Source of the DNA: an uncultured Planctomycetales bacterium
Lineage (GTDB): Bacteria; Omnitrophota; Gorgyraeia; Gygaellales; Profunditerraquicolaceae
Reading direction: 5' to 3'
NCBI GenBank assembly: GCA_964487475.1
Contig: CAZAPM010000001.1
Span: forward strand, 12,374 to 76,373
DNA length: 64,000 bases
Part shown: piece by piece, positions 1 through 64,000 of the stretch
Numbering within the stretch: the stretch's first letter is position 1
Layout: the number at the start of each line of letters is the position of its first letter
Made by a program: the position numbers and the translations under genes
Notes under the pieces: model-generated
What the model saw: only the letters and a program-made list of their open reading frames with translations
Told to the model about the DNA's origin: nothing
Databases searched by the model: none

Positions 1-13
1 TAAGGAGAGTACC

Positions 14-397
14 ATGGCGTGGTTCGGCCTGTTCCGCAAAAAAGAAGCGCCTGTGCAGAAGTCCTTCCAGGAGCGGCGTCTGATACCCCGGTGGCCGGTG
101 AAGGCGTCGGTGCAGGTCCGCGGGGTCGACGGGGGAGCGATATTCGAGTGCGACCTGCTGGACATCAACATGAAAGGATTTGCCGTCTGTTTCAAGGGGA
201 AGTACCCTCCGGAGCTGACCACGGTCACCCTGGTGATCAACGGCCATCATTTCAGCGTCGAGATCACTCCGGTGTGGCACCAGCAGCGCTCCGGGGCGGA
301 TTGCTACGGATTCAAGTTCACCCGTTTACGGGAGGCGGACAGGGAAAGGCTTTATCATATGATGCGGGAGGAGTTCCCCCATGTCTTCAAGCCGTGA
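14..397 (+). CDS. PilZ domain-containing protein (c-di-GMP receptor-like)
   Basis: RRxxxR-like motif (QERRLIPRW) followed by a D-x-S/N-x-x-G-like motif (DINMKGFAV), typical PilZ arrangement. AAGGAG RBS precedes the ATG at 14. Confidence 0.6.
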   Translation: MAWFGLFRKKEAPVQKSFQERRLIPRWPVKASVQVRGVDGGAIFECDLLDINMKGFAVCFKGKYPPELTTVTLVINGHHFSVEITPVWHQQRSGADCYGFKFTRLREADRERLYHMMREEFPHVFKP

Positions 398-416
398 CGG
401 GGCTGCGAATTCCTTT

Positions 417-444
417 GATTTTTTTCTTGCCGGAGTTATAATAC
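417..444 (+). promoter_or_regulatory. sigma70-like promoter (TTGATT-16 bp-TATAAT) upstream of lipoprotein gene
   Basis: -35 TTGATT, 16-bp spacer and a perfect TATAAT -10, then AAGGAGG RBS before the ATG at 470. Confidence 0.4.
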
Positions 445-469
445 AATAACGAAACGAAAGGAGGCAGGT

Positions 470-784
470 ATGAGAATTGCAGCATTGTTGGCAGTAGTGG
501 CGGTGGCAGCGGTCGGGTTGGTGGGGTGTGCGACACCTTATCCGTACGGTGCATTGTACACCGAGATCGGCGCTCCTGCGGCGGTCGGCGACGGCGGAAT
601 GTCCTATTCCAAGGTCGGCGTAGCCGAATCGACTTCAATCCTCGGATTGGTGGCGACGGGTGATGCCAGTATCAAGGCGGCAATGGCCAATGGCGGGATC
701 AATAAGGTCAAATACGTGGATTATAAAGCCAAGAATATCCTTGGCGTGTACGGCACGTATACCACCACGGTGTATGGCGACTAG
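470..784 (+). CDS. small lipoprotein, TRL-like family candidate
   Basis: Signal peptide with lipobox LVGC. Gly/Thr-rich ~100-aa body (GDASIKAAMANGGINKV..YTTTVYG) resembling TRL-like lipoproteins. Confidence 0.5.
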   Translation: MRIAALLAVVAVAAVGLVGCATPYPYGALYTEIGAPAAVGDGGMSYSKVGVAESTSILGLVATGDASIKAAMANGGINKVKYVDYKAKNILGVYGTYTTTVYGD

Positions 785-801
785 CACGTAATGAACAACG
801 G

Positions 802-832
802 GGGGCCAACGGAAACGTTGGCCCCTTTTTTT
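802..832 (+). terminator. rho-independent terminator
   Basis: GGGGCCAACG-GAAA-CGTTGGCCCC perfect 10-bp stem with GAAA tetraloop, followed by TTTTTTT. Confidence 0.75.
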
Positions 833-843
833 CGGAGGTTTTT

Positions 844-2031
844 GTGACGGTCGAAACGATCAGCAGTAAGGTGGTCCCGGGTTCCAGCGGAGCAGGTCCG
901 GCCGCGCATCAGGTCCCGGATTCCATTTCCATCGCCAGCAGTTTCCATGATATCCTGGTGTTCGCCCGCAGCCGCAAGGTCACGGACATCCATATTTCGG
1001 CGAACAACGCGTTGGTCTTTCGCCAGTGCGGGAAACTGGTCCCTCAGGGGGAGGAAAGGTTCGACGAGGCGGGAGTCTGGCGGCTGATCGAGTCGTTCAC
1101 CACGCCCGCGCAGCAGGAGGAGCTCAAATCCCGGGGCGACCTGGAGTTCGTGTATGTGATCGAGGGGTACGGCCGGTTCCGCCTGACCCTGATGAAGAAG
1201 CGCGACAGCTGGGATGTCTCCGTCCGTTTGATCGCGCAGGTACTGCCGGCGTTCGAAGACACCGGAATGCCTGAGTCCTGCCGTAAGCTTACCCATTGGG
1301 CGCAGGGTCTGGTACTGGTGACCGGGCCGTTGGGCTGCGGGAAGACCACGACCATGTCGGTGCTGGCGGAGCTCATCAACCGCAGCGAAAAACTGCATAT
1401 CATCACCATCGAAAACCCCATTGAGGTCGTGTTCACCCCGGCCTCCTGCCAGATCTCGCAGCGCGAGGTGCTCTCGCATACCCTTTCCCAGGAGAACGCG
1501 CTGCGGGCGGCGCTGCGCGAAGACCCGGACGTGATCATTGTCAGCGAGTTGCGGGATTTCAGCGCCATCCAGCTGGCGGTGACCGCGGCGGAAACAGGCC
1601 ATTTGGTGCTGGGCACGATGAACACCAAGGACGTGACCCAGACGATCTTGAGGCTGATCAATTCCTTCCCTCCCGAAGAGCGTTCGATCATGCAGAATAT
1701 GATCTCGGAGTCGCTGCGCGGGGTCATCTGCCAGCAGATGATACCCACCAGTGACGGAAAAGGGGTGGTGCCGGCGTATGAAGTGCTCATCGGAACGCAT
1801 GCGGTCTCCAACATCATCCGCAAGGGGGCGTTCGAACACCTGACCACCGCCCTGGCCACGGGAGATGCGCTGGGGATGATGACCATGGATACTTCTTTGA
1901 TGCGATTGTTCAAAAAAGGCCTGATCTCCTGGGATGAAGCGTACGGCCGCAGCGTGAACAAGCGCGAGTTCGAATCAGTGAAGCCGGATGCATCGGGATC
2001 CGGGGGAAGGGTAGCGCATGCCGAATCTTGA
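844..2031 (+). CDS. pilT: type IV pilus retraction ATPase, PilT family (paralog 1)
   Basis: GTG start after a GGAGG RBS. Walker A GPLGCGKTTT. PilT-type N-terminal SDIHI block and C-terminal GMMTMDTSLMRLFKKGLIS motif. Confidence 0.8.
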   Translation: MTVETISSKVVPGSSGAGPAAHQVPDSISIASSFHDILVFARSRKVTDIHISANNALVFRQCGKLVPQGEERFDEAGVWRLIESFTTPAQQEELKSRGDLEFVYVIEGYGRFRLTLMKKRDSWDVSVRLIAQVLPAFEDTGMPESCRKLTHWAQGLVLVTGPLGCGKTTTMSVLAELINRSEKLHIITIENPIEVVFTPASCQISQREVLSHTLSQENALRAALREDPDVIIVSELRDFSAIQLAVTAAETGHLVLGTMNTKDVTQTILRLINSFPPEERSIMQNMISESLRGVICQQMIPTSDGKGVVPAYEVLIGTHAVSNIIRKGAFEHLTTALATGDALGMMTMDTSLMRLFKKGLISWDEAYGRSVNKREFESVKPDASGSGGRVAHAES

Positions 2032-3103
2032 CGCGCTTCTGGCGGAGGTCGTTTCCCGTAACGGGTCGGATCTGCACCTGGCACAGGGGCAGCGCCCGAA
2101 GATCAGGATCCACGGCAGTCTTTCTCCGGTGGAATCGCACGCGGCGGTGCTCACCCAGGAAAGTTTGGCCCGGGACCTGCCCGAATTGTGCAGCCCTCAG
2201 GTGTGGGAAAAATTCAACCGGACCGGGGACGCGGATTTCGCGTATCAGCTCAAGGACGGTACGCGCTTCCGGTGCAATTTCTTCCGCCACTTTTACGGGT
2301 ACGGCGCGGTATTCCGCATGATCCCTTCCCGTGTCCTGACGTTGGAAGACCTGAAGGTCCCGCAGGTGATCAAACACATCATCCAGGCCAAGGCCGGGAT
2401 GATCCTGGTGACCGGCCCGACCGGCAGCGGCAAGTCCTCCACCCAGGCGGCGATCATCCATTACATCAACCAGAACTGGCATAAGAAGATCGTGACGATC
2501 GAAGAGCCGGTGGAGTTCTTCCATCAGAACCTCAAAAGCCTGGTCGTGCACCGGGAAGTGGGCCTGGATACGCCTACGTTCGCCCAGGGGCTGCGGGGGA
2601 TATTGAAGAGCGACGTGGATATCGTGCTGGTAGGAGAGATGCGCGACCGGGAGACCATCGAACTGGCGCTGACCGCCGCGGAAATGGGGATGCTGGTATT
2701 CGGCACGCTGCACACCAACTCCGCCGCCAAGAGCGTGGACCGTATCATCGACAGTTTCCCTCCCAACAAGAAGAACCAGATCAAGGAAGTCCTGGCGAAT
2801 ACCTTACAGGCGGTGGTCTCGCAGCAACTTCTGGTGAGCAAGACCGGGGATTACCGCGTGGTCGCCTGCGAGATCCTTATCCGTACTTCCGGGATGCCCT
2901 CGATCATCCGTGCCGGAGAGGTGTACAAGCTTAACGACGAGATCGAACGCAACAAGGGGATCGGGATGATCTCGATGGACAGCTCGCTGATGAACCTGAT
3001 CGAAGCCGGGCATATCACCCGGCAGGCGGCGTACATGAAAGCGCTCGACAAGCATCTTTTCGAAGAGGGGAAACAACCCTCGCCCCCCGAAGAATATGCG
3101 TAA
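2018..3103 (+). CDS. pilT: type IV pilus retraction ATPase, PilT/PilU family (paralog 2)
   Basis: Walker A GPTGSGKSST. Further PilT blocks SDLHL.., IVTIEEPVEF and GMISMDSSLMNLIEAGHIT. Overlaps the upstream paralog by 14 nt. Confidence 0.8.
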   Translation: MPNLDALLAEVVSRNGSDLHLAQGQRPKIRIHGSLSPVESHAAVLTQESLARDLPELCSPQVWEKFNRTGDADFAYQLKDGTRFRCNFFRHFYGYGAVFRMIPSRVLTLEDLKVPQVIKHIIQAKAGMILVTGPTGSGKSSTQAAIIHYINQNWHKKIVTIEEPVEFFHQNLKSLVVHREVGLDTPTFAQGLRGILKSDVDIVLVGEMRDRETIELALTAAEMGMLVFGTLHTNSAAKSVDRIIDSFPPNKKNQIKEVLANTLQAVVSQQLLVSKTGDYRVVACEILIRTSGMPSIIRAGEVYKLNDEIERNKGIGMISMDSSLMNLIEAGHITRQAAYMKALDKHLFEEGKQPSPPEEYA

Positions 3104-4238
3104 GGTCACGCAGGCGTCATTTGTGCCTCTTATGGCGCAGGCTGCGGTATCTCCCCGTCTGAGGGTCACCCATACCTTTCATACCGCGGACGCGGATCCT
3201 CTGCAGCGGCTGCTCAATGTCAGTCATCCCGGCACGTATGTGCGGCCGCATTGCCATCCCGATCCCCGCAAGGTCGAGGTCTTCGTGGTGCTCTCCGGCC
3301 GGGCGGCGGTGGTGGAGTTCTCTTCCCGGGGCGCGGTGCGTGATATTGCGGTGCTCGATCCCCGCGAGGGCAGCTATGCGGTTGAGATACTTCCCGGGGT
3401 ATGGCATAATTTTTTCTGCCTGGAGGAGGGTACGGTTTTCTTCGAGGCGAAACCAGGCCCGTATCTTCCCGCAGCCGATAAACGGTTCCCTTCCTGGGCA
3501 CCGGCGGAAGGCACGGCTGCCGGCGTGCGTTACCTGCGTATGCTGCAGCGGAGGGCGGGCATGCCGGAGCACCGTCGTAATGAGATCTCCGGGCTTCAGG
3601 CACGAACGCTCGATGCGCGCGCCAGAGACCTTCTGGGGCTGCCGGCGCTGCTGTTGATGGAGAATGCCGGCCGGGCTCTTGCGGAGACCGCGCTGCGGTA
3701 TCTTCCCTCCGGAAAGAAGGTTGCCGTGGTCTGCGGCCGCGGGAACAACGGCGGGGATGGATTGGCGGCTGCCCGGCATCTTTTTTCCCGGGGGGTTTTG
3801 CCGCAGGTGTTCCTTTGCCGGGATAAGGAGTTGACCCCGGAGGCCAGGGTCAATTTTGATGCCTTGAAAGCTTTGGGTGTTGCCGTGCATTCCCTGGAGA
3901 AGTCGGCGCCCGGCCGGTTGCGCCGGATGCTTTCCTCCGCCTCTGTGATCGTGGATGCGCTTTATGGAGTGGGGCTGAAGGGGGGGATCCGCGGGCAGGG
4001 GCTTAAGGCAGTGGATGCCATCAATCAGGCAAAGGCGACAGTGATCTCCGCGGATGTGCCGTCCGGATATGACGCTTCCGCGGGCAGGCCGTTAGGCCGT
4101 TGCGTCAGGGCGACGGTGACCGTGACTTTCGCCGCCGCAAAAAAAGGGATGCGTTCCGCAGAGGGCCGCCGCTGGTGCGGGCTCCTGGAAGTGGAGCCGC
4201 TGGGTGTTGCCTGGGACGTCATCCGGAACGGACGCTGA
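3096..4238 (+). CDS. fusion protein: N-terminal cupin (WbuC-like) domain + C-terminal YjeF_N NAD(P)H-hydrate epimerase domain
   Basis: The N-terminus carries a cupin signature (PHCH...VFVVLSG...PGVWHNF). The C-terminus carries LLMENAGRA...VVCGRGNNGGDGLAAARHL...DALYGVGL, the hallmark of YjeF_N/Nnr epimerase. It is a single uninterrupted frame. Confidence 0.6.
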   Translation: MRKVTQASFVPLMAQAAVSPRLRVTHTFHTADADPLQRLLNVSHPGTYVRPHCHPDPRKVEVFVVLSGRAAVVEFSSRGAVRDIAVLDPREGSYAVEILPGVWHNFFCLEEGTVFFEAKPGPYLPAADKRFPSWAPAEGTAAGVRYLRMLQRRAGMPEHRRNEISGLQARTLDARARDLLGLPALLLMENAGRALAETALRYLPSGKKVAVVCGRGNNGGDGLAAARHLFSRGVLPQVFLCRDKELTPEARVNFDALKALGVAVHSLEKSAPGRLRRMLSSASVIVDALYGVGLKGGIRGQGLKAVDAINQAKATVISADVPSGYDASAGRPLGRCVRATVTVTFAAAKKGMRSAEGRRWCGLLEVEPLGVAWDVIRNGR

Positions 4239-5395
4239 TGAGGGCGAGCGTTCGGGCGGGGATCCTTTTGGTACTCTGCGTGCTGCTGGCCTGGTTTTTT
4301 CTCGGCACGGCTCTTGGCGCGCTGCTGGTGGTGCGTTCCTTCGCAGAGTGGGGCACCGGGGTGGTTCTGATCTCTCCGGGAGAGGCGAAAGGGAATCTGG
4401 CCGGGGGAGTGGTCTTTACCGGGGTCAAAGCGCTGGTCCGCATACCCGGAGTAGAGGGGTATCGCGCGATCGAGGCGCAGGAGTGTAAGGTCGAGCCTTT
4501 CTCGGTATTCCGTCCATTGCCCAGGATATCGGTCCGCAACGCCAGGGTATTCATTACCGGGATCCAGCCGGTGTATTGCGCGGGGACGTTCCAGGGCGGT
4601 GAATTCCGCGGCACGGTGTTCAGTGATACTCTGGAGCTTGGGGAGATCGCCGGACTTTACGAGCCTTTGCACCGGGAATTCGGTATCCGCGGCACGGTGA
4701 AAGGGCTCGATCTGGAAGTGTATGCCCGCGGCAGTATGTTGCGCATCCGCGGGGTATTCCTGGTGGAGGATGCTTCGTTCAGGAATTTTTCGGTGGTTTC
4801 GGTCCCGTGCACGGTGTCGCTTGAGGGCAGGATGGATGCGGCGCCGCCGCAGTGGAGAGGGGAACTGGCGTACCGGGGCGGCACGCTCCTGGCTGCGAGG
4901 ACCTCTATCGAACTGGTACACGGAGCGGTGATTTTCGACGGCGATATCGGGAAACCTTCCCTGGCGCTCAAAGGATCGGCGGTTGTCGAAGGAGTGAAGA
5001 TCTCCCTGTTCCTGCGGGGCACGCTGGATGCCCCGGAACTGGCGGTATATTCCGATCCAACGTATTCGCGCGAGCACGTGCTACTGATGCTGGTTACGGG
5101 CAAGAGCTGGCAGCAGGCGCCGCGTCCTCCGGGGCAGCCGGGGAGGCAGTTGGACCTGGTCAAGGATTTCGTGGATTATCTGTTCCTGGGAGGCAACGCC
5201 GCAAAACTTACCGAATGGTTCGGGATCAAGGATATTTCCGTGCAGTATGACGGCCAGAGACAGGGGATCGCGGTGCGTAAGGATATCCTTCCCGGTACCG
5301 ATGTCACGGTCGGGGTTTCCCGTTCCGGGTCATCCGTGTCCGCGGAGCAGTCCTCCGAGAATAAGTATGAACTAAAGATCAAAAAACAGTTTTAA
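4238..5395 (+). CDS. membrane-anchored TamB-like (DUF490 C-terminal domain) protein, short form
   Basis: Start trimmed to the ATG that overlaps the upstream stop (ATGA). N-terminal TM helix (GILLVLCVLLAWFFLG). The C-terminal SREHVLLMLVTGKSW block and ...YELKIKKQF end resemble the TamB DUF490 tail. Confidence 0.4.
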   Translation: MRASVRAGILLVLCVLLAWFFLGTALGALLVVRSFAEWGTGVVLISPGEAKGNLAGGVVFTGVKALVRIPGVEGYRAIEAQECKVEPFSVFRPLPRISVRNARVFITGIQPVYCAGTFQGGEFRGTVFSDTLELGEIAGLYEPLHREFGIRGTVKGLDLEVYARGSMLRIRGVFLVEDASFRNFSVVSVPCTVSLEGRMDAAPPQWRGELAYRGGTLLAARTSIELVHGAVIFDGDIGKPSLALKGSAVVEGVKISLFLRGTLDAPELAVYSDPTYSREHVLLMLVTGKSWQQAPRPPGQPGRQLDLVKDFVDYLFLGGNAAKLTEWFGIKDISVQYDGQRQGIAVRKDILPGTDVTVGVSRSGSSVSAEQSSENKYELKIKKQF

Positions 5396-5407
5396 GAGAG
5401 GAGCGCT

Positions 5408-5731
5408 ATGGGTTTTGATGAGCTGAGGAATACCCTTAAAGAAGTGGTCACCGAAACGATCCGCATGGATTGCGATAACCTTTACGAGGCCGTGGTGGCG
5501 AAAGAACATCTGTCGCCGCTTACACAGAGGCTGCAGCGTTTTTTCGGGGCTCCGGCCTGGCCTTCCAAAGTCGCGTTATCCGCCGCGGTACAGGAAGCGA
5601 TCCGTTCCTACGGGGGAGTAATGCCCGGGCAGACGCTGTATTTTTTGCAGCGTGAGGGGAATACCTTCTTCGCCATGCTTTGGCCGTGGCAGGACGGTCA
5701 GCGCACGACCCTCAAGGTGGTGCGGCAATGA
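5408..5731 (+). CDS. hypothetical protein
   Basis: AGAGGAG RBS before the ATG. Coding-like codon usage. No recognisable family. Confidence 0.4.
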   Translation: MGFDELRNTLKEVVTETIRMDCDNLYEAVVAKEHLSPLTQRLQRFFGAPAWPSKVALSAAVQEAIRSYGGVMPGQTLYFLQREGNTFFAMLWPWQDGQRTTLKVVRQ

Positions 5732-6177
5732 AATATTCCTCCGGGTCTGTCGGCAGGGTGTTCGTGGTGAAGTTCGACGACCACGACGTGCTCCTGGACA
5801 GTCTTAAGGCGTTAGCGCGCAAGGAACGTCTCCGTTGCGCCACCTTCCTCTTCATCGGAGCGCTGCGTAAGGGGGTGATGGCCGCGGGTCCCAGGAAGCC
5901 GGTGATCCCTCCTTCGCCCAATATGCGTTCCTTCAAGGACGGTTGGGAAGTGCTGGGAGTGGGTACTCTTTTTCCCGGCAAGGACGGGCCGCAGCTGCAT
6001 GTGCACGGCTCCATGGGCAAGGCCCGCGCGGTGATGACCGGGTGCGTGCGCGGCGCGTCTTCGGTGTTCCTGGTGGTGGAAGCGGTGGTCTTCGAGCTCA
6101 AAGGCGTCAAAGCCCGCAAGGAGATCGATCCTGCCACGGGGCTGAACCTGCTTAAGATCATTTCAGGAGGGGAGTAA
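5728..6177 (+). CDS. PPC/DUF296 domain-containing protein
   Basis: Start trimmed to the ATG overlapping the upstream stop. GRVFVVKFDDHDVLLDSLKAL...LHVHGSMG...VFLVVEAVVFEL matches the PPC (DUF296) fold pattern. Confidence 0.5.
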   Translation: MKYSSGSVGRVFVVKFDDHDVLLDSLKALARKERLRCATFLFIGALRKGVMAAGPRKPVIPPSPNMRSFKDGWEVLGVGTLFPGKDGPQLHVHGSMGKARAVMTGCVRGASSVFLVVEAVVFELKGVKARKEIDPATGLNLLKIISGGE

Positions 6178-6404
6178 TGGATAAGGTGCGTGTGGTATTG
6201 CTTCTGGCGATGGTAGGGCTCCTGGCGGCGTCTTTTGTCCGGCTCGGGGAGATCAGCGTTGCATTGACGCAGTTGCGGCAATCGCAGGCGATACCGGATC
6301 CTTCGATGGGAGCGCTGCAGGCTTCCAACAGGCTTTTAAGCGAGGAGATCGTCGCGCTGCGCCAGCAGCTGGCGGCCCTGGCGGCAAAGTTCGACAGAAA
6401 ATAA
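6177..6404 (+). CDS. small membrane/coiled-coil protein, hypothetical
   Basis: TAATG overlap with the upstream gene. N-terminal TM helix followed by a coiled-coil-like tail. Confidence 0.4.
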   Translation: MDKVRVVLLLAMVGLLAASFVRLGEISVALTQLRQSQAIPDPSMGALQASNRLLSEEIVALRQQLAALAAKFDRK

Positions 6405-6466
6405 ACCCCGGCTGCCCTTGAAAAGGGTCCGTCCGTAGGGTATATTTTTTATGACAAGATTACCTG

Positions 6467-6517
6467 CCACGGAACGAAGGCACTGTGCGGTATGGCCTTT
6501 GGTTCGTGGTTTTTTTT
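6467..6517 (+). terminator. terminator/attenuator-like hairpin plus T8
   Basis: Imperfect 14-bp stem (CCACGGAACGAAGG / CCTTTGGTTCGTGG) followed by TTTTTTTT. It sits between the small gene and the downstream PilZ gene. Confidence 0.4.
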
Positions 6518-6560
6518 GTGACGTTCCTTAGCCCAATGCCACGGGAAAGGAGCAAGCCAG

Positions 6561-6950
6561 ATGCATCTAAGGTACTGCGGCCCCGATCGGAGGCGCTTCC
6601 AGCGTCTTAACGTCAACCTTTCAGTGTTTTTCAAGATCCTTACCCCCTTGGACGTGCGGCAGGCGTACGGGGAAAGGGAGCGCGAAGCTTCGATGCTCGA
6701 TATCTCGGGAGCGGGGTGCGCGCTGATGACTTCGTGCGATATCCCCAGGTTCAGCATCATTTCCCTGCGTTTCTACGTGTTCAAGACCGATTCCCGCGGT
6801 ATGGTGAGCTTTTCCGATCCCGTGGAAGTGGTGGCGGAAGTGCGTTCGGTAGTGCCCTTGGATAACGGGGAGTACCGCATCGGCGTATGCTTCCAGGAGA
6901 TCAAGCAATCCAACCAGACCCTGGTCGAGGAGTTCATTACCGCCAACTGA
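6561..6950 (+). CDS. PilZ domain-containing protein
   Basis: RRRFQR (RxxxR) motif and DISGAGCAL (DxSxxG) motif. Confidence 0.65.
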   Translation: MHLRYCGPDRRRFQRLNVNLSVFFKILTPLDVRQAYGEREREASMLDISGAGCALMTSCDIPRFSIISLRFYVFKTDSRGMVSFSDPVEVVAEVRSVVPLDNGEYRIGVCFQEIKQSNQTLVEEFITAN

Positions 6951-6970
6951 TCCGCCCTAAAAACAAAAAA

Positions 6971-6988
6971 CCCCGAACATGTTCGGGG
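6971..6988. terminator. palindromic hairpin flanked by an A-run and T-rich tail (possible bidirectional terminator)
   Basis: CCCCGAACATGTTCGGGG perfect palindrome, preceded by AAACAAAAAA and followed by TAATTTGT. Confidence 0.4.
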
Positions 6989-7129
6989 TAATTTGTAGGT
7001 GATAGGCCTGGAAGCTCTCGCTATCCCTCAGCAACCTCCTGTTGTCGGTCACGTATCACTATCACTCACGCCTTCTTATCAAAATATGCCATACGGCGGT
7101 ACGCTTTTCAAGGGCTGCCGGAAAAATAT

Positions 7130-7160
7130 TGCAGCCGGTATTTGGGCGTGGTATGATATC
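7130..7160 (+). promoter_or_regulatory. sigma70 promoter with extended -10 (TTGCAG-17-TGgTATGAT) for rubrerythrin
   Basis: TTGCAG -35, 17-bp spacer and a TG-extended -10 TATGAT, about 35 nt upstream of the AAGGAGG RBS and ATG. Approximate coordinates. Confidence 0.45.
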
Positions 7161-7193
7161 TTCCTCGTTGAGGATCGAACATAAGGAGGGCAT

Positions 7194-7775
7194 ATGACCG
7201 TTAAATCGCTGAAGGGGTCCCGGACCGAAAAGAATCTGCTGGCTGCGTTCGCCGGGGAATCGCAGGCCCGTAACCGTTACACCTATTTTGCCAGCGCCGC
7301 CCGCAAGGAGGGGTTTGAGCAGATCGCAAATATTTTCACCGAGACCGCGGAGAACGAGAAGGAGCATGCCAAGATATTCTTCAAGCATCTGGAGGGCGGG
7401 GAGGTGGAGATCACGGCCATGTATCCCGCGGGGATGATCAAGGACACCTGTTCCAACCTCGAGGCGGCTGCCGCAGGGGAGAAACTCGAGTGGACCTCGC
7501 TTTACCAGGATTTCGCCAAGATCGCCAAAGAGGAAGGGTTTGCCGACGTGGCCCGTTCCTTCGAGCAGGTGGCCAAGGTGGAGAAATTCCACGAGGCCCG
7601 TTACCGCAAGCTTATCGAGAACGTATCCGGCGCGAAGGTGTTCCGGAAACCCGGCGCGGTCAAATGGCATTGTATTAACTGCGGGTATGTCAGCGAAGGG
7701 GCGGATGCGCCCGCCGCGTGCCCCGCCTGCAAGCACCCGCAGTCCTTCTTCGAGGTGTTGGCGGAGAATTTCTAA
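7194..7775 (+). CDS. rbr: rubrerythrin
   Basis: Ferritin-like di-iron domain (EKNLLAAFAGESQARNRYTYFA...ENEKEHAKIFF...EARY) plus a C-terminal rubredoxin-like CINCGY...CPACKHP. Confidence 0.9.
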   Translation: MTVKSLKGSRTEKNLLAAFAGESQARNRYTYFASAARKEGFEQIANIFTETAENEKEHAKIFFKHLEGGEVEITAMYPAGMIKDTCSNLEAAAAGEKLEWTSLYQDFAKIAKEEGFADVARSFEQVAKVEKFHEARYRKLIENVSGAKVFRKPGAVKWHCINCGYVSEGADAPAACPACKHPQSFFEVLAENF

Positions 7776-7795
7776 AGAACGGATGAGGATACGGC

Positions 7796-7840
7796 AAGGC
7801 TAAGGCAGCCGCAGCTGCGGCGCCTTAGCCTTTTCTTTTA
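7796..7840 (+). terminator. rho-independent terminator
   Basis: Long GC-rich hairpin AAGGCTAAGGCAGCCGCAG/CTGCGGCGCCTTAGCCTT with a 1-nt bulge, followed by TTTTCTTTT. Confidence 0.7.
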
Positions 7841-7842
7841 CC

Positions 7843-8814
7843 ATGCTTAAGATCGGGAGTTTAAAATTGCGCGTACCCCTTATCCTGGCTCCTATGGCCG
7901 GGGTAAGCGACCTGCCGTTTCGGCTGCTGAACCGGAGGTTCGGATGCTGTTTTGCCTTCACCGAGATGATCAATGTCCGTTCCCTGGGGCATAAGAGCCG
8001 CAAGACCGGGGAACTCCTCGCTACGGTCCCCGAGGACGCTCCGCTGGGCCTGCAGCTTTTGGCCGGGGAGGAGCAGTATCTCCTGAAGGCGATCGAAGTG
8101 GTGCAGCAGAAGTTCAAATTCGCGCTGATCGATTTCAATGCCGCCTGCCCCGCGAAGAAGGTGGTACGCCGCGGGGAAGGGGCAGCCCTGATGAAGGACC
8201 CTGCGCGGCTGGAACGGCTGGTCGGGATACTGGCGAAAAGTTTCAAGGTGCCGGTGACGGTGAAGATCCGTGCCGGGTGGGACCGGACGCATCTTAATGC
8301 CCCGGAAGTCGCCCGGCGGTGCGAGGATGCCGGGGTAAAAGCGGTCTTTGTGCACGGGCGGACCAAGCTCCAGGAGTACAGCGGCAAGGTGGATTATGAG
8401 GTGATCGCCCAGGTAAAAAAAGCGGTCAGGGTGCCGGTCATCGGGAGCGGGGACGTGCTTTCCCCGGAGCTGGCCGGGAAGATGCTGGATTCCACCGGGT
8501 GCGACGGAGTGCTGGTGGCCCGCGGCTCCTTCGGAAACCCCTGGATATTCTCCCAGACCGAGCATTATCTTGCGCATCGTTCCCTGCCGGAGCCTCCGGC
8601 GCACTCCGAGGTGCTGGCGGTGATGCGGGATCACCTGGATTCATGCATCGCGTTCTACGGGCCGAGGGTGGCGGTGACTATTTACCGGAAGTTCTTTGCC
8701 TGGTATACCAAGGGCATGCGCGGAGCCAGGCCTTTACGGGAAAAAGCCAATACGGTGCGCACGGCGGAGGGGCTGCGCGCGGTCATTGACGAATGCCGGG
8801 TGAGCCATATATAA
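7843..8814 (+). CDS. dus: tRNA-dihydrouridine synthase (DusB-like)
   Basis: LILAPMAGVSDLPFR..., FTEMI and the TIM-barrel Dus family pattern throughout. Confidence 0.85.
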   Translation: MLKIGSLKLRVPLILAPMAGVSDLPFRLLNRRFGCCFAFTEMINVRSLGHKSRKTGELLATVPEDAPLGLQLLAGEEQYLLKAIEVVQQKFKFALIDFNAACPAKKVVRRGEGAALMKDPARLERLVGILAKSFKVPVTVKIRAGWDRTHLNAPEVARRCEDAGVKAVFVHGRTKLQEYSGKVDYEVIAQVKKAVRVPVIGSGDVLSPELAGKMLDSTGCDGVLVARGSFGNPWIFSQTEHYLAHRSLPEPPAHSEVLAVMRDHLDSCIAFYGPRVAVTIYRKFFAWYTKGMRGARPLREKANTVRTAEGLRAVIDECRVSHI

Positions 8815-8821
8815 TAGAACC

Positions 8822-9916
8822 ATGGGATGTGTCGCGGTAACCGGAGTCGGGGTGGTAGCTTCTAACGCGATCGGCCGTGTCCGATACGGCGATGCGCTTA
8901 TTGCGGAAGAGAGCGGCATCAAGCCGGTCACCCTTTTCGATACCGCGTGTTTTAAAGCCAAGGCCGCCGGTGAGGTCAAGGATTTCGATCCCGCCTCTTT
9001 CCTGGGGCCTAAGGGGCTGCGCACGCTCGACCGCAGCACCAAGCTGCTCGCGGTCGCGGCCAAGCTGGCGCTCGAGGATGCCGGTATCATTATCACCGAT
9101 GAGAATTCCGCCGGCATGGGTATGGTCACGGGAACCACCATGGGCAGTATCCGCAGTATCAGCGAATTCGACCGGGAATCCCTGGTCGAGGGCCCCCAAT
9201 ACGTCAATCCCGCGTTGTTCCCCAACACCGTCATCAATTCCCCTTCCAGCCAGGTTTCCATAAGATTCCGCATCCGCGGGCTCAATACTACTATCTCTAC
9301 CGGGTTCACCGCCAGTGCGGATGCGGTCGGGTATGCGCTGGACGCGTTAGGCAACGGAAAGGCCAGGACCGTGCTGGCGGCCGGGGTGGAAGAGCTCTGT
9401 CCGGAGATATTCTGGGCGCTGGAAAAAACCCGTTTCTCAGCGGTGTTCGGGGAAGGAGCGTGTGTACTGGTGCTCGAGGATCCCCGGGATGCCGCGGCAG
9501 CGGGGCGGGTGCCGTTGGCCTATATCCGGGGATATGGCGCGGGGTTCGAACCTTACCGTACGGATAAGATCAAGGCGGGTGCGCCCGGACTGCGCCGCGC
9601 CATGCGGGCGGCGCTGGCGGCGGCAGGATGCGGCAGCGAAGATATCGATTGTATCGTGTCGGCGGCGAATTCCATCCGCGAAGCGGACCAGGCGGAAGCG
9701 GGCGCGATCCGGGAGGTCTTCGGCGAAAGCGCGCGCCAGGTGCCGGTGACCGCGTACAAATCCCTGATCGGAGAGTGTATGAGCGCCTGGGGAGCCCTCG
9801 GGATCGCCGCCGCGGTGGAGATGCTGCGCCGGGGCCAGAGGCGCAACATCCTGGTCAATGCGTTAGGCCCTACGGGGTGCAGCAGCAGCGTGATAGTGTC
9901 GGCGAAAGGAATCTAA
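8822..9916 (+). CDS. beta-ketoacyl synthase-like protein lacking catalytic Cys/His/His (chain-length-factor-like partner)
   Basis: KS fold from end to end. The active-site Cys is replaced (TISTGFTAS instead of T-A-C-x-x-G) and both catalytic His motifs are absent (SAANS and IGEC instead of HGTGT and GHxxGAAG). Confidence 0.7.
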   Translation: MGCVAVTGVGVVASNAIGRVRYGDALIAEESGIKPVTLFDTACFKAKAAGEVKDFDPASFLGPKGLRTLDRSTKLLAVAAKLALEDAGIIITDENSAGMGMVTGTTMGSIRSISEFDRESLVEGPQYVNPALFPNTVINSPSSQVSIRFRIRGLNTTISTGFTASADAVGYALDALGNGKARTVLAAGVEELCPEIFWALEKTRFSAVFGEGACVLVLEDPRDAAAAGRVPLAYIRGYGAGFEPYRTDKIKAGAPGLRRAMRAALAAAGCGSEDIDCIVSAANSIREADQAEAGAIREVFGESARQVPVTAYKSLIGECMSAWGALGIAAAVEMLRRGQRRNILVNALGPTGCSSSVIVSAKGI

Positions 9917-9918
9917 CC

Positions 9919-10668
9919 ATGGAATTTTCCGGGAAGCATGTGCTGGTCACGGGAGGCACGCGGGGGATCGGCCGGGCGATCGCGGTGATGTTCGCTTCCC
10001 AGGGAGCGAATGTCGCGTTCACCTACGCGCTCAGCACGGTGCAGGCGCAGGAGGTGCTGGAGGTGCTGTGCAGCCACGGGGTCAAAGCCCTGGCGATCCA
10101 GGCGGATGTCAGGGATTTTTCGGCATCGAAGGAGGCGATCGAGCGGGTCAAGGGCGAGTTCGGGGGGCTGGATATCCTGGTGAACAACGCCGGGGTCACC
10201 CGGGATAAGGCGTTGATGATGATGTCCCCGGAGGAGTGGGAAGAGGTCATGGATACCAACCTCCAGGGTACGTTCAATTTCTGCCGCAACGCCATCATCA
10301 CCTTCCTCAAGCAGAAGAGCGGGTGCATCATCAACCTGACTTCGGTCAGCGGGATGATCGGGATGTCCCGCCAGACCAATTATGCCGCCTCCAAGGCGGG
10401 GATCATCGGATTCACCCGTTCCCTGGCGCGGGAAGTGGGAGGGTACGGGATCCGGGTCAATGCCGTGGCTCCCGGGTTCGTGGAGACGGACATGGTCGCA
10501 CATCTTAAAGAGCAGTTCACCCAGGCGATGAAGCAGGCGATACCGCTGGGCCGTTTCGGGACTTCGGGCGAGGTGGCGGCCGTGGTGCGGTTCCTGGCAA
10601 GCGAAGAGGCACGGTTCATTACCGGCCAGACGCTGGTGGTCGACGGCGGATTGTCGCTGGCGCTGTAA
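9919..10668 (+). CDS. 3-oxoacyl-ACP reductase-like SDR (FabG paralog)
   Basis: Start trimmed to MEFSGKHVLVTGG, 2 nt after the upstream stop. TGGTRGIG Rossmann motif, NNAG, and the S...YxxxK triad (YAASKAG). Confidence 0.8.
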   Translation: MEFSGKHVLVTGGTRGIGRAIAVMFASQGANVAFTYALSTVQAQEVLEVLCSHGVKALAIQADVRDFSASKEAIERVKGEFGGLDILVNNAGVTRDKALMMMSPEEWEEVMDTNLQGTFNFCRNAIITFLKQKSGCIINLTSVSGMIGMSRQTNYAASKAGIIGFTRSLAREVGGYGIRVNAVAPGFVETDMVAHLKEQFTQAMKQAIPLGRFGTSGEVAAVVRFLASEEARFITGQTLVVDGGLSLAL

Positions 10669-10676
10669 AGGAGCGG

Positions 10677-11120
10677 ATGATGCACATCGACGAGATTCTT
10701 TCTATTCTGCCGCAACGTTACCCGTTCGTGATGATAGACCGGGTGCTGGAGTTGGAGCCGGGAGTAAGGATCCTCGCGGCCAAGAACGTGAGCACGAACG
10801 AGGATTATTTCCGGGGACATTTCCCGGAGCGGCCGGTGATGCCCGGAGTGCTGATGCTGGAGGCTTTGGCGCAGGCGTCCATCGTATTGTTCTACGCTTC
10901 CAAGCCGGGGGTGCAGAGTTCGCAGAGTCCGCAGACGCTGTATTATCTCGTATCGGTCAAGGTGCGGTTCCTGGCACCGGTGTTCCCCGGAGATCAGCTG
11001 TTGCTGGAGGTCAAGCCTTTGAAGATGGTTCCGGATGCGGGGATAGTGGAGGTTTCCGCAAGAGTAGGGGAGATCGAAGTGGCGCGTGGCGAGATGAGCT
11101 TTGCGGCGAGGCAGGGATAA
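10677..11120 (+). CDS. 3-hydroxyacyl-ACP dehydratase (FabZ-like)
   Basis: The hotdog-fold FabZ signature HFPERPVMPGVLMLEALAQ is present. Confidence 0.85.
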   Translation: MMHIDEILSILPQRYPFVMIDRVLELEPGVRILAAKNVSTNEDYFRGHFPERPVMPGVLMLEALAQASIVLFYASKPGVQSSQSPQTLYYLVSVKVRFLAPVFPGDQLLLEVKPLKMVPDAGIVEVSARVGEIEVARGEMSFAARQG

Positions 11121-12335
11121 ATGGAGCGCGTGCGGGTAGTGGTCAGCGGCATCGGGGTGGTTTCTTCCGTGGGCACCGGACGCGCAGCGTTCTGGGAGGC
11201 TTTGGAAAAGGGCGCGTGCGGCACGTCCCGCATCGAATCATTCGACACCTCCAATTTCCCCACCCATTTCGGAGGGGAGGTCAAGGATTTCTCCCCGCAG
11301 CGTTTCATCCCGAGGCAGCGGCTTTCCCGGATGGGCCGGGCCTCGCAGCTTTCCCTGGCTGCGGCGCACCTTGCGGCCGACGATGCCGGGGTATCGCGGG
11401 CCGCGCTGGATGCCGCCAACTGCGGGGTGTGCCTGGGCACGACCATGGGGGAATCCCAGGTGCTGGAGCGGCTCAATGAGATCTGGGTCAGCCGCGGCCA
11501 GGAGCACATGGAAAGCGGGATGATGCTGCAGTATCCCTGCAATATGCTGGCGGCGAACGTCGCGATCGGGTTCAAACTTAAAGGCCCGCATTTCGTGATC
11601 CCTACCGCCTGTGCCGCGGGGAACTATGCCATCGGATATGCCTTCGACAAGATCCGTTCGGGTGAGGCGGAGATGATGTTCGCCGGAGGGGCGGATGCGT
11701 TCTCCAAGATCGCGTTCGTGGGGTTCAACCGTCTGTATGCGGTCGCGCCGGAAAAGGTGCAGCCTTTTGACCGTAACCGGAAAGGCATGATGGTGGGGGA
11801 AGGGGCGGGTGTGCTCCTCCTGGAGTCGTGGGAGAGCTGCCGGAAACGCAAGCGCATTCCCTATGCCGAAGTGGCGGGATACGGGTTAAGTTGCGATGCG
11901 CATCATATGACCGCGCCGCAAAGCGACGGGATCGCCGCAGCGATCGAGAAAGCGATCGCGGAGTCGGGGGTGTCCAAGGATGAAGTGGGATACTTTAACG
12001 CGCATGGCACCGGCACTCCGGCCAACGATAAGGAAGAGTGCCTGGCGTTGCAGAAAGTGTTCGGCGAGAGGCTGGCATCCCTGCCGGTAAGCTCCATTAA
12101 ATCGATGCTGGGGCACACCATGGGAGCGGCATCCGCGATCGAGGCTATCGCCTGCTGTTTTGCCCTGACCGAAGGTCTGATCCCTCCCACGATCAATTTC
12201 GAGACTCCCGACCCGGAGTGTCCGATAGATTGCGTGCCAAATCACGCCCGAAAAGCGAGGGTGGAAGTGGCGGTGAACAGCTCCTCCGCCTTCGGCGGGA
12301 ACAATGCCTGTCTCGTCCTGAAAGCGGCCAGATAG
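11121..12335 (+). CDS. beta-ketoacyl-ACP synthase (KAS I/II-like, catalytically intact)
   Basis: Active-site Cys (PTACAAGNYAIG) and both His motifs (HGTGTPANDKEE, GHTMGAASAIEA). Begins 1 nt after the FabZ-like stop. Confidence 0.85.
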   Translation: MERVRVVVSGIGVVSSVGTGRAAFWEALEKGACGTSRIESFDTSNFPTHFGGEVKDFSPQRFIPRQRLSRMGRASQLSLAAAHLAADDAGVSRAALDAANCGVCLGTTMGESQVLERLNEIWVSRGQEHMESGMMLQYPCNMLAANVAIGFKLKGPHFVIPTACAAGNYAIGYAFDKIRSGEAEMMFAGGADAFSKIAFVGFNRLYAVAPEKVQPFDRNRKGMMVGEGAGVLLLESWESCRKRKRIPYAEVAGYGLSCDAHHMTAPQSDGIAAAIEKAIAESGVSKDEVGYFNAHGTGTPANDKEECLALQKVFGERLASLPVSSIKSMLGHTMGAASAIEAIACCFALTEGLIPPTINFETPDPECPIDCVPNHARKARVEVAVNSSSAFGGNNACLVLKAAR

Positions 12336-12339
12336 ATAT

Positions 12340-12368
12340 TGACATAACCTACGCTTTGGCCTATAGTT
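12340..12368 (+). promoter_or_regulatory. near-consensus sigma70 promoter (TTGACA-17-TATAGT)
   Basis: Perfect -35, 17-bp spacer and a TATAGT -10 in an AT-richer intergenic region upstream of the 12396 gene. Confidence 0.5.
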
Positions 12369-12395
12369 AAATACATACTGAGTCTGTCATCTCCG

Positions 12396-12977
12396 ATGAA
12401 GAAATTCCTGCGCGTGTGCATCCTGGCGGCTATAGGTGCTCTTCCCGCATGCGGTTGGGCCTGGGAAGGGAAACCGGCATCTTTGGAATCATGGGGAGTG
12501 CTTGCGGGGTTCGGTACGGCGTCCCTTCGGGAGCAGGGGGCATATCATACCGTGCCCCTTTCAGTCGACTTCGATTTTACCCTTAAGCCTTATCTGAAGG
12601 AGTTCGGTCTTTCCTGGCCGGGGATGGTGCAGATGCAGATCGAGCCGTACCTCGCACCGGTGATCGACCCGCATGCCGGGATCGAACTCGGCAATTATTT
12701 CTTTCTGAAGATCGGCCTTGTGCCCCAGACATGGAAATTCCAGCCTTATGTCAAGGCCGGGCCCGGTGTCTCCTATATGACGGTGCAGACCAGGGAGCAG
12801 GCAACGCAGTTCAATTTCATCGAAGCCGGCGCGGTCGGCGCGCACTTTTTTTTCCGGAAGAACCTGGGGTTGACCGTCGAATGCCGCGCGCGGCATCTTT
12901 CCAACTCCGGTATCGCGCATCCGAACAAAGGGATCAATTCCTATTACGGGATGCTGGGCGTCGCGTATCTGTTCTAA
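12396..12977 (+). CDS. outer-membrane beta-barrel protein, lipid A 3-O-deacylase (PagL)-like
   Basis: Signal peptide. Alternating beta-strand pattern ending in an aromatic residue (GVAYLF). HxSN motif (ARHLSNSG) resembling the PagL His/Ser catalytic pair. Confidence 0.5.
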   Translation: MKKFLRVCILAAIGALPACGWAWEGKPASLESWGVLAGFGTASLREQGAYHTVPLSVDFDFTLKPYLKEFGLSWPGMVQMQIEPYLAPVIDPHAGIELGNYFFLKIGLVPQTWKFQPYVKAGPGVSYMTVQTREQATQFNFIEAGAVGAHFFFRKNLGLTVECRARHLSNSGIAHPNKGINSYYGMLGVAYLF

Positions 12978-13018
12978 AGCGCGGGTGCCGTGCGACATAA
13001 TCAGGTGCAGTAGCGAGA

Positions 13019-16000
13019 ATGCCCTTACGTTATCCTTCCCTGAGAAGCCTGATCGTCCTGCTTTCGCTTTGCGCGTGCTGCCTCGGCATTCCCGTGTTCG
13101 TGAGCGCGGCGAACGATATCTTCGTGGCGGCGAATTCCACCTGGAAGTACGATGATACGGGTACGGACCGGGGCACGGCCTGGTTCAACGCCTCGTATGA
13201 TGATTCCGCCTGGCCTTCGGGCGCCGGACAGTTCGGGTACGGTGACGGAGGAGAAAGCACGCTTTTAGGGTATGGCCCCGACGCAAACAACAAATACCCC
13301 ACCTATTATTTCCGCAAGTCGTTCAACGTGGCCAATGCCGCCCTCTATTCTGACCTGATCTTCTCGTTGTTGAGGGATGACGGCGCGGTCGTCTATCTTA
13401 ACGGGGAAGAGATATACCGGGATAATATGCCGGGAGGGGCGGTGGGTTATTCTACCCTTGCTTCCTCTGCGGTCGCCGGCGCCGCCGAATCCACGTATTA
13501 CGTCTTTCCCTCCATCCCTACGAACCTGGTCTCCGGGACCAACGTGCTGGCAGTGGAGGTCCATCAGAACGTCGTTACCAGCAGCGACCTGAGTTTTGAT
13601 TTCAAGCTCGAGGGCACGCTCGGGGAGGTGAACGTGAGCGCGTATACCACCGGGACTCCGTCGCTGCCTCCGGCATCGATCACTCCCGGCAACGGCAGGG
13701 CCCTGGCGACCTTCCGCTTGACGGGAGCCGGCCCGCTGACCGGGATCATCGTTTCCGAATACGGGACCGTGGACGCGGATACGGATCTCACGTCGGTGAA
13801 GCTTTATTCCGATGACGGCGATGGGAACTGGGAACCGGCTTCGGATACCGTGCAGTTGGGCAGCACCACTTCGTTCTCTTCGCAAGCCGCATCCTTCAGC
13901 GGGTTTACGCTCATCGCCGGAAGCACGACGTACGTGCATGTGGTGGCGGATGTGCAGAATTCCGTAGCTGACGGCGAAACGGTCGGGCTGCGCATCGTCC
14001 AGGCCAGCGACGTGACGACGGCGTTCCCCGTGTCTGCGAGCTCCTGGCCGGTGTCGGCCGGCACTTCGCCGGTGCTGCTGGACGCGATCTCCCTGCAGTC
14101 GTATTCGGGAGGGACCCCGGCTATGCCGCCGGCCACCCTGCCGGCGAACGCCACCCGGCAGTGCCTGTCCACGTTCTATTTCAGCGGCGGGGGCAACCTC
14201 CTGGGGATGAACTTCACCGATTACGGGACCAGCAACGTGACCGCGGACCTTTCCAACGTCACGCTCTATCTGGATGACGGGGACGGGAACTGGGAATCGC
14301 TGCAGGATACCACGGTGCTCGGCGCGGCGACTTCGTTTAACGCAGCCGAGAAAGCGTTCTTTTCCGGGTTCAACGTCACTTTGCCAGAAGATGCCTATGT
14401 GCATGTGGTCGCCGATGTCGCACAGGATATCCTGAAGAACCAGACAGTCAATATCGGGATCAACGCGGCAGGGGATGTCATCGCGTCCGATGACATCGCC
14501 TCGGCATCCTGGCCGTTGCAGGCGGGTGCGTCCAGGTTGATGGGGATCTATCCCTACCTGCAGAACGTGACCACGTCCACCATCAACGTGCTGTGGATCA
14601 CGGACGATGCCTTGAACACCACGTTGGAGTACGGTCTTACCTCTTCGTACGGCACTACGGTTACCGACGCTTCTGGAGTGACGCTGCACAGCGTCAATCT
14701 TACCGGATTGCAGACGGACACCAAATATTACTATCGCGTAAGGTCGGGGGATATGGTCAGCCGGGCCGCTTCCTTCAAGACCGCGCCTGCTTCGACCAGC
14801 GGGTTCACTTTTCTGGCGTACGGGGACAGCCAGGGGACCGGCACGGGCTCCGGCTACAATACCCTGCACGAGTCGGTGGTCAACGCCACGCTGCCGTACG
14901 CGAACAATACCATCGTCCTGCGGATGGGGGACCAGGTCTTTGCGGAATCCATCGATGAGTGGGAGCCGAAGTTCTTCCTGCCGGGACGCAACCTTTACAG
15001 CAATAATACCGCGTACCCGGCGCGCGGCAACCATGAGGAGGGGGCGGCATTGCTGCAGCAGTACTTCGCGCCTCCGGCAGTGGGCGGGTCCGGCAGCGAG
15101 CGGTACTACTCCTTCAATTACGGCAATACGCACTTCGTCTGTCTGGATACCAATCAGGCGCATAATTCCGGCAGCGCGCAGTATACCTGGCTGGTATCCG
15201 ACCTCGATTCCGCGGCCGCCACGTCCGCTACCTGGATCGTGGTGTGGTTCCACCATCCCGGGTTATCCTCCTACCGGGAGGATGCCGTGGTCAAGAGCGA
15301 TCTCCTGCCCTTGTTCGAGAGCAAGGGAGTGGATATCGTGTTCAACGGGCACAACCATTTTTATGAACGTCATAATAAGGACGGGGTTTACCATGTGACG
15401 TGCGCGGGAGGCGGCAACACGCTTTATGCCACGGATGACTCCGCCACTACCGCGTACCGGGAGAATTACCGCAGTACCCTGCATTTCCTGAAAGTCGAGA
15501 CGGGCGCTTCCCAGATGCAGGTGACCGCGTACGATACGAGCGGCGCGGCATTCGATTCTTTCGTGGTGCCCCGGAGCACGACGGTCTCCGCATACGGCTC
15601 CGGCACTCCGGCGGCGCCGCCCGCCAGCGTCGCCGCGGGCTCGGCGGCCAACTGCCTGGGGACGTTCCTTTTCGGGTCCGGTGGGACAGTCTCTGCCGTC
15701 ACCCTGACCGAGTACGGTACCGCAAACGCCGCCGCCGACCTTTTGAACGTAAAACTTTTCCTCGATGACGGAGACGGGAACTGGGAACCGGCGCAGGATA
15801 CGACCCAGCTGGGCGCGACCACGGTGTTCGATGGTTCCTCCCAGGCTTCCTTTTCCGGATTTTCCCTGGCTGCCGGCCCGACATCGTACGTGCATGCGGT
15901 CGCGGACGTTTCCGCATCCATTTCTTCCGGTGTTACTATCGGCGTCGAATTGCTGCAGGCTTCCCATGTGACCTCTACCGCGACGGTCCAGGCTGCGGCC

Positions 16001-19000
16001 TGGCCGGTGCAGCTGGGTACGACCAGTCCTTCGGCCGGGACCATCGATACGCCTGCCGCCGCCAGCGTGGTGGGTCCTTCCCCCACCATCACCGGTACGG
16101 CTGCTGCCGGATCTGCCGTGACCCTGCAGGACGGAGGGGGCACTCCCCTTGGCAGTACCACTGCGGACGATAACGGGAATTTCCGCCTGGCGGTGACCGC
16201 TCCTTTAGGGGCGGGCGCCCGGACCCTGCGGCTTTTCGTGAACGGAGTGGAGAAGGCCTCCGTCAATGTCGTGGTCGATCTTTCCCCCGATGCTGACGAG
16301 CAGCCGGTGATCACTTCTCCGGCGGATGGTGACACGGTAAGGGGAAAGCGCCCGGTGATCTCCGGCATGGCGACGCCCGGCGCGCTGGTCACGCTGACCG
16401 CGCTGGACGTCAACGGCAACCTGACGACGATGGGCACTGCCACCGCCGATGCTTCCACCGGCGCGTTCGCCATCACTCCTTCAAGCGACGTGCCGGCAGG
16501 CGCGAACCAGCTGACAGTGACCTGCAACGGCGTCACCAGCACGGTCATCGACGTGATCTTTACCGATCCTTTCGGCGTGGTGTTCGATTCCCTGAGCAAC
16601 GCCCCCATTGCCGGCGCCCGGGTCACGATCTATTACGACAGCGATCCCGGGGCAGGCCGGACGTGGATCCAGGCGGTGCCGGGAGTGCATATCGCAGGCG
16701 GCGACCTTAACCCGCAGACCACCAATGCCGCCGGCCAGTACAGTTTCCTGACCATTGACGGCGATTTCTACATCAGCATCACCGCTCCCGGATATACGTA
16801 CCCTTCGGTGCGCACGTCATTCCCCGCCGGCCGCGTCATCGTCAACGGGTCCAAGGGAGAGATCTTTACCGTAGCCGGGGTGGTCATCGAGATGGACCAC
16901 CCCATGGACCCGGGAAGCGCGCTGCTTAAGGTGCGCAAGGACGCGAACAAGAAGGAAGCGCACGTCGGCGATATCGTCACCTATACGGTGGAGGTGGAGA
17001 ATCCCACCGCGTCCGCCGCCGCGGGAGTATATCTCGAGGACCGCATCCCTCCGGGGTTCAAGTACATCGGTGGCAAATCCTTGCTGGACGGGGCGCAGGC
17101 GCCTGATCCGCAGGGCACTTCTATCCTGACCTTTTCCGTAGGCACCGTGCCGGCGCTGTCCAAGCGCACGCTTAAATATCAGCTGGTCGTGGGCGCGGGG
17201 GTGAGCTTCGGGAAATACGAGAACCATGCCCACGCCAAGTACCTGGACGGCACCACTGTGTCCAACGTCGCGGATGAGACGGTCAAGGTCGTCCCTGACG
17301 CGCTTTTCGATATGGGCACGGTGATCGGCAAGGCGTTCTATGATACCGACGGTAACGGGATGCAGGATAAGGGCGAACCCGTCGCTCCCTATGCCCGCAT
17401 CGCCATGGAGGACGGCACGCTCATCACTGCCGACGCGGAAGGCAAGTTCCACGCGGCCGGCATACTTCCCGGCAGGCATGTGTTCAAGATCGACCCGGCC
17501 AGTCTTCCTCCCGGGACGGCAGCGCAGGAAGGCGCTCCGGTGATCGTGGATATCACCCCCGGGATCATGGCCAAAGTGAATTTCCCGCTGCAGGGAACAC
17601 CTGCGGGGGACCTGTGGCGCATCGACCGCGGGATCCCGAAGCCCCGCTTGAGCGTGGGGATCTACCAGGATGCCGTGGTGTACCGTAAAGGCGCTCCGGC
17701 TGAGCAGCATGTCTTCCGGGTGTTCACCAATTATCCCGCGTTCATCGAGCGCTGGCAGCTCGATATCCGCGATACGCACACCGGCGCGCTGGTCCGCAGG
17801 CTGGAGGGCCCGGGAGACGATTTGCAGCGGCCGCTCCCCTGGAACGGCCTGGATTCTTCCGGCAGGATGCTGCGCAGCGACAGGGAGTACACCTATCAGC
17901 TGGCGGTGTTCGGCGCATCGGGAGAGAGGGATGTGACCGGGGCCAAGGCCCTGCGGGTGATGGAGCAGGAAGGCCCGCAGACCGCCGATGCCCGGGTCGA
18001 CCTGGATTCCTTCATGGTCGAAGCGAAAAAACGCAAGGAGTACTTCTCCCGGGTCGCTTCCGCCAGCAGTCTTTCCGAGCAGCGCATCCCGCTTCCGGGC
18101 GAGGCCTTGACGGTCCGCGTTCCGCATGCGGCCGATGCGCAGGTGTACGTCGGCGGGTTCTCCGGCCGGGAGCTGACGCTGGAGGCTTCCGAGGGGGTGG
18201 CCGAGACCATCCTGCCCAAGGGTGTATACCAGGTCTCTTCCGGGGATGCGCAGCCGCAGGTGATAAGCGTGGGTGACGACCCCTTCTTCTTTGTGGCCAT
18301 GGGAGACGGGAAGGTCGGATATAATTTCAACCGCGGGCACGTGGAGCCCATCGAACGCAATGACGCCTACCAGAAAGGATTCTGGAAAGAGGGCCGGGTG
18401 GCGTACTACCTCAAGGGTAAGGTCAAGGGCAAGTACCTGATCACCTCCAGCCTGGATACGGCACGGCAGCAAAAGGAGCTTTTCAAGTCGCTCGACCCCA
18501 ACAAGTATTATCCCGTGTACGGAGACGCTTCGAGCACCAGTTACGCGGCGGCGGATACCCAGGGCCCGTTGTACCTGCTGGTGGAGTGGGATAAGTCCTC
18601 TGCGGTCTGGGGGAATTACCACACCCGGATCGACCGTACCGAGTTTGCGCGGTTCGACCGCACCCTCTACGGAGGGAAGGTCGATTACGAATCTACGGCC
18701 ACCACCAAATTCCAGGAGCCGGTGACCAGGGCGGTCGGGTTCCGGGCCACTGCCAAACAGCGCGCCGGCCACAACGAGTTCCTGGGCACCGGAGGTTCCT
18801 TGTATTATCTTAAGCACCGCGGAGTGATAGAGGGGTCGGATAAGGTGCGTATCGAAGTGCGCGATTCCGTGACCGGCCTGGCGGTTTCCAGCCGGCAGGC
18901 GGTGAGCGGCAGCGATTACCGCATCGATTATGCCCAGGGCCGGATCGTCTTCGAGAAGCCCGTGCAGATGCTGGCCGCTTCCAACGCCCTGATCTCTTCC

Positions 19001-21085
19001 CGGTTGTCGGCGGGGGATGCGGTGTACGTGGTGGCGGATTACGAGTATGAGACCAAGGACAAGTACGATCAGACCACGCACGGAGGAAGTCTCCAGCAGG
19101 CGCTGGGGGACCATCTGCAGGTGGGAGCGACCTATGTCAAGGAAGCGCAGCTGAACCGCAACTACGTATTGAAGGGAAGCGACGCCACCGTGCACCTGGG
19201 GGAGAGGAGCCGTATCACGGCGGAGTATGCGGAATCGGAATCGGAGGCGGCAGGGAATTTCGTTTCCACCGACGGAGGGTTGAGCTTCAGCGAGCTGGCG
19301 GTCGCCGACCGGGATAACGGCAGGGCCTACGGGATCAAAGGGTACGCCCAGGTGCTCGATACGCTGGGAGTGAGCGGGTATTATAAGCTGATCGAAAAGG
19401 GCTTTTCCTCGTCCGCGGTCCTGGCGCAGCAGGGCAAAGAACTTGCCGGTGCGGAAGCGGCCTGGGATATCGATCCCCGTACCCGCCTGCTCCTGCGCCA
19501 TGACGTGCAGAAGCTCAAGCCCGAAGCTAATCTTCAGGCGAAGGCGCAGGTGGGGGCCCAGGAGACTTCGACCAGTTCCGTGCAGGTCACCAGACAGGTG
19601 GATGCGCGGCTGAAGGTAAGCGCCGAAGCCCAGCATCAGGAGGTGGCGCAGCGCGATGCCTCGTATGAGTCCGAGACGAACAGGGAGGGCAGCGCCGCGG
19701 CGGTGCGGGCGGATTATAAGGTCACGGAGACCCTGGATGTGTTCCTCAAACAGCAGGAGCAGCTCAAGGGAAAAGCCGACCACCGAACCACGGTGGGAGC
19801 GCAAAAACAGGTCTCCCCGAATACCCGGGTGCGCGCGGCGCAGACGGTAGGTAACCGGGGTACCGCGTCAAGCGTCGGCACTACCTCCCGGATCAGGGAG
19901 GCGCTGGAAGTGTCCGCCGATTACGAGCACCAGCAGTACCGGGCAGGGGATATCCGGGATACGGCGTCGGTGGGCACCCGGCTCCAGGCCGATCCCCGCA
20001 CCGAAGTGCGCACCTCCTATGCGCTGGAGAGCTCCGCGCTGGAGGGGGACCTGCAATCCCTGACCGTGGGGTCGCGGCGCAAGGTCAACGACCGCATCGC
20101 GGTCAAGAGCGACCGCACCTTCTCCACCGGCCGCCACCGGACCGTCACTTCCTCGCTGTACGGGCTGGAGCGGGAACAGGACGGCCTCTTCCAGGAGGCG
20201 TCCTTCGAGACCCAGGAATCCTTCGGGAATACGGGAGAGTACCGCAGCAACATCGCTTCGGTCTCGGGGTCCCTCAGCGAGAAAGTCTCCGCCGGGGTGA
20301 GTTTTGAGAAGGGAAAGATCCAGAATCTTGACGGGAGCCAGCAGCAGCGGTATGCCGCTTCTACCGGCGTGACGTATCTGGAAAAGGACCCCCGGACCCA
20401 GGAGACGGATTTTAAGACGGCGCTGAAGGCGGAGGTGCGTCTGGACCGCGGGGATACCGATACCCGCCAGTATCTCGCGGGAGCGCATGTGGAAAAGAGG
20501 GTGACCAGGGACCATACCGTGTTCCTCAAATCCGAATACTCGACTTCCCGTAACACCACGGGGGATTATTCCCTGGCCCAGTATAAGGAGTTCGTGGCGG
20601 GGTTCAGTTACCGCCCGGTGGATTTCGACAGGTTCAATTTCCTGGGGAAATATACCTATCTAATCAACGACGGACACCTGGGCCAGGAGGATTACCGGGA
20701 CGTGCTCAAGGAAAGGGCGCAGGTCTGGGCCGGGGAAGCGGTGTATGACCTCACTCCGCAATGGCAGATCACGGAAAAGCTGGCGATCCGGCAGGCGCAG
20801 GAGATGGTCCGGGGGTTCGATTTCACCAAATCCACCACCTGGCTTATGGTGCACCGTTTGAGTTATACCGTGGCCAAGGTCTGGCGGTTCGGGATCGAGT
20901 ACCGCCGGCTTTCCCAGGACCAGGCGGACGATTGCCGGCAGGGGATCCTGGCCGAGATCGCCCGCAAGATCGACAAATGCATCGAGATGGGGATTGGGTA
21001 CAACTTCACCGATTTCAACGATGACCTCGCCCACCTGGATTATACCAGCCAGGGACCCTTTGTGCGCGTGACCGGAGGCTTCTAA
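13019..21085 (+). CDS. giant secreted multidomain surface protein (2688 aa): jelly-roll N-domain, 3x ~145-aa Ig-like repeats, purple-acid-phosphatase-like metallophosphoesterase, DUF11, SdrD-B-like domain, C-terminal predicted beta-barrel
   Basis: The signal peptide is MPLRYPSLRSLIVLLSLCACCLGIPVFVSA. Metallophosphatase motifs GDSQG, GDQV, GNHE and GHNHFYER are present. A DUF11-like segment reads HVGDIVTYTVEVEN and an SdrD-B-like segment reads FYDTDGNGMQDKGEP. The C-terminal ~900 aa has an amphipathic Y/R/D/T-rich pattern and ends in an aromatic residue (TGGF). Confidence 0.7.
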   Translation: MPLRYPSLRSLIVLLSLCACCLGIPVFVSAANDIFVAANSTWKYDDTGTDRGTAWFNASYDDSAWPSGAGQFGYGDGGESTLLGYGPDANNKYPTYYFRKSFNVANAALYSDLIFSLLRDDGAVVYLNGEEIYRDNMPGGAVGYSTLASSAVAGAAESTYYVFPSIPTNLVSGTNVLAVEVHQNVVTSSDLSFDFKLEGTLGEVNVSAYTTGTPSLPPASITPGNGRALATFRLTGAGPLTGIIVSEYGTVDADTDLTSVKLYSDDGDGNWEPASDTVQLGSTTSFSSQAASFSGFTLIAGSTTYVHVVADVQNSVADGETVGLRIVQASDVTTAFPVSASSWPVSAGTSPVLLDAISLQSYSGGTPAMPPATLPANATRQCLSTFYFSGGGNLLGMNFTDYGTSNVTADLSNVTLYLDDGDGNWESLQDTTVLGAATSFNAAEKAFFSGFNVTLPEDAYVHVVADVAQDILKNQTVNIGINAAGDVIASDDIASASWPLQAGASRLMGIYPYLQNVTTSTINVLWITDDALNTTLEYGLTSSYGTTVTDASGVTLHSVNLTGLQTDTKYYYRVRSGDMVSRAASFKTAPASTSGFTFLAYGDSQGTGTGSGYNTLHESVVNATLPYANNTIVLRMGDQVFAESIDEWEPKFFLPGRNLYSNNTAYPARGNHEEGAALLQQYFAPPAVGGSGSERYYSFNYGNTHFVCLDTNQAHNSGSAQYTWLVSDLDSAAATSATWIVVWFHHPGLSSYREDAVVKSDLLPLFESKGVDIVFNGHNHFYERHNKDGVYHVTCAGGGNTLYATDDSATTAYRENYRSTLHFLKVETGASQMQVTAYDTSGAAFDSFVVPRSTTVSAYGSGTPAAPPASVAAGSAANCLGTFLFGSGGTVSAVTLTEYGTANAAADLLNVKLFLDDGDGNWEPAQDTTQLGATTVFDGSSQASFSGFSLAAGPTSYVHAVADVSASISSGVTIGVELLQASHVTSTATVQAAAWPVQLGTTSPSAGTIDTPAAASVVGPSPTITGTAAAGSAVTLQDGGGTPLGSTTADDNGNFRLAVTAPLGAGARTLRLFVNGVEKASVNVVVDLSPDADEQPVITSPADGDTVRGKRPVISGMATPGALVTLTALDVNGNLTTMGTATADASTGAFAITPSSDVPAGANQLTVTCNGVTSTVIDVIFTDPFGVVFDSLSNAPIAGARVTIYYDSDPGAGRTWIQAVPGVHIAGGDLNPQTTNAAGQYSFLTIDGDFYISITAPGYTYPSVRTSFPAGRVIVNGSKGEIFTVAGVVIEMDHPMDPGSALLKVRKDANKKEAHVGDIVTYTVEVENPTASAAAGVYLEDRIPPGFKYIGGKSLLDGAQAPDPQGTSILTFSVGTVPALSKRTLKYQLVVGAGVSFGKYENHAHAKYLDGTTVSNVADETVKVVPDALFDMGTVIGKAFYDTDGNGMQDKGEPVAPYARIAMEDGTLITADAEGKFHAAGILPGRHVFKIDPASLPPGTAAQEGAPVIVDITPGIMAKVNFPLQGTPAGDLWRIDRGIPKPRLSVGIYQDAVVYRKGAPAEQHVFRVFTNYPAFIERWQLDIRDTHTGALVRRLEGPGDDLQRPLPWNGLDSSGRMLRSDREYTYQLAVFGASGERDVTGAKALRVMEQEGPQTADARVDLDSFMVEAKKRKEYFSRVASASSLSEQRIPLPGEALTVRVPHAADAQVYVGGFSGRELTLEASEGVAETILPKGVYQVSSGDAQPQVISVGDDPFFFVAMGDGKVGYNFNRGHVEPIERNDAYQKGFWKEGRVAYYLKGKVKGKYLITSSLDTARQQKELFKSLDPNKYYPVYGDASSTSYAAADTQGPLYLLVEWDKSSAVWGNYHTRIDRTEFARFDRTLYGGKVDYESTATTKFQEPVTRAVGFRATAKQRAGHNEFLGTGGSLYYLKHRGVIEGSDKVRIEVRDSVTGLAVSSRQAVSGSDYRIDYAQGRIVFEKPVQMLAASNALISSRLSAGDAVYVVADYEYETKDKYDQTTHGGSLQQALGDHLQVGATYVKEAQLNRNYVLKGSDATVHLGERSRITAEYAESESEAAGNFVSTDGGLSFSELAVADRDNGRAYGIKGYAQVLDTLGVSGYYKLIEKGFSSSAVLAQQGKELAGAEAAWDIDPRTRLLLRHDVQKLKPEANLQAKAQVGAQETSTSSVQVTRQVDARLKVSAEAQHQEVAQRDASYESETNREGSAAAVRADYKVTETLDVFLKQQEQLKGKADHRTTVGAQKQVSPNTRVRAAQTVGNRGTASSVGTTSRIREALEVSADYEHQQYRAGDIRDTASVGTRLQADPRTEVRTSYALESSALEGDLQSLTVGSRRKVNDRIAVKSDRTFSTGRHRTVTSSLYGLEREQDGLFQEASFETQESFGNTGEYRSNIASVSGSLSEKVSAGVSFEKGKIQNLDGSQQQRYAASTGVTYLEKDPRTQETDFKTALKAEVRLDRGDTDTRQYLAGAHVEKRVTRDHTVFLKSEYSTSRNTTGDYSLAQYKEFVAGFSYRPVDFDRFNFLGKYTYLINDGHLGQEDYRDVLKERAQVWAGEAVYDLTPQWQITEKLAIRQAQEMVRGFDFTKSTTWLMVHRLSYTVAKVWRFGIEYRRLSQDQADDCRQGILAEIARKIDKCIEMGIGYNFTDFNDDLAHLDYTSQGPFVRVTGGF
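13636..14070 (+). repeat. intragenic repeat unit 1 (~145 aa Ig-like module) of giant protein
   Basis: SAYTTGTPSLPP...LYSDDGDGNWEPASDT...YVHVVADV...SWPVSAGTS. Approximate boundaries. Confidence 0.5.
14098..14535 (+). repeat. intragenic repeat unit 2
   Basis: GGTPAMPPATLP...LYLDDGDGNWESLQDT...YVHVVADV...SWPLQAGAS. Diverged copy of unit 1. Confidence 0.5.
15587..16030 (+). repeat. intragenic repeat unit 3
   Basis: SAYGSGTPAAPP...LFLDDGDGNWEPAQDT...YVHAVADV...AWPVQLGTTS. Third diverged copy, located after the phosphatase domain. Confidence 0.5.
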
Positions 21086-21088
21086 CCG

Positions 21089-23200
21089 ATGGAGCCTTTG
21101 CTTTCCCGGCAGGTACAGTTCCTCAAAGGCATCGGCCCGAAACGGGCGCAGAGCCTGGCTGCCTGCGGAGTGCATACCGTAGAGGACCTGCTGTACTATT
21201 TCCCCCGCCGTTACGAAGACCGGGCGAATTGCGCCACTATCTCGAAACTGCAGGAGGGCCAGACGCAGACGGTCAAGGCGAAAGTGCTGGCCAGGGGATT
21301 GCGCCGGTCATTCCGCCGCCGCGCCTTTACCATCCTGGAAGTGGCGGTCGGCGACGATACGGGAAAGCTTTACTGCGTGTGGTTCAATCAGCCGTACCTG
21401 AAGGATTATTTCCTGCCCGGCACGACCGTGATGCTCTTCGGCCGGGTGGAAAGGTATTCCGGCCGCGTACAGATGAACGCGCCGGAGTTCGAGGTCATCG
21501 GCGCTCCGGACGAGGAGGAGGACGAGCCGGACGAATCCCTGCACGTCGGCAGGATCGTGCCGATCTATTCCCTGCCCGAGCATATCTCGCAGCGGGTGAT
21601 GCGCTCGCTGATCATGCGGGTACTGAATGAGCAGGGAAGCCGTATCGAGGAGTACCTTCCCCGAGAGGTGGTGGAACGAAGGGCGCTGGGGGGGCTGCAG
21701 GAGGCGCTGCGCAGCATCCATTTCCCGCAGGATGCGCGCGCGCAGGCCAGCGCCGTGCAGCGGCTTTCCTTTGACGAGTTCTTTTTCTTTCAGCTGCCGC
21801 TGGCGCTGCGTAAGCTTACCCTGCACCGTACCCCTGGTATCTCGCACAAGGTAGAGGGCGGGCTGTATAAGAGTTTCCTGGCGGGCCTGCCATTCGAGCT
21901 GACTTCGGGGCAGCGGGCAGTGCTCGACGAGATATCCCGCGATATGGCGCAGCCGCATCCCATGCAGAGGCTGCTCCAGGGGGATGTGGGCTCCGGCAAG
22001 ACCGTAGTGGCGGCCGCCGCCTGCTGTATCGCCGTGCAGGGAGGGTATCAGGCGGTGTTCATGGCGCCGACCGAGATCCTGGCGCGGCAGCATTTCAATA
22101 AGCTGCAGGAGCAGTTGCAGGGGGCCGCGTTCCGCGGCAAGCCGGTGGCGCTGCGGATGTATGCCGGGAGTTCCTCCGCAGCCGAGCGGCGCCAGGCGCT
22201 TGCGGAGATGAAGAGCGGCAAGGCGGATATCGTCATCGGCACGCACGCCCTTCTGGAGGAGGGGGTGGCGTTCAAGGACCTGGGGTTGGTGGTGATCGAC
22301 GAGCAGCATAAATTCGGCGTGGGGCAGCGGGCGCTCCTTCCGCAAAAGGGGGTCAATCCGGATGTGCTGATCATGACCGCGACCCCTATTCCCCGCACCC
22401 TGGCTATCACCCTGTACGGGGACCTGGAGATCTCCGTGATCAGGCATCTTCCTCCGGGAAGGCTGCCGGTGCAGACCAGGCACTGCACCAGCCGGCAGAT
22501 GTCCGCCGTCTACTCCGGGGCGAAGAAGCATCTGGCGCAGAGGCATCAGGTGTACGTGGTCTATCCCGTGATCGAGGAGTCTTTCGCCCTGGATATCGCC
22601 GGAGCCAAGAAGATGTTCGAGCAGCTCAAGGCCGGGCCGTTCAAGGAATACCGTATCGGGCTGATACACGGCCGCATGAAGCAGGAGGAGCAGGATGCGG
22701 CAATGGCGGAGTTCAAGGAGGGAGCGCTCGATGTCCTGGTCACTACCACGGTGCTGGAAGTGGGGATTGACGTGGCCAACGCAACCTGTATAATCATTGC
22801 GCATGCCGAGCGTTTCGGCCTCTCCCAGTTGCACCAGCTGCGGGGAAGGGTGGGCCGGGGCAGCGCGCCTTCGGAATGTTACCTGGTGTCCGATCCGGTC
22901 ACCCCGCAGGCCAAGGCCCGACTCGAGGCGATGGTGCGTTTTACGGACGGTTTCCTGATCGCGGAGGAGGACCTTAAGATCCGGGGTCCGGGTGAGTTCT
23001 TCGGCCGGCGGCAGCACGGGTTGAGCGAACTGAAGATCGCCAACCCCTTAAGCCAGCTGCATCTGCTGAAGGATGCGCGGGAAGAGGCGCTGCGGCTGCT
23101 TCAGGAGGATCCGCATTTGAGCGATGCCGGGAATGCCCGCATAAAGGAGAAATTGCTGGCAAGGTTCCCGGAGTACGAATCACTGGTGGTCGTGGGGTGA
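21089..23200 (+). CDS. recG: ATP-dependent DNA helicase RecG
   Basis: N-terminal wedge region LKGIGPKRA. Helicase motifs GDVGSGKT, DEQH(KFG), TATPIPRT and QLRGRVGRG. Confidence 0.9.
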   Translation: MEPLLSRQVQFLKGIGPKRAQSLAACGVHTVEDLLYYFPRRYEDRANCATISKLQEGQTQTVKAKVLARGLRRSFRRRAFTILEVAVGDDTGKLYCVWFNQPYLKDYFLPGTTVMLFGRVERYSGRVQMNAPEFEVIGAPDEEEDEPDESLHVGRIVPIYSLPEHISQRVMRSLIMRVLNEQGSRIEEYLPREVVERRALGGLQEALRSIHFPQDARAQASAVQRLSFDEFFFFQLPLALRKLTLHRTPGISHKVEGGLYKSFLAGLPFELTSGQRAVLDEISRDMAQPHPMQRLLQGDVGSGKTVVAAAACCIAVQGGYQAVFMAPTEILARQHFNKLQEQLQGAAFRGKPVALRMYAGSSSAAERRQALAEMKSGKADIVIGTHALLEEGVAFKDLGLVVIDEQHKFGVGQRALLPQKGVNPDVLIMTATPIPRTLAITLYGDLEISVIRHLPPGRLPVQTRHCTSRQMSAVYSGAKKHLAQRHQVYVVYPVIEESFALDIAGAKKMFEQLKAGPFKEYRIGLIHGRMKQEEQDAAMAEFKEGALDVLVTTTVLEVGIDVANATCIIIAHAERFGLSQLHQLRGRVGRGSAPSECYLVSDPVTPQAKARLEAMVRFTDGFLIAEEDLKIRGPGEFFGRRQHGLSELKIANPLSQLHLLKDAREEALRLLQEDPHLSDAGNARIKEKLLARFPEYESLVVVG

Positions 23201-23203
23201 GCG

Positions 23204-23788
23204 ATGCGCATTATTTCCGGTATATATAAAGGTAAAAAGTTCGATATGCCCAGCGGGATCAGGCCTACCCAGGATAAGGTCCGCAAGGCGTTTTTCGACA
23301 CGGTCCAGGATTGGGAGGGGGTATCCCTTCTGGAGCTTTACGCCGGTTCAGGGGCCATGGGGCTGGAGGCGGCATCCCGGGGCGCCAAAGAGGTGGTGAT
23401 GGTGGAGGCTGCCCGGGCTTCCCAGGAGGCGATCCGGGGCAATTTGGAGGCGCTTAAGGCATCCCGGTGCACGCTTTTGCCCTGGGAAGCGGAGCGGGCG
23501 GTCACCGCGTTTGCCAAGGAGGGAAGGACCTTCGATGTGGTGTTTTTCGACCCTCCGTACTATCAGGATCTGGCAAAAAAAACCTTGCAATTGCTGGGGG
23601 CTTATGTTATAGTACCGCACCATGGTTTGGTAGTTGCACAGCACCACAAGAAAGAGCCTCTCCCAGAAGCCCTGGGAGAGTTAACTTTATTTAGGCAATC
23701 TCGTTACGGGGATACGTTCCTTTCGTATTATCGCAGGCAGGGGGAGCAGGGAAATGTGCCAAAAAGCGATCTATCCGGGGACTTTTGA
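23204..23788 (+). CDS. rsmD: 16S rRNA (guanine966-N2)-methyltransferase RsmD
   Basis: GxRPTxDxVRxAxFn N-terminus, LELYAGSGAMGLEAASRGA SAM-binding motif, and the DPPY catalytic motif. Confidence 0.75.
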   Translation: MRIISGIYKGKKFDMPSGIRPTQDKVRKAFFDTVQDWEGVSLLELYAGSGAMGLEAASRGAKEVVMVEAARASQEAIRGNLEALKASRCTLLPWEAERAVTAFAKEGRTFDVVFFDPPYYQDLAKKTLQLLGAYVIVPHHGLVVAQHHKKEPLPEALGELTLFRQSRYGDTFLSYYRRQGEQGNVPKSDLSGDF

Positions 23789-24242
23789 TCCGGTTACGCT
23801 CGGCCACGTGGATATCATCCGCCGCGCCCGGGATATTTTCGGGGAAGTGACGGTTGCCGTGGCGCACAATCCGCATAAAAAGCCCCTTTTTTCGGTTCAG
23901 GAGCGGGTGGCGATGATCCGGGAAGCGACTGCGGATATCTCCGGGGTGGAGATCACTGATTTCGACGGCCTGGTGGTTGATTATGCCCGCAGGACCAAAG
24001 CCAAAGTGCTGATCCGCGGGTTGCGCATGCTTTCCGATTTCGAGTATGAGTTCCAGATGGCGCTGACCAACCGCAAGTTCTGCGGTGAGATCGAGACCAT
24101 CTTCCTGATGCCGCACGAATCCTACAGCTACATCTCGTCGAAGCTCTTGAAGGAAGCGGCGGCGTTGGGCGCGGACGTTTCGAGTTTCGTGCCGGCCAAC
24201 GTGGCGGATGCGCTGGCGCGCACGCTTAGGCTCAAGAAATAG
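23754..24242 (+). CDS. coaD: phosphopantetheine adenylyltransferase
   Basis: AIYPGTFDPVTLGHVDII (T/HxGH nucleotidyltransferase motif). Typical ~160-aa length. Confidence 0.9.
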   Translation: MCQKAIYPGTFDPVTLGHVDIIRRARDIFGEVTVAVAHNPHKKPLFSVQERVAMIREATADISGVEITDFDGLVVDYARRTKAKVLIRGLRMLSDFEYEFQMALTNRKFCGEIETIFLMPHESYSYISSKLLKEAAALGADVSSFVPANVADALARTLRLKK

Positions 24243-24247
24243 CACGC

Positions 24248-24658
24248 ATGAAGATCAGGATCGCCGCCATACCCCGCGAGGGGGCCCTGGCGCTTCGGGA
24301 AACGGTGGATGCGAAGTCCCTGGATGTGTTTACCGGCGCGTGCGGTTTGACCGGTCCGGTGCATATATACGGGGAAGCGGTGCTCATCACCAACGCGCTG
24401 ACCGTGGCGTTGCGCGTGGAGGGAACGCTCGCGTTCACCTGCGGGCGCTGCATAAAGGATTCCGAGATCGGTTTTTCGCAGGAGATGAGGCTCTCCTACA
24501 GCATAGAAGAGCATATGGTGGAAGTGGACCTCTCGGACGATATCCGCGAGGAGATCCTTCTGGCGTATCCCATGAACCCATTGTGCGATGATGCCTGCAA
24601 GGGCCTCTGTCCCAAATGCGGCAAGGATCTGAATAAGGAAAAGTGTAGTTGTAAGTAA
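24248..24658 (+). CDS. yceD: YceD/DUF177 family protein (large-subunit rRNA accumulation protein)
   Basis: C-terminal CxxCGxxLN...C motif. Conserved position immediately upstream of rpmF-plsX. Confidence 0.8.
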   Translation: MKIRIAAIPREGALALRETVDAKSLDVFTGACGLTGPVHIYGEAVLITNALTVALRVEGTLAFTCGRCIKDSEIGFSQEMRLSYSIEEHMVEVDLSDDIREEILLAYPMNPLCDDACKGLCPKCGKDLNKEKCSCK

Positions 24659-24767
24659 TAACGAATCACACCTGGTCTATATTTAGAAGGCTGGTGCTGC
24701 AGTAGCAGCACCCTTGCATATCCGATAAAGCAAGGGGTGTTTCACTTTCTGTGAAAGGAGAGTAGCC

Positions 24768-24971
24768 ATGCCATTACCAAAGAGACGACATTCGACGACC
24801 CGCGGCCGCAAGCGCCGTACCCATTGGACGCTGAAAGGCCCCGCGATCGAGCCGTGCCCTCAGTGCAAACAGCCCAAGATCCCCCATAACGTCTGCAAGA
24901 TCTGCGGATTTTACGGCGGGAAACAGGTGATCGAGATCAAAACCAAGGAAAAAAAGAAGAAATCCTCCTAA
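24768..24971 (+). CDS. rpmF: 50S ribosomal protein L32
   Basis: MPLPKRRHSTTRGRKRRTHW... with a CxxC...CxxC zinc ribbon. Confidence 0.9.
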   Translation: MPLPKRRHSTTRGRKRRTHWTLKGPAIEPCPQCKQPKIPHNVCKICGFYGGKQVIEIKTKEKKKKSS

Positions 24972-24986
24972 AGGCGAGCCCAACTC

Positions 24987-25988
24987 ATGAAGATCATTGT
25001 TGATGCCATGGGGGGCGATCATGCTCCCGAAGTGGTGATCGCAGGCGCGATCGATGCGGTCAATGAGTATAAGGTCCCGGTTACGCTGGTCGGCGATCAG
25101 GATACGGTAAAGGCGTTGCTGTCCAAGCACCAGTACCGGGGTGATCTGATAGACGTGGTGCATGCCTCGGAGGTGGTGGGGATGTCGGAACCCGCCTCCA
25201 CCAGCGTGCGCCGCAAGCGGAACTCCTCGATCGTGGTGGGTATGACCCTGGTCAAGGAGGGGAAAGGCGACGCCTTTTTCAGCGCCGGAAACACCGGCGC
25301 GGTGGTGGCGGCAGGCGTCCTCGGCCTGGGGCTGCTTCCGGGGATCGAGCGTCCCGGGATCGCGATCATGTGCCCCAATCTCAAGGGCGCTTCCCTGGTG
25401 ATCGATGTCGGGGCCAATATCGACCCCAAGCCTTCGCATTTCCTGCAGTACGGGATCATGGCCGATACGTATTGCCGGCAGATCCTCAACCGTTCCAATC
25501 CGACCGTCGGGATACTCAACATCGGCGAAGAGGAGGGCAAGGGCACCGGATTGATCAAGGAAGCCCGGGAGCTCCTGGAGAAGAGCGGTCTCAATTTCAT
25601 CGGCAACGTCGAAGCGAAAGAATTCTTCTCCGGGAAAAGCGACGTCATCATCTGCGACGGGTTCGTAGGTAACGTCGCGTTGAAGGTCTCGGAAAGCGCC
25701 ATCGAAGCCATGATGGTGTTCCTGAAGCGACATCTCTTAAGCAACCTCTGGGGCAAGATCGGCATCCTTTTCCTCAAGCCCAGCCTGAAAAAATTCAAAA
25801 AAGACCTCGACTACTCCGAGTTCGGAGGAGCTCCTCTCCTGGGGGTCAACGGCGTGGTGATCATCGGCCACGGCCGTTCCAACGCCTATGCCATCAAGAA
25901 CGCGATCCGGGTGGCCAAGGAGGAAGTCGAGCGTAAATGCAACGACAAGATCATCGAAGCAGTGTCCCGTATCCAGCCGGCGACCTGA
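24987..25988 (+). CDS. plsX: phosphate acyltransferase PlsX
   Basis: MKIIVDAMGGDHAP... typical PlsX N-terminus and length. Confidence 0.9.
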   Translation: MKIIVDAMGGDHAPEVVIAGAIDAVNEYKVPVTLVGDQDTVKALLSKHQYRGDLIDVVHASEVVGMSEPASTSVRRKRNSSIVVGMTLVKEGKGDAFFSAGNTGAVVAAGVLGLGLLPGIERPGIAIMCPNLKGASLVIDVGANIDPKPSHFLQYGIMADTYCRQILNRSNPTVGILNIGEEEGKGTGLIKEARELLEKSGLNFIGNVEAKEFFSGKSDVIICDGFVGNVALKVSESAIEAMMVFLKRHLLSNLWGKIGILFLKPSLKKFKKDLDYSEFGGAPLLGVNGVVIIGHGRSNAYAIKNAIRVAKEEVERKCNDKIIEAVSRIQPAT

Positions 25989-25996
25989 GATAACCC

Positions 25997-26974
25997 ATGA
26001 AAAAAGTCGGCATTATCGGAGTAGGGGAGTATCTCCCCAAAAAGGTCCTTACCAACGCGGATCTGGAAAAGATGGTCGAGACCTCGGACGAGTGGATCAC
26101 CACCCGTACCGGGATCAAGGAACGCCGGGTCGCGGCCAAGAACGAGGCGACTTCCGACCTCGCCGCGAAAGCGGCGCTGGACGCGCTGGCGCACGCCAAG
26201 GTCGATCCCAAGGACCTGGGGCTTTTGATCGTCGCTACCATCACTCCGGATATGCAGTTCCCTTCCACCGCCTGCCTGGTGCAGGATGCCATCGGCGCCA
26301 AGAAAGCCATTTGCTTCGACATCTCCGCCGCCTGTGCGGGATTCGTGTACGGGCTGACCATCGCGCAGCAGTTCATCGCCCGCGGCGACATGGGGTATGC
26401 GCTGGTGATCGGGGCGGAGAAACTCACCGCGATCACCGATTGGACCGACCGCAGCACCTGCGTGCTTTTCGGGGACGGTGCGGGAGCCGCGGTGCTGGGA
26501 GAGACCAAGTCCGGAGGGATACTTTCCAGTTATTTGGGAAGCGACGGAGGGATGCGCGAGCTGCTGATGGTGCCCGGTGGCGGTTCCCGTAATCCTGCCA
26601 GCGCCAAGACGGTCGAAGAGCGCCTGCATTTCATCAAGATGAGGGGCAACGAGCTTTTTAAGATCGCGGTCAACGCCATGGCGGATGCGGCCAAGCAGGC
26701 ACTGGCCCAGGCAGGCCTGACCTGCGAAGATGTCGACGTGGTGATCCCGCATCAGGCCAATGAGCGGATCATCTCCGCAGTGGCCAAGAAACTCGGGCTT
26801 CCTGACGAGAAGGTGTATCTCAATATCGCCAAGTACGGGAACATGTCTTCCGCGTCCGCCGCGACTGCGTTATGCGAAGCGGTCAAAGAGGGCCGCATCA
26901 AGAAGGGTGATGTGGTCCTGGTGGATACTTTCGGGGCGGGGCTGGTCTGGGGAGCGTGCGTGATAAAATGGTAG
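25997..26974 (+). CDS. fabH: 3-oxoacyl-ACP synthase III
   Basis: Active-site region AACAGF, the ...HQAN motif, and a GNMSSAS C-terminal block. Confidence 0.9.
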   Translation: MKKVGIIGVGEYLPKKVLTNADLEKMVETSDEWITTRTGIKERRVAAKNEATSDLAAKAALDALAHAKVDPKDLGLLIVATITPDMQFPSTACLVQDAIGAKKAICFDISAACAGFVYGLTIAQQFIARGDMGYALVIGAEKLTAITDWTDRSTCVLFGDGAGAAVLGETKSGGILSSYLGSDGGMRELLMVPGGGSRNPASAKTVEERLHFIKMRGNELFKIAVNAMADAAKQALAQAGLTCEDVDVVIPHQANERIISAVAKKLGLPDEKVYLNIAKYGNMSSASAATALCEAVKEGRIKKGDVVLVDTFGAGLVWGACVIKW

Positions 26975-27864
26975 GATTCCTTTTTGCCGGGCAGGGGAGC
27001 CAGTATGTGGGTATGGGAAAGGACCTCTACGATACCTTTCCCGAGAGCCGGCAGGTCTTTGAGCAAGCCGATAAAGCTCTGGGGTTTTCCCTTTCCTCCC
27101 TGATCTTCGCGGGTGATCCGCAGGTCCTCAAGCAGACGCTTAACTCCCAGCCGGCGATCCTGACGGTGAGCGTCGCGGCGTACGCGGCCTTCAAGGCGCG
27201 CAAGGCGGTCGTGCCGGCGTTCATGGCGGGATTGAGCCTGGGTGAGTATTCTGCGCTGGTTTCCGCAGGCGCCCTGACGGTGGAGGACGGGCTGCGGCTG
27301 GTGCGTAAGAGGGCGGAGATCATGGAACAGGCGGCGCGCAAGAGCCCCGGGACCATGGCCGCAGTGCTGGAACTGCCCCTGGATAAGCTCAGGGACTGCT
27401 GCGCCAGGTCCGGAGCCGAGATCGCCAACCTTAACGCTCCGGGGCAGGTGGTGATCTCCGGGACCAAGGAGGCGGTGCTCAAGGCCAAGGACCTTTGCAT
27501 GGAAGCCGGGGCCAAACGGGTGATCGAGCTCGAAGTCAGCGGCGGTTTCCATTCCTCCCTCATGTCCGGCGCATCGGTCGAGCTTCAGGAAGTACTGGCG
27601 GATACGGTGTTCTCAAATCCCGTGATCCCGGTGGTGGGCAATGTGACGGCCGCCCCCCAGCAGCAGGTTCCGGAGATCAGGGAAAACCTGGTCAAGCAGA
27701 TGTATTCTTCGGTGCGCTGGGAGGAGTCGGTCAGGTACATGACCGGCCAAGGGGTAACGGAATTTTACGAGTTCGGCCCGGGAAAAGTGCTTAAAGGCCT
27801 GATGCGCAGGATCGATCCGGCGGTCCCGGTCACCGTGATAGAAAAAGCGGAGGATATAAAATGA
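26956..27864 (+). CDS. fabD: malonyl-CoA:ACP transacylase
   Basis: FLFAGQGSQYVGMG and GLSLGEYSAL (active Ser). The start could instead be the internal ATG at 26968 (MVGFLF). Confidence 0.9.
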   Translation: MRDKMVGFLFAGQGSQYVGMGKDLYDTFPESRQVFEQADKALGFSLSSLIFAGDPQVLKQTLNSQPAILTVSVAAYAAFKARKAVVPAFMAGLSLGEYSALVSAGALTVEDGLRLVRKRAEIMEQAARKSPGTMAAVLELPLDKLRDCCARSGAEIANLNAPGQVVISGTKEAVLKAKDLCMEAGAKRVIELEVSGGFHSSLMSGASVELQEVLADTVFSNPVIPVVGNVTAAPQQQVPEIRENLVKQMYSSVRWEESVRYMTGQGVTEFYEFGPGKVLKGLMRRIDPAVPVTVIEKAEDIK

Positions 27865-28604
27865 GATTGGCGGGAAAAGTGGCGTTGGTTACCGGTTCTG
27901 CGCAGGGGATAGGCAGGGAGATCGCGCTGGCGTTCGCGAAGGAAGGGGCGGACCTGGTGATCAGTGACGTCAACCTGGAAAAGGCCTCCCAAACTGCCAG
28001 GGAAATCGAAGGAATGGGCAGGGGATCTTTAGCGTTACAGCTTGATGTCACTAAAGTTACGGATGTGGAGGCGGCGGTAAATAAAATCCTTGACAAATTT
28101 GGCAAGGTTGATATATTAGTTAACAATGCAGGGATCACCAAGGACGGTCTTTTGCTCCGGATGAGCGAAGGGGACTGGGATGCGGTGATCAACGTGAATC
28201 TGAAGGGGACGTTCAACTGCATCAAGGCTGCTTCCAAGGTGATGATCAAGCAGCGCAGCGGCAAGATCATCAGCATCGCTTCGATCATAGGCCTCATAGG
28301 TAATGCCGGTCAGGCAAACTATGCCGCTTCGAAAGCGGGTATCATCGCTCTTACCAAGACCACAGCAAAGGAACTGGCGAGCCGCAACATCAACGTCAAT
28401 GCGGTGGCCCCCGGATTCATCCAGACCGATATGACCGCCAAGCTCTCCGATGAGCTCAAAGCGAAGATGCTGGCGAATATCCCTCTGGGAACGCTCGGGT
28501 CGCCGGCAGACGTGGCGAACGCCTGCGTGTTCCTGGCATCAGAGGATGCGAAGTATATCACCGGGCAGACCATTACGGTCGACGGTGGTATGGTAATGTC
28601 TTAA
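27861..28604 (+). CDS. fabG: 3-oxoacyl-ACP reductase
   Basis: KVALVTGSAQGIG, NNAG, YAASKAG. Located in the canonical fab cluster. Confidence 0.9.
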   Translation: MRLAGKVALVTGSAQGIGREIALAFAKEGADLVISDVNLEKASQTAREIEGMGRGSLALQLDVTKVTDVEAAVNKILDKFGKVDILVNNAGITKDGLLLRMSEGDWDAVINVNLKGTFNCIKAASKVMIKQRSGKIISIASIIGLIGNAGQANYAASKAGIIALTKTTAKELASRNINVNAVAPGFIQTDMTAKLSDELKAKMLANIPLGTLGSPADVANACVFLASEDAKYITGQTITVDGGMVMS

Positions 28605-28622
28605 CCCTAAAGGAGGAAAAGA

Positions 28623-28859
28623 ATGGCAGTACAAGATAAGGTGAAGTCGATCATCGCGGAGCAGTTGGGCGTCAAGCCGGAAGAGGTCACCCCGGAAGCT
28701 TCTTTCATCGATGATCTGGGTGCGGATTCCCTGGATACGGTCGAGTTGGTCATGGCGCTGGAAGAGGAGTTCGGCATCGAGATACCTGATGAGGACGCCG
28801 AGAAGATCACGTCTGTCGGTGATGCCATCAAGTACATCGAGGAGAAATCCGGTAAATAA
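28623..28859 (+). CDS. acpP: acyl carrier protein
   Basis: [19 protein letters not shown] phosphopantetheine-attachment motif (DSL). Confidence 0.95.
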
Positions 28860-28891
28860 GCAGAGATAACGTCGTCTTAACATACATTCTA

Positions 28892-28928
28892 CCCCGCCGG
28901 CGCAGTTTTTGGCGGGGTAAATTTTATA
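28892..28928 (+). terminator. putative terminator hairpin after acpP
   Basis: CCCCGCC...GGCGGGG 7-bp stem with a T-rich loop and an A/T-rich tail. Weaker than the others. Confidence 0.35.
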
Positions 28929-28937
28929 GGTCAAGCC

Positions 28938-30185
28938 ATGCATGAGCATAGGGTAGTGGTGACGGGATTAGGGGTCATTTCTCCGGTGGGCAATGATCTG
29001 CCGACCTTCTGGGATTCCCTCAAGGAGGGTAAGTCCGGAGCGGGGCCTTGCACCACCTTCGACGTTTCGAAGTTCGACAGCCGGATCGCCTGCGAGGTCA
29101 AGGGGTTCAATCCGGAGTTGTACGGATTCACCAAGAAGGACCTGCACCGCACCGAAAAGTTCGTGCTCTATGCCATCGCGGCCAGCCAGCAGGCGATCAA
29201 GGATTCCGGCCTGGACCTGGAAAAGGAGGACCGGGAGCGCATGGGGGTCATCATCGGTTCGGGGATAGGTTCCCTGCGCATCATCGAGGATGAGTACGAG
29301 AAATACCTCAAGAGCGGCCCGGGAAGGATCACCCCTTTCCTTATCCCTATGCTTATCGTCAACGAAGCTGCCGGGCAGACTGCCATGCGCTTCGGATTGA
29401 AGGGGCCCAACTCCTGCGTCACCACCGCCTGTGCCTCCGGAAGCCATGCCATCGGGGATGCCATGCGCGTGATCCAGCGGGGAGAGGCGGACGTGATGGT
29501 GACCGGCGGCACGGAAAGCTGCATCACCCATTTGGGGATCGGCGGTTTCTGCGCGTTAAAAGCCCTTTCCACCAGGAATGACGATCCGGCCAAGGCCAGC
29601 CGGCCATTCGACGCACAGCGCGACGGTTTTGTCATGGCGGAAGGGTGCGGAGTGGTGGTGCTGGAAAGTTTGGAGCACGCCAAGAAACGCAACGCCCCGA
29701 TCTACGCGGAGCTGACCGGATTCGGCATGTCCTGCGATGCGTACCATATCACCGCGCCCGATCCGGAAGGCTACGGCGCGTCCCTGGCCATGAAATGGGC
29801 CCTGAAGGATGCCAAGGTCGATCCTTCGGCCGTTACCTATATTAATGCGCACGGGACATCGACCAAGCTCAATGATAAGATCGAGACCCTGGCGACCAAG
29901 AAGGCGCTGGGAGAAGCCGTCAAGAAAGTGATGATCTCCTCGACCAAGTCCATGACCGGGCATCTGCTGGGCGCGGCCGGCGGGGTGGAGTTCATCGTCT
30001 GCTGCCTGGCCACCAAGCACGATATCGTGCCTCCGACCATCAATCTCGAGCATCCCGACCCGGATTGCGACCTGGATTACGTGCCGAATACCGCGCGCCA
30101 GGTCAAGGTCGAGGTGTGCATGTCCAATTCCTTAGGGTTCGGCGGCCACAACGCCACCCTGGTGACCAAAAAATTCAAAGGATGA
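28938..30185 (+). CDS. fabF: 3-oxoacyl-ACP synthase II
   Basis: TTACASGSHAIGDA (active Cys), HGTSTKLND and GHLLGAAG. Confidence 0.9.
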   Translation: MHEHRVVVTGLGVISPVGNDLPTFWDSLKEGKSGAGPCTTFDVSKFDSRIACEVKGFNPELYGFTKKDLHRTEKFVLYAIAASQQAIKDSGLDLEKEDRERMGVIIGSGIGSLRIIEDEYEKYLKSGPGRITPFLIPMLIVNEAAGQTAMRFGLKGPNSCVTTACASGSHAIGDAMRVIQRGEADVMVTGGTESCITHLGIGGFCALKALSTRNDDPAKASRPFDAQRDGFVMAEGCGVVVLESLEHAKKRNAPIYAELTGFGMSCDAYHITAPDPEGYGASLAMKWALKDAKVDPSAVTYINAHGTSTKLNDKIETLATKKALGEAVKKVMISSTKSMTGHLLGAAGGVEFIVCCLATKHDIVPPTINLEHPDPDCDLDYVPNTARQVKVEVCMSNSLGFGGHNATLVTKKFKG

Positions 30186-30190
30186 TCTAG

Positions 30191-31450
30191 ATGGGATATA
30201 CGATCGCGGAAAAGATCCTGATGGCCCATGCGGGCAAGAAGGATATCGCGCCGGGCGCGTTCATCGAAGCTAAGGTGGACGTGGCGCTGGGCAACGATAT
30301 CACCGCGCCCCTGGCGATCTCGGAGTTCAAGAAGGCGGGATTCACCAGGGTGTTCGACCGCAAGAAAATAGTGCTGGTGCCGGACCATTTCGCTCCGGCC
30401 AAGGATCTTAAAAGCGCCAACCAGTGCAAGATCCTCGCGGATTTCGCGGCCGAGCAGAAAATCGTGAATTATTTCGAGGTAGGGTGCATGGGTATCGAGC
30501 ATGCCCTGCTCCCGGAGAAGAAGCTGGTGCTTCCGGGGGACCTGATCATCGGGGCGGATTCGCACACCTGCACCTACGGCGCGTTAGGGGCGTATTCCAC
30601 CGGAGTGGGATCGACCGACCTGGCCCGGGCGTTCGCGGACGGGAAATGCTGGTTCAAGGTGCCCGCCTCCATGAAGTTCGTGTTCAAAGGCGCGCGCGAT
30701 CCCTGGGTAGGGGGTAAAGACCTCATCCTGGCGGTGATCGGCCGCATCGGTGTAGACGGGGCGATCTATAAGTCCATGGAGTTCGCCGGTCCGGCGATCG
30801 AGAAACTGGGGATGGACGACCGCTTCGCCATGTCCAACATGGCCATAGAAGCCGGCGGCCGCGCCGGGATCATCGCCGCGGATAAGACCACGCTGGAGTA
30901 CGTCGATCCGGCGCCGCGCAAATATAAGGTGTACCAGAGCGATCCCGATGCCCGGTACGAGCAGGTCCTGGAGTTCGACCTCAAGGGTATGGAGCCTCAG
31001 GTGGCCTGTCCGCATCTTCCCAGCAACGTCAAGCCGGTGGGGGAGCTTTCCTCGATCCGGGTGGACCAGGTGGTGATAGGATCCTGCACCAACGGCCGTA
31101 TTTCCGACCTGCGCATCGCGGCGAAGCTGCTTAAGGGTAAAAAGGTCCCCGGAGGATTGCGTCTGATCGTTTTCCCCGGGACCCAGAAGATCTACCGGCA
31201 GGCGGTCAAGGAAGGGCTGGCGGATATTTTCGTGAGGGCCGGCGGGATCTTTTCCACTCCGACGTGCGGTCCCTGCCTGGGCGGGCATATGGGGATCCTG
31301 ACGGAAGGGGAGCGCTGTATCGCGACCACCAACCGGAATTTCATCGGCCGCATGGGCAGCCCGAAATCAGAGGTATATCTTTCCAGTCCCGCAGTCGCCG
31401 CCGCATCCGCAGTCACGGGCAGGATCACGCACCCTGCCGCGATACGCTAA
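30191..31450 (+). CDS. leuC: 3-isopropylmalate dehydratase large subunit (short, archaeal-type LeuC)
   Basis: Aconitase-family blocks VPDHF, GIEHA, GADSHT, GSCTNGR and PTCGPCLG. Its ~419-aa length is typical of the LeuC2/HACN large-subunit type. Confidence 0.85.
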
Positions 31451-31463
31451 GGAGACCATTCCC

Positions 31464-31970
31464 ATGATACTCAAAGGCAAGGTGCATAAATTTGCCGACG
31501 ATATAAATACCGACGATATCATCGCCGCCAAGTACCTGGTCACGACCGACGAGAAGGAGCTGGGCAGGAAGTGCATGGAAACGATCGCCCCGGAGTTCGT
31601 CTCGCAGGTGCAGCCGGGGGATATCATCGTGGCGGGCAAGAACTTCGGCTGCGGCTCCTCGCGGGAGCATGCGCCCCTGGCGATCAAGGGCTGCGGGATC
31701 TCCGCCGTGGTGGCCAAGAGTTTCGCCGGGATATTCTTCCGCAATGCCATCAATATCGGGCTGCCTTTTCTGGAGTCCGCGGATACCGATCAGTTCGATG
31801 CCGGGGACGAGGTGGAGATCGACCTTGCGGCGGGCGTCATCCGCAACAAGACCAAGGGGCGGGAATATAAAACACAGCCCTTTCCGGATTTTCTTCAGGA
31901 GATCGTCGCTGCCGGCGGCCTGATGAACCGGGTGAAGATTTCGCGTGCGGCGAAAGGAGCCAGGGAATGA
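31464..31970 (+). CDS. leuD: 3-isopropylmalate dehydratase small subunit
   Basis: DINTDDIIAAKYL and GKNFGCGSSREHAP, the aconitase C-terminal swivel domain. Confidence 0.85.
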   Translation: MILKGKVHKFADDINTDDIIAAKYLVTTDEKELGRKCMETIAPEFVSQVQPGDIIVAGKNFGCGSSREHAPLAIKGCGISAVVAKSFAGIFFRNAINIGLPFLESADTDQFDAGDEVEIDLAAGVIRNKTKGREYKTQPFPDFLQEIVAAGGLMNRVKISRAAKGARE

Positions 31971-32230
31971 TCAGAGTGGAAAAGGAAAAGCGCAAGGTCA
32001 CCGTGTTCTGCACCGACGGCACGCTCATCAGCGGGTTCGTGCACATCAACCCCGGAGAGCGGATCCTGGATTTTCTCAATGACGCCAAGGAGGAGTTCAT
32101 CGCGGTGACCAGCGCGGAGTTCCGCAATGTCCCCGAGATCCATTCCTTCAAGCTGGTCAACGAGTTCAAGAAGAAGAAGAGCATCGTGGTCCTCAACAAA
32201 TCCACGGTCAAGATGGTGGAAGAGATATAA
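31967..32230 (+). CDS. small conserved-looking hypothetical protein embedded in leu operon
   Basis: 87 aa. ATGA overlap with the leuD stop. Lys-rich ends. Predicted beta-rich core (VTVFCTDGTLISGFVHINPGERILDFLN). Confidence 0.4.
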   Translation: MIRVEKEKRKVTVFCTDGTLISGFVHINPGERILDFLNDAKEEFIAVTSAEFRNVPEIHSFKLVNEFKKKKSIVVLNKSTVKMVEEI

Positions 32231-32242
32231 TTACCGCGTGAG

Positions 32243-33298
32243 GTGGATATGTACAAGATCGCAGTGATCCCCGGCGACGGCACGGGCCCCGAGGTGGTGC
32301 GGGAAGGCCTGAAAGTGATGCAGGCCGCGTCGAAGAAGTTCGGGTTTGCCTACGAGACGACGACGTTCGATTTCGGGGGGGAGCGTTACCTTAAGACCGG
32401 CAAGACCCTGGAGGATGCCGATATCGCGAAGCTCAAGGGGTATCAGGCCATCTATCTCGGCGCCATAGGGCATCCGGACGTCAAGCCCGGGATACTGGAG
32501 CAGGGGATACTGCTCAAGCTCCGTTTTTCCCTGGACCAGTATATCAACCTCCGTCCGGTCAAGCTTTATAACGAGGCATTCTGCCCTTTGAAGGACAAGA
32601 AGCCCTCGGACATCGATTTCGTGGTGGTGCGCGAGAACTCCGAAGGCCTGTATAAGGGCCTGGGCGAGTTCCAGAAGAAGGGGACCGCCGACGAGGTCGC
32701 GATCCAGATCAGCCACAATACCCGCAAGGGCGTGGAGCGGTGCATCCGTTACGCCTTCGAGTTCACCCGCGCGCGCAACAAGCGCAAAAAGCTGACCCTC
32801 TGCGGCAAGACCAACGTGCTGACGTTCGCCTGGGACCTGTGGCAGCGCACCTTCAACGAGGTGGCCAAGGAATATCCGGACGTGACCACGGATTACGCGC
32901 ACGTGGACGCGACCACCATGTGGTTCGTGAAGAACCCGGAATGGTTCGACGTCATCGTCACCGATAACATGTTCGGGGATATCATCACCGACTTGGGCGC
33001 CATGATCCAGGGAGGCATGGGGATCGCCGCGGGAGGCAACATCAACCCGCAGGGTGTGTCCATGTTCGAACCGATCGGGGGAAGCGCCCCGAAGTACACC
33101 GGATTGAACGTCATCAATCCCCTGGCGGCGATCTGCGCCGGGGCGATGCTGCTCGATACCCTGGGGGAGAAGAAGGCCGCCGAGGCGATCGAGGGCGCGG
33201 TGATCGGTCTGGTGCAGACGAAATTCAAATCGCTGGCTGCCGGCAAGATGGGGTACTCCACCGAGCAGGTGGGGGACCTGGTGGCGGCCGCACTCTAA
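32243..33298 (+). CDS. leuB: 3-isopropylmalate dehydrogenase (isocitrate/isopropylmalate DH family, TtuC-like subtype)
   Basis: IAVIPGDGTGPEV, NLRP and GSAPKYTG...NP blocks. Operon context with leuCD. Confidence 0.8.
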   Translation: MDMYKIAVIPGDGTGPEVVREGLKVMQAASKKFGFAYETTTFDFGGERYLKTGKTLEDADIAKLKGYQAIYLGAIGHPDVKPGILEQGILLKLRFSLDQYINLRPVKLYNEAFCPLKDKKPSDIDFVVVRENSEGLYKGLGEFQKKGTADEVAIQISHNTRKGVERCIRYAFEFTRARNKRKKLTLCGKTNVLTFAWDLWQRTFNEVAKEYPDVTTDYAHVDATTMWFVKNPEWFDVIVTDNMFGDIITDLGAMIQGGMGIAAGGNINPQGVSMFEPIGGSAPKYTGLNVINPLAAICAGAMLLDTLGEKKAAEAIEGAVIGLVQTKFKSLAAGKMGYSTEQVGDLVAAAL

Positions 33299-33317
33299 GA
33301 TAAGGAAGGGGACTCAG

Positions 33318-34340
33318 ATGTCCAAGAAATACAATGTATGCGTGGTTGGCGCCGGGGTGGTGGGCGTAGAGATGCTGCGGGTATTGCGTCAGCGCAAGTT
33401 CCCCGTGAACGAGCTCAAGGTATTCGCGCGTTCCGCGCGGACCATGGAAGTGGACGGGCATTCCTATAAGGTGGAGCCTATCTCCGCGGAGGGCTTCTCC
33501 GGGATCGACATCGCGCTCTTCGCCGGTACCGAGGGTGAAAAGGGCGCGGCGGTGACCTTCGCCCCCGAGGCGGTCAAGCGCGGGGCGGTGGTGATCGATA
33601 ACGGCGCGGATTTCCGCATGGAACCCGATGTCCCGCTGGTCGTGCCCGAGGTCAACGGCGAAGATGTGAAGAAGCATAAGGGGATCATCGCCAACCCGAA
33701 CTGTTCCACTATCCAGATGGTGGTAGCGCTCTGGCCTATCCATAAGGCGGTGGGGATCAAGAAGATCGTGGTGACCACGCTGCAGGCGTCTTCCGGCGCA
33801 GGCAAGGGCGCGGTGGAGCAGCTGAAGGAAGAGATATCCCTGGTCGCGCAGGGGGGGTATGAGAACGTGCAGGTCAAGGCGCAGCACCAGTCCATGCCGC
33901 AGCAGCTGGCGTACAACGTGTTCCCGCAGATCGGGGGTTTCGTCGAGCTCGATTACACCAGCGAAGAGTGGAAGCTGGTCAAGGAAACCCATAAGATCAT
34001 GCATGACGATACCATCAGCGTTTCGGCGACCACCGTGCGCGTGCCGGTGCGTACCGGACACTCCGAGAGCATCTATATCGAGACCAGGAAACCCATCACT
34101 CCCGCCGAGGTGAGGAAATTGCTGGAAAAGGCTCCCGGCGTGGTGCTGGTGGACGATCCGGCGCAGGGCAAGTATCCCATGCCCAAGGATGTGGAAGGCA
34201 GGGACGAGACCTTCGTGGGCAGGATCCGCCAGGATGCGTTCGATACATGCGGCCTCTGGCTCTGGGTGGTGGCAGATAACCTGCGCAAGGGCGCCGCGAG
34301 CAATGCCGTGCAGATCGCGGAATGCCTAATATCCAAATAA
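33318..34340 (+). CDS. asd: aspartate-semialdehyde dehydrogenase
   Basis: VVGAGVVG Rossmann fold and the active-site region IANPNCSTIQ. Confidence 0.9.
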   Translation: MSKKYNVCVVGAGVVGVEMLRVLRQRKFPVNELKVFARSARTMEVDGHSYKVEPISAEGFSGIDIALFAGTEGEKGAAVTFAPEAVKRGAVVIDNGADFRMEPDVPLVVPEVNGEDVKKHKGIIANPNCSTIQMVVALWPIHKAVGIKKIVVTTLQASSGAGKGAVEQLKEEISLVAQGGYENVQVKAQHQSMPQQLAYNVFPQIGGFVELDYTSEEWKLVKETHKIMHDDTISVSATTVRVPVRTGHSESIYIETRKPITPAEVRKLLEKAPGVVLVDDPAQGKYPMPKDVEGRDETFVGRIRQDAFDTCGLWLWVVADNLRKGAASNAVQIAECLISK

Positions 34341-35107
34341 CCCTGGAGTACGAAGGGACCCGGTACGCCGGATGGCAGGCGCAGCGGGGGAAACTTTCGA
34401 GGAGCGACCGGACCGTCCAGCAGGTGGTGGAAAAGGCGCTGGCTGAGGTGCTGAAAGAGCCGGTCGACCTGATCGGCGCCAGCCGTACCGATGCCGGGGT
34501 GCATGCCCGGGGACAATCGGCGAACTTCTCGTACCGCGGAAACTTCCCTCCCGAAAAGCTGCAGGGCGCGCTCAATGCGCGTCTTCCCGAAGATATCGCC
34601 GTGACCGGCTGCCGTCAGGTGGGGGACGATTTTCACAGCCGTTACGCCGCAGCGGCAAAACAGTACCGTTACGAGGTGATCTGCCGCAAGGTGCGGCCGG
34701 TGCTGGAGCGTGACCGGGCGCACTGGTGCCCGCAGCCGCTGGATGTGCCGCTGATGCGCGCGGAAGCCTCGGTACTTGCGGGTCGGCATGATTTCAAGGC
34801 ATTTGAAGCGAGCGATGCGGCCCGCAGTGCTCGCCGCAGCAGTATCCGTACCGTGCGTTCGATCAGGGTATCCCGGCGCGGGGAGCGGGTGGCTCTCGAG
34901 ATCACGGGCAGCGGTTTTCTGCACCATATGGTGAGGAATATCGCCGGCACACTGCTGGATATCGGCCGGGGTAAGCTGCCGCCGGGGAGCATGCGCAAGA
35001 TCCTGGCTTCCCGCGACAGGAAGAAGGCAGGGCCGACCGCGCCGGCCTGCGGGTTGACCCTGGTCAAGGTGTTCTACAATTCGAAAAAACCCGTTGACAC
35101 GCAGTAG
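34322..35107 (+). CDS. truA: tRNA pseudouridine(38-40) synthase TruA
   Basis: EYEGTRYAGWQAQ and the catalytic-Asp region GASRTDAGVHARGQ. Confidence 0.9.
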   Translation: MPNIQITLEYEGTRYAGWQAQRGKLSRSDRTVQQVVEKALAEVLKEPVDLIGASRTDAGVHARGQSANFSYRGNFPPEKLQGALNARLPEDIAVTGCRQVGDDFHSRYAAAAKQYRYEVICRKVRPVLERDRAHWCPQPLDVPLMRAEASVLAGRHDFKAFEASDAARSARRSSIRTVRSIRVSRRGERVALEITGSGFLHHMVRNIAGTLLDIGRGKLPPGSMRKILASRDRKKAGPTAPACGLTLVKVFYNSKKPVDTQ

Positions 35108-35122
35108 AAGTATGGTATAATT
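35095..35122 (+). promoter_or_regulatory. consensus sigma70 promoter (TTGACA-16-TATAAT) for rplM-rpsI
   Basis: Perfect -35 and -10 hexamers with a TG dinucleotide immediately upstream of the -10. The -35 lies inside the last codons of truA. Confidence 0.55.
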
Positions 35123-35163
35123 CTTGCTCTATTTGTTAAACGCGTTAAAAGGTAAAGAGAACG

Positions 35164-35598
35164 ATGAAAAAGACATACGAAGCTAAAAAGAAGGATATTG
35201 TGCGTCAGTGGTATCTTTTTGACGCCAAGGATAAGATCTTAGGGCGATTGGCGACCAGGGTGGCGATGGTGCTGCGCGGCAAACACAAGCCGATGTTCAC
35301 TCCGTCCGTCGATACGGGGGATAATGTCATCGTGATCAATGCGTCCAAGGTCCGCGTGACCGGGCGCAAGATGAAGCAGAAGGTGTACCGGCGTTATTCC
35401 GGGTATCCGGGAGGGTTGCGCGAAGTGACCCTGGAGAACATGTTCTCGGATAAGCCTTCGACCGTGATCAGGCTGGCGGTACGCAGGATGCTCCCGGGCG
35501 GGCCGCTGGGACGCGACCTGATCAAGAAACTCAAGATCTACGAGGGCGATTCGCACCCGTTGCAGGTGAAGAATACTTTATCTTTGGAGGTTAAATAG
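35164..35598 (+). CDS. rplM: 50S ribosomal protein L13
   Basis: WYLFDAKDKILGRLAT...LRGKHKP. Confidence 0.95.
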   Translation: MKKTYEAKKKDIVRQWYLFDAKDKILGRLATRVAMVLRGKHKPMFTPSVDTGDNVIVINASKVRVTGRKMKQKVYRRYSGYPGGLREVTLENMFSDKPSTVIRLAVRRMLPGGPLGRDLIKKLKIYEGDSHPLQVKNTLSLEVK

Positions 35599-35602
35599 CG
35601 TT

Positions 35603-36004
35603 ATGGGCAATGCAGGCAAGGTCAAGTCAATGATCGTAGGCAGACGCAAGGAAGCGGTGGCCAGAGTCAAGCTCGTGCCGGGAACCGGCGGGTTTAGCGT
35701 CAACGGCAAGCCCTTCGACGTCTATTTCATCAGGGAAACGGACCGTATCATCAGCAAACAGCCGTTGACCCTGACCAATAACCTCACCAAATTCGATATC
35801 CGCGCGAACCTGCGCGGAGGCGGGCTGACCGGACAGGCAGGCGCGCTGCGCCACGCCATCTCCCGGGCCTTGATCGAGATCGACCCGGCGTTCAAGGAGC
35901 TTTTGCGCAAGAACGGCTATCTTACGCGTGATCCCCGCATGAAGGAGCGTAAGAAGTACGGACAGAAAGGCGCCCGCAAGCGTTTCCAGTGGACCAAGCG
36001 GTAA
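35603..36004 (+). CDS. rpsI: 30S ribosomal protein S9
   Basis: GRRKEAVARV... and the C-terminal KYGQKGARKRFQWTKR. Confidence 0.95.
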   Translation: MGNAGKVKSMIVGRRKEAVARVKLVPGTGGFSVNGKPFDVYFIRETDRIISKQPLTLTNNLTKFDIRANLRGGGLTGQAGALRHAISRALIEIDPAFKELLRKNGYLTRDPRMKERKKYGQKGARKRFQWTKR

Positions 36005-36025
36005 CGCGCAGGCGGCAGTATTCGA

Positions 36026-36060
36026 TCCCGCGGGGAGAAACCCCCGCGGGATTTTTTTTT
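36026..36060 (+). terminator. rho-independent terminator after rpsI
   Basis: TCCCGCGGGG-AGAAAC-CCCCGCGGGA 10-bp GC stem followed by T9. Confidence 0.8.
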
Positions 36061-36154
36061 GTCGTCGAGAAAAATCCTTGCAGGGACGGGGGATTTATGC
36101 TAATGTAAACCATACGTGGAGTGTCTTACCGACGAGCCGAGAGGAACGTACACC

Positions 36155-37180
36155 ATGATCAATGTCGGAATTATCGGAGCGACCGGGCATACCGGAGAGG
36201 AACTTATCGCGGTGCTGCTTAACCATCCCAAGGTTACGCTCACCGCGCTTTTTAATACCAGCGACGAGACGAAGGATATCGCGGAGTTCTTTCCGCGTTT
36301 CAAGGGCCGGATCTCCATGCCGTGCGGCAAGGTCGATCTCGATGCCCTGCAGGCACGCTGCGAATGCGTCTTTCTGGCGCTGCCGCATACCGTTTCCATG
36401 GAGTTCGCGCCCAAGCTGCTGAAGATGGGCAAGCGGGTGATCGACTTAAGCGCCGATTACCGCCTGGACGAGCCGGATGTCTACGAGCGCCATTACAAGA
36501 CCCCGCATAAGGATTCCGGTACGCTCAAGCATGCGGTGTACGGATTGCCGGAGATATACCGGGAGAATATCGCCTCCGCCAAGCTGGTGGCCAACCCCGG
36601 GTGCTATCCTACCTGCGCGCTTCTGGCGCTGGCTCCCCTGATGTCCATGGAGCTGGCTGATCCGAAGGAGCCGGTGATCATCGATGCGAAGTCCGGGGTC
36701 AGCGGCGCGGGCAAGAAGCTGGCCAAGGAGTTCCTTTTCGTCGAGGCGAACGAGGATTTTCGTGCGTATAAGGTCAATGCCCATCAGCATATGCCCGAGA
36801 TCGAGCAGATCTTAAGCCGCCTGGCCGGGGTCAAGTCCAAGATCATCTTCGTGCCTCATCTTTTGCCTTTGCAGCGCGGGATACTGGAGACCATCTACGT
36901 GAAGAAGGCGCCGGGCGCGGAGATGAAAGCGGATTCGGTCACCGCCCTGTACCGCAAGTTCTATAAGCAGGAACCGTTCGTGCGGGTAAGGGATACCCAT
37001 GATTACCCCCGGCTGAAGGATGTCGCCGGGACCAACTTCTGCGATATCAGCATCAAAGAGGAAGAGGGTCATTATATCGTGGTGGCTTGTATCGACAACC
37101 TTTTGAAAGGTGCTTCCGGACAGGCAGTGCAGAACATGAACATCATGTATCAGCTGCCCGAAACGGCCGGTCTGGCGTAA
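36155..37180 (+). CDS. argC: N-acetyl-gamma-glutamyl-phosphate reductase
   Basis: Start trimmed to MINVGIIGATGHTGEEL (GAGAGGA RBS upstream). The active-site Cys region NPGCYPT is present. Confidence 0.9.
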   Translation: MINVGIIGATGHTGEELIAVLLNHPKVTLTALFNTSDETKDIAEFFPRFKGRISMPCGKVDLDALQARCECVFLALPHTVSMEFAPKLLKMGKRVIDLSADYRLDEPDVYERHYKTPHKDSGTLKHAVYGLPEIYRENIASAKLVANPGCYPTCALLALAPLMSMELADPKEPVIIDAKSGVSGAGKKLAKEFLFVEANEDFRAYKVNAHQHMPEIEQILSRLAGVKSKIIFVPHLLPLQRGILETIYVKKAPGAEMKADSVTALYRKFYKQEPFVRVRDTHDYPRLKDVAGTNFCDISIKEEEGHYIVVACIDNLLKGASGQAVQNMNIMYQLPETAGLA

Positions 37181-37186
37181 TCTCCC

Positions 37187-38326
37187 ATGCATATCCTTAC
37201 CCGGGCAGTGCTCCCAAAAGGGTTCAAGGCGTTCGGCCTTTCCGCGGGCCTCAAGAAGAACGGGAAAGAGGACCTCGCGCTTTTCGTCTCCGAGGTCCCG
37301 GCAACGGCGTGCTGCCTGACCACCGTCAATACCATGGCGGCGGCGCCGGTCATCGTCTCCCGCGAGCATTGCCGCAAAGGGAATTTTCTCCGGGCGATCA
37401 TCGCCAACAGCGGCGGCGCCAATGCGTTCACCGGTGCGCCGGGGCTGCGGGACGCGCGGCAGATGTGCCGGGCGGCGGCGAAGCACCTAAGGGTCAAAGA
37501 ATCGCAGGTGCTGGTGGCTTCCACCGGGATCATCGGCAAGAGGCTGGACGTCTCCCTGGTGGAGAAGGCGCTGCCGGCGCTGGTCTCGAAGCTTTCCCCG
37601 AAAGGTATCGCGCAGGCCAGCCGGGCGATCCGTACCACGGATAAATTCGCCAAGGAAGCGACGGTCAAGGTCATGATCGGAGGCGTCCCCGTGACTGTCT
37701 GCGGGGTGGCCAAGGGCGCGGGGATGATCTCCCCGAAGATGGCGACCATGTTCGGGTTCGTGTTCACGGATGCGGCTATCGAAAAGGGAGCGCTTCGCCG
37801 GGCTTTGGTGCAGGCGGTGGCAGCATCCTTTAATTCCATCACCGTAGACGGCTGCATGAGCACCAATGATATCGCGGCGGTCTTCGCCAACGGAGCGGCC
37901 GGCAATGCCGTCATCTCCGGGGGCGCGCGCCTTAAGGAGTTCACCGCGGCGCTTTCGGCAGTCTGCCTGCGCCTGGCAAAACTGATGGTGCAGGACGGCG
38001 AGGGATCGACCAAGGTGGTGACGATACGGGTGACGCAGGCCCGCACGGCCGAAGAGGCCCGTACGGCGGCCCTGGCCATCGCCAATTCGCCCCTCTTCAA
38101 GTGCGCCATGTTCGCCTCCAGCCATAATATCCGGGGCAGGATGGTGGCGGCGATCGGCGCTGCCGGTATCCCCGTCAAAGAGCAGGCGCTGCGCATACGG
38201 TATACCGACCTGCGTAAACGGGATGTAGGGATCACGGTGGCGCTGGGGCGGGGAACGCGGGAAGCGGTGATCTATTCTTCAGACCTTTCCTACGAATATG
38301 TGAAGGTCAATGCCCAGTACAATTAG
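37187..38326 (+). CDS. argJ: bifunctional ornithine acetyltransferase / N-acetylglutamate synthase
   Basis: ArgJ family: autoproteolytic ATMFGF site region (PKMATMFGFVFTDA). Typical length. Confidence 0.9.
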   Translation: MHILTRAVLPKGFKAFGLSAGLKKNGKEDLALFVSEVPATACCLTTVNTMAAAPVIVSREHCRKGNFLRAIIANSGGANAFTGAPGLRDARQMCRAAAKHLRVKESQVLVASTGIIGKRLDVSLVEKALPALVSKLSPKGIAQASRAIRTTDKFAKEATVKVMIGGVPVTVCGVAKGAGMISPKMATMFGFVFTDAAIEKGALRRALVQAVAASFNSITVDGCMSTNDIAAVFANGAAGNAVISGGARLKEFTAALSAVCLRLAKLMVQDGEGSTKVVTIRVTQARTAEEARTAALAIANSPLFKCAMFASSHNIRGRMVAAIGAAGIPVKEQALRIRYTDLRKRDVGITVALGRGTREAVIYSSDLSYEYVKVNAQYN

Positions 38327-38347
38327 CGTTTCAGAGAGAGAGGCCGT

Positions 38348-39202
38348 ATGGATGATGCGATAAAAAAAGCGGAAGTGCTGATCGAGGCCCTTCCCTATAT
38401 CAAGAAGTTCCACCGCAAGGTGGTGGTCATCAAATACGGGGGAAGCATCCTCGGGGAAGAGAAGATCCGCAAGGGAGTGCTTGAGGATATCGTGTTCCTG
38501 AATTTCATGGGACTGCGCCCGGTGCTGGTGCACGGGGGAGGGCCCAATATCAGCGACCGCATGCGTTCCACGGGCAAGAAGAGCGAATTCGTGGACGGGA
38601 TACGCGTGACGGACGAAGCGACCTTGAAACTGGTGGAGGAGGAACTGCAGTCCTTGAACGCCATGATCGTCTCCGAGCTCAACGAGATGGGCGCGAGAGC
38701 GGTCGGCTTGAGCGGCAAGGACCGGACCATCGTGCAGGTGGAGAAGAAGAAGGCGAAAGTGGATTTAGGGTTGGTCGGCCAGGTGGTGGCCATCAACGCC
38801 AAGCCGATCTTCGACGAACTCGAGCATAACCGCATCCCGGTCATTTTGCCCATGGGGGTCTGCCGGGAAGGCAGGGCGTATAACGTCAACGCGGACGAAT
38901 CTGCCGCGAGCATCTCGGTGGCGCTGGGAGCGGAGAAGATGGTGCTGCTGACCAACGTCAAGGGGATCATGCGCAATCCCGAGGACCCGGGTTCTTTCAT
39001 CTCGACCCTGACCGTTGAAGAGGCCAAGGGGCTCATTCACAGCAACGTCGTGCAGCAGGGGATGATCCCCAAGGTCAAGGCGTGCATCGACGCGCTGGAG
39101 ATAGGGGTGAAGAAGACCCACATGATCGACGCGCGCACCCCGCACGGGCTGCTGCTGGAGATATTCACCGATCAGGGCGTAGGTACCGAAATAGTCCAAT
39201 AA
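38348..39202 (+). CDS. argB: acetylglutamate kinase
   Basis: VVVIKYGGS and VLVHGGGP amino-acid-kinase motifs. Confidence 0.9.
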   Translation: MDDAIKKAEVLIEALPYIKKFHRKVVVIKYGGSILGEEKIRKGVLEDIVFLNFMGLRPVLVHGGGPNISDRMRSTGKKSEFVDGIRVTDEATLKLVEEELQSLNAMIVSELNEMGARAVGLSGKDRTIVQVEKKKAKVDLGLVGQVVAINAKPIFDELEHNRIPVILPMGVCREGRAYNVNADESAASISVALGAEKMVLLTNVKGIMRNPEDPGSFISTLTVEEAKGLIHSNVVQQGMIPKVKACIDALEIGVKKTHMIDARTPHGLLLEIFTDQGVGTEIVQ

Positions 39203-39215
39203 GAAAAGGCATACC

Positions 39216-40397
39216 GTGACGATAGACGAAGTGTTCGCCAGTTACAAAGAGAATATCCTGCCGACGTACACGAAGGTCCCGCTGGTCTTTGTGAAGGGCA
39301 AGGGAAGCCGTCTTTGGGACCTCCGGCATAAGGAGTACCTCGATTTCTTCCCGGGCTGGGGGGTGGGGAATCTCGGCCACTGCCATCCGAAAGTGATGCA
39401 GGCGGTGCGCGAACAGGTCGGCTCCCTGATCTTCGTGCCGAATAATTATCATCATATCGCGCAGGCGAAGCTGGCCAAGGAGCTGATCGCGCAGTCTTTC
39501 CCGGGTAAGGTGTTCTTCTGCAATTCCGGCGCCGAGGCCAATGAAGGAGCGTTCAAGCTGGCGCGCAAGTTCGGACAGGGCCGTTTCGAGATCATCACCT
39601 TCGAGAACGCTTTCCACGGCCGTACGCTCGCGGCGTTGACCGCGACCGGCCAGAAGAAGTATATGGAAGGGTTCGGACCGTTCCCCGAGGGGTTCCGTCA
39701 GGCTAAGTTCAACGACCTGGATTCCGTAAGGGCGCTGGTCGGCGAGAACACGGTCGGGGTCATCCTGGAACTGGTGCAGGGGGAGGGCGGGATCAATATC
39801 GCGACCCCGGAGTTCGTGCAGGGGCTGCGGGAACTTTGCGACCGGAAGAAACTGCTCCTGATCGTGGACGAGGTGCAGACGGGGGTCGGCCGCACGGGAC
39901 GGATGTTCGCCTATCAGCATTACGGGATAGTCCCCGATGTCATGACCCTGGCCAAGGCGTTGGGCGGCGGGCTTCCTATCGGCTGTATGGTGGTGCGTAA
40001 GGAGATCTCCGAGGTGCTGCAGCCGGGGATGCATGCCTCAACGTTCGGCGGAGGCCCGGTGATCTGCCGGGCGGCGCTGGCGGTCCTGAAGGCGGCAAAA
40101 GAGGGGAAACTGGCTGCCGCGGCAAAGGAGAAGGGCGCATCGCTCATGCTGAAGCTGCAGGAGCTGGCCAAAGAATTCCCCGTGATCAAAGAGGTGCGCG
40201 GACTGGGGCTGATGATCGGGATCGAGCTTACCCTTCCCGGCAAGGATATCGTGGCCAAGTGCATGGAAAAGGGGCTTTTGATCAACTGCACCCATGATAC
40301 GGTGCTGCGGATCATGCCCTCGCTCCTGGTGACGGAGGCGGAGATGAACAAGGCGGTGCGCATTTTAAGGGACGTTTTTGTGCGATGCGCAAGATAA
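39216..40397 (+). CDS. argD: acetylornithine aminotransferase
   Basis: Class III aminotransferase: FCNSGAEANEGA and the LLIVDEVQTGVGRTG PLP-lysine region. Confidence 0.85.
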   Translation: MTIDEVFASYKENILPTYTKVPLVFVKGKGSRLWDLRHKEYLDFFPGWGVGNLGHCHPKVMQAVREQVGSLIFVPNNYHHIAQAKLAKELIAQSFPGKVFFCNSGAEANEGAFKLARKFGQGRFEIITFENAFHGRTLAALTATGQKKYMEGFGPFPEGFRQAKFNDLDSVRALVGENTVGVILELVQGEGGINIATPEFVQGLRELCDRKKLLLIVDEVQTGVGRTGRMFAYQHYGIVPDVMTLAKALGGGLPIGCMVVRKEISEVLQPGMHASTFGGGPVICRAALAVLKAAKEGKLAAAAKEKGASLMLKLQELAKEFPVIKEVRGLGLMIGIELTLPGKDIVAKCMEKGLLINCTHDTVLRIMPSLLVTEAEMNKAVRILRDVFVRCAR

Positions 40398-41113
40398 AAG
40401 GGATTATTTTGATATCAGCGTTTGCCGTCTCGTTGCAGTCCGCCTGTGCCCAGGACGTTCCGACCGCGGAGCGGGGCACACCGGTAAGAGTATTGGCAGA
40501 GAGTCAGGTGCGCACTTCTGGAATCGAGGAAAAGGGGGTATGGCGGTTTACCGGCGAACGCGAGTGGGGGGATTTCATTGCCGGGCATCCATTTTTGCTT
40601 AAGGATGAATCGGTGGTACCTGTGACGATGCAGGAGGACGTGGCAGCAAGGATGGAGGAGGTGCGGCGGGCAAATCTCGAAGAATCAGCCGCGTTGTTTG
40701 CCAAGCAGTATTCCTGTTCTCTTGAAGAGGCAAAATCGGCTTTGCTGGCCCGTTGGCAGAAAGATGAAGCGTGTCGCCGGGGGGATTGTCGTGTGGATTT
40801 CGGCGGTGAAATGGTGGTGGTGGTCGCGTTAGGACACACTCAGACACAGCGGTATGTGAGCAGGGTGATCGAAGATGAGGCATCGCTGAAAATCCTCGTT
40901 GATTACATCACGATGCAAAGTGTATCGAAAGGGGATCCCAAGGGTTTTGGTGCCGTTCAGGAAGAACAGCTTCCGCCTGTGGATCCCAGTACTCCCGCGG
41001 TGCTTCTGGTACTGCCCCGGTCGAGCAAGAGGATAGAAGGGTATGAGAATGTGCAGAACGGCCTTGGTCTGCCGCCGGTGTGGAAGAAATATTTCGAGTT
41101 GACCGGGGTGTGA
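40385..41113 (+). CDS. secreted hypothetical protein inserted between argD and argF
   Basis: Cleavable signal peptide (MRKIKGIILISAFAVSLQSACAQ). Visibly lower GC than the flanking genes. No recognisable domain. Confidence 0.5.
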   Translation: MRKIKGIILISAFAVSLQSACAQDVPTAERGTPVRVLAESQVRTSGIEEKGVWRFTGEREWGDFIAGHPFLLKDESVVPVTMQEDVAARMEEVRRANLEESAALFAKQYSCSLEEAKSALLARWQKDEACRRGDCRVDFGGEMVVVVALGHTQTQRYVSRVIEDEASLKILVDYITMQSVSKGDPKGFGAVQEEQLPPVDPSTPAVLLVLPRSSKRIEGYENVQNGLGLPPVWKKYFELTGV

Positions 41114-41127
41114 GAGTAGGGGATGCC

Positions 41128-42051
41128 ATGAAGAAAGACCTGATATCCGTAGGGATGTTGACCGGCGCCGAAGTGCGCGCGCTTTTTGCGTTGACCGACA
41201 AGCTCAAGCGTACCCCGAAATTGTTTGCGCGGGCGCTTGCCGGCAAGACCATCGCGTTGATCTTCCAGAAGCCTTCGAACCGCACCCGTGTTTCCTTTGA
41301 GGTGGGGATGACCCAGCTGGGAGGCGCGGCGATTTACCTAAGCCCGGCGGAGATAAACCTGGGCGTGCGCGAGTCCGTCAAGGACGTGGCGCGCACCCTT
41401 TCCCGGTATGTGGACGGGATCGTCATCCGCACCTTCGGCCACGGCAACGTGCTGGAGCTGGCGGAGCACGCTACCGTGCCGGTGATCAACGGTTTGTCGG
41501 ATTTCTCCCATCCCTGCCAGGCGCTGGCGGATGTCTATACCTTGCGCGAGAAGAGGGGAAGGCTCAAAGGTCTGACCTTAGCCTACGTGGGCGACGGCAA
41601 CAACGTGTGCAACTCGCTCCTGTATACCTGCGCCAAAGCCGGGGTGAATATCCGGGTGGCGACCCCGAAGGGGTTCGAGCCCGACGGAGGGGTGGTGGAG
41701 GCATCCATCGAGACCGCGCGGATGGCCGGCTCCCTGGTGGAGCTTTTCTATGATCCCCGGGAAGCGGTCAGGAACGCGGACGTGATCTATACGGACGTCT
41801 GGACCAGTATGGGGCAGGAGGCCGAGGCCAGGAAACGCCGCAGGATATTCGCAAAGTTCCAGGTGAACTCCTCGCTGCTTAACTTGGCCAGTAAGGACGT
41901 GATGGTGATGCACTGCCTTCCGGCGCATCGCGACGAAGAGATCACGGACGAAGTGATGGAAGGCCGCCACTCCGTGGTGTTCGACGAGGCGGAGAACCGG
42001 CTGCACGTACAGAAGGCCGTGCTGCTTACTTTACTTGGGGAGAAGAAATGA
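41128..42051 (+). CDS. argF: ornithine carbamoyltransferase
   Basis: Start trimmed to MKKDLISVGML. SNRTR carbamoyl-phosphate motif and HCLP ornithine-binding motif. Confidence 0.9.
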   Translation: MKKDLISVGMLTGAEVRALFALTDKLKRTPKLFARALAGKTIALIFQKPSNRTRVSFEVGMTQLGGAAIYLSPAEINLGVRESVKDVARTLSRYVDGIVIRTFGHGNVLELAEHATVPVINGLSDFSHPCQALADVYTLREKRGRLKGLTLAYVGDGNNVCNSLLYTCAKAGVNIRVATPKGFEPDGGVVEASIETARMAGSLVELFYDPREAVRNADVIYTDVWTSMGQEAEARKRRRIFAKFQVNSSLLNLASKDVMVMHCLPAHRDEEITDEVMEGRHSVVFDEAENRLHVQKAVLLTLLGEKK

Positions 42052-43229
42052 AAAAAGTGGTGTTGGCATATTCCGGAGGGCTGGATACCTCCTGCATCGT
42101 GCGGTGGCTCAAGGATAAAGGGTATGAGGTGGTCTGTTTCGTCGCCGATCTGGGCCAGGGGCTGGGCAAGGGCGAGGACCTGGAGAAGATCGAAGCGCGC
42201 GCCCTGGCCGCGGGAGCGGTCAAGGTCTATATCAAGGACGTGCAGGAAGAGTTCATCAGGGATTTCATCGTGCCGGCGATCAAATCGAACGCCATGTACG
42301 AGGGCAAGTACCCTCTCGCCACCGCCCTGGGCCGGCCTTTGATCGCAAAATACCTGGTGGATATCGCGCATCGCGAAAAAGCGACGGCAGTGGCGCACGG
42401 ATGCACGGGCAAGGGCAATGACCAGGTGCGGCTGGAGGTGACCGCGCAGATCCTAGATCCGAAACTCGAGATCATCGCTCCGGTCAGGGAGTGGGAGTTC
42501 AAGTCCCGCGAGGAGGAGATCGATTACTGCCTGGCGCACCGCATCCCGATCGACGTCACCAAGAAGAAGCCGTACAGTATCGACCGTAACATCTGGGGGA
42601 TCAGCATAGAATCGGGAGTGCTGGAGGACCTGATGAACGAGCCTCCCGAAGACTGTTATATGATCACGAAGAGCCCTCAGAACGCCCCGGCGACACCGAA
42701 GTACGTGGAGGTGTCCTTCGCCAAGGGCGTGCCTGTGGCGCTGGATGGAAAGAAGCTGGCCTTAAAGGACCTCATCGTCAGGCTCAATGCGCTGGCGGGA
42801 AACTGCGGGGTGGGCCGGATAGATATGGTGGAGAACAGGCTGGTCGGCATCAAATCGCGGGAGATCTACGAGGCTCCGGCAGCGACCGTGCTTCTGACGG
42901 CGCATAAGGAGCTGGAGGCGGTGGTGCTGGACCGGGAGCTGGCGCATTTCAAGGAGATGCTTTCCTTGCGGTACGCGGAGCTGGTGTACACCGGCCTGTG
43001 GTATTCGGAACTCAAGCGCAGCCTGGACGCGTTCATGGAGGCGACGCAGAAATATGTCAGCGGCACCGTCACCATGAAGCTGTGCCGGGGCGTATGCGTC
43101 GCCGCAAAGCGTTCCTCGCCGCACTCTCTGTACAAGCATGAATTGAGCACCTACGGCAAGGAGGATAAGTTCAACCAGAAGCTTGCCGAAGGATTTATCC
43201 GTTTGTGGGGTATGCCTTACCAGCGTTGA
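42048..43229 (+). CDS. argG: argininosuccinate synthase
   Basis: AYSGGLDTS (PP-loop) and GCTGKGNDQVR. Confidence 0.9.
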   Translation: MKKVVLAYSGGLDTSCIVRWLKDKGYEVVCFVADLGQGLGKGEDLEKIEARALAAGAVKVYIKDVQEEFIRDFIVPAIKSNAMYEGKYPLATALGRPLIAKYLVDIAHREKATAVAHGCTGKGNDQVRLEVTAQILDPKLEIIAPVREWEFKSREEEIDYCLAHRIPIDVTKKKPYSIDRNIWGISIESGVLEDLMNEPPEDCYMITKSPQNAPATPKYVEVSFAKGVPVALDGKKLALKDLIVRLNALAGNCGVGRIDMVENRLVGIKSREIYEAPAATVLLTAHKELEAVVLDRELAHFKEMLSLRYAELVYTGLWYSELKRSLDAFMEATQKYVSGTVTMKLCRGVCVAAKRSSPHSLYKHELSTYGKEDKFNQKLAEGFIRLWGMPYQR

Positions 43230-43240
43230 AAGAGGATGAG

Positions 43241-44599
43241 ATGAAAAAGAAATTATGGGGTGGCAGGTTCACCAAGCCGATCGATCCGATATTCGAAGCC
43301 TTCAGCCAGTCCGTGTACTTCGATCACACCCTGGCGGAGTTCGACTGCATCGGGTCCATCCTCCACGTACTGGTGCTGCGAAACGCGAAGTATCTGTCCT
43401 CTGCCGAAGCGTCCCGCCTGATCCAGGGGCTGGTGAAGGTGCACGGTAAAGCGGTCTCGGGGATGCTCTATCACGGGCAGGAAGCCGAGGATGTGCATAC
43501 CCTGATCCAGCAGGAGCTGGCCAAGAGCGCCGGATCCCTGGTCGCAAAGCTGCACACGGCACGTTCCCGTAACGACCAGGTGGTGCTGGCCACGAAACTT
43601 TATTGCCGTCACCAGACCGGAGGGATGCTGCTTTGCCTGGCGGACCTGATCGAAGCGTTCGACGCCGCCGCCGAGAAGTATCAGGGGCTGGTGCTTCCCG
43701 GGTTCACCCATATGCAGCACGCCCAGCCGGTGGAGGCGCAGGATTATTTCGGCGCTTACTCGGCCATGTTGCAGCGGGATTATGCCAAGCTCAAGGCGGT
43801 CCATGAATCCATCGAGTTGTCCTTCGGGTCGGGTGCGCTCGCCGGTACGCCCATCGCGGCGCAGCATTACCGGGTGACGTTGCCGGAGCCGGTGCGCAAG
43901 GCTTTGGGAGTGAAGGAGCGGATCTCCCTGGTCCCCGCGTCCAATGCGCTGGATACGGTGAGCAGCCGGGATTTCGTGCTGGACATCCTTTCGGCGCTGG
44001 CGGTCATGGGCATGCATTTTTCCCGCTTCGCCGAGGATATGATCATCTGGTCGAGCCAGGAGTTCTCCTTCGTCGAGCTTGACGATGCCTATTGCACGGG
44101 AAGTTCCCTGATGCCGCAGAAGAAGAATCCCGACGCGCTGGAGCTTATCCGGGGGTATGCGGGACGACTGCAGGGGAACCTGGTAAGCGTCTTGACCATG
44201 CTCAAGGGGCTGCCGCTTTCCTATAACCGGGATATGCAGCTGGATAAGGAGCCTCTGTTCGAATCCATGGAATCGAGCCTGGTGATGACGCGTATCCTGG
44301 CCGGAGTGGTGGGGTCCCTTTCCCTGCGCCGCGATACCATCGCCCGCGGCCTGGAAGATGAAGGGCTTTATGCCACCGACCTGGCGTATTTTCTGGTACA
44401 CAAGGGTGTGGCATTCTCACGGGCGCACGAGACCGTCGGACGGCTGTTCCGGTATGCGGCGGACAGGTCGCTGGCGGTGAAGGATATGGAAGAGAAGGTC
44501 CTGAAAACGTTCCATCCCTGCCTTACCCGGGAAGCGGTGTCCGGTATCTTCGATGCGGCCGCGTCGGTGAAGGCGAAGCGCTCTTTGCTGCGCAGGTAG
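43241..44599 (+). CDS. argH: argininosuccinate lyase
   Basis: Start trimmed to MKKKLWGGRF. Fumarate-lyase signature GSSLMPQKKNPD. Confidence 0.9.
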   Translation: MKKKLWGGRFTKPIDPIFEAFSQSVYFDHTLAEFDCIGSILHVLVLRNAKYLSSAEASRLIQGLVKVHGKAVSGMLYHGQEAEDVHTLIQQELAKSAGSLVAKLHTARSRNDQVVLATKLYCRHQTGGMLLCLADLIEAFDAAAEKYQGLVLPGFTHMQHAQPVEAQDYFGAYSAMLQRDYAKLKAVHESIELSFGSGALAGTPIAAQHYRVTLPEPVRKALGVKERISLVPASNALDTVSSRDFVLDILSALAVMGMHFSRFAEDMIIWSSQEFSFVELDDAYCTGSSLMPQKKNPDALELIRGYAGRLQGNLVSVLTMLKGLPLSYNRDMQLDKEPLFESMESSLVMTRILAGVVGSLSLRRDTIARGLEDEGLYATDLAYFLVHKGVAFSRAHETVGRLFRYAADRSLAVKDMEEKVLKTFHPCLTREAVSGIFDAAASVKAKRSLLRR

Positions 44600-44609
44600 G
44601 AGGAAGGAT

Positions 44610-45044
44610 ATGCGTAAGGCGTTCCTGGTCACGGTATTTTTTCTGACGGCTTGCAGCATTGCGGCGCAGGCGCAGGCGAAGTCGAAGCCCCGCGCTAAGA
44701 TGATCGATCTGAATAATGAAAGCCTGACGATCACCACGTATTATCCTTCTCCGGTGGGAAGTTACAACGAGCTTACGGCGAAGAAGTTTTCCCTGGGGTC
44801 CGCGGCGCTGCCTACGCGCAGCGGGGACCTGGTCCTGCAGCCGCAGGAGGGCGATCCGGCAAAGGATTGGCCGGCGGGAGTGGAGGGGCAGCTTTCGTAT
44901 TCGCAGGTATCCCGGTCGCTTTTTGTCTACGATGGAGGTAAGTGGGTGCCTTTTTCGTTCAATGAACCGGAGCATAAGGAAGTGATCCGGGAGCGCAGCG
45001 AGACCCATGTTCCCGGAGTAGTGCACCACGTACGCACACCATAG
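44610..45044 (+). CDS. secreted/lipoprotein-like hypothetical protein between argH and lysA
   Basis: Signal peptide with LTAC lipobox-like site. No recognisable domain. Confidence 0.45.
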   Translation: MRKAFLVTVFFLTACSIAAQAQAKSKPRAKMIDLNNESLTITTYYPSPVGSYNELTAKKFSLGSAALPTRSGDLVLQPQEGDPAKDWPAGVEGQLSYSQVSRSLFVYDGGKWVPFSFNEPEHKEVIRERSETHVPGVVHHVRTP

Positions 45045-45051
45045 AGGACCC

Positions 45052-46308
45052 ATGCACGATTTTTCGTATAAAAAAGGCAAGCTCTGTGTCGAGGATGTCA
45101 CGGTATCCGCGCTGGTCAGGGAATTCGGGACTCCGCTGTATGTGTACAGCTATGCCACGCTCCTGGGGCATTTCCTGAAACTGCAGCAGGCTTTCGCCGC
45201 GGTCTCGCCGCTTATCTGTTACTCGGTCAAGGCCAACTCCAATCTGGGGATACTCAACGCCCTGGTGGAAAAAGGGGCGGGGCTGGATATCGTCTCGGGA
45301 GGGGAGTTGTACCGGGCGCTCAAGGCCGGCTGTCCGGCGTCGCGCATCGTCTATGCCTCCGTCGGAAAGACCGATGCGGAGATCGAGGAAGCGATCCGGC
45401 GGGGGATACTGTTTTTCAACGTCGAGTCCCTTCCGGAGCTCGAACACATCAACCGTATCGCCGGCAGGCTGGGTAAGGTCACCCGCGCGGCGCTGCGCAT
45501 CAATCCCGACGTGGAAGCGAAGACCCATAAGTATATCACTACGGGCAAGCTCACCAACAAGTTCGGCATCGATCTGGAGCGGGCGGGCAGGATACTGCGC
45601 GCACAGCGGGATTTCGCCCATGTGCAGGTGTGCGGGATCCATATCCATATCGGCTCCCAGATCACCCAGAGCGCGCCCTTCGTGGCGGCGCTGACCAAGG
45701 TCAGCCGTTTTATCGAAGATCTGGTGCGGGCGGGGGTGCGGCTGGAGTATCTTAATATCGGCGGGGGCTTAGGTATCGTGTACCGGGACGAAAAGCCCCA
45801 GACGGCGGTGGTGTATGCCTCGCGTATCGTGCCGCTTTTGAAAAAGACCGGCCTGAAGATCATTATGGAGCCGGGAAGGTTCATCGTAGGCAACGCCGGC
45901 ATCCTGGTGACCCGGGTGCTGTACGTGAAACATACCCCGAAAAAGAAATTCATTATCGTGGACGGCGGGATGAACGATCTCATCCGGCCGGCACTCTACG
46001 AGGCGTACCATGAGATCCTGCCGGTGGAGGCGTCCCTCCAGCGGCGCAGGGAAAAAGCGGATATCGTCGGCCCCATCTGCGAAAGCGGTGACTACTTCGC
46101 CAAGGAGCGCCGGGTCGCCCGGGTGCGGGAGGGGGACCTTCTGGCCGTCATGAGCGCGGGCGCCTACGGTTTCAGTATGTCCTCGAATTATAATTCCCGC
46201 AGGCGGGCCGCGGAAGTGATGGTCAAGGGTAAGAGATGCTTCCTGTTGCGGGAGAGGGAGTCGTTCGGCGACCTTATCCGCAACGAACGCATCCCGAAGG
46301 TAGGATAG
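45052..46308 (+). CDS. lysA: diaminopimelate decarboxylase
   Basis: YSVKANSN (PLP Lys) and the alanine-racemase-like N-domain plus the C-terminal beta domain pattern. Confidence 0.9.
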   Translation: MHDFSYKKGKLCVEDVTVSALVREFGTPLYVYSYATLLGHFLKLQQAFAAVSPLICYSVKANSNLGILNALVEKGAGLDIVSGGELYRALKAGCPASRIVYASVGKTDAEIEEAIRRGILFFNVESLPELEHINRIAGRLGKVTRAALRINPDVEAKTHKYITTGKLTNKFGIDLERAGRILRAQRDFAHVQVCGIHIHIGSQITQSAPFVAALTKVSRFIEDLVRAGVRLEYLNIGGGLGIVYRDEKPQTAVVYASRIVPLLKKTGLKIIMEPGRFIVGNAGILVTRVLYVKHTPKKKFIIVDGGMNDLIRPALYEAYHEILPVEASLQRRREKADIVGPICESGDYFAKERRVARVREGDLLAVMSAGAYGFSMSSNYNSRRRAAEVMVKGKRCFLLRERESFGDLIRNERIPKVG

Positions 46309-46310
46309 GC

Positions 46311-47150
46311 ATGGGGAAAATGATTCCGTTCACCAAGATGGTCGGGTCCGGCAACGATTTCGTGGTCGTCGAAGGCGATGAGGTCCCCCGCGGATTCGAC
46401 GTGCATGCCTTTGCCAGGCAGGTATGCCCCCGCATGACGGGGATAGGGGCGGACGGAGTACTGCTTCTGGAGCGTACCAGAAAAGCCGACACCCGTATGC
46501 GCATCATCAATGCCGACGGTTCCGAGGCGGATATGTGCGGCAACGGCGCCCGCTGCGCGGTATATTATCTCACCCGGGTCCTGCCGTGCAAAAAAAACGC
46601 CTGGAAGGTGTCCCTGGAAACGAAGGCCGGGATCATCGAGGCGGCGGTGGCCGGGGACGTGGTCAGCATCAAGCTTACCCCGCCGCGCGGCCTGGCGCTG
46701 GATGTGCCTCTGGCGGTGCTCGGCCGGAAGATGCGGGTCAATTTCCTGAACACCGGAGTGCCGCATACCGTAATCTTCGTGGAAGGCCTGGATACGCTGG
46801 ATGTCGAAGCGCTCGGCCCGGCGATCCGTTATCATACACATTTCTCGCCGGCAGGCACGAACGTGAACTTCGTCGAGCCGTTAACCCGGAAAGCCATCGC
46901 GATCCGCACCTACGAGCGCGGGGTGGAGGGGGAGACGCTGGCCTGCGGCACGGGCAGCACCGCCTCGGCGCTGATCTTCGCGCTGGTCACCGGCGCCGAC
47001 AGTCCTGTTTCGGTGCACACCAGAAGCGGCGAGGTGCTGCGGGTATCTTTCGTCAGGGAAGGCAGCGCGTTGCATGAGGTATGGCTGGAAGGAAAAGCAC
47101 GGATCGTGTTCAAGGGAGAGGTTGCCTGTCTACAAGGGGGTAAACGATGA
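46311..47150 (+). CDS. dapF: diaminopimelate epimerase
   Basis: Start trimmed to MGKMIPFTKMVGSGNDF. The two catalytic Cys regions are GNGARC and ACGTGS. Confidence 0.9.
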   Translation: MGKMIPFTKMVGSGNDFVVVEGDEVPRGFDVHAFARQVCPRMTGIGADGVLLLERTRKADTRMRIINADGSEADMCGNGARCAVYYLTRVLPCKKNAWKVSLETKAGIIEAAVAGDVVSIKLTPPRGLALDVPLAVLGRKMRVNFLNTGVPHTVIFVEGLDTLDVEALGPAIRYHTHFSPAGTNVNFVEPLTRKAIAIRTYERGVEGETLACGTGSTASALIFALVTGADSPVSVHTRSGEVLRVSFVREGSALHEVWLEGKARIVFKGEVACLQGGKR

Positions 47151-47710
47151 TGGCGTGGATACTGCTGGCGATCGCGGCAGCCGGAGCGTTATGGCTGATC
47201 GGAGCGTATAACGGATTGGTGTCCCTGAAGAACCAGGTGGCGAACGGCTGGAAGCAGATCGACGTGCAGCTGAAGCGCCGCCATGACCTGATCCCTAACC
47301 TGGTGGAGACGGTCAAAGGCGCGATGGATTTCGAGCAGTCGACGCTCACCAAGGTGATCGAAGCGCGCAACAAGGCGATGTCGGCGACGTCCCTGACGGA
47401 TAAGGCGGCATCGGAGAGCATACTTACCGGCGCGCTGCGCCAGCTTTTCGCGCTGGTGGAGAGTTACCCCGCGCTCAAGGCGAACGAGAACGCGGTGAAA
47501 CTGCAGGAGGAGCTGGTCTCCACCGAGAACCGCATCGGTTTCGCCAGGCAGTTCTACAATGACATCGCCACCCGTTATAATATCGCGCAGGAGACCTTCC
47601 CGACGAATCTGATGGCGGCCCCGTTCGGTTTTTCCCGCGCGCAGCTCTTCGAGATCGCGGATGAAGGGGAGCGCCAGGTGCCCAAGGTCGATCTGAAGCT
47701 TACGAAATAA
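47147..47710 (+). CDS. lemA: LemA family protein
   Basis: N-terminal TM helix then the GYNGLVSLKNQVANGWKQIDVQLKRRHDLIPNLVETVK LemA consensus. ATGA overlap with dapF. Confidence 0.8.
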   Translation: MMAWILLAIAAAGALWLIGAYNGLVSLKNQVANGWKQIDVQLKRRHDLIPNLVETVKGAMDFEQSTLTKVIEARNKAMSATSLTDKAASESILTGALRQLFALVESYPALKANENAVKLQEELVSTENRIGFARQFYNDIATRYNIAQETFPTNLMAAPFGFSRAQLFEIADEGERQVPKVDLKLTK

Positions 47711-47740
47711 CCGGAGCGCGTCACCGTAATCATAAGGAGA

Positions 47741-48628
47741 ATGCCAGAGATGTTCAAAGGTTCGATCGTGGCGATTGTGACCCCGTTCAAGAACGGGAAA
47801 GTGGATGAGAGTAAGCTGCGTGAACTTATCGAGTTCCAGATCAAGAACGGGACCTCGGGTATCGTGCCTTGCGGTACCACCGGGGAATCCGCGACCCTTT
47901 CCTTCGCCGAGCACGAGCGGGTCATCGAAGTGACCATCGATCAGGTGAAGAAACGGGTGCCGGTGATCGCGGGCACCGGGTCCAACGCCACCGAAGAAGC
48001 GGTGATGCTGACCAAGCATGCCGCGCATATGGGCGCGGACGCCTCTTTGCAGGTGTCCCCGTACTATAACCGGCCCACGCAGCAGGGGCTCTTCGAGCAT
48101 TTCCGTGCCGTGGCCAAATCCGTGAACATCCCCATCATCCTTTACAATATCGCCTCCCGTACCGGGGTCAATATCGAGCCGGAGACCATCGCCAGGCTGG
48201 CGCAGGAATGCGGGAATATCGTCGCGGTCAAGGAAGCGTCGGGAAGCCTCGACCAGATGTCCCGGATCAAGCTGCTCTGCGGCCCGAAATTCGACCTGAT
48301 CTCCGGGGATGACAGCCTGACCCTGCCGCTGATGGCGATCGGCGGCACCGGGATCATCTCGGTGGTGGCCAATATCGTGCCGCATGACGTGGCGAGGATG
48401 TGCGCGGAGTTCGAAAAAGGCAACCTGAAAAAAGCCCAGGAACTGCACTTCAAGCTGCTTCCGCTGATCAAGGCGATGTTCATCGAGACGAACCCCGGAC
48501 CGGTCAAGACCGCCATGGGGATGCTGGGCCTCTGCGAGCCCGACCTGCGGCTGCCGATGGTGCCGGTGTCGGACGAGAATGCGGCTAAACTTAAAAAAGC
48601 CCTGAAAGAGTACGGGCTGTTGAAATAG
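47741..48628 (+). CDS. dapA: 4-hydroxy-tetrahydrodipicolinate synthase
   Basis: VAIVTPF...GIVPCGTTGES, and the Schiff-base Lys region within ...VAVKEASG. Confidence 0.9.
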   Translation: MPEMFKGSIVAIVTPFKNGKVDESKLRELIEFQIKNGTSGIVPCGTTGESATLSFAEHERVIEVTIDQVKKRVPVIAGTGSNATEEAVMLTKHAAHMGADASLQVSPYYNRPTQQGLFEHFRAVAKSVNIPIILYNIASRTGVNIEPETIARLAQECGNIVAVKEASGSLDQMSRIKLLCGPKFDLISGDDSLTLPLMAIGGTGIISVVANIVPHDVARMCAEFEKGNLKKAQELHFKLLPLIKAMFIETNPGPVKTAMGMLGLCEPDLRLPMVPVSDENAAKLKKALKEYGLLK

Positions 48629-48638
48629 CGGGGGAGCG

Positions 48639-49382
48639 ATGAGCGAGAATCCTTTCAAGGAGCAGAAAACCATCAAGATCGGCGTGATCGGCGCCTGCGG
48701 CAAAATGGGCCGCCGGATCATCGACCTGGCGTCGAACGACAGCGACCTGGAGGTCAATTTCGCCCTGGAGCAGAAGGGGACCCCGGCCATCGGACGGGAT
48801 GTCGGCCGGGTCAAGGTCTCCTCCAATCCGGACGGGATGATGCTCTGCGACGTGGTGATCGATTTCACCGTGCCGGAGTCATCCCTGGTGACGGTGGAGG
48901 CGGCGGCGCGGCATAAGAAACCGCTGGTGCTGGGCACCACCGGATTTACCGACGAGCAGGTGGCGAAGATCGAGCAGGCATCGCAGGTGATCCCTATCGT
49001 GTTCTCTCCCAACATGGCCATCGGGGTCAACGTGCTCTTCCGCGTGCTGGCGGATATCGCCCGTCAGCTCGGCCCGGAATATTCGGTCGAGCTGGTGGAA
49101 GCGCACCACAAGCAGAAGAAGGACGCTCCTTCCGGCACCGCCAAGAAGATGGCGCAGTGCATTACCGGGGCGACCGGAAGGCCCGTGCCCATGCATGCGG
49201 TGCGCCTGGGGGATATAGTCGGTGACCATACGGTCATCTTCTGCGGAAATTCGGAGCGCATCGAGGTCAAGCATCAGGCGCACACCCGCGACCTTTTCGC
49301 GGTGGGCGCGATCAAGGCTGCCCGGTGGGTCGTGCATAAGGCCGCCGGGTTGTATTCCATGCAGGACGTACTGGGAAAATAA
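48639..49382 (+). CDS. dapB: 4-hydroxy-tetrahydrodipicolinate reductase
   Basis: IKIGVIGACGKMGRRI Rossmann fold and EAHHKQKKDAPSGTA (the E-x-HH-x-x-K-x-D-APSGTA DapB signature). Confidence 0.9.
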   Translation: MSENPFKEQKTIKIGVIGACGKMGRRIIDLASNDSDLEVNFALEQKGTPAIGRDVGRVKVSSNPDGMMLCDVVIDFTVPESSLVTVEAAARHKKPLVLGTTGFTDEQVAKIEQASQVIPIVFSPNMAIGVNVLFRVLADIARQLGPEYSVELVEAHHKQKKDAPSGTAKKMAQCITGATGRPVPMHAVRLGDIVGDHTVIFCGNSERIEVKHQAHTRDLFAVGAIKAARWVVHKAAGLYSMQDVLGK

Positions 49383-49423
49383 CGCCCCCTTAAAGGGGCT
49401 CATTCATCAAGGAGCTTACAGGC

Positions 49424-50584
49424 ATGTACACGTTTTCAAAGAAGCTGCAGGCACTTCCTCCGTACCTTTTCCTCGAGATCGATAAAGCCAAACGCAAGGC
49501 GCGCGCCGAAGGCCGGGATATCATCGATCTCGGTATCGGCGATCCGGACCAGCCTACTCCGGCGCATGTGATCGAGGCGCTGGCCAAGGCTTCCCAGGAT
49601 CCGTCCACCCATAAATACGCGCTGGACCAGGGGATGCCAGTGCTGCGCCAGGCCATCGCCGGATGGTATCAGAAGCGTTTCGGGGTGCAGCTGCACACGG
49701 ACACCGAGGTGCTGCCTTTGATCGGGTCCAAGGAGGGGATCGCGCACCTGCCCCTGGCGTTCGTCGACCAGGGACAGTACACCCTGGTGCCGGACCCGTG
49801 TTATCCTCCGTATAAGGGGGGGACGATTCTCGCCGGCGGGAAACCCTATCTTTTGCCGCTGCGGGAGAAGAACGATTTCCTTCCCGACTTAGGAAAGATC
49901 CCGGCGCGCGTGCTCAAGAAAGCGCGGATCATATTCGTGAACTATCCCAATAACCCTACCGGACGCACCGCCGAGACGGCGTTCTATAAGGACCTGGTGG
50001 CCTTTGCCTCCAAATACGGATTGATCGTGGCTTCCGATCTGGCGTATTCGGAGATGTGTTACGACGGGTACCGTCCCGCGAGTTTCCTGGAGGTGCCGGG
50101 AGCCAGGGAGGTAGGCATCGAGTTCCATTCCCTTTCCAAGACCTATAATATGACCGGTTGGCGGGTGGGCTGGGCGTGCGGTAACGAAAAACTGGTGGCC
50201 GGCCTGGCCAAGGTGAAATCGAATGTGGATTCGGGGATCTTCTCCGCCATTCAGTTGGCCGGGGTCGCGGCGCTGGAAGGCCCTCAGGAGCATGTTTCCT
50301 CCATGTGCCGCATGTACCAGGAGAGGCGGGACGAACTGGTGCAGGGGCTGCGCGGCTTGGGCTGGAAGGTGACGGCGCCTAAAGCCACGTTCTATATCTG
50401 GTGCAAAGTGCCTGCGAGGATGGGCTCCATCGAGTTCGCGGCGAAGGTGCTGGAGCAAGCGAATATGGTGATCACTCCGGGTGTGGGTTTCGGGAAATAC
50501 GGGGAAGGGTATGTCCGCATGGCCCTTACCGTTTCCCGCGAGCGCATCCGGGAAGCGATCGGCCGTTTGCAGCGGATGGCATAA
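49424..50584 (+). CDS. class I/II PLP aminotransferase, probable LL-diaminopimelate aminotransferase (DapL-type)
   Basis: YLFLEIDKAKRKARAEGRDIIDLGIGDPD N-terminus, the SLSKTYNMTGWRVGW PLP-Lys region, and a position closing the dapF-dapA-dapB cluster. Confidence 0.55.
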   Translation: MYTFSKKLQALPPYLFLEIDKAKRKARAEGRDIIDLGIGDPDQPTPAHVIEALAKASQDPSTHKYALDQGMPVLRQAIAGWYQKRFGVQLHTDTEVLPLIGSKEGIAHLPLAFVDQGQYTLVPDPCYPPYKGGTILAGGKPYLLPLREKNDFLPDLGKIPARVLKKARIIFVNYPNNPTGRTAETAFYKDLVAFASKYGLIVASDLAYSEMCYDGYRPASFLEVPGAREVGIEFHSLSKTYNMTGWRVGWACGNEKLVAGLAKVKSNVDSGIFSAIQLAGVAALEGPQEHVSSMCRMYQERRDELVQGLRGLGWKVTAPKATFYIWCKVPARMGSIEFAAKVLEQANMVITPGVGFGKYGEGYVRMALTVSRERIREAIGRLQRMA

Positions 50585-50588
50585 GGAT

Positions 50589-50996
50589 ATGACGGTCTGT
50601 TACCTGGGGTTAGGTTCGAACCAGGGCGACAGGAAGCGCCTGATCCGCCGGGCGCTTGAAAATATCAACGCATTACCGGGGACGCGCGTGCTGAAAGTTT
50701 CCTCAATGATCGAGACCAGACCGGTGGGAGGCCCCCCAGGCCAGGGGCTTTATCTTAACGCCTGTGCCAAGGTCTCCACGTCCTTGTCTTGCCGTACCCT
50801 GCTTAATTCCCTCAAAAAGATCGAAAGAACGCTGGGCCGTATCCCGTGTTCCGTGCGCAACGCGCCGCGTCCGATCGATATCGATATACTTCTCTTCGGC
50901 GGGCTCACCCTGAAAAGCCGCCTCCTTACCATCCCTCATCCCCGGATGTTCTCCCGGGATTTCGTGCTGCGTCCGCTGCGGGAGGTCATATGGTGA
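50589..50996 (+). CDS. folK: 2-amino-4-hydroxy-6-hydroxymethyldihydropteridine pyrophosphokinase
   Basis: Start trimmed to MTVCYLGLGSNQGD. The GPRPIDIDILLFG motif is present. Confidence 0.8.
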   Translation: MTVCYLGLGSNQGDRKRLIRRALENINALPGTRVLKVSSMIETRPVGGPPGQGLYLNACAKVSTSLSCRTLLNSLKKIERTLGRIPCSVRNAPRPIDIDILLFGGLTLKSRLLTIPHPRMFSRDFVLRPLREVIW

Positions 50997-51832
50997 TCGT
51001 GCGCAGCGTCCCTCAGATGGCGGGGATCGGGCAGAGGCTGAAGCGGTCGGGCACGCGCGTGGGGTTCGTGCCGACCATGGGAGCGCTGCACGATGGGCAT
51101 GCCAGTTTGATACGCCGCAGCCTTAAGGAGATGGATAAGACCGTCGTAAGCATCTTTGTCAACCCGGCGCAATTCGCTCCGGGCGAGGACCTGGCCAAGT
51201 ACCCCCGGGTATTTCCGCAGGATGCGGCGCTTTGCCGGAAGCTGGGTGTCGAGTACCTTTTCTGTCCGACCGCGGAGGGGATGTATCCGCAAGGGTACGG
51301 TACGTTCCTGGAGGTAGAGGGGGTAAGCGCCGTCTTGTGCGGAAAATACCGTCCCGGTCATTTCCGCGGGGTAGCCACGGTGGTGGCGAAACTGTTCAAT
51401 ATCGTCGCGCCTGCCGCGGCGTACTTCGGCCGGAAGGATGCGCAACAGGCGTATATCGTGACGCAGGCGGCGCGGGACCTGAATTTCTCTTTATCGGTGC
51501 GCATCTGTCCGACGGTAAGGGAGGCGGACGGACTGGCGATGAGCTCCCGTAACCGGTATCTTTCCCCTCAGGAGCGGATCCGAGCGAGTGCGTTGTATCA
51601 GGCGCTGCGCCATGCAAAATATCTGGTCCGCGCGGGAGTGAGGGATGCCGCGACCGTAAAGAGGCAGATGTGCTCCCTGCTGCGCCGGGTTCCCGGTCTC
51701 AGGGTCCAGTATGCGCAGCTGGTCGATCCCCGGACATTCCTTCCCGTCAGGGATATCGATGCTCCCTGTCTGGCGCTGCTGGCGGCATACGTAGGCAAGA
51801 CCCGGTTGATCGACAATATGGAGATCGCATGA
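50990..51832 (+). CDS. panC: pantoate--beta-alanine ligase
   Basis: Start trimmed to MVIVRS. VGFVPTMGALHDGHASLI (HIGH-like motif) and the FGRKDAQQ region. Confidence 0.9.
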   Translation: MVIVRSVPQMAGIGQRLKRSGTRVGFVPTMGALHDGHASLIRRSLKEMDKTVVSIFVNPAQFAPGEDLAKYPRVFPQDAALCRKLGVEYLFCPTAEGMYPQGYGTFLEVEGVSAVLCGKYRPGHFRGVATVVAKLFNIVAPAAAYFGRKDAQQAYIVTQAARDLNFSLSVRICPTVREADGLAMSSRNRYLSPQERIRASALYQALRHAKYLVRAGVRDAATVKRQMCSLLRRVPGLRVQYAQLVDPRTFLPVRDIDAPCLALLAAYVGKTRLIDNMEIA

Positions 51833-52644
51833 AAACGCGGGTGGGAGTGGTCGGGTGCGGGGCGATCGGCAGTTCGCTGGCGATGCTGGTGGCCCGGAAA
51901 ATGCCCGGGATGCAGGTTTCCCGGGTATTCGACCTGGAAGCTTCCAAGTCCGTTACGCTTTCGCGCAGGCTTTGCGGGTCGGCGCGTCTGGCTGCGGGAA
52001 GCCTGGAGGCAGTGGTTTCCGCAAGCGATATCGTGGTCGAGGCGGCCTCCGCCCGCTGCAGCGCGGCGATCGCCCGATCGGCACTGCAGGCGGGAAAAAG
52101 CGTCCTGGTGATGAGCGTCGGAGGGATCCTTGCCGCCGCGCCCGGGCTGCAGAAACTGGCGCTGCGCACCGGAGGCAGGCTGCTGGTCCCCAGCGGCGCA
52201 GTGGCTGGTATCGATGCCCTGAAAGCCATGCGCTGGGTGAAGGTGTCCAAGGTCGTGCTTACCACGCGCAAGCCGGCGAAGGCGTTCGCGAATGTGCGGC
52301 TGCCTTCCGGGAAGACGGTGGATGCCGCCTCTATAGGGAAGGATACGGTGCTTTTTGAGGGGAGCGCCCGGGATGCCGTGCGGTATTTCCCCCAGAACAT
52401 CAACGTCGCGGCGGTGATCGCCCTGGCCGGGATCGGCGCCGGCCGCACCCGGGTGCGTATCGTGGCTTCCCCGGGGTTGAAGCGCAACGTGCATGAGGTG
52501 CAGGTGACGTCGGCTGCCGGCGTGCTCACCGCGGTGACGGAGAACGCGGTGCATCCGGATAATCCTAAGACGAGTTTTCTGGCCGTGCTTTCCGCGGCTG
52601 CGGCGCTGCAGGGGCATACGGCCCCGATGCGCGCCGGGTCGTGA
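51829..52644 (+). CDS. nadX: L-aspartate dehydrogenase family protein (NadX-like)
   Basis: Start trimmed to MKTRVGVVGCGAIG, with ATGA overlap onto the panC stop. Blocks VPSGAVAGIDAL, LFEGSARDAVRYFPQNINVAAV and NPKTSFLAVLSAAAAL parallel Thermotoga NadX. Confidence 0.75.
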   Translation: MKTRVGVVGCGAIGSSLAMLVARKMPGMQVSRVFDLEASKSVTLSRRLCGSARLAAGSLEAVVSASDIVVEAASARCSAAIARSALQAGKSVLVMSVGGILAAAPGLQKLALRTGGRLLVPSGAVAGIDALKAMRWVKVSKVVLTTRKPAKAFANVRLPSGKTVDAASIGKDTVLFEGSARDAVRYFPQNINVAAVIALAGIGAGRTRVRIVASPGLKRNVHEVQVTSAAGVLTAVTENAVHPDNPKTSFLAVLSAAAALQGHTAPMRAGS

Positions 52645-52689
52645 CGCAGTTGTATCAAAATCCAAAACAGGAAGGGGGTGAACAAAACT

Positions 52690-52932
52690 ATGGCAGAGAA
52701 GGTCGCAAAAGCGGGTATCAAGCGGGAGAAAGGGTACCTTTATTACCTTGACAAACAGGGTGATGTCTCTTGCGCGAAGATGGCCCGGGGCGATAAGAAG
52801 GGTGGCAGCCCCAAGAAATGCGTGAAGTTGGGCATCAAGCGTAAGGAAGGGTACCTCTATTTCATCGACAAGCAGGGTGATGTTTCCTGCGCCAAGATGA
52901 AGGTCGGCGGCAAAAAGAAGAAAAAGAGATAA
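52690..52932 (+). CDS. small Lys-rich protein built from a tandemly duplicated ~33-aa motif
   Basis: GGAAGGGGG RBS 10 nt upstream. The motif G-I-K-R-x-K-G-Y-L-Y-(Y/F)-(L/I)-D-K-Q-G-D-V-S-C-A-K-M occurs twice. Poly-Lys C-terminus. Confidence 0.45.
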   Translation: MAEKVAKAGIKREKGYLYYLDKQGDVSCAKMARGDKKGGSPKKCVKLGIKRKEGYLYFIDKQGDVSCAKMKVGGKKKKKR

Positions 52933-53016
52933 GCCGTCAGAGGTCGTGGCCCCTGCATGCATGAAGTGCGGTTGTGTGCAGGGGCCTACTTTTCGCGGTA
53001 TAACCGGAACAGGTGG

Positions 53017-54843
53017 ATGATGGAGCGCAGAACTTCCTGGTGGCTGGCAGCGGCGGGGTTTGCCGCGTACACGGTCTTATTCTCCTTCTTCTGCGCCCAG
53101 AAGTACCGTTCATTCTCATATCATGATTTCGACCTGGCCGTGCATGCGCAGGGGATGTGGAACCTGCTGCACGGGTCGCTGCATAATTCCATCTTAAGCA
53201 TCCCGTATCTGGGCAACCACATGCATCTGATCATGTTCTTTGCGCTGCCCGTGTACGCGCTGTGGACTTCGCCGGTGGCATTATTGTTCCTGCAGACCCT
53301 GGCGCTGGGTGCCGCGGTGTTCCCTTTGTGGGCGCTCGCGCGCAGAAGGCTCGATGCGGGATGGGCGGCAGTGATCGCAGTCGCATATCTCCTGTATCCC
53401 GCGGTCGGCTACGTGAACCTTTATGAGTTCCACCCGCCTGCGTTTGCCGCGTTCTTCCTGGCGGTGATGTGGTATTATTTCTCGGTGCGGCGTTTTCTTC
53501 CTTTCCTGGCCGCTGCGGTGCTGTCGATGCTCTGTCAGGAGAATGTCTTCCTGGCAGTGGGGATGTGCGGGCTGCTGGCCTGGAGGCAGAAAAGGAGCGC
53601 GCGATGGATCGTCGCTCCGATCGCCTGTGCCCTCGCGTACGCTGCGGGATCCCTGGCGCTGATGGGGACACTCAACGGCAACACCGTGCAGTATCAGTCG
53701 CTCTACGGGCATCTGGCGGCGAACCCCGGCTGGGTGATGCGGCCGCAGGTCTGGCAGTATCTCTTCACGCTATTCCTGCCGCTTTCTTTCCTGCCCGTGC
53801 TGGGCGCAGGGGCGCTGTTTCCGGCGCTGCCTTTCTTCCTCCAGCACGCGCTTTCCCGGCGCCCGCACGAACTGATGATCTCCTACCATTATACGGCGGA
53901 AATGCTGCCGTTCATTTTCGCCGCGGCGATAGAGGGGGTGGCATTCCTTCGCCGCCGCCAAAGTTCCGGGAAGTCGCAGCGTATCCTGCAGGGATCGGTG
54001 CTGCTGGTGGCGGCAGGGGCGAACCTGTTCCTTTACGGCCCGGGTGGTAAGTTCCTCGCGCCTCCCCGGGTTGACGCGCGCAGCGCCTATAAGGAAGCAT
54101 TGGTGCGCCTGGTCCCCGAACATTCGTCCGTGGTCGCCACCTTCGATTTCCTCTCCCATCTGGCGCACCGGAGAGAGCTTTACTCTTTTCACCACCAGGT
54201 CACCGGATTGCATACGCTTTCCGACAAGCCTTTTGAGCTTCCCGGTGATCTGGAGTACGCGCTGATCGATTTCGACGACCGTATCACCTTCCTGGGGTTC
54301 TATACTCCGCAGCGGCATGAGGTGCTGGCGAAGTTCTTCCTCGGGTACGATTGGCGGGTGCGGGAGTATCGGGACACCGTGGTGCTGCTTTCCCGCGATG
54401 TCAACGATCCGCCGCTTTCCGGCCTGGTGCGCAAGGGGCAGACGGACCCCGCGAAGTCCGCTGTTCCCGAAGCGACCGTGGGAAAGGGCGCCTTCGCGCT
54501 CGCCTTTGCCCGGGTGAGCCGGGGAGCCGGGGGAAAGGTGTGGGATGTCGCGCTGCGCTGGGAAAGCCTGCGGCCGGTGGATAAGGATTACATGATGTAT
54601 TTCGAAGAGTGCGATCTTACCGGGCAGGTGCAGGCCAGGACGTATTTTCCGGTCGCGTACCGGATCTTTCCCACGCACACCTGGAAACCCGGGGAGTTCG
54701 TGGAGCAGCGCGTGCGTTTTTCCGTCTCTTCGCCGGCTGCGGCGAGGCTGCGCATCGGGTTCTATGATTACAATGACGGAGCGCTCCTGCCCGTGGACGG
54801 GGTGCAGGATGAGCTCGGGCGTTTTGAGCTGAAAGGCGAGTAA
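53017..54843 (+). CDS. DUF2079 family polytopic membrane protein (putative GT-C-like glycosyltransferase) with a large C-terminal soluble domain
   Basis: Start trimmed to MMERRTSWW (AGGTGG RBS). It has about 10 TM helices. An SYHDFDLAVHAQ motif lies near the first loop, as in DUF2079 proteins. Confidence 0.55.
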   Translation: MMERRTSWWLAAAGFAAYTVLFSFFCAQKYRSFSYHDFDLAVHAQGMWNLLHGSLHNSILSIPYLGNHMHLIMFFALPVYALWTSPVALLFLQTLALGAAVFPLWALARRRLDAGWAAVIAVAYLLYPAVGYVNLYEFHPPAFAAFFLAVMWYYFSVRRFLPFLAAAVLSMLCQENVFLAVGMCGLLAWRQKRSARWIVAPIACALAYAAGSLALMGTLNGNTVQYQSLYGHLAANPGWVMRPQVWQYLFTLFLPLSFLPVLGAGALFPALPFFLQHALSRRPHELMISYHYTAEMLPFIFAAAIEGVAFLRRRQSSGKSQRILQGSVLLVAAGANLFLYGPGGKFLAPPRVDARSAYKEALVRLVPEHSSVVATFDFLSHLAHRRELYSFHHQVTGLHTLSDKPFELPGDLEYALIDFDDRITFLGFYTPQRHEVLAKFFLGYDWRVREYRDTVVLLSRDVNDPPLSGLVRKGQTDPAKSAVPEATVGKGAFALAFARVSRGAGGKVWDVALRWESLRPVDKDYMMYFEECDLTGQVQARTYFPVAYRIFPTHTWKPGEFVEQRVRFSVSSPAAARLRIGFYDYNDGALLPVDGVQDELGRFELKGE

Positions 54844-54847
54844 AGAC

Positions 54848-56533
54848 ATGCAACAGGTGCATTGCGATCTCTGCCAGTCGAGTTACTATTCCGTGGTATA
54901 CGAGATCCCCGGTCAAGGTTCCCTGGATACCGCGCCGGCGTATAAGATCACCCGGGATAAAGTGCCGGGGGTGGGGATGCGGCTGGTCAAGTGCCTTAAG
55001 TGCGGCTTAGTCTACATGAACCCGCAGGCCGCGCCGGAGGCGGTCGAAGGGATGTACCGGCAGATGCAGGATGACGAGTACCTGGCGGAGGAGCGGGGAA
55101 GAAGGCTCTCCGCCCGGCGGATCCTGAAAAAGATCGGCCGCGTCAGGAAAGGCGGCAGGCTGCTGGAAGTGGGGTGCGCCACCGGATTCCTCGTCGATGA
55201 AGCGGGAAAAGCGGGGTGGGAAGCGCAGGGGGTGGAGGTCTCTCCCTGGGCGGCGCAGTGGGCTCGGGAGAAGCTCGGACTGAAAGTCACGCCGGGCACG
55301 CTCGAGCAGGCGCGATTCCCTTCGAACTATTTCGATGCCGTGGTGATGGTGGATGTGATCGAGCATCTGTGCGCTCCCCGGCAGGCGCTCACGGAAGTGC
55401 GCAGGATACTCAAACCCGACGGCGTGCTGTGCCTCAGCGCTCCCGATATCGAAAGCCTGATGAGCCGCATCCTGCGGGCGCGCTGGTGGGGGATCCAGCA
55501 TTCGCACCTGTTCTATTTTTCGCGCGCCACCCTTTCCAAGATGCTCGATGCGGCGGGTTTCAAGCCGCTGCGTTTCGATTCCCATGCCCGGGTGTTCAGT
55601 GTATCCTACTGGGGTGCCCGCCTGAAGCAGTACAGCGAAGGGGTGTTCCGTATCTTCGATCTGTGCACCCGCCTGGCGGGAAGGAAGGGTTCCCTGCTGA
55701 CCCTCAATTTCCGGGACCAGCTCGACTGTGTGGCGGTCAAGAAGCGCAGCCTGGCGTATCTCGAATCGGATGAGGAGCGGCCGTTATCCCCCGGAGGGCA
55801 GAGAAAAGCCAAGGTGACGGTGGTACTGCCGGCGTACAATGCCGCGAGGACGCTGGAGCGCACGGTCGCGGATATCCCCCGGGATGTCGTGGACCGGATC
55901 ATCCTGGTCGACGATGCCAGCCGGGACTCGACCGTAGAGGTCGCCAGGAAACTGGGCCTGGACGTCTTCGTGCACGAGAGGAACAAAGGGTACGGAGGCA
56001 ATCAGAAGACCTGTTATGACCGGGCGCTTCAGGCGGGAGCGGATATCGTGGTCATGGTGCATCCGGATTACCAGTACGATCCCACCGCCATCCCGGACAT
56101 GGTCGCGCCGATACTGCGGGGGGACGCGGATGCGGTGTTCGGTTCGCGCATGATGAAGGGGGGAGCGCTGGAGGGGGGGATGCCTCTGTGGAAGCACAAC
56201 GTCAACATCCTGCTTTCCGCCCTGGAGAACGTGGTGCTGGGGACGTACCTGACGGAGTACCACAGCGGGTTCAGGGCCTACAGCGCGCGGTATCTCAAGG
56301 CGGTGAACTACCGGGCGAACTCCGACGGTTTCGTGTTCGATAACGAGATCATCGTGCAGGGACTGCTGCATTACATGAAGATCGAAGAGGTGCCGATCAA
56401 GACCAGGTATTTCTCCGAAGCTTCGACCATAAAACCTTTGGCCGCGGTCTGGTACGGGCTGGGTATCCTGGGAGTGCTATGCCGGTACCTTTTGCACGTC
56501 AAGGGGATCGTACGGGTTTCGCAGTTCGAATAA
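54848..56533 (+). CDS. fusion: Zn-ribbon + class I SAM methyltransferase domain / family-2 glycosyltransferase (DPM1-like polyprenyl-phosphate sugar synthase) domain
   Basis: N-terminus CDLC...CLKCG and [15 protein letters not shown] (methyltransferase motif I). C-terminus [16 protein letters not shown]...VDDASRDST...HPDYQYD (GT2 DxD region) with a terminal TM helix. Confidence 0.7.
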
Positions 56534-56545
56534 AGGGCAAACCTT

Positions 56546-59338
56546 ATGGATGAGATCATAATCAGGGGCGCGCGGGAACATAACCTTAAGAACATCGATC
56601 TGACCCTGCCGCGTAACAAGCTTATCGTGGTGACGGGGCTTTCCGGGTCGGGAAAGTCCAGCCTGGCGTTCGATACCATCTATGCCGAAGGCCAGCGCCG
56701 GTATGTGGAGAGCCTCTCCAGCTATGCCCGCCAGTTCCTGGAGCAGCTGCAAAAGCCCCAGGTGGAGCATATCGAAGGGCTTTCCCCGGCTATCGCCATC
56801 GAGCAGCGCGGGGCGGGAGGCAATCCCCGCTCGACCGTGGCCACCCAGACCGAGATATACGATTACTTAAGGCTGCTTTTCGCGCGCATCGGCAAGGTCT
56901 ACTGTTACCAGTGCGGCCGGCCCATAGCGCGGCAGAGCGCGCAGGAGATCGTCTCTCAGGTCCTGAGATTCCCGCAGCCCTGCCAGGTGATGATCCTGGC
57001 GCCTATGGTGCAGGGCAAGAAGGGGGAGTACCGGGATATCTTCTCCCAAATACAGAAAGCCGGGTTCGTGCGCGCCAGGATCGACGGGAAGGTGTGCACC
57101 GCGGAGGATGCCCCGAAGCTGGATAAATACAAGGTGCACACCATCGAGGTCGTGGTGGACCGGATCAGGGCGGAGGCGGGGCAGAAGCAGCGACTGACCG
57201 ATTCCGTGGAAACGGCCCTGAAGGTCGGCAAGGGGCATGCGGTGGTGGCGGTGGAAGGGGGCAAGGAACATCTCTTCAGCGAGGAGTATGCCTGTACCTC
57301 CTGCGGGATAAGTTATGCGGAAGTCGAGCCGCGCACCTTCTCCTTCAATTCTCCCTACGGCGCCTGCCCCGAATGCAACGGCCTGGGCACGAAGCTCGAG
57401 TTCGACGAGGCGCTGGTAGTGCCTGATGCGTCCCGTTCGATCAACGAAGGAGCGCTCGAGCCGTGGAGGCGGGGTGGCAAGGGGTATATCATGTACTACC
57501 GCTGGCTGCTGCGGGAACTGTCCCGGGAGATGGGGTTTTCCCTGGATGCGCCCTTTAAATCCTTTTCCAAGAAGACCCGCAAGTCCATCCTCTACGGTAC
57601 GGACGAGGTGGAGGTGGGGGATAAGCCTTTCGAGGGAGTGATACCCCATCTGGAGCGGCTATTCCGCCAGACGGAGAGCGATTACCTCAAGGAGGAGATC
57701 TCCAAGTATATGTCCACGCTTCCCTGCCCGGCGTGCGGGGGCGCCCGTTTGCGCAGGGAGAGCCTGGCGGTCAAGGTGCAGGGCAAGAACATCTCGGAAG
57801 TGACGCAGATGTCGATCAAGGACGCCGTGAGCTACTTTGCCGGACTGGAGCTTACGGAACGCGAACAGGCGATCGCCGCCCAGGCGCTCAAGGAGATCAC
57901 CCAGAAGCTGCGCTTCTGCGTCGACGTAGGGCTGGATTACCTCACTCTGGACCGCAAGAGCGCCACCCTCTCCGGGGGAGAGGCGCAGCGCATCAGGCTG
58001 GCCACCCAGGTCGGTTCCGGTCTGGTGGGAGTGCTCTACGTGCTCGACGAGCCAAGTATCGGGCTGCACCAGCGGGACAACGACAAGCTTATCGCCACGA
58101 TGCTGCGGCTGCGCGACCTGGGGAACACCATCATCGTGGTGGAGCATGACGAGTACACGATGCGCGCCGCGGATTATCTGGTGGACCTGGGCCCGGGCGC
58201 GGGAAGGCTGGGCGGGCATGTGGTGTGCGCCGGCCCGAGGGAGGAGTTCCTGCGCTGCAAGGATTCCCTGACCGCCCGTTACCTGCGGGGGGAGATCGTG
58301 CTGCCGGTCCCCGGACAGCGCCGGCCCTGGGAAGGCAGGCCCTGTCTCGAGGTCAAGGGCGCCAGGGCGCATAACCTGAAGGATATCGACGCGCGTTTTC
58401 CTTTGGGGACGTTCATCTGTGTGACCGGGGTCTCCGGGTCGGGAAAATCCACCCTGATCGACGATATCCTTTATAAGGCGCTGGCCCAGAAGCTGTACCA
58501 TTCCAAGGAACGGCCGGGCGCACATGCCCAGCTGAAAGGGGTGGAGCACATCGATAAGGTGATCGTGGTGGACCAGGCTCCCATCGGCCGCACTCCCCGT
58601 TCGAACCCCGCGACGTATACGGGAGTGTTCGCGCCCATCCGGGACCTTTTTTCCAAACTTCCCGAATCCCGGGCCAGAGGCTATAAACCGGGGCGTTTTT
58701 CCTTCAACGTGAAAGGCGGCCGCTGCGAGACGTGCATGGGCGACGGGATCAAGAAGATCGAGATGCACTTCCTGGCCGATGTTTACGTGAAATGCGATAT
58801 CTGCCGGGGGAGGCGCTTTAACGAGGCGACCTTGGAGGTTACCTACAAGGGTAAGTCCATCGCCGACGTGCTGGAGATGACGGTGGAGGAGGGGCTGGAC
58901 CTTTTTTCCAGCATCCCCCAGATCAGGCATACGCTTTCCTACCTGAACGACGTGGGTTTAGGGTATATCCAGATCGGCCAGGCCGCGACCACGCTTTCCG
59001 GAGGCGAGGCGCAGCGCATCAAGCTTTCCGCCGAGCTTTCCCGGCGCGCGACCGGAAGGACTCTCTATATCCTTGACGAGCCTACCACCGGGCTGCACTT
59101 CGCGGACGTGCAGAAGCTCATCGCCGTGCTGCAGCGCCTGGTGGATAAGCACAACACCGTGATCGTGGTCGAGCACAACCTGGAAGTCATCAAATCCGCG
59201 GATTACCTTCTGGACTTAGGCCCGGAGGGAGGGGACGCGGGGGGCAGGATCGTCGCCGCCGGAAGCCCCGAAGAAGTGGCGCAGGTGAAAGCCTCCTTTA
59301 CCGGCGCGTTCCTGCGAAACGTATTGAAGAAGCAATGA
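56546..59338 (+). CDS. uvrA: excinuclease ABC subunit A
   Basis: Two ABC modules ([20 protein letters not shown]; LSGGEAQR twice) and the CxxC zinc-finger insertions. Confidence 0.95.
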
Positions 59339-59360
59339 GTAAGTGGTATAGTACCTTTCT

Positions 59361-61847
59361 ATGAAACTTCAATCCATGCGAATTTTTCTTGCCGTTGCCG
59401 CGTTTTTTTCCGCTGTCGTTCTTTTCCCGGAGCCGCCTGTCGGCGCCCAATCCGTCTCCAAGGAACAAGAGATGCTCTTCGTGGCCCGCAAGGCCCTTGA
59501 CGACGGGTTTTACGACGTCAGTCTGGGGCTGTTGGACCGTTTCATCAAGACGTACCCTCAGTCCGCCCAGATCCCGGAGGCGCAGCTTTTGGTCGGCCAG
59601 TGCTATTTCCAGCAGAACCGTTACCTTGACGCGCTTGGCAAGTTCGAGGAGCTTTTGCGCAATCCCGGCGCCCGGGAGATCAAGGACGCGCTGCATTACT
59701 GGATCGCGGAAGTCCACTTCAAGGGGAATAATTTCGCCAAGGCCGCGGAGTACTACAAGAAGGTGATCGATGTCACCCCGCCTTCCGCATACCGTCTGGC
59801 AGCCTATTATTCCTTGGGGTGGTGCCTTTTACAGGAAGGCAAGTACCAGGAAGCCCTGAAATACTTCAAGACCGTGGAGGAGACCTATCCTAAGGAATCC
59901 CTGGCGAAGGACGCGGCGTTCAAGTCCATCGAGTGCCTTTATAACCTCAAGCAGTACCCGGCGCTCCAGGAGAAGGTCAGGTACTGCCTGAAGAAATTCA
60001 GCGACGATCCCTCCAAGCTCCCGTACCTTAATTACTACATGGCCGAGGCGTTCTACTACCAGAACAATTTCACCGAGGCCGCCGCCTGGTATGAGAAGGT
60101 GCTGGTGACCACCAGAGACGAAAAGATACTCTCGTTGTCCCGGATGGGGATGGGGTGGTCCTATCTGAAGCTGAAGCGTTATCCCGAGGCGCTTTCCGCC
60201 TTTTCCGCGGTCGTTCCGGACCATCTGGAACGCGCCAGCCGCGAAGTGCTGCTGCTGGGGAAAGCCACTCTGTTCGTGGAGCGCAAGGACTGGGAGCAGT
60301 CGGTCGCGGTGTATGAGGAGCTTTTGACCGTGGCGGCCGACCTGGAGGTGATCGTGCAGGCGTATCTGGGCCTGGCGGAATCCCAGTACAACCTTTCCCG
60401 TTATGCGCAGGCGATGGAAACGTACAAACGCGCCCTGGCCAAGGCGGAGGATAAGGTCTCGCAGGAGGTGCTGGATAAGCTGCATTACGGTCTGGCCTGG
60501 TCGTATCTGAAGGAGGGCGAGTTCAAGAGCGCCATAGAGGAGTTCCGCCGGATCGCGAAATCGAGCACGGATAAGATGGTCAAGGTGGCCGCGCTCTGCC
60601 AGATCGGGGATACCTACCAGGATTCTGCGGAGTATCAGAAGGCGATCCAGACGTATGACGGGATACTCAAGGAGTATCCCGATACCTTTTACAGCGATTA
60701 CGTGCAGTATCAGCTGGGGTTGAGCCTGCTCAAATCATCCCAGTATGACAGCGCGGTGGTCGCGTTCCAGAAGCTCAAAGCCGGTTTTCCGGACTCGAAA
60801 CTGGTGGATGATGCCACGTATGCGCTGGGCCTGGCGTATTTCCAGCGCGAGAACTATGCCGCCAGCCGCGAGGTGTTCTCCCAGTTCCAGCGGGAATTCA
60901 AGGACAGCCCTTTGCGGGCCCAGGCCACCTATCTGCTCGGAACGAGCTGGTTCAACCAGGGAAAATACGCGGAAGCGGTGGAGGTGTTCAAGGATGTGGT
61001 TCGTCTCTACGGGGATGACCAGGACCTGGTGCAGAAAGCGGAATACGAGATCGCGGATTGCTATTATCAGATGGGCAACGAGAAGGAAGCGATGACCAGG
61101 TTCAAGGCCCTGCGCACCAAGTACCCGGATTCCAGCCTGACCGCCGAGGTGATGTGGTGGCTGGGAGAGTATTATTTCCGGCATAAGGACCTGGTGCTGG
61201 CGCGCCGCTATTTCTCTTCCCTGATACAGGATTATTCCAAGAGCCCGCTGGTCACCGACGCTTATTTCGCGCTCGCCTCCATCGACGTGGAGGAGGATAA
61301 GCCCCGGGAGGCGATCGAAAAATTCAAGAAAGTGATGGCCCTGGGAAAGACCGACTTAGCCGGTACCGCGGCTATCTCCATCGCGGATGTGTACGCCAAG
61401 ATGGAACAGTACGGCCAGGCGCTCGACGCCCTGAAGGAGACGGTCGCGCGCAATGCCAATCTTGCGCCTTTCGTCTACCCGAAGATGGGGGATATCTACC
61501 GGACGCAGGCGCAGTTCGATGAAGCGCTGCATTGGTACCGCAAAGCGCTGGAGATCGTGCCGGTGCGGGAGACCAGCCGGATGCAGTTCAGGATAGGGGA
61601 GGTGCTGGAGCAGCAGCAGCGGTACGGACAGGCGATCGAGGAGTACCTGAAGGTGCCCTACCTTTTCTCCGAGACCAGCGAGTTGTCGGTCAAGGCGTAT
61701 CTGCGGGTGGCGTCCCTGTACGAGGAGCAGGAGAAGCTCAAGGATGCCGCGGCGGTGTACGCGAAACTCGCGGGAATGAACGTGGACGAGTCGAAATATG
61801 CGCGCGAGCGCATTGAATGGATCAATAACGTCATGCGCGGCCGGTAG
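59361..61847 (+). CDS. periplasmic tetratricopeptide-repeat protein (828 aa)
   Basis: Signal peptide. More than 15 TPR-like A/Y/L-rich 34-aa repeats throughout. Confidence 0.75.
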   Translation: MKLQSMRIFLAVAAFFSAVVLFPEPPVGAQSVSKEQEMLFVARKALDDGFYDVSLGLLDRFIKTYPQSAQIPEAQLLVGQCYFQQNRYLDALGKFEELLRNPGAREIKDALHYWIAEVHFKGNNFAKAAEYYKKVIDVTPPSAYRLAAYYSLGWCLLQEGKYQEALKYFKTVEETYPKESLAKDAAFKSIECLYNLKQYPALQEKVRYCLKKFSDDPSKLPYLNYYMAEAFYYQNNFTEAAAWYEKVLVTTRDEKILSLSRMGMGWSYLKLKRYPEALSAFSAVVPDHLERASREVLLLGKATLFVERKDWEQSVAVYEELLTVAADLEVIVQAYLGLAESQYNLSRYAQAMETYKRALAKAEDKVSQEVLDKLHYGLAWSYLKEGEFKSAIEEFRRIAKSSTDKMVKVAALCQIGDTYQDSAEYQKAIQTYDGILKEYPDTFYSDYVQYQLGLSLLKSSQYDSAVVAFQKLKAGFPDSKLVDDATYALGLAYFQRENYAASREVFSQFQREFKDSPLRAQATYLLGTSWFNQGKYAEAVEVFKDVVRLYGDDQDLVQKAEYEIADCYYQMGNEKEAMTRFKALRTKYPDSSLTAEVMWWLGEYYFRHKDLVLARRYFSSLIQDYSKSPLVTDAYFALASIDVEEDKPREAIEKFKKVMALGKTDLAGTAAISIADVYAKMEQYGQALDALKETVARNANLAPFVYPKMGDIYRTQAQFDEALHWYRKALEIVPVRETSRMQFRIGEVLEQQQRYGQAIEEYLKVPYLFSETSELSVKAYLRVASLYEEQEKLKDAAAVYAKLAGMNVDESKYARERIEWINNVMRGR

Positions 61848-61877
61848 GCCTGCGGGGCGGACATTTAAGGAGGAACC

Positions 61878-62510
61878 ATGGAACTGTATAAGATGAACTT
61901 CTGGCAGGTCTTCTTGGCGGGGGGGCCGGTGATGTGGCCCATTTTGCTCTGTTCGGTGTTCGCCCTGGCGATCATCATCGAGAGATTCCTTTACCTGCGC
62001 CGGGTCAAGGTCGGCACCGCGGAGTTCCTGCAGGGCATTCTGGACAAGATGAAGCGCCACCAGATCAAGGAAGCGCTGGAAGCCTGCGATGCCAACCCCA
62101 GCCCCATCGCCCATATCCTCAAGGGAGGTATCCTTAAGTACGACCGGCCGAAACCGCAGATCAAGGAAGCGATCGAGGATGCGTCCCTTTTCGAGATACC
62201 TAAGCTGGAGAAGCATCTGCCGGCGTTGGCAACCATCGCGCACATCTCGCCGTTATTGGGGCTTCTGGGAACGGTTACGGGTATGGTGCAGGCGTTCCAG
62301 GTGATCCAGGCCAAGTCCACCAGCCTGCATCCCGTGTCCCCGGGCGATCTGGCCGGAGGCATCTGGGAGGCGCTGCTGACCACGGTCGCCGGCCTGGTGG
62401 TCGCGATCCCCACCTTCGTCGCGTATAATTATCTGGTGCACCGGGTCAACAGCATCATCCTGGAGATGGAAAAAGCGGCCACCGAATTTGTCAACTTCCT
62501 GAGCGAGTAA
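61878..62510 (+). CDS. exbB: MotA/TolQ/ExbB proton-channel family protein
   Basis: Three TM helices and the conserved C-terminal block AEALLTTVAGLVVAIP. Confidence 0.85.
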   Translation: MELYKMNFWQVFLAGGPVMWPILLCSVFALAIIIERFLYLRRVKVGTAEFLQGILDKMKRHQIKEALEACDANPSPIAHILKGGILKYDRPKPQIKEAIEDASLFEIPKLEKHLPALATIAHISPLLGLLGTVTGMVQAFQVIQAKSTSLHPVSPGDLAGGIWEALLTTVAGLVVAIPTFVAYNYLVHRVNSIILEMEKAATEFVNFLSE

Positions 62511-62521
62511 GGGAGGGGACG

Positions 62522-62923
62522 ATGAGATTCAAGCGACATATGAAGATGGAGCACGGGTTAAAGCAGATCGACATCGCGCCTTTGATCGACGTGGTCTTTC
62601 AGCTGCTCATCTTTTTCATGCTCACCTCGAGTTTTGTGATCCAGCCGGGGATCACCGTCAATCTGCCTAAGGCCGTGACCAGCGAGATCGTCAAATTCGA
62701 CAACCTGGAGTTCGTAGTCTCCGCCGAGAATATCACCTATTTCGCCGGCAAGGTGGTGACCATGAAAGAGCTCAAAGAGATGCTCACGCAGGCAGCCAGG
62801 AATAAAAAATCGGTGTTGATCAAGTCTGACCGCCGGGCCTCCATGGGCAGGGTGGTGGAGATCTGGGATCTGGCGCGCGATACCGGTGTCGGTCAGGTGA
62901 GCATAGCGACGAACCAGGAATGA
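62522..62923 (+). CDS. exbD: ExbD/TolR family biopolymer transport protein
   Basis: INVTPLIDVxxxLLIFFM-type N-terminus (IDIAPLIDVVFQLLIFFML). Confidence 0.85.
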   Translation: MRFKRHMKMEHGLKQIDIAPLIDVVFQLLIFFMLTSSFVIQPGITVNLPKAVTSEIVKFDNLEFVVSAENITYFAGKVVTMKELKEMLTQAARNKKSVLIKSDRRASMGRVVEIWDLARDTGVGQVSIATNQE

Positions 62924-63570
62924 TCTCCCGGGGGTTTCGGTACGGCATCCTCGTGTCCTGTGCCTTCCACGGTATCACCGCCGCGCTTTTCACCTTCTCT
63001 TTCGGGCGGGTGCTGCCGGCCCCCTCGGTTACCGAAACGCACTTCCTCGGACAGTTGCTGAACAGCTGGGATATCGTTCCGGAGATGGCGGCGGCCACAG
63101 GCATGGTGCGGACCAGGGAGGGGGTGGATGCGCTGCTTCCCGCTGCCAAGTCCAGAGCCCGGGCGGTTCCGGAGCAGCTGCCTTTTGCAGCCCTTAAGCC
63201 CGGGAGGGCGGTCGTGATCGTTCCGGAGAAGGGATCCGCGGCATTCCATCAGGTCCCGTTCCCGGTACGCGTGGAGCCCGTGATCACCTTTTACCCCCAC
63301 TTAAGCCCCAACATCCTGCTTTATTTCAAGGACCGGCAGAACATACATATGGAGCTCGGATACATGATGGAGCTTCGGCAGGGACGTCCCAAGGTGCAGG
63401 TAAGAAGGAGGGTTTCTTCCGGGAACCTGGAGGCGGATCTTTTGAGTATGCGTTATATCGGCCGTTCTTTGATGCTGCATCAGGTGTATCTTGAGCCGTC
63501 CCACTGGTATCGCGCAAAGATCGATCTTGCGGTCGGTCGAGCCGGGGAGAAGGGGAATGCTGGTCATTGA
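62920..63570 (+). CDS. TonB C-terminal-domain-like membrane-anchored protein
   Basis: N-terminal TM anchor. The C-terminal block KVQVRRRVSSGNLEADLLSMRYI follows the TonB_C pattern (..V.V.V..SSG...LD.aA..A). No Pro-rich spacer. Confidence 0.5.
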   Translation: MISRGFRYGILVSCAFHGITAALFTFSFGRVLPAPSVTETHFLGQLLNSWDIVPEMAAATGMVRTREGVDALLPAAKSRARAVPEQLPFAALKPGRAVVIVPEKGSAAFHQVPFPVRVEPVITFYPHLSPNILLYFKDRQNIHMELGYMMELRQGRPKVQVRRRVSSGNLEADLLSMRYIGRSLMLHQVYLEPSHWYRAKIDLAVGRAGEKGNAGH

Positions 63571-63781
63571 TTTCGGGATGGCGGTTGCGATGGGGATGGC
63601 CGTGGCTCTGGCGGCCGTTGCCGTGGTGTGGGGGTTCTCCCGTACCCAAAAAGAAAAGGAGTCCTCCCTCGATCCCAAGCACATCCGGTATTGTGCAATA
63701 TGCACGTATTCCTACGTGAACACGCATGGCGAAGATATTACAACGTGTCCCCGTTGCGGCAGTTACAACAAAAGGTATTGA
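63557..63781 (+). CDS. small membrane protein with C-terminal CxxC...CxxC zinc ribbon, hypothetical
   Basis: Start chosen at MLVIDFG. It has a TM helix and a CAIC...CPRC ribbon. Its 3' half is AT-richer. Confidence 0.35.
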   Translation: MLVIDFGMAVAMGMAVALAAVAVVWGFSRTQKEKESSLDPKHIRYCAICTYSYVNTHGEDITTCPRCGSYNKRY

Positions 63782-63805
63782 CAGTGATGGGGTGTACACA
63801 TATAC
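63777..63805 (+). promoter_or_regulatory. textbook sigma70 promoter (TTGACA-17-TATACT)
   Basis: Perfect -35, 17-bp spacer, and a 5/6 match at the -10. AGGAGG RBS sits 5 nt before the ATG at 63823. Confidence 0.55.
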
Positions 63806-63822
63806 TATTCTTAGGAGGCTAC

Positions 63823-64000
63823 TATGATAACCGAGATCGGTATTGTTGCGGGTGAGATCTGGCACTATCTTGACGAGCATGGTGAAGTTGACCTGGCAAC
63901 ACTGGTTAAGGGTATTGATAAGTCTCAGGGTAACGTGTTGATGAGCCTTGGCTGGTTGGCGAGGGAGGGGCATGTGATCGTGCTTGAGGATGCCCAGAAT
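63823..64000 (+). CDS. small winged-helix (wHTH, DUF2582-like) protein, 3' truncated by the window end
   Basis: MITEIGIVAGEIWHYLDEHGEVDLATLVKGIDKSQGNVLMSLGWLAREGHVIVL. A/T-ending codons contrast with the GC3-rich host genes. Confidence 0.45.

Follow-up and report, generated by a model that had tools for sequence, protein, structure and literature searches.

A WbuC-family cupin joined in frame to an NAD(P)HX epimerase domain in a single lineage: an apparently recent fusion of two genes

Is an open reading frame (ORF) in which a metal-binding cupin runs straight into an NAD(P)HX epimerase (YjeF_N) domain a real gene, and if so, do its two halves work together? The question is raised by a locus in the 64-kb stretch of DNA analysed here (the window). 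A first-pass annotation had placed both domains in one frame at 3096–4238, and the ORF list and inspection of the sequence find them exactly so, as a single plus-strand ORF encoding 380 amino acids with profile matches to both halves. The motifs that it had quoted, PHCH (His52 and His54), GVWHNF (His104), LLMENAGRA and VCGRGNNGGDG, are all present, as is the proposed 8-nt overlap with the second pilT gene (ATG at 3096, TAA of the PilT-like gene at 3101–3103). At the other end, the TGA of the fusion and the ATG of a downstream TamB-like gene share 1 nt (TGATG, 4236–4240), and the ORF is thereby tightly embedded in an operon, with start and stop codons overlapping on both sides. Its neighbours encode PilZ, TRL, two PilT-like ATPases, the TamB-like protein and a PCC-domain protein; the window has no Rfam match. 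GC content by codon position is uniform along the ORF, and signs of decay are absent.

Database records hold the identical 380-aa protein (P0398) and the same protein at 371 aa (P0001 and P0399) with the start called at GTG 3123; the latter two differ solely in how the GTG start is translated. We favour ATG 3096 as the start because homologues align from residue 1 and the WbuC profile begins at residue 4. When variant alleles were compared, no diverged copy of the fusion was found in the data searched. The features of the ORF are collected in Table 1.

Table 1 Features of the cupin–epimerase ORF, with positions in the window
Feature	Position	Strand	Remark
Full fusion ORF	3096..4238	+	380 aa; stop TGA 4236-4238
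WbuC-family cupin half, aa 1-155	3096..3560	+	complete domain
Cupin motif 1, GTYVRPHCHPDPRKVEVFVVLSG	3231..3299	+	predicted metal ligands His52 (3249-3251), His54 (3255-3257) and Glu61 (3276-3278); all three invariant in 14-sequence alignment
Cupin motif 2, PGVWHNF	3393..3413	+	predicted metal ligand His104 (3405-3407); invariant in 14-sequence alignment
Codon 151, CAG (Gln), candidate lost stop of cupin gene	3546..3548	+	one substitution (transition) from TAG
GGAGG, Shine-Dalgarno-like motif	3550..3554	+	6 nt upstream of internal ATG
Internal ATG (Met156)	3561..3563	+	matches start position of stand-alone YjeF_N proteins
NAD(P)HX epimerase (YjeF_N) half, stand-alone type, aa 156-380	3561..4238	+	PF03853, TIGR00197, phmmer
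GNNGGDG loop, aa 216-222	3741..3761	+	identical in alignment with TM0922 and AIBP
DVPSGYD motif, aa 320-326 (DVPSG, 320-324)	4053..4073	+	aligned with DVPSGID in TM0922 and DIPSGWD in AIBP
Lys349 in TVTFAAAKKG	4140..4142	+	aligns with K of TM0922 'tvtfgvpKig' and AIBP 'sltapKks'

Profile matches to both halves, judged by the curated Pfam and NCBIfam thresholds, lie far beyond chance. The N-terminal half matches TIGR04366, 'WbuC family cupin fold metalloprotein', at 139–142 bits against a cutoff of 42 (E 1e-41), with model positions 2–132 of 132 aligned to residues 4–136, which turns the earlier suggestion of a WbuC-like cupin into a family assignment; PF19480 (DUF6016) also matches this half, at 45–48 bits. 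The cupin fold, a double-stranded beta-helix, whose absence would have spoken against the annotation, is found both by profile and in a very confident predicted structure. The proposed metal site of the HxH...E...H type is likewise predicted: its ligand set His-x-His...Glu...His corresponds to His52, His54, Glu61 and His104. Arg21, Arg23, Arg38, Arg50 and Lys119 are also invariant among the same 14 sequences, and so many invariant arginine and lysine residues would be in keeping with a nucleotide or a phosphate as substrate.

The C-terminal half is an epimerase domain of the stand-alone type. It scores 161–163 bits against PF03853 YjeF_N (cutoff 24.9) and 151 bits against TIGR00197 (cutoff 88.6), and phmmer matches it to the epimerase domain of TM0922 Nnr (2ax3; E 1.3e-25) and to mouse AIBP (2dg2; E 6.6e-14). 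All validated enzymes, among them mouse NAXE, share a lysine (K192 in Escherichia coli) without which at least 95% of the epimerase activity is lost (PMC5938422). From this statement and the alignment to TM0922 and mouse AIBP, rather than to E. coli YjeF itself, Lys349 is the likely equivalent of K192. Its nearest homologues are free-standing, 210–240 aa long and 44–48% identical, and the closest of them come from Omnitrophota and Planctomycetota metagenome bins. The dehydratase domain YjeF_C, reported as missing nearby, is indeed not detected in the 64 kb: tblastn with two YjeF_C domains gave no match (best E 0.29), and Carb_kinase (PF01256) was absent from the ORF and from the results of Pfam and NCBIfam scans that covered most of the long ORFs.

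The two domains meet where free proteins of either family end and begin. The N termini of 65 stand-alone YjeF_N matches project to a median residue of 159 (interquartile range 156–161), and the five shortest stand-alone cupins (155–160 aa, the closest relative included) end at projected residues 155–160. From Met156 to LMENAG there are 31 residues, compared with 32 in P0005. In position and sequence, the GGAGG ahead of this methionine is typical of real starts in the window: the full motif precedes 9 of the 47 gene starts listed there, beginning 9–17 nt upstream, against a chance rate of 1–2.8% (GGAGG in the −16 to −5 region of 1.0% of all ATGs on the minus strand and 2.8% on the plus strand). 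Among codons 147–155, a per-codon table gives CAG151 as the sole codon one substitution away from a stop, and we take it as the candidate for the former stop codon of the cupin gene.

Two genes merged in error would leave a similar picture. The two halves, however, are read in frame 0 right up to the junction, and the two remaining frames contain stops, so no indel can explain the fusion. Moreover, a junction of 60 identical nucleotides recurs in the window, in two JGI assemblies (L001, 3300076594; L096, 3300076266) and in a Logan assembly (L097, SRR12447079), and the fusion protein is also on record from a 190.9-kb NCBI contig. The frameshift that the first-pass annotation had asked to be checked is therefore rejected. 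More generally, an artefact of sequencing, assembly or gene calling, in which an indel or a base error makes one gene out of two, is barely credible and already largely refuted, for although the junction coincides with the gene boundaries of stand-alone homologues, with a Shine-Dalgarno motif and ATG at the start of the second half and a near-stop at codon 151, the shared frame excludes an indel and the base-identical junction comes from at least three samples or runs and different pipelines (JGI and Logan), one of the four assemblies (3300076266) carrying an independent single-nucleotide polymorphism in pilT1.

The architecture had been called unusual, and in every collection searched it has no second example. 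The full-length query found no other protein matching both halves among 5.8 billion clusters; a cluster search with the cupin alone and an exhaustive phmmer search of 1.84 billion representatives likewise returned no other fusion, each search recovering this architecture only in the protein's own cluster. Ten look-alikes of 368–489 aa with matches in two stretches were checked, and all ten are tandem YjeF_N–YjeF_N proteins and not cupin fusions. Because the fusion records differ by 0–1 mismatches over 2.6–5.8 kb, they represent essentially one population, and long-term selective maintenance of the fusion accordingly finds no support in them. Identity to the fusion reaches 54% for the nearest cupin and 48% for the nearest epimerase. 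None of the relatives found is close enough to display an unfused ancestral state, and a scan of GTDB genomes for a homologous locus gave no close relative; the closest relative of the second PilT-like protein (62%) keeps the pilT pair, followed by unrelated genes.

The fusion is genuine and lineage specific, and we consider it probable that it is an end-to-end joining of two complete, once-neighbouring genes through recent loss of a stop codon, with both halves likely to act independently. Such a history is proposed because the GGAGG and ATG of the epimerase survive inside the ORF. In its simplest form, a WbuC-family cupin gene and a stand-alone-type epimerase gene would have lain next to each other, and the stop codon of the cupin would then have been lost, for example by a TAG-to-CAG change at codon 151; both the former adjacency and this step are read from one pair of relics, the Shine-Dalgarno motif and the ATG. 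There is no linker; the C-terminal helix of the cupin continues directly into the residue at which free epimerases begin. Because the presumed original ribosome-binding site and start codon of the epimerase persist, the event was probably recent, and a free epimerase may additionally arise from Met156. Most likely each half retains its own activity: the epimerase would interconvert R- and S-NAD(P)HX as before, and the cupin would catalyse a metal-dependent reaction on a sugar-type substrate bearing a phosphate or nucleotide.

Alternatively, the fusion could be neutral or decaying, with only one half of consequence: the free epimerase initiated at Met156 might be the form that is used and the fused polypeptide a tolerated by-product, or the cupin might have lost its function. 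Both GGAGG and ATG inside the ORF are suitably positioned for translation to begin there, a promoter-like site with a weak consensus match lies upstream of them at 3382–3410, and the fusion seems young and is found in one population. Nevertheless, we regard this as unlikely, given that neither half has lost any of its family-invariant residues, the structure model of the cupin is very confident, codon-position GC is even throughout and the ORF sits tightly between overlapping genes.

That the halves form a functionally coupled bifunctional enzyme, a Rosetta-stone protein in which the cupin catalyses a step linked to the epimerase on the same metabolite, appears to us quite unlikely. The step might belong to NAD(P)HX repair, with the cupin standing in for the YjeF_C dehydratase or treating another damaged nicotinamide nucleotide, or to a second function related to vitamin B6. 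Earlier YjeF_N fusions, to the dehydratase and in plants to PPOX, were taken as functional hints (PMC5938422); signature residues are kept in both halves; the invariant Arg and Lys residues of the cupin would suit a nucleotide or phosphate substrate; and the closest solved relative of the cupin, CapF, works on a UDP-sugar. The lack of YjeF_C in the window points the same way, but a dehydratase may sit elsewhere in the genome. Genomic linkage, by contrast, lends the coupling idea of the first-pass annotation no support. None of 89 other WbuC loci has a YjeF_N gene within 4–5 kb, no neighbour family recurs in more than 6 of the 88 loci of the close cupin subfamily, and the contexts of the individual cupins examined all differ. 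No cupin gene lies beside the closest stand-alone YjeF_N genes, whose individual contexts all differ as well; the 143-aa gene upstream of the closest YjeF_N gene from Omnitrophota (L005) was considered as a hidden cupin and rejected, as it shows no similarity. The fusion is restricted to one population, and the intact internal Shine-Dalgarno motif and ATG suggest a recent accident rather than an optimized bifunctional enzyme. The specific proposal that the substrate of a WbuC-type cupin is a nicotinamide that has been damaged or modified, or another nucleotide-linked metabolite handled by the YjeF_N epimerase, is very unlikely; were it true, the link would amount to a metabolite-repair module that needs no dehydratase, or would hint at the long-suspected second function of the epimerase.

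We therefore return to the preferred reading of a stop-codon loss between neighbouring genes. The join is real, is seen in one lineage only and looks recent, and the idea that the halves work together is without support. The in vivo role of NAD(P)HX epimerase is debated, and the proposal of a moonlighting function linked to B6 draws largely on gene fusions and clustering (PMC5938422). In principle, a cupin–epimerase fusion could be a Rosetta-stone clue for both families. Since it occurs in one population, apparently arose by recent loss of a stop codon and has no co-occurrence support, function should not be transferred between the families without experiments. The locus offers instead a clean and well-documented natural example of the birth of a bifunctional ORF, in which the start codon that the epimerase gene would once have used, and its ribosome-binding site, can still be recognized.

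The cupin::YjeF_N architecture combines two families that are already known. With the WbuC family (TIGR04366; DUF6016, PF19480) the cupin half shares a match over the full model length that clears the curated cutoff by a wide margin, the length of the free proteins (155–191 aa), the invariant His-x-His...Glu...His set with conserved Arg, Tyr and Lys, and the predicted barrel fold. All relatives retrieved are free-standing, whereas here a YjeF_N domain is added at the C terminus, and the locus is neither an O-antigen or sugar-nucleotide cluster, the setting of the name-giving gene, nor placed beside mcr-9 or blaCTX-M, the usual company of wbuC in published reports. In the literature surveyed, wbuC figures mainly as a gene flanking resistance genes, clinically important ones among them, and no functional study surfaced.

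A sequence search of the PDB detects no solved structure for a WbuC-type cupin, and the closest solved relative of this half is the cupin of Staphylococcus aureus CapF (Cap5F; PDB 2zkl and 3st7). CapF is the enzyme for the C3-epimerization and C4-reduction steps of UDP-L-FucNAc synthesis; its cupin lies C-terminal to an SDR reductase domain and its substrate is a UDP-4-keto sugar (PMC3699295). Here, the cupin is instead N-terminal to YjeF_N, the sequences are too dissimilar for profiles to detect the relationship (the PDB sequence search did not return CapF), and profile scans of most long ORFs in the window found no UDP-sugar pathway genes near the fusion.

The epimerase half resembles the stand-alone NAD(P)HX epimerases (YjeF_N; TIGR00197; EC 5.1.99.6; mouse AIBP/NAXE, yeast Nnr1) in its complete domain, its GNNGGDG, DALYG and DVPSG motifs and the conserved lysine, and differs in the 155-aa N-terminal cupin, which no other member found possesses. 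The tandem YjeF_N–YjeF_N proteins (for example P0146, 381 aa; P0229, 376 aa; P0027, 407 aa) have a similar length and a strong C-terminal YjeF_N, but in place of a cupin their N-terminal half gives another YjeF_N match, weaker than the first. Dehydratase and epimerase are fused in 97% of prokaryotic genomes that have both genes (PMC5938422). The present protein falls outside the bifunctional Nnr/YjeF family (NF007856; 102 bits against a cutoff of 703, model positions 24–220 of 510) and lacks its Carb_kinase/YjeF_C domain (PF01256), which was not found elsewhere in the window either. As in bifunctional Nnr and the plant epimerase–PPOX protein, YjeF_N is one module of a two-domain protein; here, however, the partner is a cupin and stands on the N-terminal side.

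The 380-aa fusion ORF had been read in the first-pass annotation as an N-terminal cupin, possibly WbuC-like and with an HxH...E...H-type metal site, joined to a C-terminal YjeF_N (NAD(P)HX epimerase) domain, and profile searches, modelling and alignment bear out each of these assignments. The cupin half (aa 4–136) matches the whole NCBIfam model TIGR04366 (WbuC family cupin fold metalloprotein) at 139–142 bits (cutoff, 42 bits) and also Pfam DUF6016. Its AlphaFold2 model (aa 1–155) is very confident (pLDDT 95, pTM 0.88), and a Foldseek search of the PDB returned 560 matches at E ≤ 1e-3, with a cupin fold in 50/50 of the matches listed. By sequence, no WbuC-family structure was detectable in the PDB (top profile match FdtA, E 0.04). 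The 13 closest cupins (36–54% identity) are all free-standing proteins of 155–191 aa; aligned with them, Arg21, Arg23, His29, Arg38, Tyr48, Arg50, Pro51, His52, His54, Glu61, His104, Glu117 and Lys119 are invariant, which covers the canonical metal site (His52, His54, Glu61 and His104). The invariant basic residues hint at a ligand that carries a phosphate or nucleotide. In the epimerase half, aa 169–371 match TIGR00197 (yjeF_nterm, NAD(P)H-hydrate epimerase; 151 bits); this half also matches PF03853 (161–163 bits), and both the T. maritima Nnr epimerase domain (2ax3, E 1.3e-25) and mouse AIBP (2dg2) align with it. Conservation extends to the GNNGGDG, DALYG and DVPSG motifs of this half and to Lys349, which in the alignment falls opposite a lysine reported to be essential for epimerase activity (PMC5938422). 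Because these signature residues are conserved, both halves look catalytically competent.

The cupin–epimerase architecture, flagged at first pass as unusual, is unique in very large collections. When the full-length fusion was used as the query against 5.8 billion clusters at 90% identity, both halves were covered by its own cluster only, and all non-self matches extended over the YjeF_N part (49–59% of the query). No second fusion emerged when 1.84 billion representatives at 50% identity were scanned exhaustively with phmmer: a protein scoring on both domains would top the ranking, and the runner-up to the self match (828 bits) was a YjeF_N-only protein (174 bits). A cupin-only search returned free-standing proteins alone. 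Two-stretch matches of 368–489 aa were considered as further cupin fusions and rejected, since all ten inspected are tandem YjeF_N–YjeF_N proteins. This tandem architecture is recurrent (P0146, P0229, P0250, P0145, P0159, P0162, P0171, P0206, P0245 and P0027; 368–419 aa, without a dehydratase domain and with the weaker match at the N terminus), appears to our knowledge to be undescribed, and could be confused with a cupin fusion if judged on length alone.

The first-pass annotation had also asked whether a frameshift had merged two genes. An indel artefact is impossible because both halves share frame 0 and the free-cupin alignment runs on in frame to residue 155; stops are present in the other two frames across the junction region. 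Wrong merging could have come about only through a missing stop codon. Four assemblies share the same 60-nt junction sequence: the window, L001 (a 6,050-bp JGI contig, sample 3300076594), L096 (a 2,645-bp JGI contig from the separate sample 3300076266) and L097 (a Logan assembly of SRA run SRR12447079). The same fusion protein is on record from a 190,907-bp NCBI contig. A sequencing or assembly artefact is thus excluded for practical purposes. The sole variation between the window and L096 in 2.6 kb is one independent A-to-C difference (window 1699, L096 position 406; M286L in PilT1, the first of the two PilT-like ATPases), which shows that near-clonal but distinct populations lie behind these records; all fusion records represent essentially one population.

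Overlaps at both ends place the fusion ORF in a tightly packed operon. It shares 8 nt with the second pilT (ATG over stop), as was already seen in the sequence, and 1 nt with the TamB-like gene (TGA over ATG, in TGATG). The TamB-like protein, translationally coupled to the fusion, is unusually small for its type. The terminator-like hairpin, directly 3′ of a TRL lipoprotein gene and 17 nt 5′ of the first pilT start, suggests that pilT–pilT–fusion–tamB is transcribed as a unit of its own or under read-through control. The pilT pair is kept in the nearest relative (L098, a database contig, 5645–8068), where the genes downstream differ. Named nearest homologues come mostly from Omnitrophota bins (PilT2, the second PilT-like ATPase, 56–62% identity; epimerase, 46%), which places this sparsely sampled lineage tentatively in that phylum.

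Features of the fusion locus and of the remaining window
Feature	Position	Strand	Remarks
PilZ-domain proteins	14–397 and 6561–6950	+	flank the pilT–pilT region on either side
Intrinsic-terminator-like hairpin	800–827	+	strong; 12-bp stem, 8 GC pairs, T-run
PilT-like ATPases, tandem	844–2031 and 2018–3103	+	mutual overlap 14 nt
Fusion ORF	3096–4238	+	380 aa (ORF list)
Promoter-like site	3382–3410	+	TTGAGA-17 nt-CATAAT, TG-extended −10; consensus match only
GGAGG	3550–3554	+	6 nt upstream of Met156 codon
TamB-like, membrane-anchored	4238–5395	+	short (385 aa); partial TamB match (PF04357 profile positions 154–324 of 381)
ORFs without Pfam match at E ≤ 1e-3	5408–5731 and 6177–6404	+	
Second fatty-acid-synthase-like gene set	8822–12977	+	adjoins PagL lipid A 3-O-deacylase homologue
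Giant ORF	13019–21085	+	2,688 aa; purple-acid-phosphatase N domain, Big_6 and DUF11 repeats
Canonical plsX-fabH-fabD-fabG-fabF cluster	24987–30185		apart from the second set
ORFs without Pfam match at E ≤ 1e-6	40385–41113, 47189–49030 and 62920–63570	+, − and +	

The window is ordinary chromosomal housekeeping DNA, with genes for DusB, two fatty-acid-synthesis sets, PagL, RecG, PlsX, LeuCD/LeuB, Asd, TruA, LysA, DapF, UvrA and ExbBD and arg genes. The second fatty-acid set encodes a 364-aa KS-like protein with a split FabF match, an SDR, a FabA/FabZ-like dehydratase and a FabF-like KS. The giant ORF has a calcineurin-like phosphoesterase domain at aa 513–781 and probably encodes a phosphoesterase that is secreted or located at the surface. 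Among the ORFs without a Pfam match are a 242-aa gene lying between argD and argF and, on the minus strand of an otherwise plus-strand region, an ORF of 613 aa.

At the junction, cupin ends and YjeF_N starts coincide, so that two complete proteins are joined without a linker. The five shortest free cupins (155–160 aa, closest relative included) end at projected fusion residues 155–160, and 65 free YjeF_N N termini project to a median residue of 159 (IQR 156–161; 55/65 within 150–165). From Met156, encoded by an internal ATG at 3561, to LMENAG there are 31 residues, and 32 in the Omnitrophota protein P0005. The epimerase half also looks as though it keeps its own ribosome-binding site and start codon, because the GGAGG is placed as at real starts (full motif at 9/47 listed window gene starts, beginning 9–17 nt upstream of the start codon) and is rare by chance (in −16 to −5 of 1.0% of minus-strand and 2.8% of plus-strand ATG triplets, all window ATGs counted). 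Among codons 147–155, CAG151 alone could become a stop (TAG) by a single substitution, and a TAG there would give a 12-nt spacer holding the Shine–Dalgarno-like motif. Judged from this anatomy, the fusion most likely arose by recent stop-codon loss between neighbouring genes: wbuC and yjeF_N would have been adjacent, and a single such loss would have merged them fairly recently. We infer both steps because none of the relatives in the searched data is near enough to reveal the unfused state, with nothing close among GTDB representatives; the nearest PilT2 relative (62% identity) keeps the pilT pair and has a carbamoyltransferase downstream. The promoter-like site, inside the cupin half and ~150 nt 5′ of the internal ATG, could drive separate epimerase expression; 5 such consensus sites were found in 7 kb versus 2.3 expected.

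No support was found for the earlier suggestion that the cupin could couple another step to epimerisation. YjeF_N was found within the 4–5 kb flanks of none of 89 other WbuC-type cupin loci (80 of which came from a metagenome scan), and no neighbour recurs across the cupin subfamily, the largest neighbour families occurring in 6/88 loci; from their likeness to known proteins, these look like a His-tRNA synthetase, an Fpg-type glycosylase and an ABC-transporter permease. Nor are the neighbours of the three closest free YjeF_N genes related. The gene upstream of one free YjeF_N was considered as a candidate cupin and is not one. The 64-kb window holds no B6, alr, acpS or sugar-nucleotide genes and, as first noted for the immediate vicinity, no YjeF_C; the latter is not very informative, since the dehydratase that goes with a free epimerase is normally encoded elsewhere in the genome. 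The two activities probably stay independent, and it is very improbable that the fusion is the sign of a real metabolic connection between WbuC cupins and NAD(P)HX epimerase.

In a published survey of epimerase fusions (PMC5938422), the dehydratase is fused in 97% of prokaryotic genomes having both genes, plant PPOX is the other partner, epimerase genes cluster with alr, pdxJ, gadA and acpS, and a cupin is absent. Here the partner is a WbuC cupin, and the novelty of the fusion lies in how it combines domains from two known families; it is not a new kind of system.

Follow-up and report, generated by a model that had tools for sequence, protein, structure and literature searches.

Positions 8822-12335 of the 64-kb stretch of DNA analysed here (the window) hold a second fatty-acid-type gene block, compact and lying apart from the housekeeping fatty acid synthesis (FAS) set. 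We judge, with a probability of about 0.6, that this block is a self-contained transcription unit corresponding, in Omnitrophota, to the FAS-like half of the anammox 'Cluster I', most likely using AcpP and yielding a chain of about C6-C8. As the corresponding pair of ketosynthases (KS) was shown to be a heterodimer in a putative ladderane cluster, this would mean that the machinery reaches beyond ladderane producers.

Layout of the block

The features are as follows.

7843..8814, + strand: dusB, tRNA dihydrouridine synthase (TIGR00737 341 bits, above cut-off)
8786..8815, + strand: promoter-like site, TTGACG, 18 nt, TATAAT, with 11/12 consensus matches, within the last dusB codons
8822..9916, + strand: KSb, 364 aa, Pfam ketoacyl-synt N and C domains, orthologue of amxFabFmut
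9919..10668, + strand: KR, FabG-type 3-oxoacyl-ACP reductase, 249 aa, TIGR01830 and Pfam adh_short_C2
10677..11120, + strand: DH, amxFabZ-type 3-hydroxyacyl-ACP dehydratase, 147 aa, Pfam FabA, FabZ PRK00006
11121..12335, + strand: KSa, 404 aa, Cys/His/Lys/His/Phe all present, orthologue of amxFabF2
28623..28859, + strand: acpP, housekeeping acyl carrier protein, the probable carrier for the block

The five ORFs (7843-12335, all on the + strand) were found where the sequence-only reading had placed its tightly packed dus-KS-KR-DH-KS genes, with gaps of 7, 2, 8 and 0 nt between dusB, KSb, KR, DH and KSa. Purine runs resembling ribosome-binding sites precede KR, DH and KSa, and a PagL-family outer-membrane protein gene directly follows the KSb-KR-DH-KSa block. 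Thirteen kb downstream, at 24987-30185, lies the housekeeping set plsX-fabH-fabD-fabG-acpP-fabF, complete and separate as had been claimed. Its paralogs are indeed diverged from those of the block, with identities of 40% for KSa (FabF), 28% for KSb (FabF) and 44% for KR (FabG). Among columns at least 95% conserved in the respective family, KSa keeps 96%, KR 98%, DH 100% and KSb 88%.

Co-transcription with dusB, proposed earlier, is not needed to explain this arrangement, because a strong promoter-like site precedes KSb and because recG intervenes in other relatives. The −10 box of this putative promoter, recognised by consensus match only, ends 7 nt upstream of the KSb ATG, so that the KSb mRNA may be leaderless. 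Its geometry is conserved in a distant relative, locus L088 (TTGAGC, 17 nt, TATAAT, also ending 7 nt upstream of the KSb ATG), and promoter-like sites are present on both flanks of the block. A dus gene lies near the block in L006, L017, L051, L053, L080 and L088, usually with recG in between. We therefore judged dusB to be an upstream syntenic neighbour, outside the functional block.

An intact and a dead ketosynthase

KSa is a complete KAS, as first read. Its best scores against PDB chains were 471 bits for amxFabF2 (9s5h_B), 357 for Iga11 (6kxd_A) and about 316 for FabF, and its identity is 52% with amxFabF2, 47% with Iga11 and 40% with the window's FabF. A neighbour-joining (NJ) tree grouped KSa with amxFabF2 (bootstrap 93/100), Iga11 being the sister of this clade (98/100).

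KSb has lost the Cys/His/His residues, as its motifs TISTGFTAS, SAANS and IGEC had suggested. Aligned with E. coli FabF, it has Phe for Cys163 (ISTGF), Ala for His303 (SAANS), Glu for His340 (GEC) and Pro for the gate residue Phe400, with Lys335 retained; realignment restored no catalytic Cys. Among 86 relatives of KSb, 82 have Phe at 163 and 82 have Glu at 340, so the active-site substitutions are a family trait. The AF2 model of KSb has a KS fold (pTM 0.86).

The KSb family profile scored 530 bits against amxFabFmut (PDB 9s5h_C) and 343 against the best FabF, and in the NJ tree KSb and amxFabFmut form a clade with bootstrap 100/100. The specific relationship between them is clear at family level only: in pairwise BLAST against Brocadiaceae amxFabFmut, KSb reached 217 bits and the window's own FabF more, 251. 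The best 60 PDB matches of the profile were, amxFabFmut apart, all active KS or FabF, with no PKS CLF chain among them. The FPNTV motif, which carries the tunnel residues Phe133 and Val137 (equivalents of amxFabFmut Phe135 and Val139), is invariant in 18/18 aligned KSb sequences. Within its family, the window's KSb is the most derived: it keeps 88% of conserved columns when the others average 98%, and two loops are deleted. Complete clusters can have short KSb forms too (L017, L051, L075).

KSa and KSb occupy matching subclades in their respective trees. The proposed couple of an active KS and a CLF-like dead KS thus gains support, both proteins being specific relatives of a proven heterodimer, and we presume that KSa is the catalytic subunit and KSb its catalytically dead, CLF-like partner. 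A role of KSb beyond this pairing is possible, since KSb-KR-DH occurs with no KSa in at least 23 Omnitrophota loci.

Reductase and dehydratase

KR is a second FabG copy, dedicated to the block. It scored 305 bits with TIGR01830 (cut-off 298), in the PDB ordinary FabG proteins match it best, and in 66 of the 80 surveyed loci KSb is followed by a KR. DH passed the NCBIfam FabZ model PRK00006 (144 bits, cut-off 113), with amxFabZ as its top PDB matches (8ayb/7qv0, 131 bits; canonical FabZ 112), and is 47% identical to Brocadiaceae amxFabZ. As in amxFabZ, the catalytic His48 and a tunnel-narrowing Ile69, located by means of the I69G mutant entry 8ayc, are present; by motif counts, Ile occupies position 69 in most DH sequences of KSa-containing loci. 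In amxFabZ, this Ile in place of the canonical Gly limits the enzyme to short chains, with a preference for chains up to C6-C8 (PMC10139942). For DH, the earlier statement that the block is not housekeeping FAS is likely but unproven, as the 64 kb of the window show no other FabZ.

Carrier protein and related loci

The block itself encodes no ACP, thioesterase or acyltransferase, in agreement with the sequence-only reading, and no enoyl reductase (ER) or release enzyme. By tblastn down to E = 1, acpP was the sole ACP gene in the 64 kb. Judging from this absence only, housekeeping AcpP is the likely carrier, since both the window and L088 are devoid of an ACP gene and of all accessory genes. 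Use of AcpP is made less obvious by the preference of the anammox enzymes for their own amxACP (bioRxiv 10.64898/2026.05.19.726425).

A scan of species genomes confirmed KSb relatives at 332 places, mainly in Omnitrophota and Thermodesulfovibrionia. Their usual order is KSb-KR-ACP-DH-KSa, with an amxACP-like ACP (35-41% identity) and, nearby, a CrtI-like flavoenzyme that shares 27-37% identity with the anammox PDH. Across the surveyed loci, accessory genes depend on the lineage. Neither a B12 radical-SAM gene beside the block nor a close homologue of the anammox enzyme in any surveyed flank was found. L088 has the same dus-KSb-KR-DH-KSa-giant-protein layout as the window, with 57-73% protein identity and a full-length KSb. 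This ACP-less layout, common to the window and a distant relative, is therefore a maintained state.

Proposed function and alternatives

The anammox proteins amxFabF2 and amxFabFmut are each inactive alone, co-purify, and are active only as a KS/CLF-like heterodimer, which decarboxylates malonyl-ACP and forms acetoacetyl-ACP (May 2026 preprint, bioRxiv 10.64898/2026.05.19.726425; PDB 9S5H/9S5I). The heterodimer cross-linked faster with a C8 than with a C16 probe, C6-C8 probes being favoured, and residues of the dead subunit shifted this preference; no elongation past acetoacetyl-ACP occurred in vitro, and the chain-length preference is a cross-linking proxy (same preprint). By homology, a KSa/KSb heterodimer in Omnitrophota would decarboxylate malonyl-ACP, prime itself and elongate short chains within an acyl tunnel bounded by Phe133 and Val137 of KSb. 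Each 3-ketoacyl intermediate would be reduced by KR, and DH, with its Ile69, would dehydrate short 3-hydroxyacyl chains up to about C8. The resulting acyl or enoyl chain of about C6-C8 on AcpP would then most likely enter general lipid metabolism, a fate deduced from absence only.

A rather unlikely alternative, the best placed of those considered, is a polyene synthase of the highly reducing type II PKS kind, making a conjugated polyenoyl chain, in the manner of ishigamide Iga11/Iga12-KR-DH, for use in a pigment or in an unsaturated specialised lipid or hydrocarbon. The closeness of KSa to Iga11 and the lack of an ER gene speak for it, as do the relatives with a downstream CrtI/CrtISO-family flavoenzyme and alpha/beta hydrolase, or with FAR/AAR-like reductases; related clusters have also been tied to polyunsaturated hydrocarbons in Desulfotalea (Rattray et al.). 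However, the window and L088 have no accessory desaturase, hydrolase or reductase gene and no dedicated ACP, and the Ile69 tunnel of DH and the Phe/Val tunnel of KSb indicate short chains. In addition, the FlxB and ApeI models stayed under threshold, and the anammox orthologues are without demonstrated polyene chemistry.

It is more doubtful that the block is integral to primary fatty acid synthesis, DH being the main or only FabZ and the block also providing a second elongation system, such as an anaerobic unsaturated branch with a logic like that of FabA/FabB or FabN/FabO. The block does adjoin rsmD-coaD-yceD-rpmF-plsX-fabH in the window's subclade and in Nitrospirota, KR and DH exceed the FabG and FabZ cut-offs, the 64 kb show no second FabZ, and the KSb-KR-DH form is found in a housekeeping rib-ligA context. 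Against this, a complete fabH-fabD-fabG-acpP-fabF set is already in the window, Ile69 restricts amxFabZ to short chains, lineage-variable accessory genes are typical of specialised pathways, and anammox bacteria have canonical FabF and FabZ alongside the amx copies.

LipB uses octanoyl-ACP, and the orthologues favour about C8, which would suit a supply of cofactor precursors, either octanoyl-ACP for lipoylation (as in mitochondrial FAS) or pimeloyl-ACP for biotin (the role suggested for the Desulfovibrio genes DVU2560-2563). In 13 loci, among them that of Ca. Velamenicoccus archaeovorus, the genes are arranged as mdh-lpdA-lipB-(lipoyl-domain protein)-HTH-KSb-KR-ACP-DH-KSa, with LipB identity of only 35-56%, and a dedicated FAS-like biotin module has a precedent (PMC10102598). 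We nevertheless find this role improbable: genes for LipB, LpdA or a lipoyl-domain protein are absent from the window, and its scanned parts yielded no recognisable bio gene. The 13 loci, whose lipB adjacency may be mere inherited synteny of one clade, also have FAR/AAR-like reductases at their end, a hint that an aldehyde or alcohol is made there.

Finally, a decaying remnant heading to pseudogenisation is hardly credible. The ACP and accessory genes (hydrolase, CrtI-like) of the relatives are absent, and KSb has lost two loops and conserved columns. Yet none of the four tightly coupled ORFs is broken, conserved columns are retained to 96-100% in KSa, KR and DH, L088 retains the ACP-less layout with a full-length KSb and a promoter-like site, and short KSb forms belong to complete clusters as well.

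Comparison with known systems

Desulfovibrio DVU2560-DVU2563 is likewise a dedicated FabF/FabG/FabZ-like set in an anaerobe, separate from housekeeping FAS and without its own ER (PMC10102598), but it has a single KS with no dead partner reported, its own ACP, and a place among bioB/F/D/A; no bio genes were recognised in the scanned window parts or the annotated conserved neighbours.

Aryl-polyene (Ape) and flexirubin clusters, often lumped with 'ladderane' types by antiSMASH-style mining, share with the block extra KS, KR and FabZ-like DH genes separate from housekeeping FAS. Omnitrophota MAGs are reported to contain ladderane-type BGCs (PMC9902471). The kinship with these pathways put forward earlier gained no support: FlxB reached 243 bits (cut-off 340), an ApeI-like match had E = 0.003, under the gathering score, and the scanned neighbouring genes included no further Ape-type gene and no adenylating enzyme, second ACP, thioesterase, Lol-like exporter or glycosyl/acyltransferase.

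In aromatic type II PKS, the CLF carries Gln in place of the Cys, and its priming proceeds through decarboxylation. These systems (for example actinorhodin, PDB 1TQY) also have adjacent genes for an active KS and a dead, tunnel-shaping homologue. Unlike them, KSb has Phe where the CLF has Gln, and no cyclase, aromatase or PKS-type ACP is found here; 1tqy_A matched the KSb profile with 254 bits, lower than FabF proteins.

The ishigamide type II PKS (Iga11 KS/Iga12 CLF, PDB 6KXD-6KXF) resembles the block more, with KS/CLF, KR and DH and no ER, and Iga11 is the second-best solved relative of KSa after amxFabF2. It is, however, a secondary-metabolite cluster of actinobacteria, encodes an ACP of its own and yields a polyene amide.

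Anammox Cluster I comprises amxFabF2/amxFabFmut (KustE3605/3606; B. fulgida 9S5H, 9S5I), amxFabZ (7QV0, 8AYB) and amxACP. It differs in its host (Planctomycetota, here Omnitrophota) and in gene order (ACP-FabZ-FabF2-FabFmut-PDH-rSAM, here KSb-KR-DH-KSa). The window block has its own FabG-type KR, and lacks a block ACP, a PDH homologue and a B12 radical-SAM enzyme; the Cys position is Phe in KSb, which also lacks two loops, and Val or Thr in anammox. Both have adjacent active and dead KS genes, each window protein grouping in one clade with its anammox counterpart, a conserved Phe/Val tunnel in the dead subunit, and a dehydratase with His48 and Ile69. Of the known systems, the FAS-like half of anammox Cluster I is the nearest, and the ishigamide highly reducing type II PKS comes second.

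Genes of the block and the housekeeping set

The sequence-only reading had described five ORFs on the + strand between 7843 and 12335, and all of them were found where it placed them:

7843-8814, +, dusB (TIGR00737, 341 bits)
8822-9916, +, KSb, KS-fold protein of 364 aa, the dead ketosynthase (KS) (Pfam ketoacyl-synt N and C)
9919-10668, +, KR, FabG-type reductase (TIGR01830, 305 bits, cut-off 298)
10677-11120, +, DH, FabZ-type dehydratase (PRK00006, 144 bits, cut-off 113)
11121-12335, +, KSa, intact ketosynthase of 404 aa (Pfam ketoacyl-synt N and C)

The intergenic gaps are 7, 2, 8 and 0 nt, in this order, and the last four genes are called the block below. The database gene call for KSb (354 aa) begins 10 codons downstream of the ATG at 8822; the family alignment favours 8822.

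As had been claimed, a canonical plsX-fabH-fabD-fabG-acpP-fabF set lies apart from the block, at 24987-30185. Given these separate fabH, fabD, fabG, acpP and fabF genes, KSa and KR are extra copies. Identity to the housekeeping counterparts is 40% for KSa and 28% for KSb (both with FabF), and 44% for KR with FabG; comparison with the PDB showed KR to be an ordinary FabG-type enzyme. The block was also confirmed to have no ACP of its own: acpP (28623-28859) is the sole ACP detectable in the 64 kb, even with tblastn at E = 1, and KR and DH are just 8 nt apart.

Upstream of dus, the segment 5408-7775 encodes a 107-aa ORF, a PCC-domain protein (5728-6177), a PilZ protein (6561-6950) and a rubrerythrin (7194-7775), the last being consistent with an anaerobic lifestyle. 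Elsewhere in the window, a 242-aa ORF with no Pfam match (40385-41113) is found within an otherwise standard arginine operon (argC, argJ, argB, argD, ORF, argF, argG, argH).

KSb belongs to a family of dead ketosynthases

Alignment to E. coli FabF bore out the predicted inactivity of KSb, with Phe at Cys163, Ala at His303, Glu at His340 and Pro at the gate Phe400, Lys335 being kept. Many relatives at 42-57% identity, labelled Omnitrophota for the most part, were obtained by database search. In every aligned family member, STGF, (A)ANS and GE(C/S/T) replace the catalytic motifs, and the further blocks LRTLDRSTKL and YVNPxxFPNTVINSPASQ are conserved. Position 163 is Phe in 82 of 86 members and never Gln, position 340 is Glu in 82 of 86, and Lys335 is invariant. 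In aromatic type II PKS, the chain-length factor (CLF, or KS-beta) has a Gln at the catalytic Cys position. The block is not a KS/CLF of that kind, because KSb has a Phe where those CLFs have Gln; PKS ACP, cyclase or aromatase neighbours are missing as well. The family falls into two length classes, and the window protein is in the short one (about 356-373 aa), from which two loops are missing; short-class KSb is present also in otherwise complete clusters.

The FPNTV motif, invariant in the family, aligns with DFPNTVLN of amxFabFmut, the dead member of the active/dead KS pair amxFabF2/amxFabFmut of anammox Cluster I, F133 and V137 of the window protein corresponding to Phe135 and Val139. The KSb family profile scored 530 bits against PDB 9s5h_C and 343 against the best FabF. 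Pairwise identity between KSb and amxFabFmut is 37-39%, and the window KSb taken alone reached 217-242 BLAST bits. Against the Brocadiaceae amxFabFmut it obtained 217 bits, less than the window FabF (251 bits). Because the shortened KSb alone scores below this FabF, the relationship with amxFabFmut rests on the family profile together with the tree described in the next section. When homologues of amxFabFmut were searched, the top 120 were all from anammox bacteria, and the nearest non-anammox relatives could not be ranked from these best 120.

The AlphaFold2 model of KSb (pTM 0.86) has a FabF fold, which a Foldseek search against the PDB confirmed (B. subtilis FabF, TM 0.88); no 9S5H chain was among the matches listed. 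The sole very-low-confidence stretch of the monomer model (pLDDT <50) is the helix-loop-helix at 107-138, and the matching helix-loop-helix is disordered in the amxFabFmut homodimer crystal (10.64898/2026.05.19.726425). This may hint, by way of suggestion only, that KSb needs a heterodimer partner, as in the anammox pair. Counting net charge on the helix-loop-helix and its partner helix, as a proxy for the published electrostatic asymmetry, was uninformative, since the count failed even for the anammox pair.

KSa and DH resemble the anammox Cluster I enzymes

In the alignment to E. coli FabF, KSa retains all five of Cys, His, Lys335, His and the gate Phe. It scored 471 bits against 9s5h_B, 357 against Iga11 (6kxd_A), the ketosynthase of the ishigamide highly reducing type II PKS, and about 316 against FabF proteins; its identity to amxFabF2 is 52%. 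A neighbour-joining tree of 42 sequences, bootstrapped with a numpy implementation, grouped KSb with amxFabFmut (100/100) and KSa with amxFabF2 (93/100), and placed Iga11 as sister to the KSa/amxFabF2 group (98/100). The window KSa and KSb occupy corresponding subclades in their two trees.

Among solved structures, DH matched best those of amxFabZ, the Cluster I dehydratase (131 bits; canonical FabZ, 112). What marks amxFabZ out is an Ile at position 69, occupied by Gly in canonical FabZ (PMC10139942). This position was located in DH by means of the I69G mutant entry 8ayc, and the window protein reads EALAQAS-I69-VLF there, with His48. The sequence tests supported the core of the earlier reading, a putatively active KS with a dead CLF-like partner, their own KR and DH, and no ACP of their own.

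Entries 9S5H and 9S5I show amxFabF2 and amxFabFmut of Brocadia fulgida, encoded in the putative ladderane 'Cluster I', as a heterodimer (May 2026 preprint, 10.64898/2026.05.19.726425). According to the same preprint, neither protein is active alone and the two co-purify; the pair decarboxylates malonyl-ACP, produces acetoacetyl-ACP and cross-links to a C8 probe faster than to a C16 one, and it is tuned by Phe135 and Val139 of amxFabFmut.

Distribution and layouts among relatives

When one genome of each species was scanned by pattern, KSb relatives were confirmed at 332 places, of which 80 loci were kept. Most are labelled Omnitrophota, including the complete Ca. Velamenicoccus archaeovorus genome, or Nitrospirota/Thermodesulfovibrionia; some bear 'Planctomycetales' labels that come from automated MAG naming, and were treated as Omnitrophota-like.

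Layouts of the core genes mapped at the 80 loci
Type A: KSb-KR-ACP-DH-KSa
Type B: KSb-KR-DH only (Omnitrophota: L001, L013, L018, L023, L029, L035-L038, L040, L042, L045, L047, L048, L052, L055, L056, L058, L062, L063, L065, L069-L072, L074, L079, L082, L085)
Nitrospirota form: methyltransferase-(KR)-KSb-DH-KSa-ACP-CrtI-like

Layouts were counted over 44 non-redundant loci whose downstream sequence extends for 3 kb or more. KSa is found in 21 of the 44, accompanied by an ACP in 20/21 and by a CrtI/CrtISO-family flavoenzyme in 16/21; in the remaining 23, no KSa, ACP or CrtI-like gene was found. The best PDB matches of the relatives' ACPs are to amxACP, the Cluster I carrier, and their CrtI-like proteins are 27-37% identical to the anammox phytoene-dehydrogenase homologue (PDH). 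Position 69 of DH is Ile in most type A sequences, and Cys or Ala in type B. Type B loci always have the riboflavin operon on one side and ligA on the other, and KSa, ACP and CrtI-like genes are absent for 10 kb around; their KSb is as inactive as the others and has no dedicated active partner at the locus. The Nitrospirota/Thermodesulfovibrionia form starts with a protein of about 426 aa, made of an N-terminal PilZ-like domain and a class I SAM methyltransferase, whose gene lies upstream of KSb or KR (L004, L031, L039, L041, L049, L057, L067, L068, L073, L076, L083). Where downstream sequence is available, this form usually closes with a CrtI-like gene adjoining the ACP.

The clade of the window has an accessory alpha/beta hydrolase and a CrtI-like gene. 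In a second clade, FAR- or AAR-like reductases lie downstream of the cluster and mdh-lpdA-lipB-(lipoyl-domain protein)-HTH upstream. The order mdh-lpdA-lipB-(91-aa lipoyl-domain protein)-HTH_17 directly precedes the cluster in 13 loci (L002, L009, L010, L012, L014, L019, L020, L021, L026, L027, L028, L046, L054) and is conserved although LipB identity between clades amounts to no more than 35-56%; among those of the 13 with downstream sequence, several have a FAR- or AAR-like reductase there.

The anammox locus itself (L089) has the order amxACP-amxFabZ-amxFabF2-amxFabFmut-PDH-B12 radical SAM (rSAM). In the record of the Brocadiaceae B188 chromosome (CP064969.1), amxFabF2 is split into two gene calls, of 340 and 61 aa (L089, 8724-9949), which is a frameshift or an assembly error in the record. 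No close homologue of the B12 rSAM was found in the window or beside any surveyed cluster, just generic matches, 20-26% identical and several kb off. At L051 (6147-7601) and L075 (6127-7602), a gene of about 485 aa between dus and recG is 21-26% identical to the B12 rSAM; it is not adjacent to the cluster and, judged by its sequence, is too distant to be an orthologue.

Alternative readings, and maintenance of the ACP-less form

A polyene-type product made without an ER would agree with the ishigamide-type composition of the block (KS/CLF, KR and DH, no ER) and with the closeness of KSa to Iga11; the dedicated ACP of an ishigamide-type PKS, however, is absent from the window. The likeness to aryl-polyene or flexirubin pathways that had been suggested did not hold, FlxB scoring 243 (cut-off 340) and the ApeI-like match (E = 0.0026) being below the gathering score. 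Nor did the neighbouring genes scanned include any other Ape-type gene, be it for adenylation, a further ACP, a thioesterase or Lol-like export.

The next possibility, a role in primary FAS or in the making of unsaturated fatty acids, draws on DH being the only FabZ seen within the 64 kb, and has against it the separate fabH, fabD, fabG, acpP and fabF genes of the window. A third is the supply of octanoyl or pimeloyl chains for cofactors. At the lipB-flanked loci, a C8-preferring synthase may be connected with lipoylation that depends on octanoyl-ACP. A Desulfovibrio-type pimeloyl/biotin module was rejected, no bio context being found in the parts of the window scanned and the architecture being different.

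The last alternative, a decaying remnant, was confronted with gene order and conservation. The closest clade of the window has the order dus-(x)-recG-[KSb-KR-ACP-DH-KSa]-GNAT-hydrolase-CrtI-like-rsmD-coaD-yceD-rpmF-plsX-fabH. The window differs from it, with dus-[KSb-KR-DH-KSa]-PagL-giant protein-recG-rsmD-coaD-yceD-rpmF-plsX, and therefore the block has moved relative to recG, and the ACP, the hydrolase and the CrtI-like gene have been lost. The nearest relative, L088, has the same dus-KSb-KR-DH-KSa-giant-protein order, likewise without ACP, at identities of 57% (KSb), 65% (KR), 64% (DH) and 73% (KSa). Decay is very unlikely because the highly conserved family columns are kept (96-100% in KSa, KR and DH, 88% in KSb), because L088 shares the ACP-less order despite a divergence to 57-73% identity, and because the window and L088 both have a near-consensus promoter-like site whose end lies 7 nt ahead of the KSb ATG.

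In the window the -10 box of this site ends at 8815, the KSb ATG is at 8822, and no Shine-Dalgarno sequence precedes the start, which suggests that the KSb mRNA may be leaderless and that the block may have its own, possibly leaderless, transcript. Co-transcription with dus, proposed from the sequence, need therefore not be obligatory, given the promoter-like site conserved in the window and L088. A second strong, near-consensus promoter-like site follows KSa at 12339-12367, ahead of a gene for a PagL-family (lipid A 3-O-deacylase-like) outer-membrane beta-barrel, immediately 3' of KSa (12396-12977). PagL homologues occur near the cluster also in L017, L059 and L060. Further on, 13019-21085 encodes a giant 2688-aa protein with DUF11, purple-acid-phosphatase/Metallophos, bacterial Ig-like and CarboxypepD_reg domains; a homologue, 55% identical, directly follows KSa in L088.

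Proposed mechanism and comparison with known systems

The best-supported mechanism has four parts. KSa and KSb would pair as a KS/CLF-like heterodimer, priming itself from malonyl-ACP and elongating short chains; KR would reduce every 3-ketoacyl intermediate; the Ile69 DH would dehydrate short 3-hydroxyacyl intermediates; and housekeeping AcpP would be the carrier, with enoyl reduction and product release ensured by enzymes encoded elsewhere. The scheme builds on what was observed of the block: its gene content, the state of its active sites, its orthology, the signature residues and an ACP-less layout that has been maintained. Heterodimerisation, priming and short-chain preference are extrapolated from the anammox orthologues; the role of AcpP and the fate of the product we only infer.

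A broader proposal, rather unlikely at about one chance in four, is that the KS/dead-KS and Ile69-FabZ module is an older, widespread synthase of acyl chains of about C8 in anaerobic lineages (here Omnitrophota and Thermodesulfovibrionia), to which the rSAM was added in anammox, and that the lineage of the window shed its private ACP and runs on AcpP. If true, it would provide a built-in second initiation and a short-chain branch of primary lipid synthesis; it could feed octanoyl-ACP to LipB, whose gene adjoins the cluster in 13 loci, or serve to prime some unknown class of lipid in Omnitrophota, whose lipids are uncharacterised.

In PMC10139942 and in the abstract of the preprint 10.64898/2026.05.19.726425, Cluster I is described as confined to ladderane producers, and the preprint regards the amxFabF pair as the first case of a chain-length factor in fatty-acid synthesis. 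Omnitrophota MAGs have already yielded 'ladderane' BGC calls, which were reported but not analysed (PMC9902471), and related clusters in Deltaproteobacteria were noted by Rattray et al. The present survey finds, mostly in Omnitrophota and Thermodesulfovibrionia, orthologues of amxFabF2/amxFabFmut with an Ile69 dehydratase; an amxACP-like carrier and a CrtI-like enzyme usually accompany them there, an rSAM partner does not. Ladderane formation therefore cannot be explained by the FAS-like half of Cluster I alone, and the chemistry specific to ladderanes can be sought among fewer genes. The antiSMASH-type 'ladderane' calls in Omnitrophota (PMC9902471) are to be read as this KS/dead-KS module, not as ladderane synthesis. 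The relatives offer many natural variants with which the products of the heterodimer can be studied comparatively and biochemically: some have KR, others lack KSa or ACP, and others have LipB, FAR, AAR-like reductase or hydrolase neighbours. To these the window adds a minimal ACP-less form, for which crosstalk with housekeeping AcpP becomes a question.

The closest known system to the block is the anammox amxFabF2/amxFabFmut and amxFabZ module. The window lacks a dedicated amxACP-type carrier, and a PDH homologue and B12 rSAM beside the KS pair. It has in common with the module an amxFabF2-type KS with intact triad, a dead amxFabFmut-type KS, the tunnel Phe/Val and an Ile69 amxFabZ-type DH. 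Because five sequence-level characters of the amxFabFhet/amxFabZ module are found in the window, and those concerning ACP and PDH/rSAM are not, we conclude that the block is a variant of the FAS-like half of Cluster I, rather than a ladderane cluster.

Follow-up and report, generated by a model that had tools for sequence, protein, structure and literature searches.

A widespread, unannotated family of small, strongly basic two-module proteins from uncultured bacteria and archaea, with a putative role in nucleic-acid binding

The window analysed here is a 64,000-nt stretch of a contig from an uncultured bacterium. Its forward strand contains, at 52690–52932, an open reading frame that runs from ATG 52690 to TAA 52930–52932 and encodes an 80-aa protein, MAEKVAKAGIKREKGYLYYLDKQGDVSCAKMARGDKKGGSPKKCVKLGIKRKEGYLYFIDKQGDVSCAKMKVGGKKKKKR. 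The product has 21 lysines, 4 arginines, 5 aspartates and 3 glutamates (25 K+R against 8 D+E), a pI of about 10.0 and a net charge of about +17. The gene is present once in the window, and five other contigs encode an identical protein. We assigned ATG 52690 as the start, and ruled out the upstream GTG at 52678, because every homologue begins with MA(E/Q)K. Two reverse-strand frames overlap both the small gene and its upstream neighbour aspDH, with GC3 values below those of the sense genes: the 454-aa frame at 51598–52962 (GC3 0.64) was dismissed as a high-GC artefact overlapping real genes, and the 324-aa frame at 51747–52721 looks likewise artefactual. Homologues and pN/pS values identify the frame at 52690–52932 as a genuine gene and exclude a spurious one. 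An index search with the 80-aa protein returned 3,269 homologues at E ≤ 1, of which the best 120 are 75–130 aa long and 78–100% identical to the query. Comparison of the gene with 47 related loci gave pN values of 0.08–0.23 and pS values from 0.6 to about 1 (saturated), with dN/dS at 0.05–0.15 where dS was computable. Neither a lack of conservation nor a dN/dS near 1, which a preliminary description of this DNA had named as grounds for abandoning the gene, was observed; the frame is under strong purifying selection. The small protein is also far more constrained than the neighbouring enzymes, with a median identity between genome pairs of 76.6%, compared with 41.9% for AspDH, 48.6% for PanC and 55.9% for the DapL-type aminotransferase in the same pairs.

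The protein is built from two copies of a conserved module of about 31 aa. Module 1 (residues 4–34, KVAKAGIKREKGYLYYLDKQGDVSCAKMARG; 52699–52791, + strand) is followed by a Lys/Gly-rich linker (residues 35–42, DKKGGSPK; 52792–52815, +), module 2 (residues 43–73, KCVKLGIKRKEGYLYFIDKQGDVSCAKMKVG; 52816–52908, +) and a Lys-rich C-terminal tail, GKKKKKR (52909–52929, +), with a model confidence (pLDDT) of 57 over this last block. Across the family, the linker varies in length and sequence and is K/G/R-rich throughout. Residues 9–31 (GIKREKGYLYYLDKQGDVSCAKM) and 48–70 (GIKRKEGYLYFIDKQGDVSCAKM) are identical at 19 of 23 positions and, at the DNA level, a 70-nt reference copy (52713–52782, +) recurs 117 nt downstream (52830–52899, +) with 83% identity. 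The tandem duplicated module, the diverged direct repeat and the KKKKKR terminus given in the preliminary description were therefore all recovered, with two corrections: the repeat unit, put there at about 33 aa (about 99 bp), has a measured period of 39 aa (117 bp), and the variable dipeptide, given as (E/K)K, is EK versus KE. Between the two DNA copies in the window, pS is 0.59 (near saturation) and pN 0.07, so the duplication is old, not recent. In other loci the DNA identity between module copies is only about 75%, and in Omnitrophota orthologous modules are 84–85% identical, compared with 72–73% for paralogous ones. The DNA repeat thus reads as a by-product of amino-acid conservation after an old duplication. 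A recent duplication or a gene-conversion tract was rejected as its source, given the near-saturated pS and the identity of about 75% elsewhere.

The sequences flanking the gene look typical of high expression. An extended Shine–Dalgarno site, GGAAGGGGGTGA (52670–52681, +), lies 8 nt upstream of the ATG. When pairing energies with a generic 16S 3′ end were computed for 45 window genes, its predicted duplex ranked first at −17.5 kcal/mol, ahead of a runner-up at −12.0 kcal/mol, which bears out the strong ribosome-binding site noted from the sequence beforehand; the motif (A)AGG(A/G)GGTGA stands upstream of the gene in nearly all related loci. Downstream of the stop codon lies a terminator-like hairpin (52948–52993, +) with a 14-bp GC-rich stem (52948–52961 pairing with 52973–52986), an 11-nt loop and then UAC and UUUU, for which we calculated a fold energy of −39.4 kcal/mol (z = −5.7). 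A strict terminator scan did not report this hairpin because its loop exceeds 8 nt and its T-run is short. Hairpins with z < −2, mostly with a T-run, occur within 70 nt of the stop in 57 of 73 related loci (median z = −4.8), and an archaeal locus has long oligo-T runs in place of the hairpin. Rfam gave no RNA element around the small gene. The aspDH gene ends 45 nt upstream, and a weak promoter-like site, GTGACG-18-GATAAT (52534–52563), lies within it. By codon usage (GC3, Lys and Gly codons), the small gene did not stand apart from the other window genes.

We then considered the genomic neighbourhood. Omnitrophota keep the order dapF-dapA-dapB-dapL-folK-panC-(panD-nadA)-aspDH-[small gene]-uvrA-TPR-exbB (46236–62510 in the window; loci L004 and L006–L086), and among 83 loci AspDH adjoins the small gene upstream in 41 and uvrA adjoins it downstream in 43. 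In the window, a DUF2079 membrane-protein gene (to 54843) and a methyltransferase–glycosyltransferase fusion (54848–56533) are inserted before uvrA (56546–59338). The JGI start of the DUF2079 gene is ATG 52957, inside the terminator-like hairpin; the homologue at locus L008 and an AGGTGGA Shine–Dalgarno site favour ATG 53017 or 53020, which would give an 84-nt intergenic region holding the hairpin. Other phyla have other neighbours, namely aspS in Nitrospirota MAGs, a KamA-like gene or panB in Elusimicrobiota, and unrelated genes in Marinimicrobia. Because no partner gene is conserved across phyla, we dropped guilt-by-association from gene context, and the uvrA adjacency in Omnitrophota may be simple phylum-level synteny.

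To define the family more broadly, we used a profile search covering 1.84 billion cluster representatives (clusters at 50% identity), which yielded 1,027 clusters at E ≤ 1e-3, 315 of them at E ≤ 1e-10. With one genome taken per GTDB species, a scan for the single pattern G[YF]LYFIDK confirmed the family in at least 563 species genomes. Among the matches listed are Omnitrophota, Elusimicrobiota (including Endomicrobiellum), Nitrospirota MAGs, a Babeliaceae MAG, Woesearchaeota and ‘uncultured Planctomycetia’ MAGs with Omnitrophota synteny; a second subfamily is frequent in Marinimicrobia/SAR406, with Tara Oceans contigs among its sources. Loci L007, L009, L010, L012, L013, L018 and others come from MAGs labelled ‘uncultured Planctomycetia/Planctomycetales’ and have the gene order of Omnitrophota MAGs, and these names are probably generic or mistaken. 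The contig from Woesearchaeota is truly archaeal. Its family member lies a few kb downstream of genes for an OapA-like GTPase, OapB, OapC (origin-associated proteins) and an Ssb-like OB-fold protein (L047, 361–1807), and this region may be near a replication origin. Family members also occur on five IMG/VR viral contigs, and tblastn against cultured phage and plasmid collections gave no match. Two viral contigs (L094 and L095) match over just 117 nt, that is, one module; in L095 the match (about 4001–4117) lies between called ORFs, with a ParB-like/methyltransferase gene downstream of it, and may be a single-module mini-ORF. This is therefore a large unannotated family found in a number of phyla, in bacteria as well as archaea, and in a few phages. 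In the source records its members are all named ‘hypothetical protein’, except for two evident mis-annotations. These concern P0417 and P0297, with the labels ‘20S proteasome alpha/beta subunit’ and ‘CO dehydrogenase/acetyl-CoA synthase gamma subunit’; the first label agrees with weak chance matches to Pfam Proteasome in 5 of 60 members.

The module consensus is K-V-x-K-x-G-[IV]-K-[RK]-E-x-G-[YFW]-L-Y-[FY]-[ILV]-D-K-x-G-[DN]-[VI]-[SA]-[RK]-x-K-M-x-R-G. In module 1, K4, K7, G9, R12, G15, Y18, D21, K22, G24, R/K28, M31 and R33 are conserved family-wide; in module 2, Y57 is invariant and conservation reaches 95% or more at G54, D60 and G63. The near-invariant structural positions are the turn glycines, Tyr18/Tyr57 and Asp21/Asp60. 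Among 60 diverse members, positions 4, 7, 11, 12, 22, 28, 30 and 33 and their module-2 equivalents are K or R in 47–98%, which indicates conservation beyond mere composition. The conserved cysteine highlighted in the preliminary description holds for part of the family: C28 and C67 are invariant or nearly so within the Omnitrophota subfamily, whereas family-wide these positions are Arg or Lys in 63–75% of members and Cys in only 6–7 of 60. That subfamily pattern is what would speak for one cysteine per module as a metal-binding or redox-active site, an explanation that we find scarcely credible. Apart from the prevalence of Arg/Lys, two cysteines plus the non-conserved C44 cannot make a standard Zn site and there is no Cys-pair motif; the family alignment largely refutes this explanation. 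Given that cysteine is not a family feature, it should not steer interpretation.

Searches with the window protein and the 60 diverse members gave nothing above cut-off in Pfam, NCBIfam or PHROGs; the only sub-threshold matches were to DUF5050, Proteasome and phrog_9154. A PDB sequence search with the single 80-aa protein produced no matches, comparison of the predicted model gave no match to any known fold, and a literature search found no paper mentioning the motif or the family, in agreement with the earlier remark that the family was not recognised. From a 37-sequence alignment, AlphaFold2 predicted an all-β model (pLDDT 83, pTM 0.61) with strands at residues 3–6, 16–20 and 26–30 in module 1 and 42–45, 55–59 and 65–69 in module 2. 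The six-module relative P0123, modelled as a single sequence without an alignment, reached a pLDDT of 40, too low to bear on whether a propeller would close.

The closest likeness in sequence pattern is to the blades of YWTD (LDL-receptor class B) and DUF5050 propellers, with all scores below family thresholds. DUF5050 matched the window protein at 16.1 bits (E = 0.0068), short of its cut-off of 27, and matched only 7 of 60 members, weakly, Ldl_recept_b (Pfam) gave no match, and the family profile matched the LRP6 YWTD propellers in the PDB at E = 0.002, aligning ‘vgikrekGyLYfiD’ with ‘avvvnpekGYMYFT’. Because an hhalign comparison of the family profile with an approximate LDLR YWTD domain sequence gave a probability of only 2%, we take this blade likeness as a lead and not as homology. 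YWTD and DUF5050 propellers carry six or more tandem blades per chain; the 80-aa protein has two modules, is predicted to be cytoplasmic with no signal peptide, is extremely basic and has three AlphaFold2 strands per module. In chain length and repeat number it resembles the RSL-type lectin of Ralstonia and the engineered WRAP fragments (PMC6805158), in which a chain of about 80–90 aa holds two tandem blade-like repeats. RSL and WRAP proteins differ in being neutral or acidic, sugar-binding or engineered, and assembled from four-stranded blades. An explanation along these lines would make the modules self-assembly units (for example, three chains of two blades forming a ring or multimer) that serve chiefly as a scaffold or bind another polyanion or partner, such as polyphosphate, an anionic membrane or a protein, and would contact DNA only incidentally. 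We regard this explanation as rather improbable.

Other known folds were compared with equally little result. The strand ‘KGYLYFI’ recalls the RNP1 motif ‘KGFGFI’ of the cold-shock domain; this candidate was rejected, with hhalign against an approximate E. coli CspA sequence at 0.1% and no Pfam or OB-fold match. HU/IHF gave no match in Pfam/NCBIfam, PDB sequences or folds, Sso7d/Cren7 matched neither in their SH3-like five-stranded barrel nor in sequence, and no fold or sequence similarity to known DNA-binding proteins was found. Ribosomal proteins gave no match in Pfam, NCBIfam or PDB sequences, the last of which include many ribosome structures. Choline- or cell-wall-binding repeats, another candidate, were set aside: the best such PDB match, to a choline-binding protein, had E = 0.41, no signal peptide was seen by inspection, and choline-binding repeats are hairpins of about 20 aa with the pattern G-W-x-x-x-G-x-W-Y-Y on secreted proteins, unlike the 39-aa period found here.

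Relatives of the window protein are variable in the parts outside the module. Their tails range from about 3 to more than 60 residues and are K/A/P-rich; that of the window protein has 7. Many relatives, among them P0142, P0265, P0128, P0163, P0164, P0228, P0267 and P0269, have long K/A/P tails, in many cases of 20 to more than 60 residues, and in the Woesearchaeota member (KKKAV)n repeats extend over 65 aa at the end of the protein. Tails of this type are a mark of DNA-binding proteins, including eukaryotic H1, Chlamydia Hc1, mycobacterial HupB and AlgP. Relatives with 3, 4, 6 and about 8 modules exist, some of them behind N-terminal membrane anchors. We inspected fusions in the best 150 of the 1,027 clusters. 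In two independent clusters, ParB_N and HTH_ParB are followed by two modules at the C terminus, which replace the C-terminal domain; a search with this ParB-fusion C terminus brought up just 11 proteins, all of them small, without another fusion among them. The canonical ParB C-terminal domain is Lys-rich and provides dimerization and non-specific DNA binding, and between it and the two modules that take its place there is no sequence similarity. A fusion to an HNH endonuclease scored 51 bits against a cut-off of 21.4, and one relative has a weak NucS-like nuclease match (E = 0.012). Other fusions above the Pfam cut-off involve OmpA, DoxX, double zinc ribbons and GAF with Prok-RING, and a SHOCT match fell below it (23.4 bits against 27). 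On a 59.9-kb viral contig, the family gene comes immediately after one for a DNA primase/helicase, and a DNA helicase gene stands two genes further on.

On this evidence we propose, with a probability of roughly 45%, that the small protein is an abundant, sequence-nonspecific DNA-binding, nucleoid-associated (‘histone-like’) protein of an undescribed family. Four findings point to DNA: K/R conserved at positions within the modules, tails of the H1 type, fusions with ParB and HNH domains, and a phage member located among replication genes. The expression signals together with the severity of the constraint suggest an abundant core component. The patchy spread across phyla and domains would be easier to explain for a generic DNA binder than for part of a co-evolved machine, and we count the stand-alone role of the gene, with no partner conserved across phyla, for the same reading. 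Nucleic-acid binding itself, DNA rather than RNA as its target, the abundance and any oligomeric state are inferred from sequence. In the mechanism that we envisage, each module would fold as a small antiparallel β-meander (KV.K, GI(K/R)RE, GYLYFI and DVS(R/C)AK) with the conserved Lys/Arg and tyrosines facing outwards. Both modules, together with the Lys/Gly linker and the Lys-rich tail, would then offer many cationic contacts by which the protein grips the DNA backbone, and the longer H1-like tails or extra modules of relatives would strengthen DNA binding or condensation. Against the DNA reading stand the 7-residue tail of the window protein, the lack of any match to a known DNA-binding fold or sequence, an identity higher than non-specific DNA binding usually needs, which hints at self-assembly or a fixed macromolecular partner, the fact that the ParB, HNH and phage cases each amount to one or two clusters of 1,027, and many fusions with no tie to DNA (OmpA, DoxX, zinc ribbons, SHOCT and membrane anchors). 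The last also fit a general oligomerization or adaptor module.

A related explanation has RNA as the ligand, with the protein acting as a lineage-specific ribosome-associated protein or a general RNA chaperone whose strand tyrosines and basic residues contact rRNA or single-stranded RNA. Much of what was found would suit such a role: a small and very basic product, a very strong Shine–Dalgarno site, a terminator, a stand-alone gene and conservation as extreme as that of small ribosomal or cold-shock proteins. By inspection only, the K-G-aromatic-x-aromatic-hydrophobic strand recalls RNP-type motifs, and the family gene follows a KamA-like gene in some Elusimicrobiota and aspS in Nitrospirota MAGs. 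We nevertheless consider RNA binding unlikely, given the lack of ribosomal-protein or cold-shock matches in Pfam, NCBIfam and PDB sequences and the empty CspA comparison. Nor does the gene sit in a ribosomal operon: rplM-rpsI is 17 kb away in the window, and ribosomal genes are neighbours in none of 86 loci. Tails of 3 to more than 60 aa, 2 to about 8 modules and varied fusions would also be unusual for a protein that occupies a fixed rRNA pocket. The preliminary description had suggested a nucleic-acid-binding or ribosome-associated protein. Its first half fits the K/R positions of the modules, the tails of relatives, the fusions with ParB and HNH and the phage site. Its second half finds no particular backing: there is neither a ribosomal-protein match nor a ribosomal operon, and tail length and the number of modules vary widely.

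Among known proteins, the nearest functional analogy that we would propose for a DNA-binding role is with Sso7d/Sac7d and Cren7, which are basic, all-β, lineage-restricted proteins of 60–80 aa and abundant sequence-nonspecific DNA binders; the 80-aa protein resembles them in size, basicity, all-β prediction and lineage restriction. Chlamydia Hc1, HupB and Pseudomonas AlgP have tails like the (K/A/P)n or (KKKAV)n tails of the relatives; the window protein has only GKKKKKR, and its folded part is unrelated to HU or Hc1. The protein has the defining features of none of the systems compared and would represent a new family among the small basic, putatively nucleic-acid-binding proteins. We also entertain, as a long shot, a bolder version of the DNA reading. 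Minimal blade-like modules would self-assemble on DNA as a ring or filament, forming a new structural class of chromatin protein that spread horizontally among ultra-small or genome-reduced prokaryotes and some phages and acts as their main DNA compactor. The hosts envisaged in this equally speculative scheme would be Omnitrophota, Elusimicrobiota, Marinimicrobia, Dependentiae and DPANN Woesearchaeota.

The phyla that carry the family are abundant in oceans (Marinimicrobia/SAR406) and in groundwater and sediments (Omnitrophota, Elusimicrobiota and DPANN), and almost all of their members are uncultured. That a gene among their most conserved, with strong expression signals, has no annotation exposes a gap in knowledge of their cell biology. 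If it does encode a nucleoid protein, the prokaryotic chromatin proteins, still few in kind, would gain a new fold, and the protein would offer a handle on how DNA is packed in cells of about 0.2 µm, a size given in one study (PMC10066038). A ribosomal role would be equally informative on lineage-specific ribosome composition, and a self-assembling blade fragment on propeller evolution. The family is cheap to study, because the 80-aa protein can be directly synthesized or expressed.

Two further features attracted our attention. In four independent clusters (P0176, P0211, P0222 and P0266), the modules are fused to a common C-terminal domain of about 90 aa with the pattern K-P-x-V-K-Y ... V-N-x-V-P-K-K-Y, which has no match in Pfam, NCBIfam or the PDB and is a second unannotated domain. 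Elsewhere in the window, 13019–21085 (+) is a single ORF of 2,688 aa with a signal-peptide-like N terminus and a GC3 of 0.78, located between genes of fatty-acid synthesis and recG; a preprint (bioRxiv 10.64898/2026.06.07.730766) reports very long proteins as an Omnitrophota trait.
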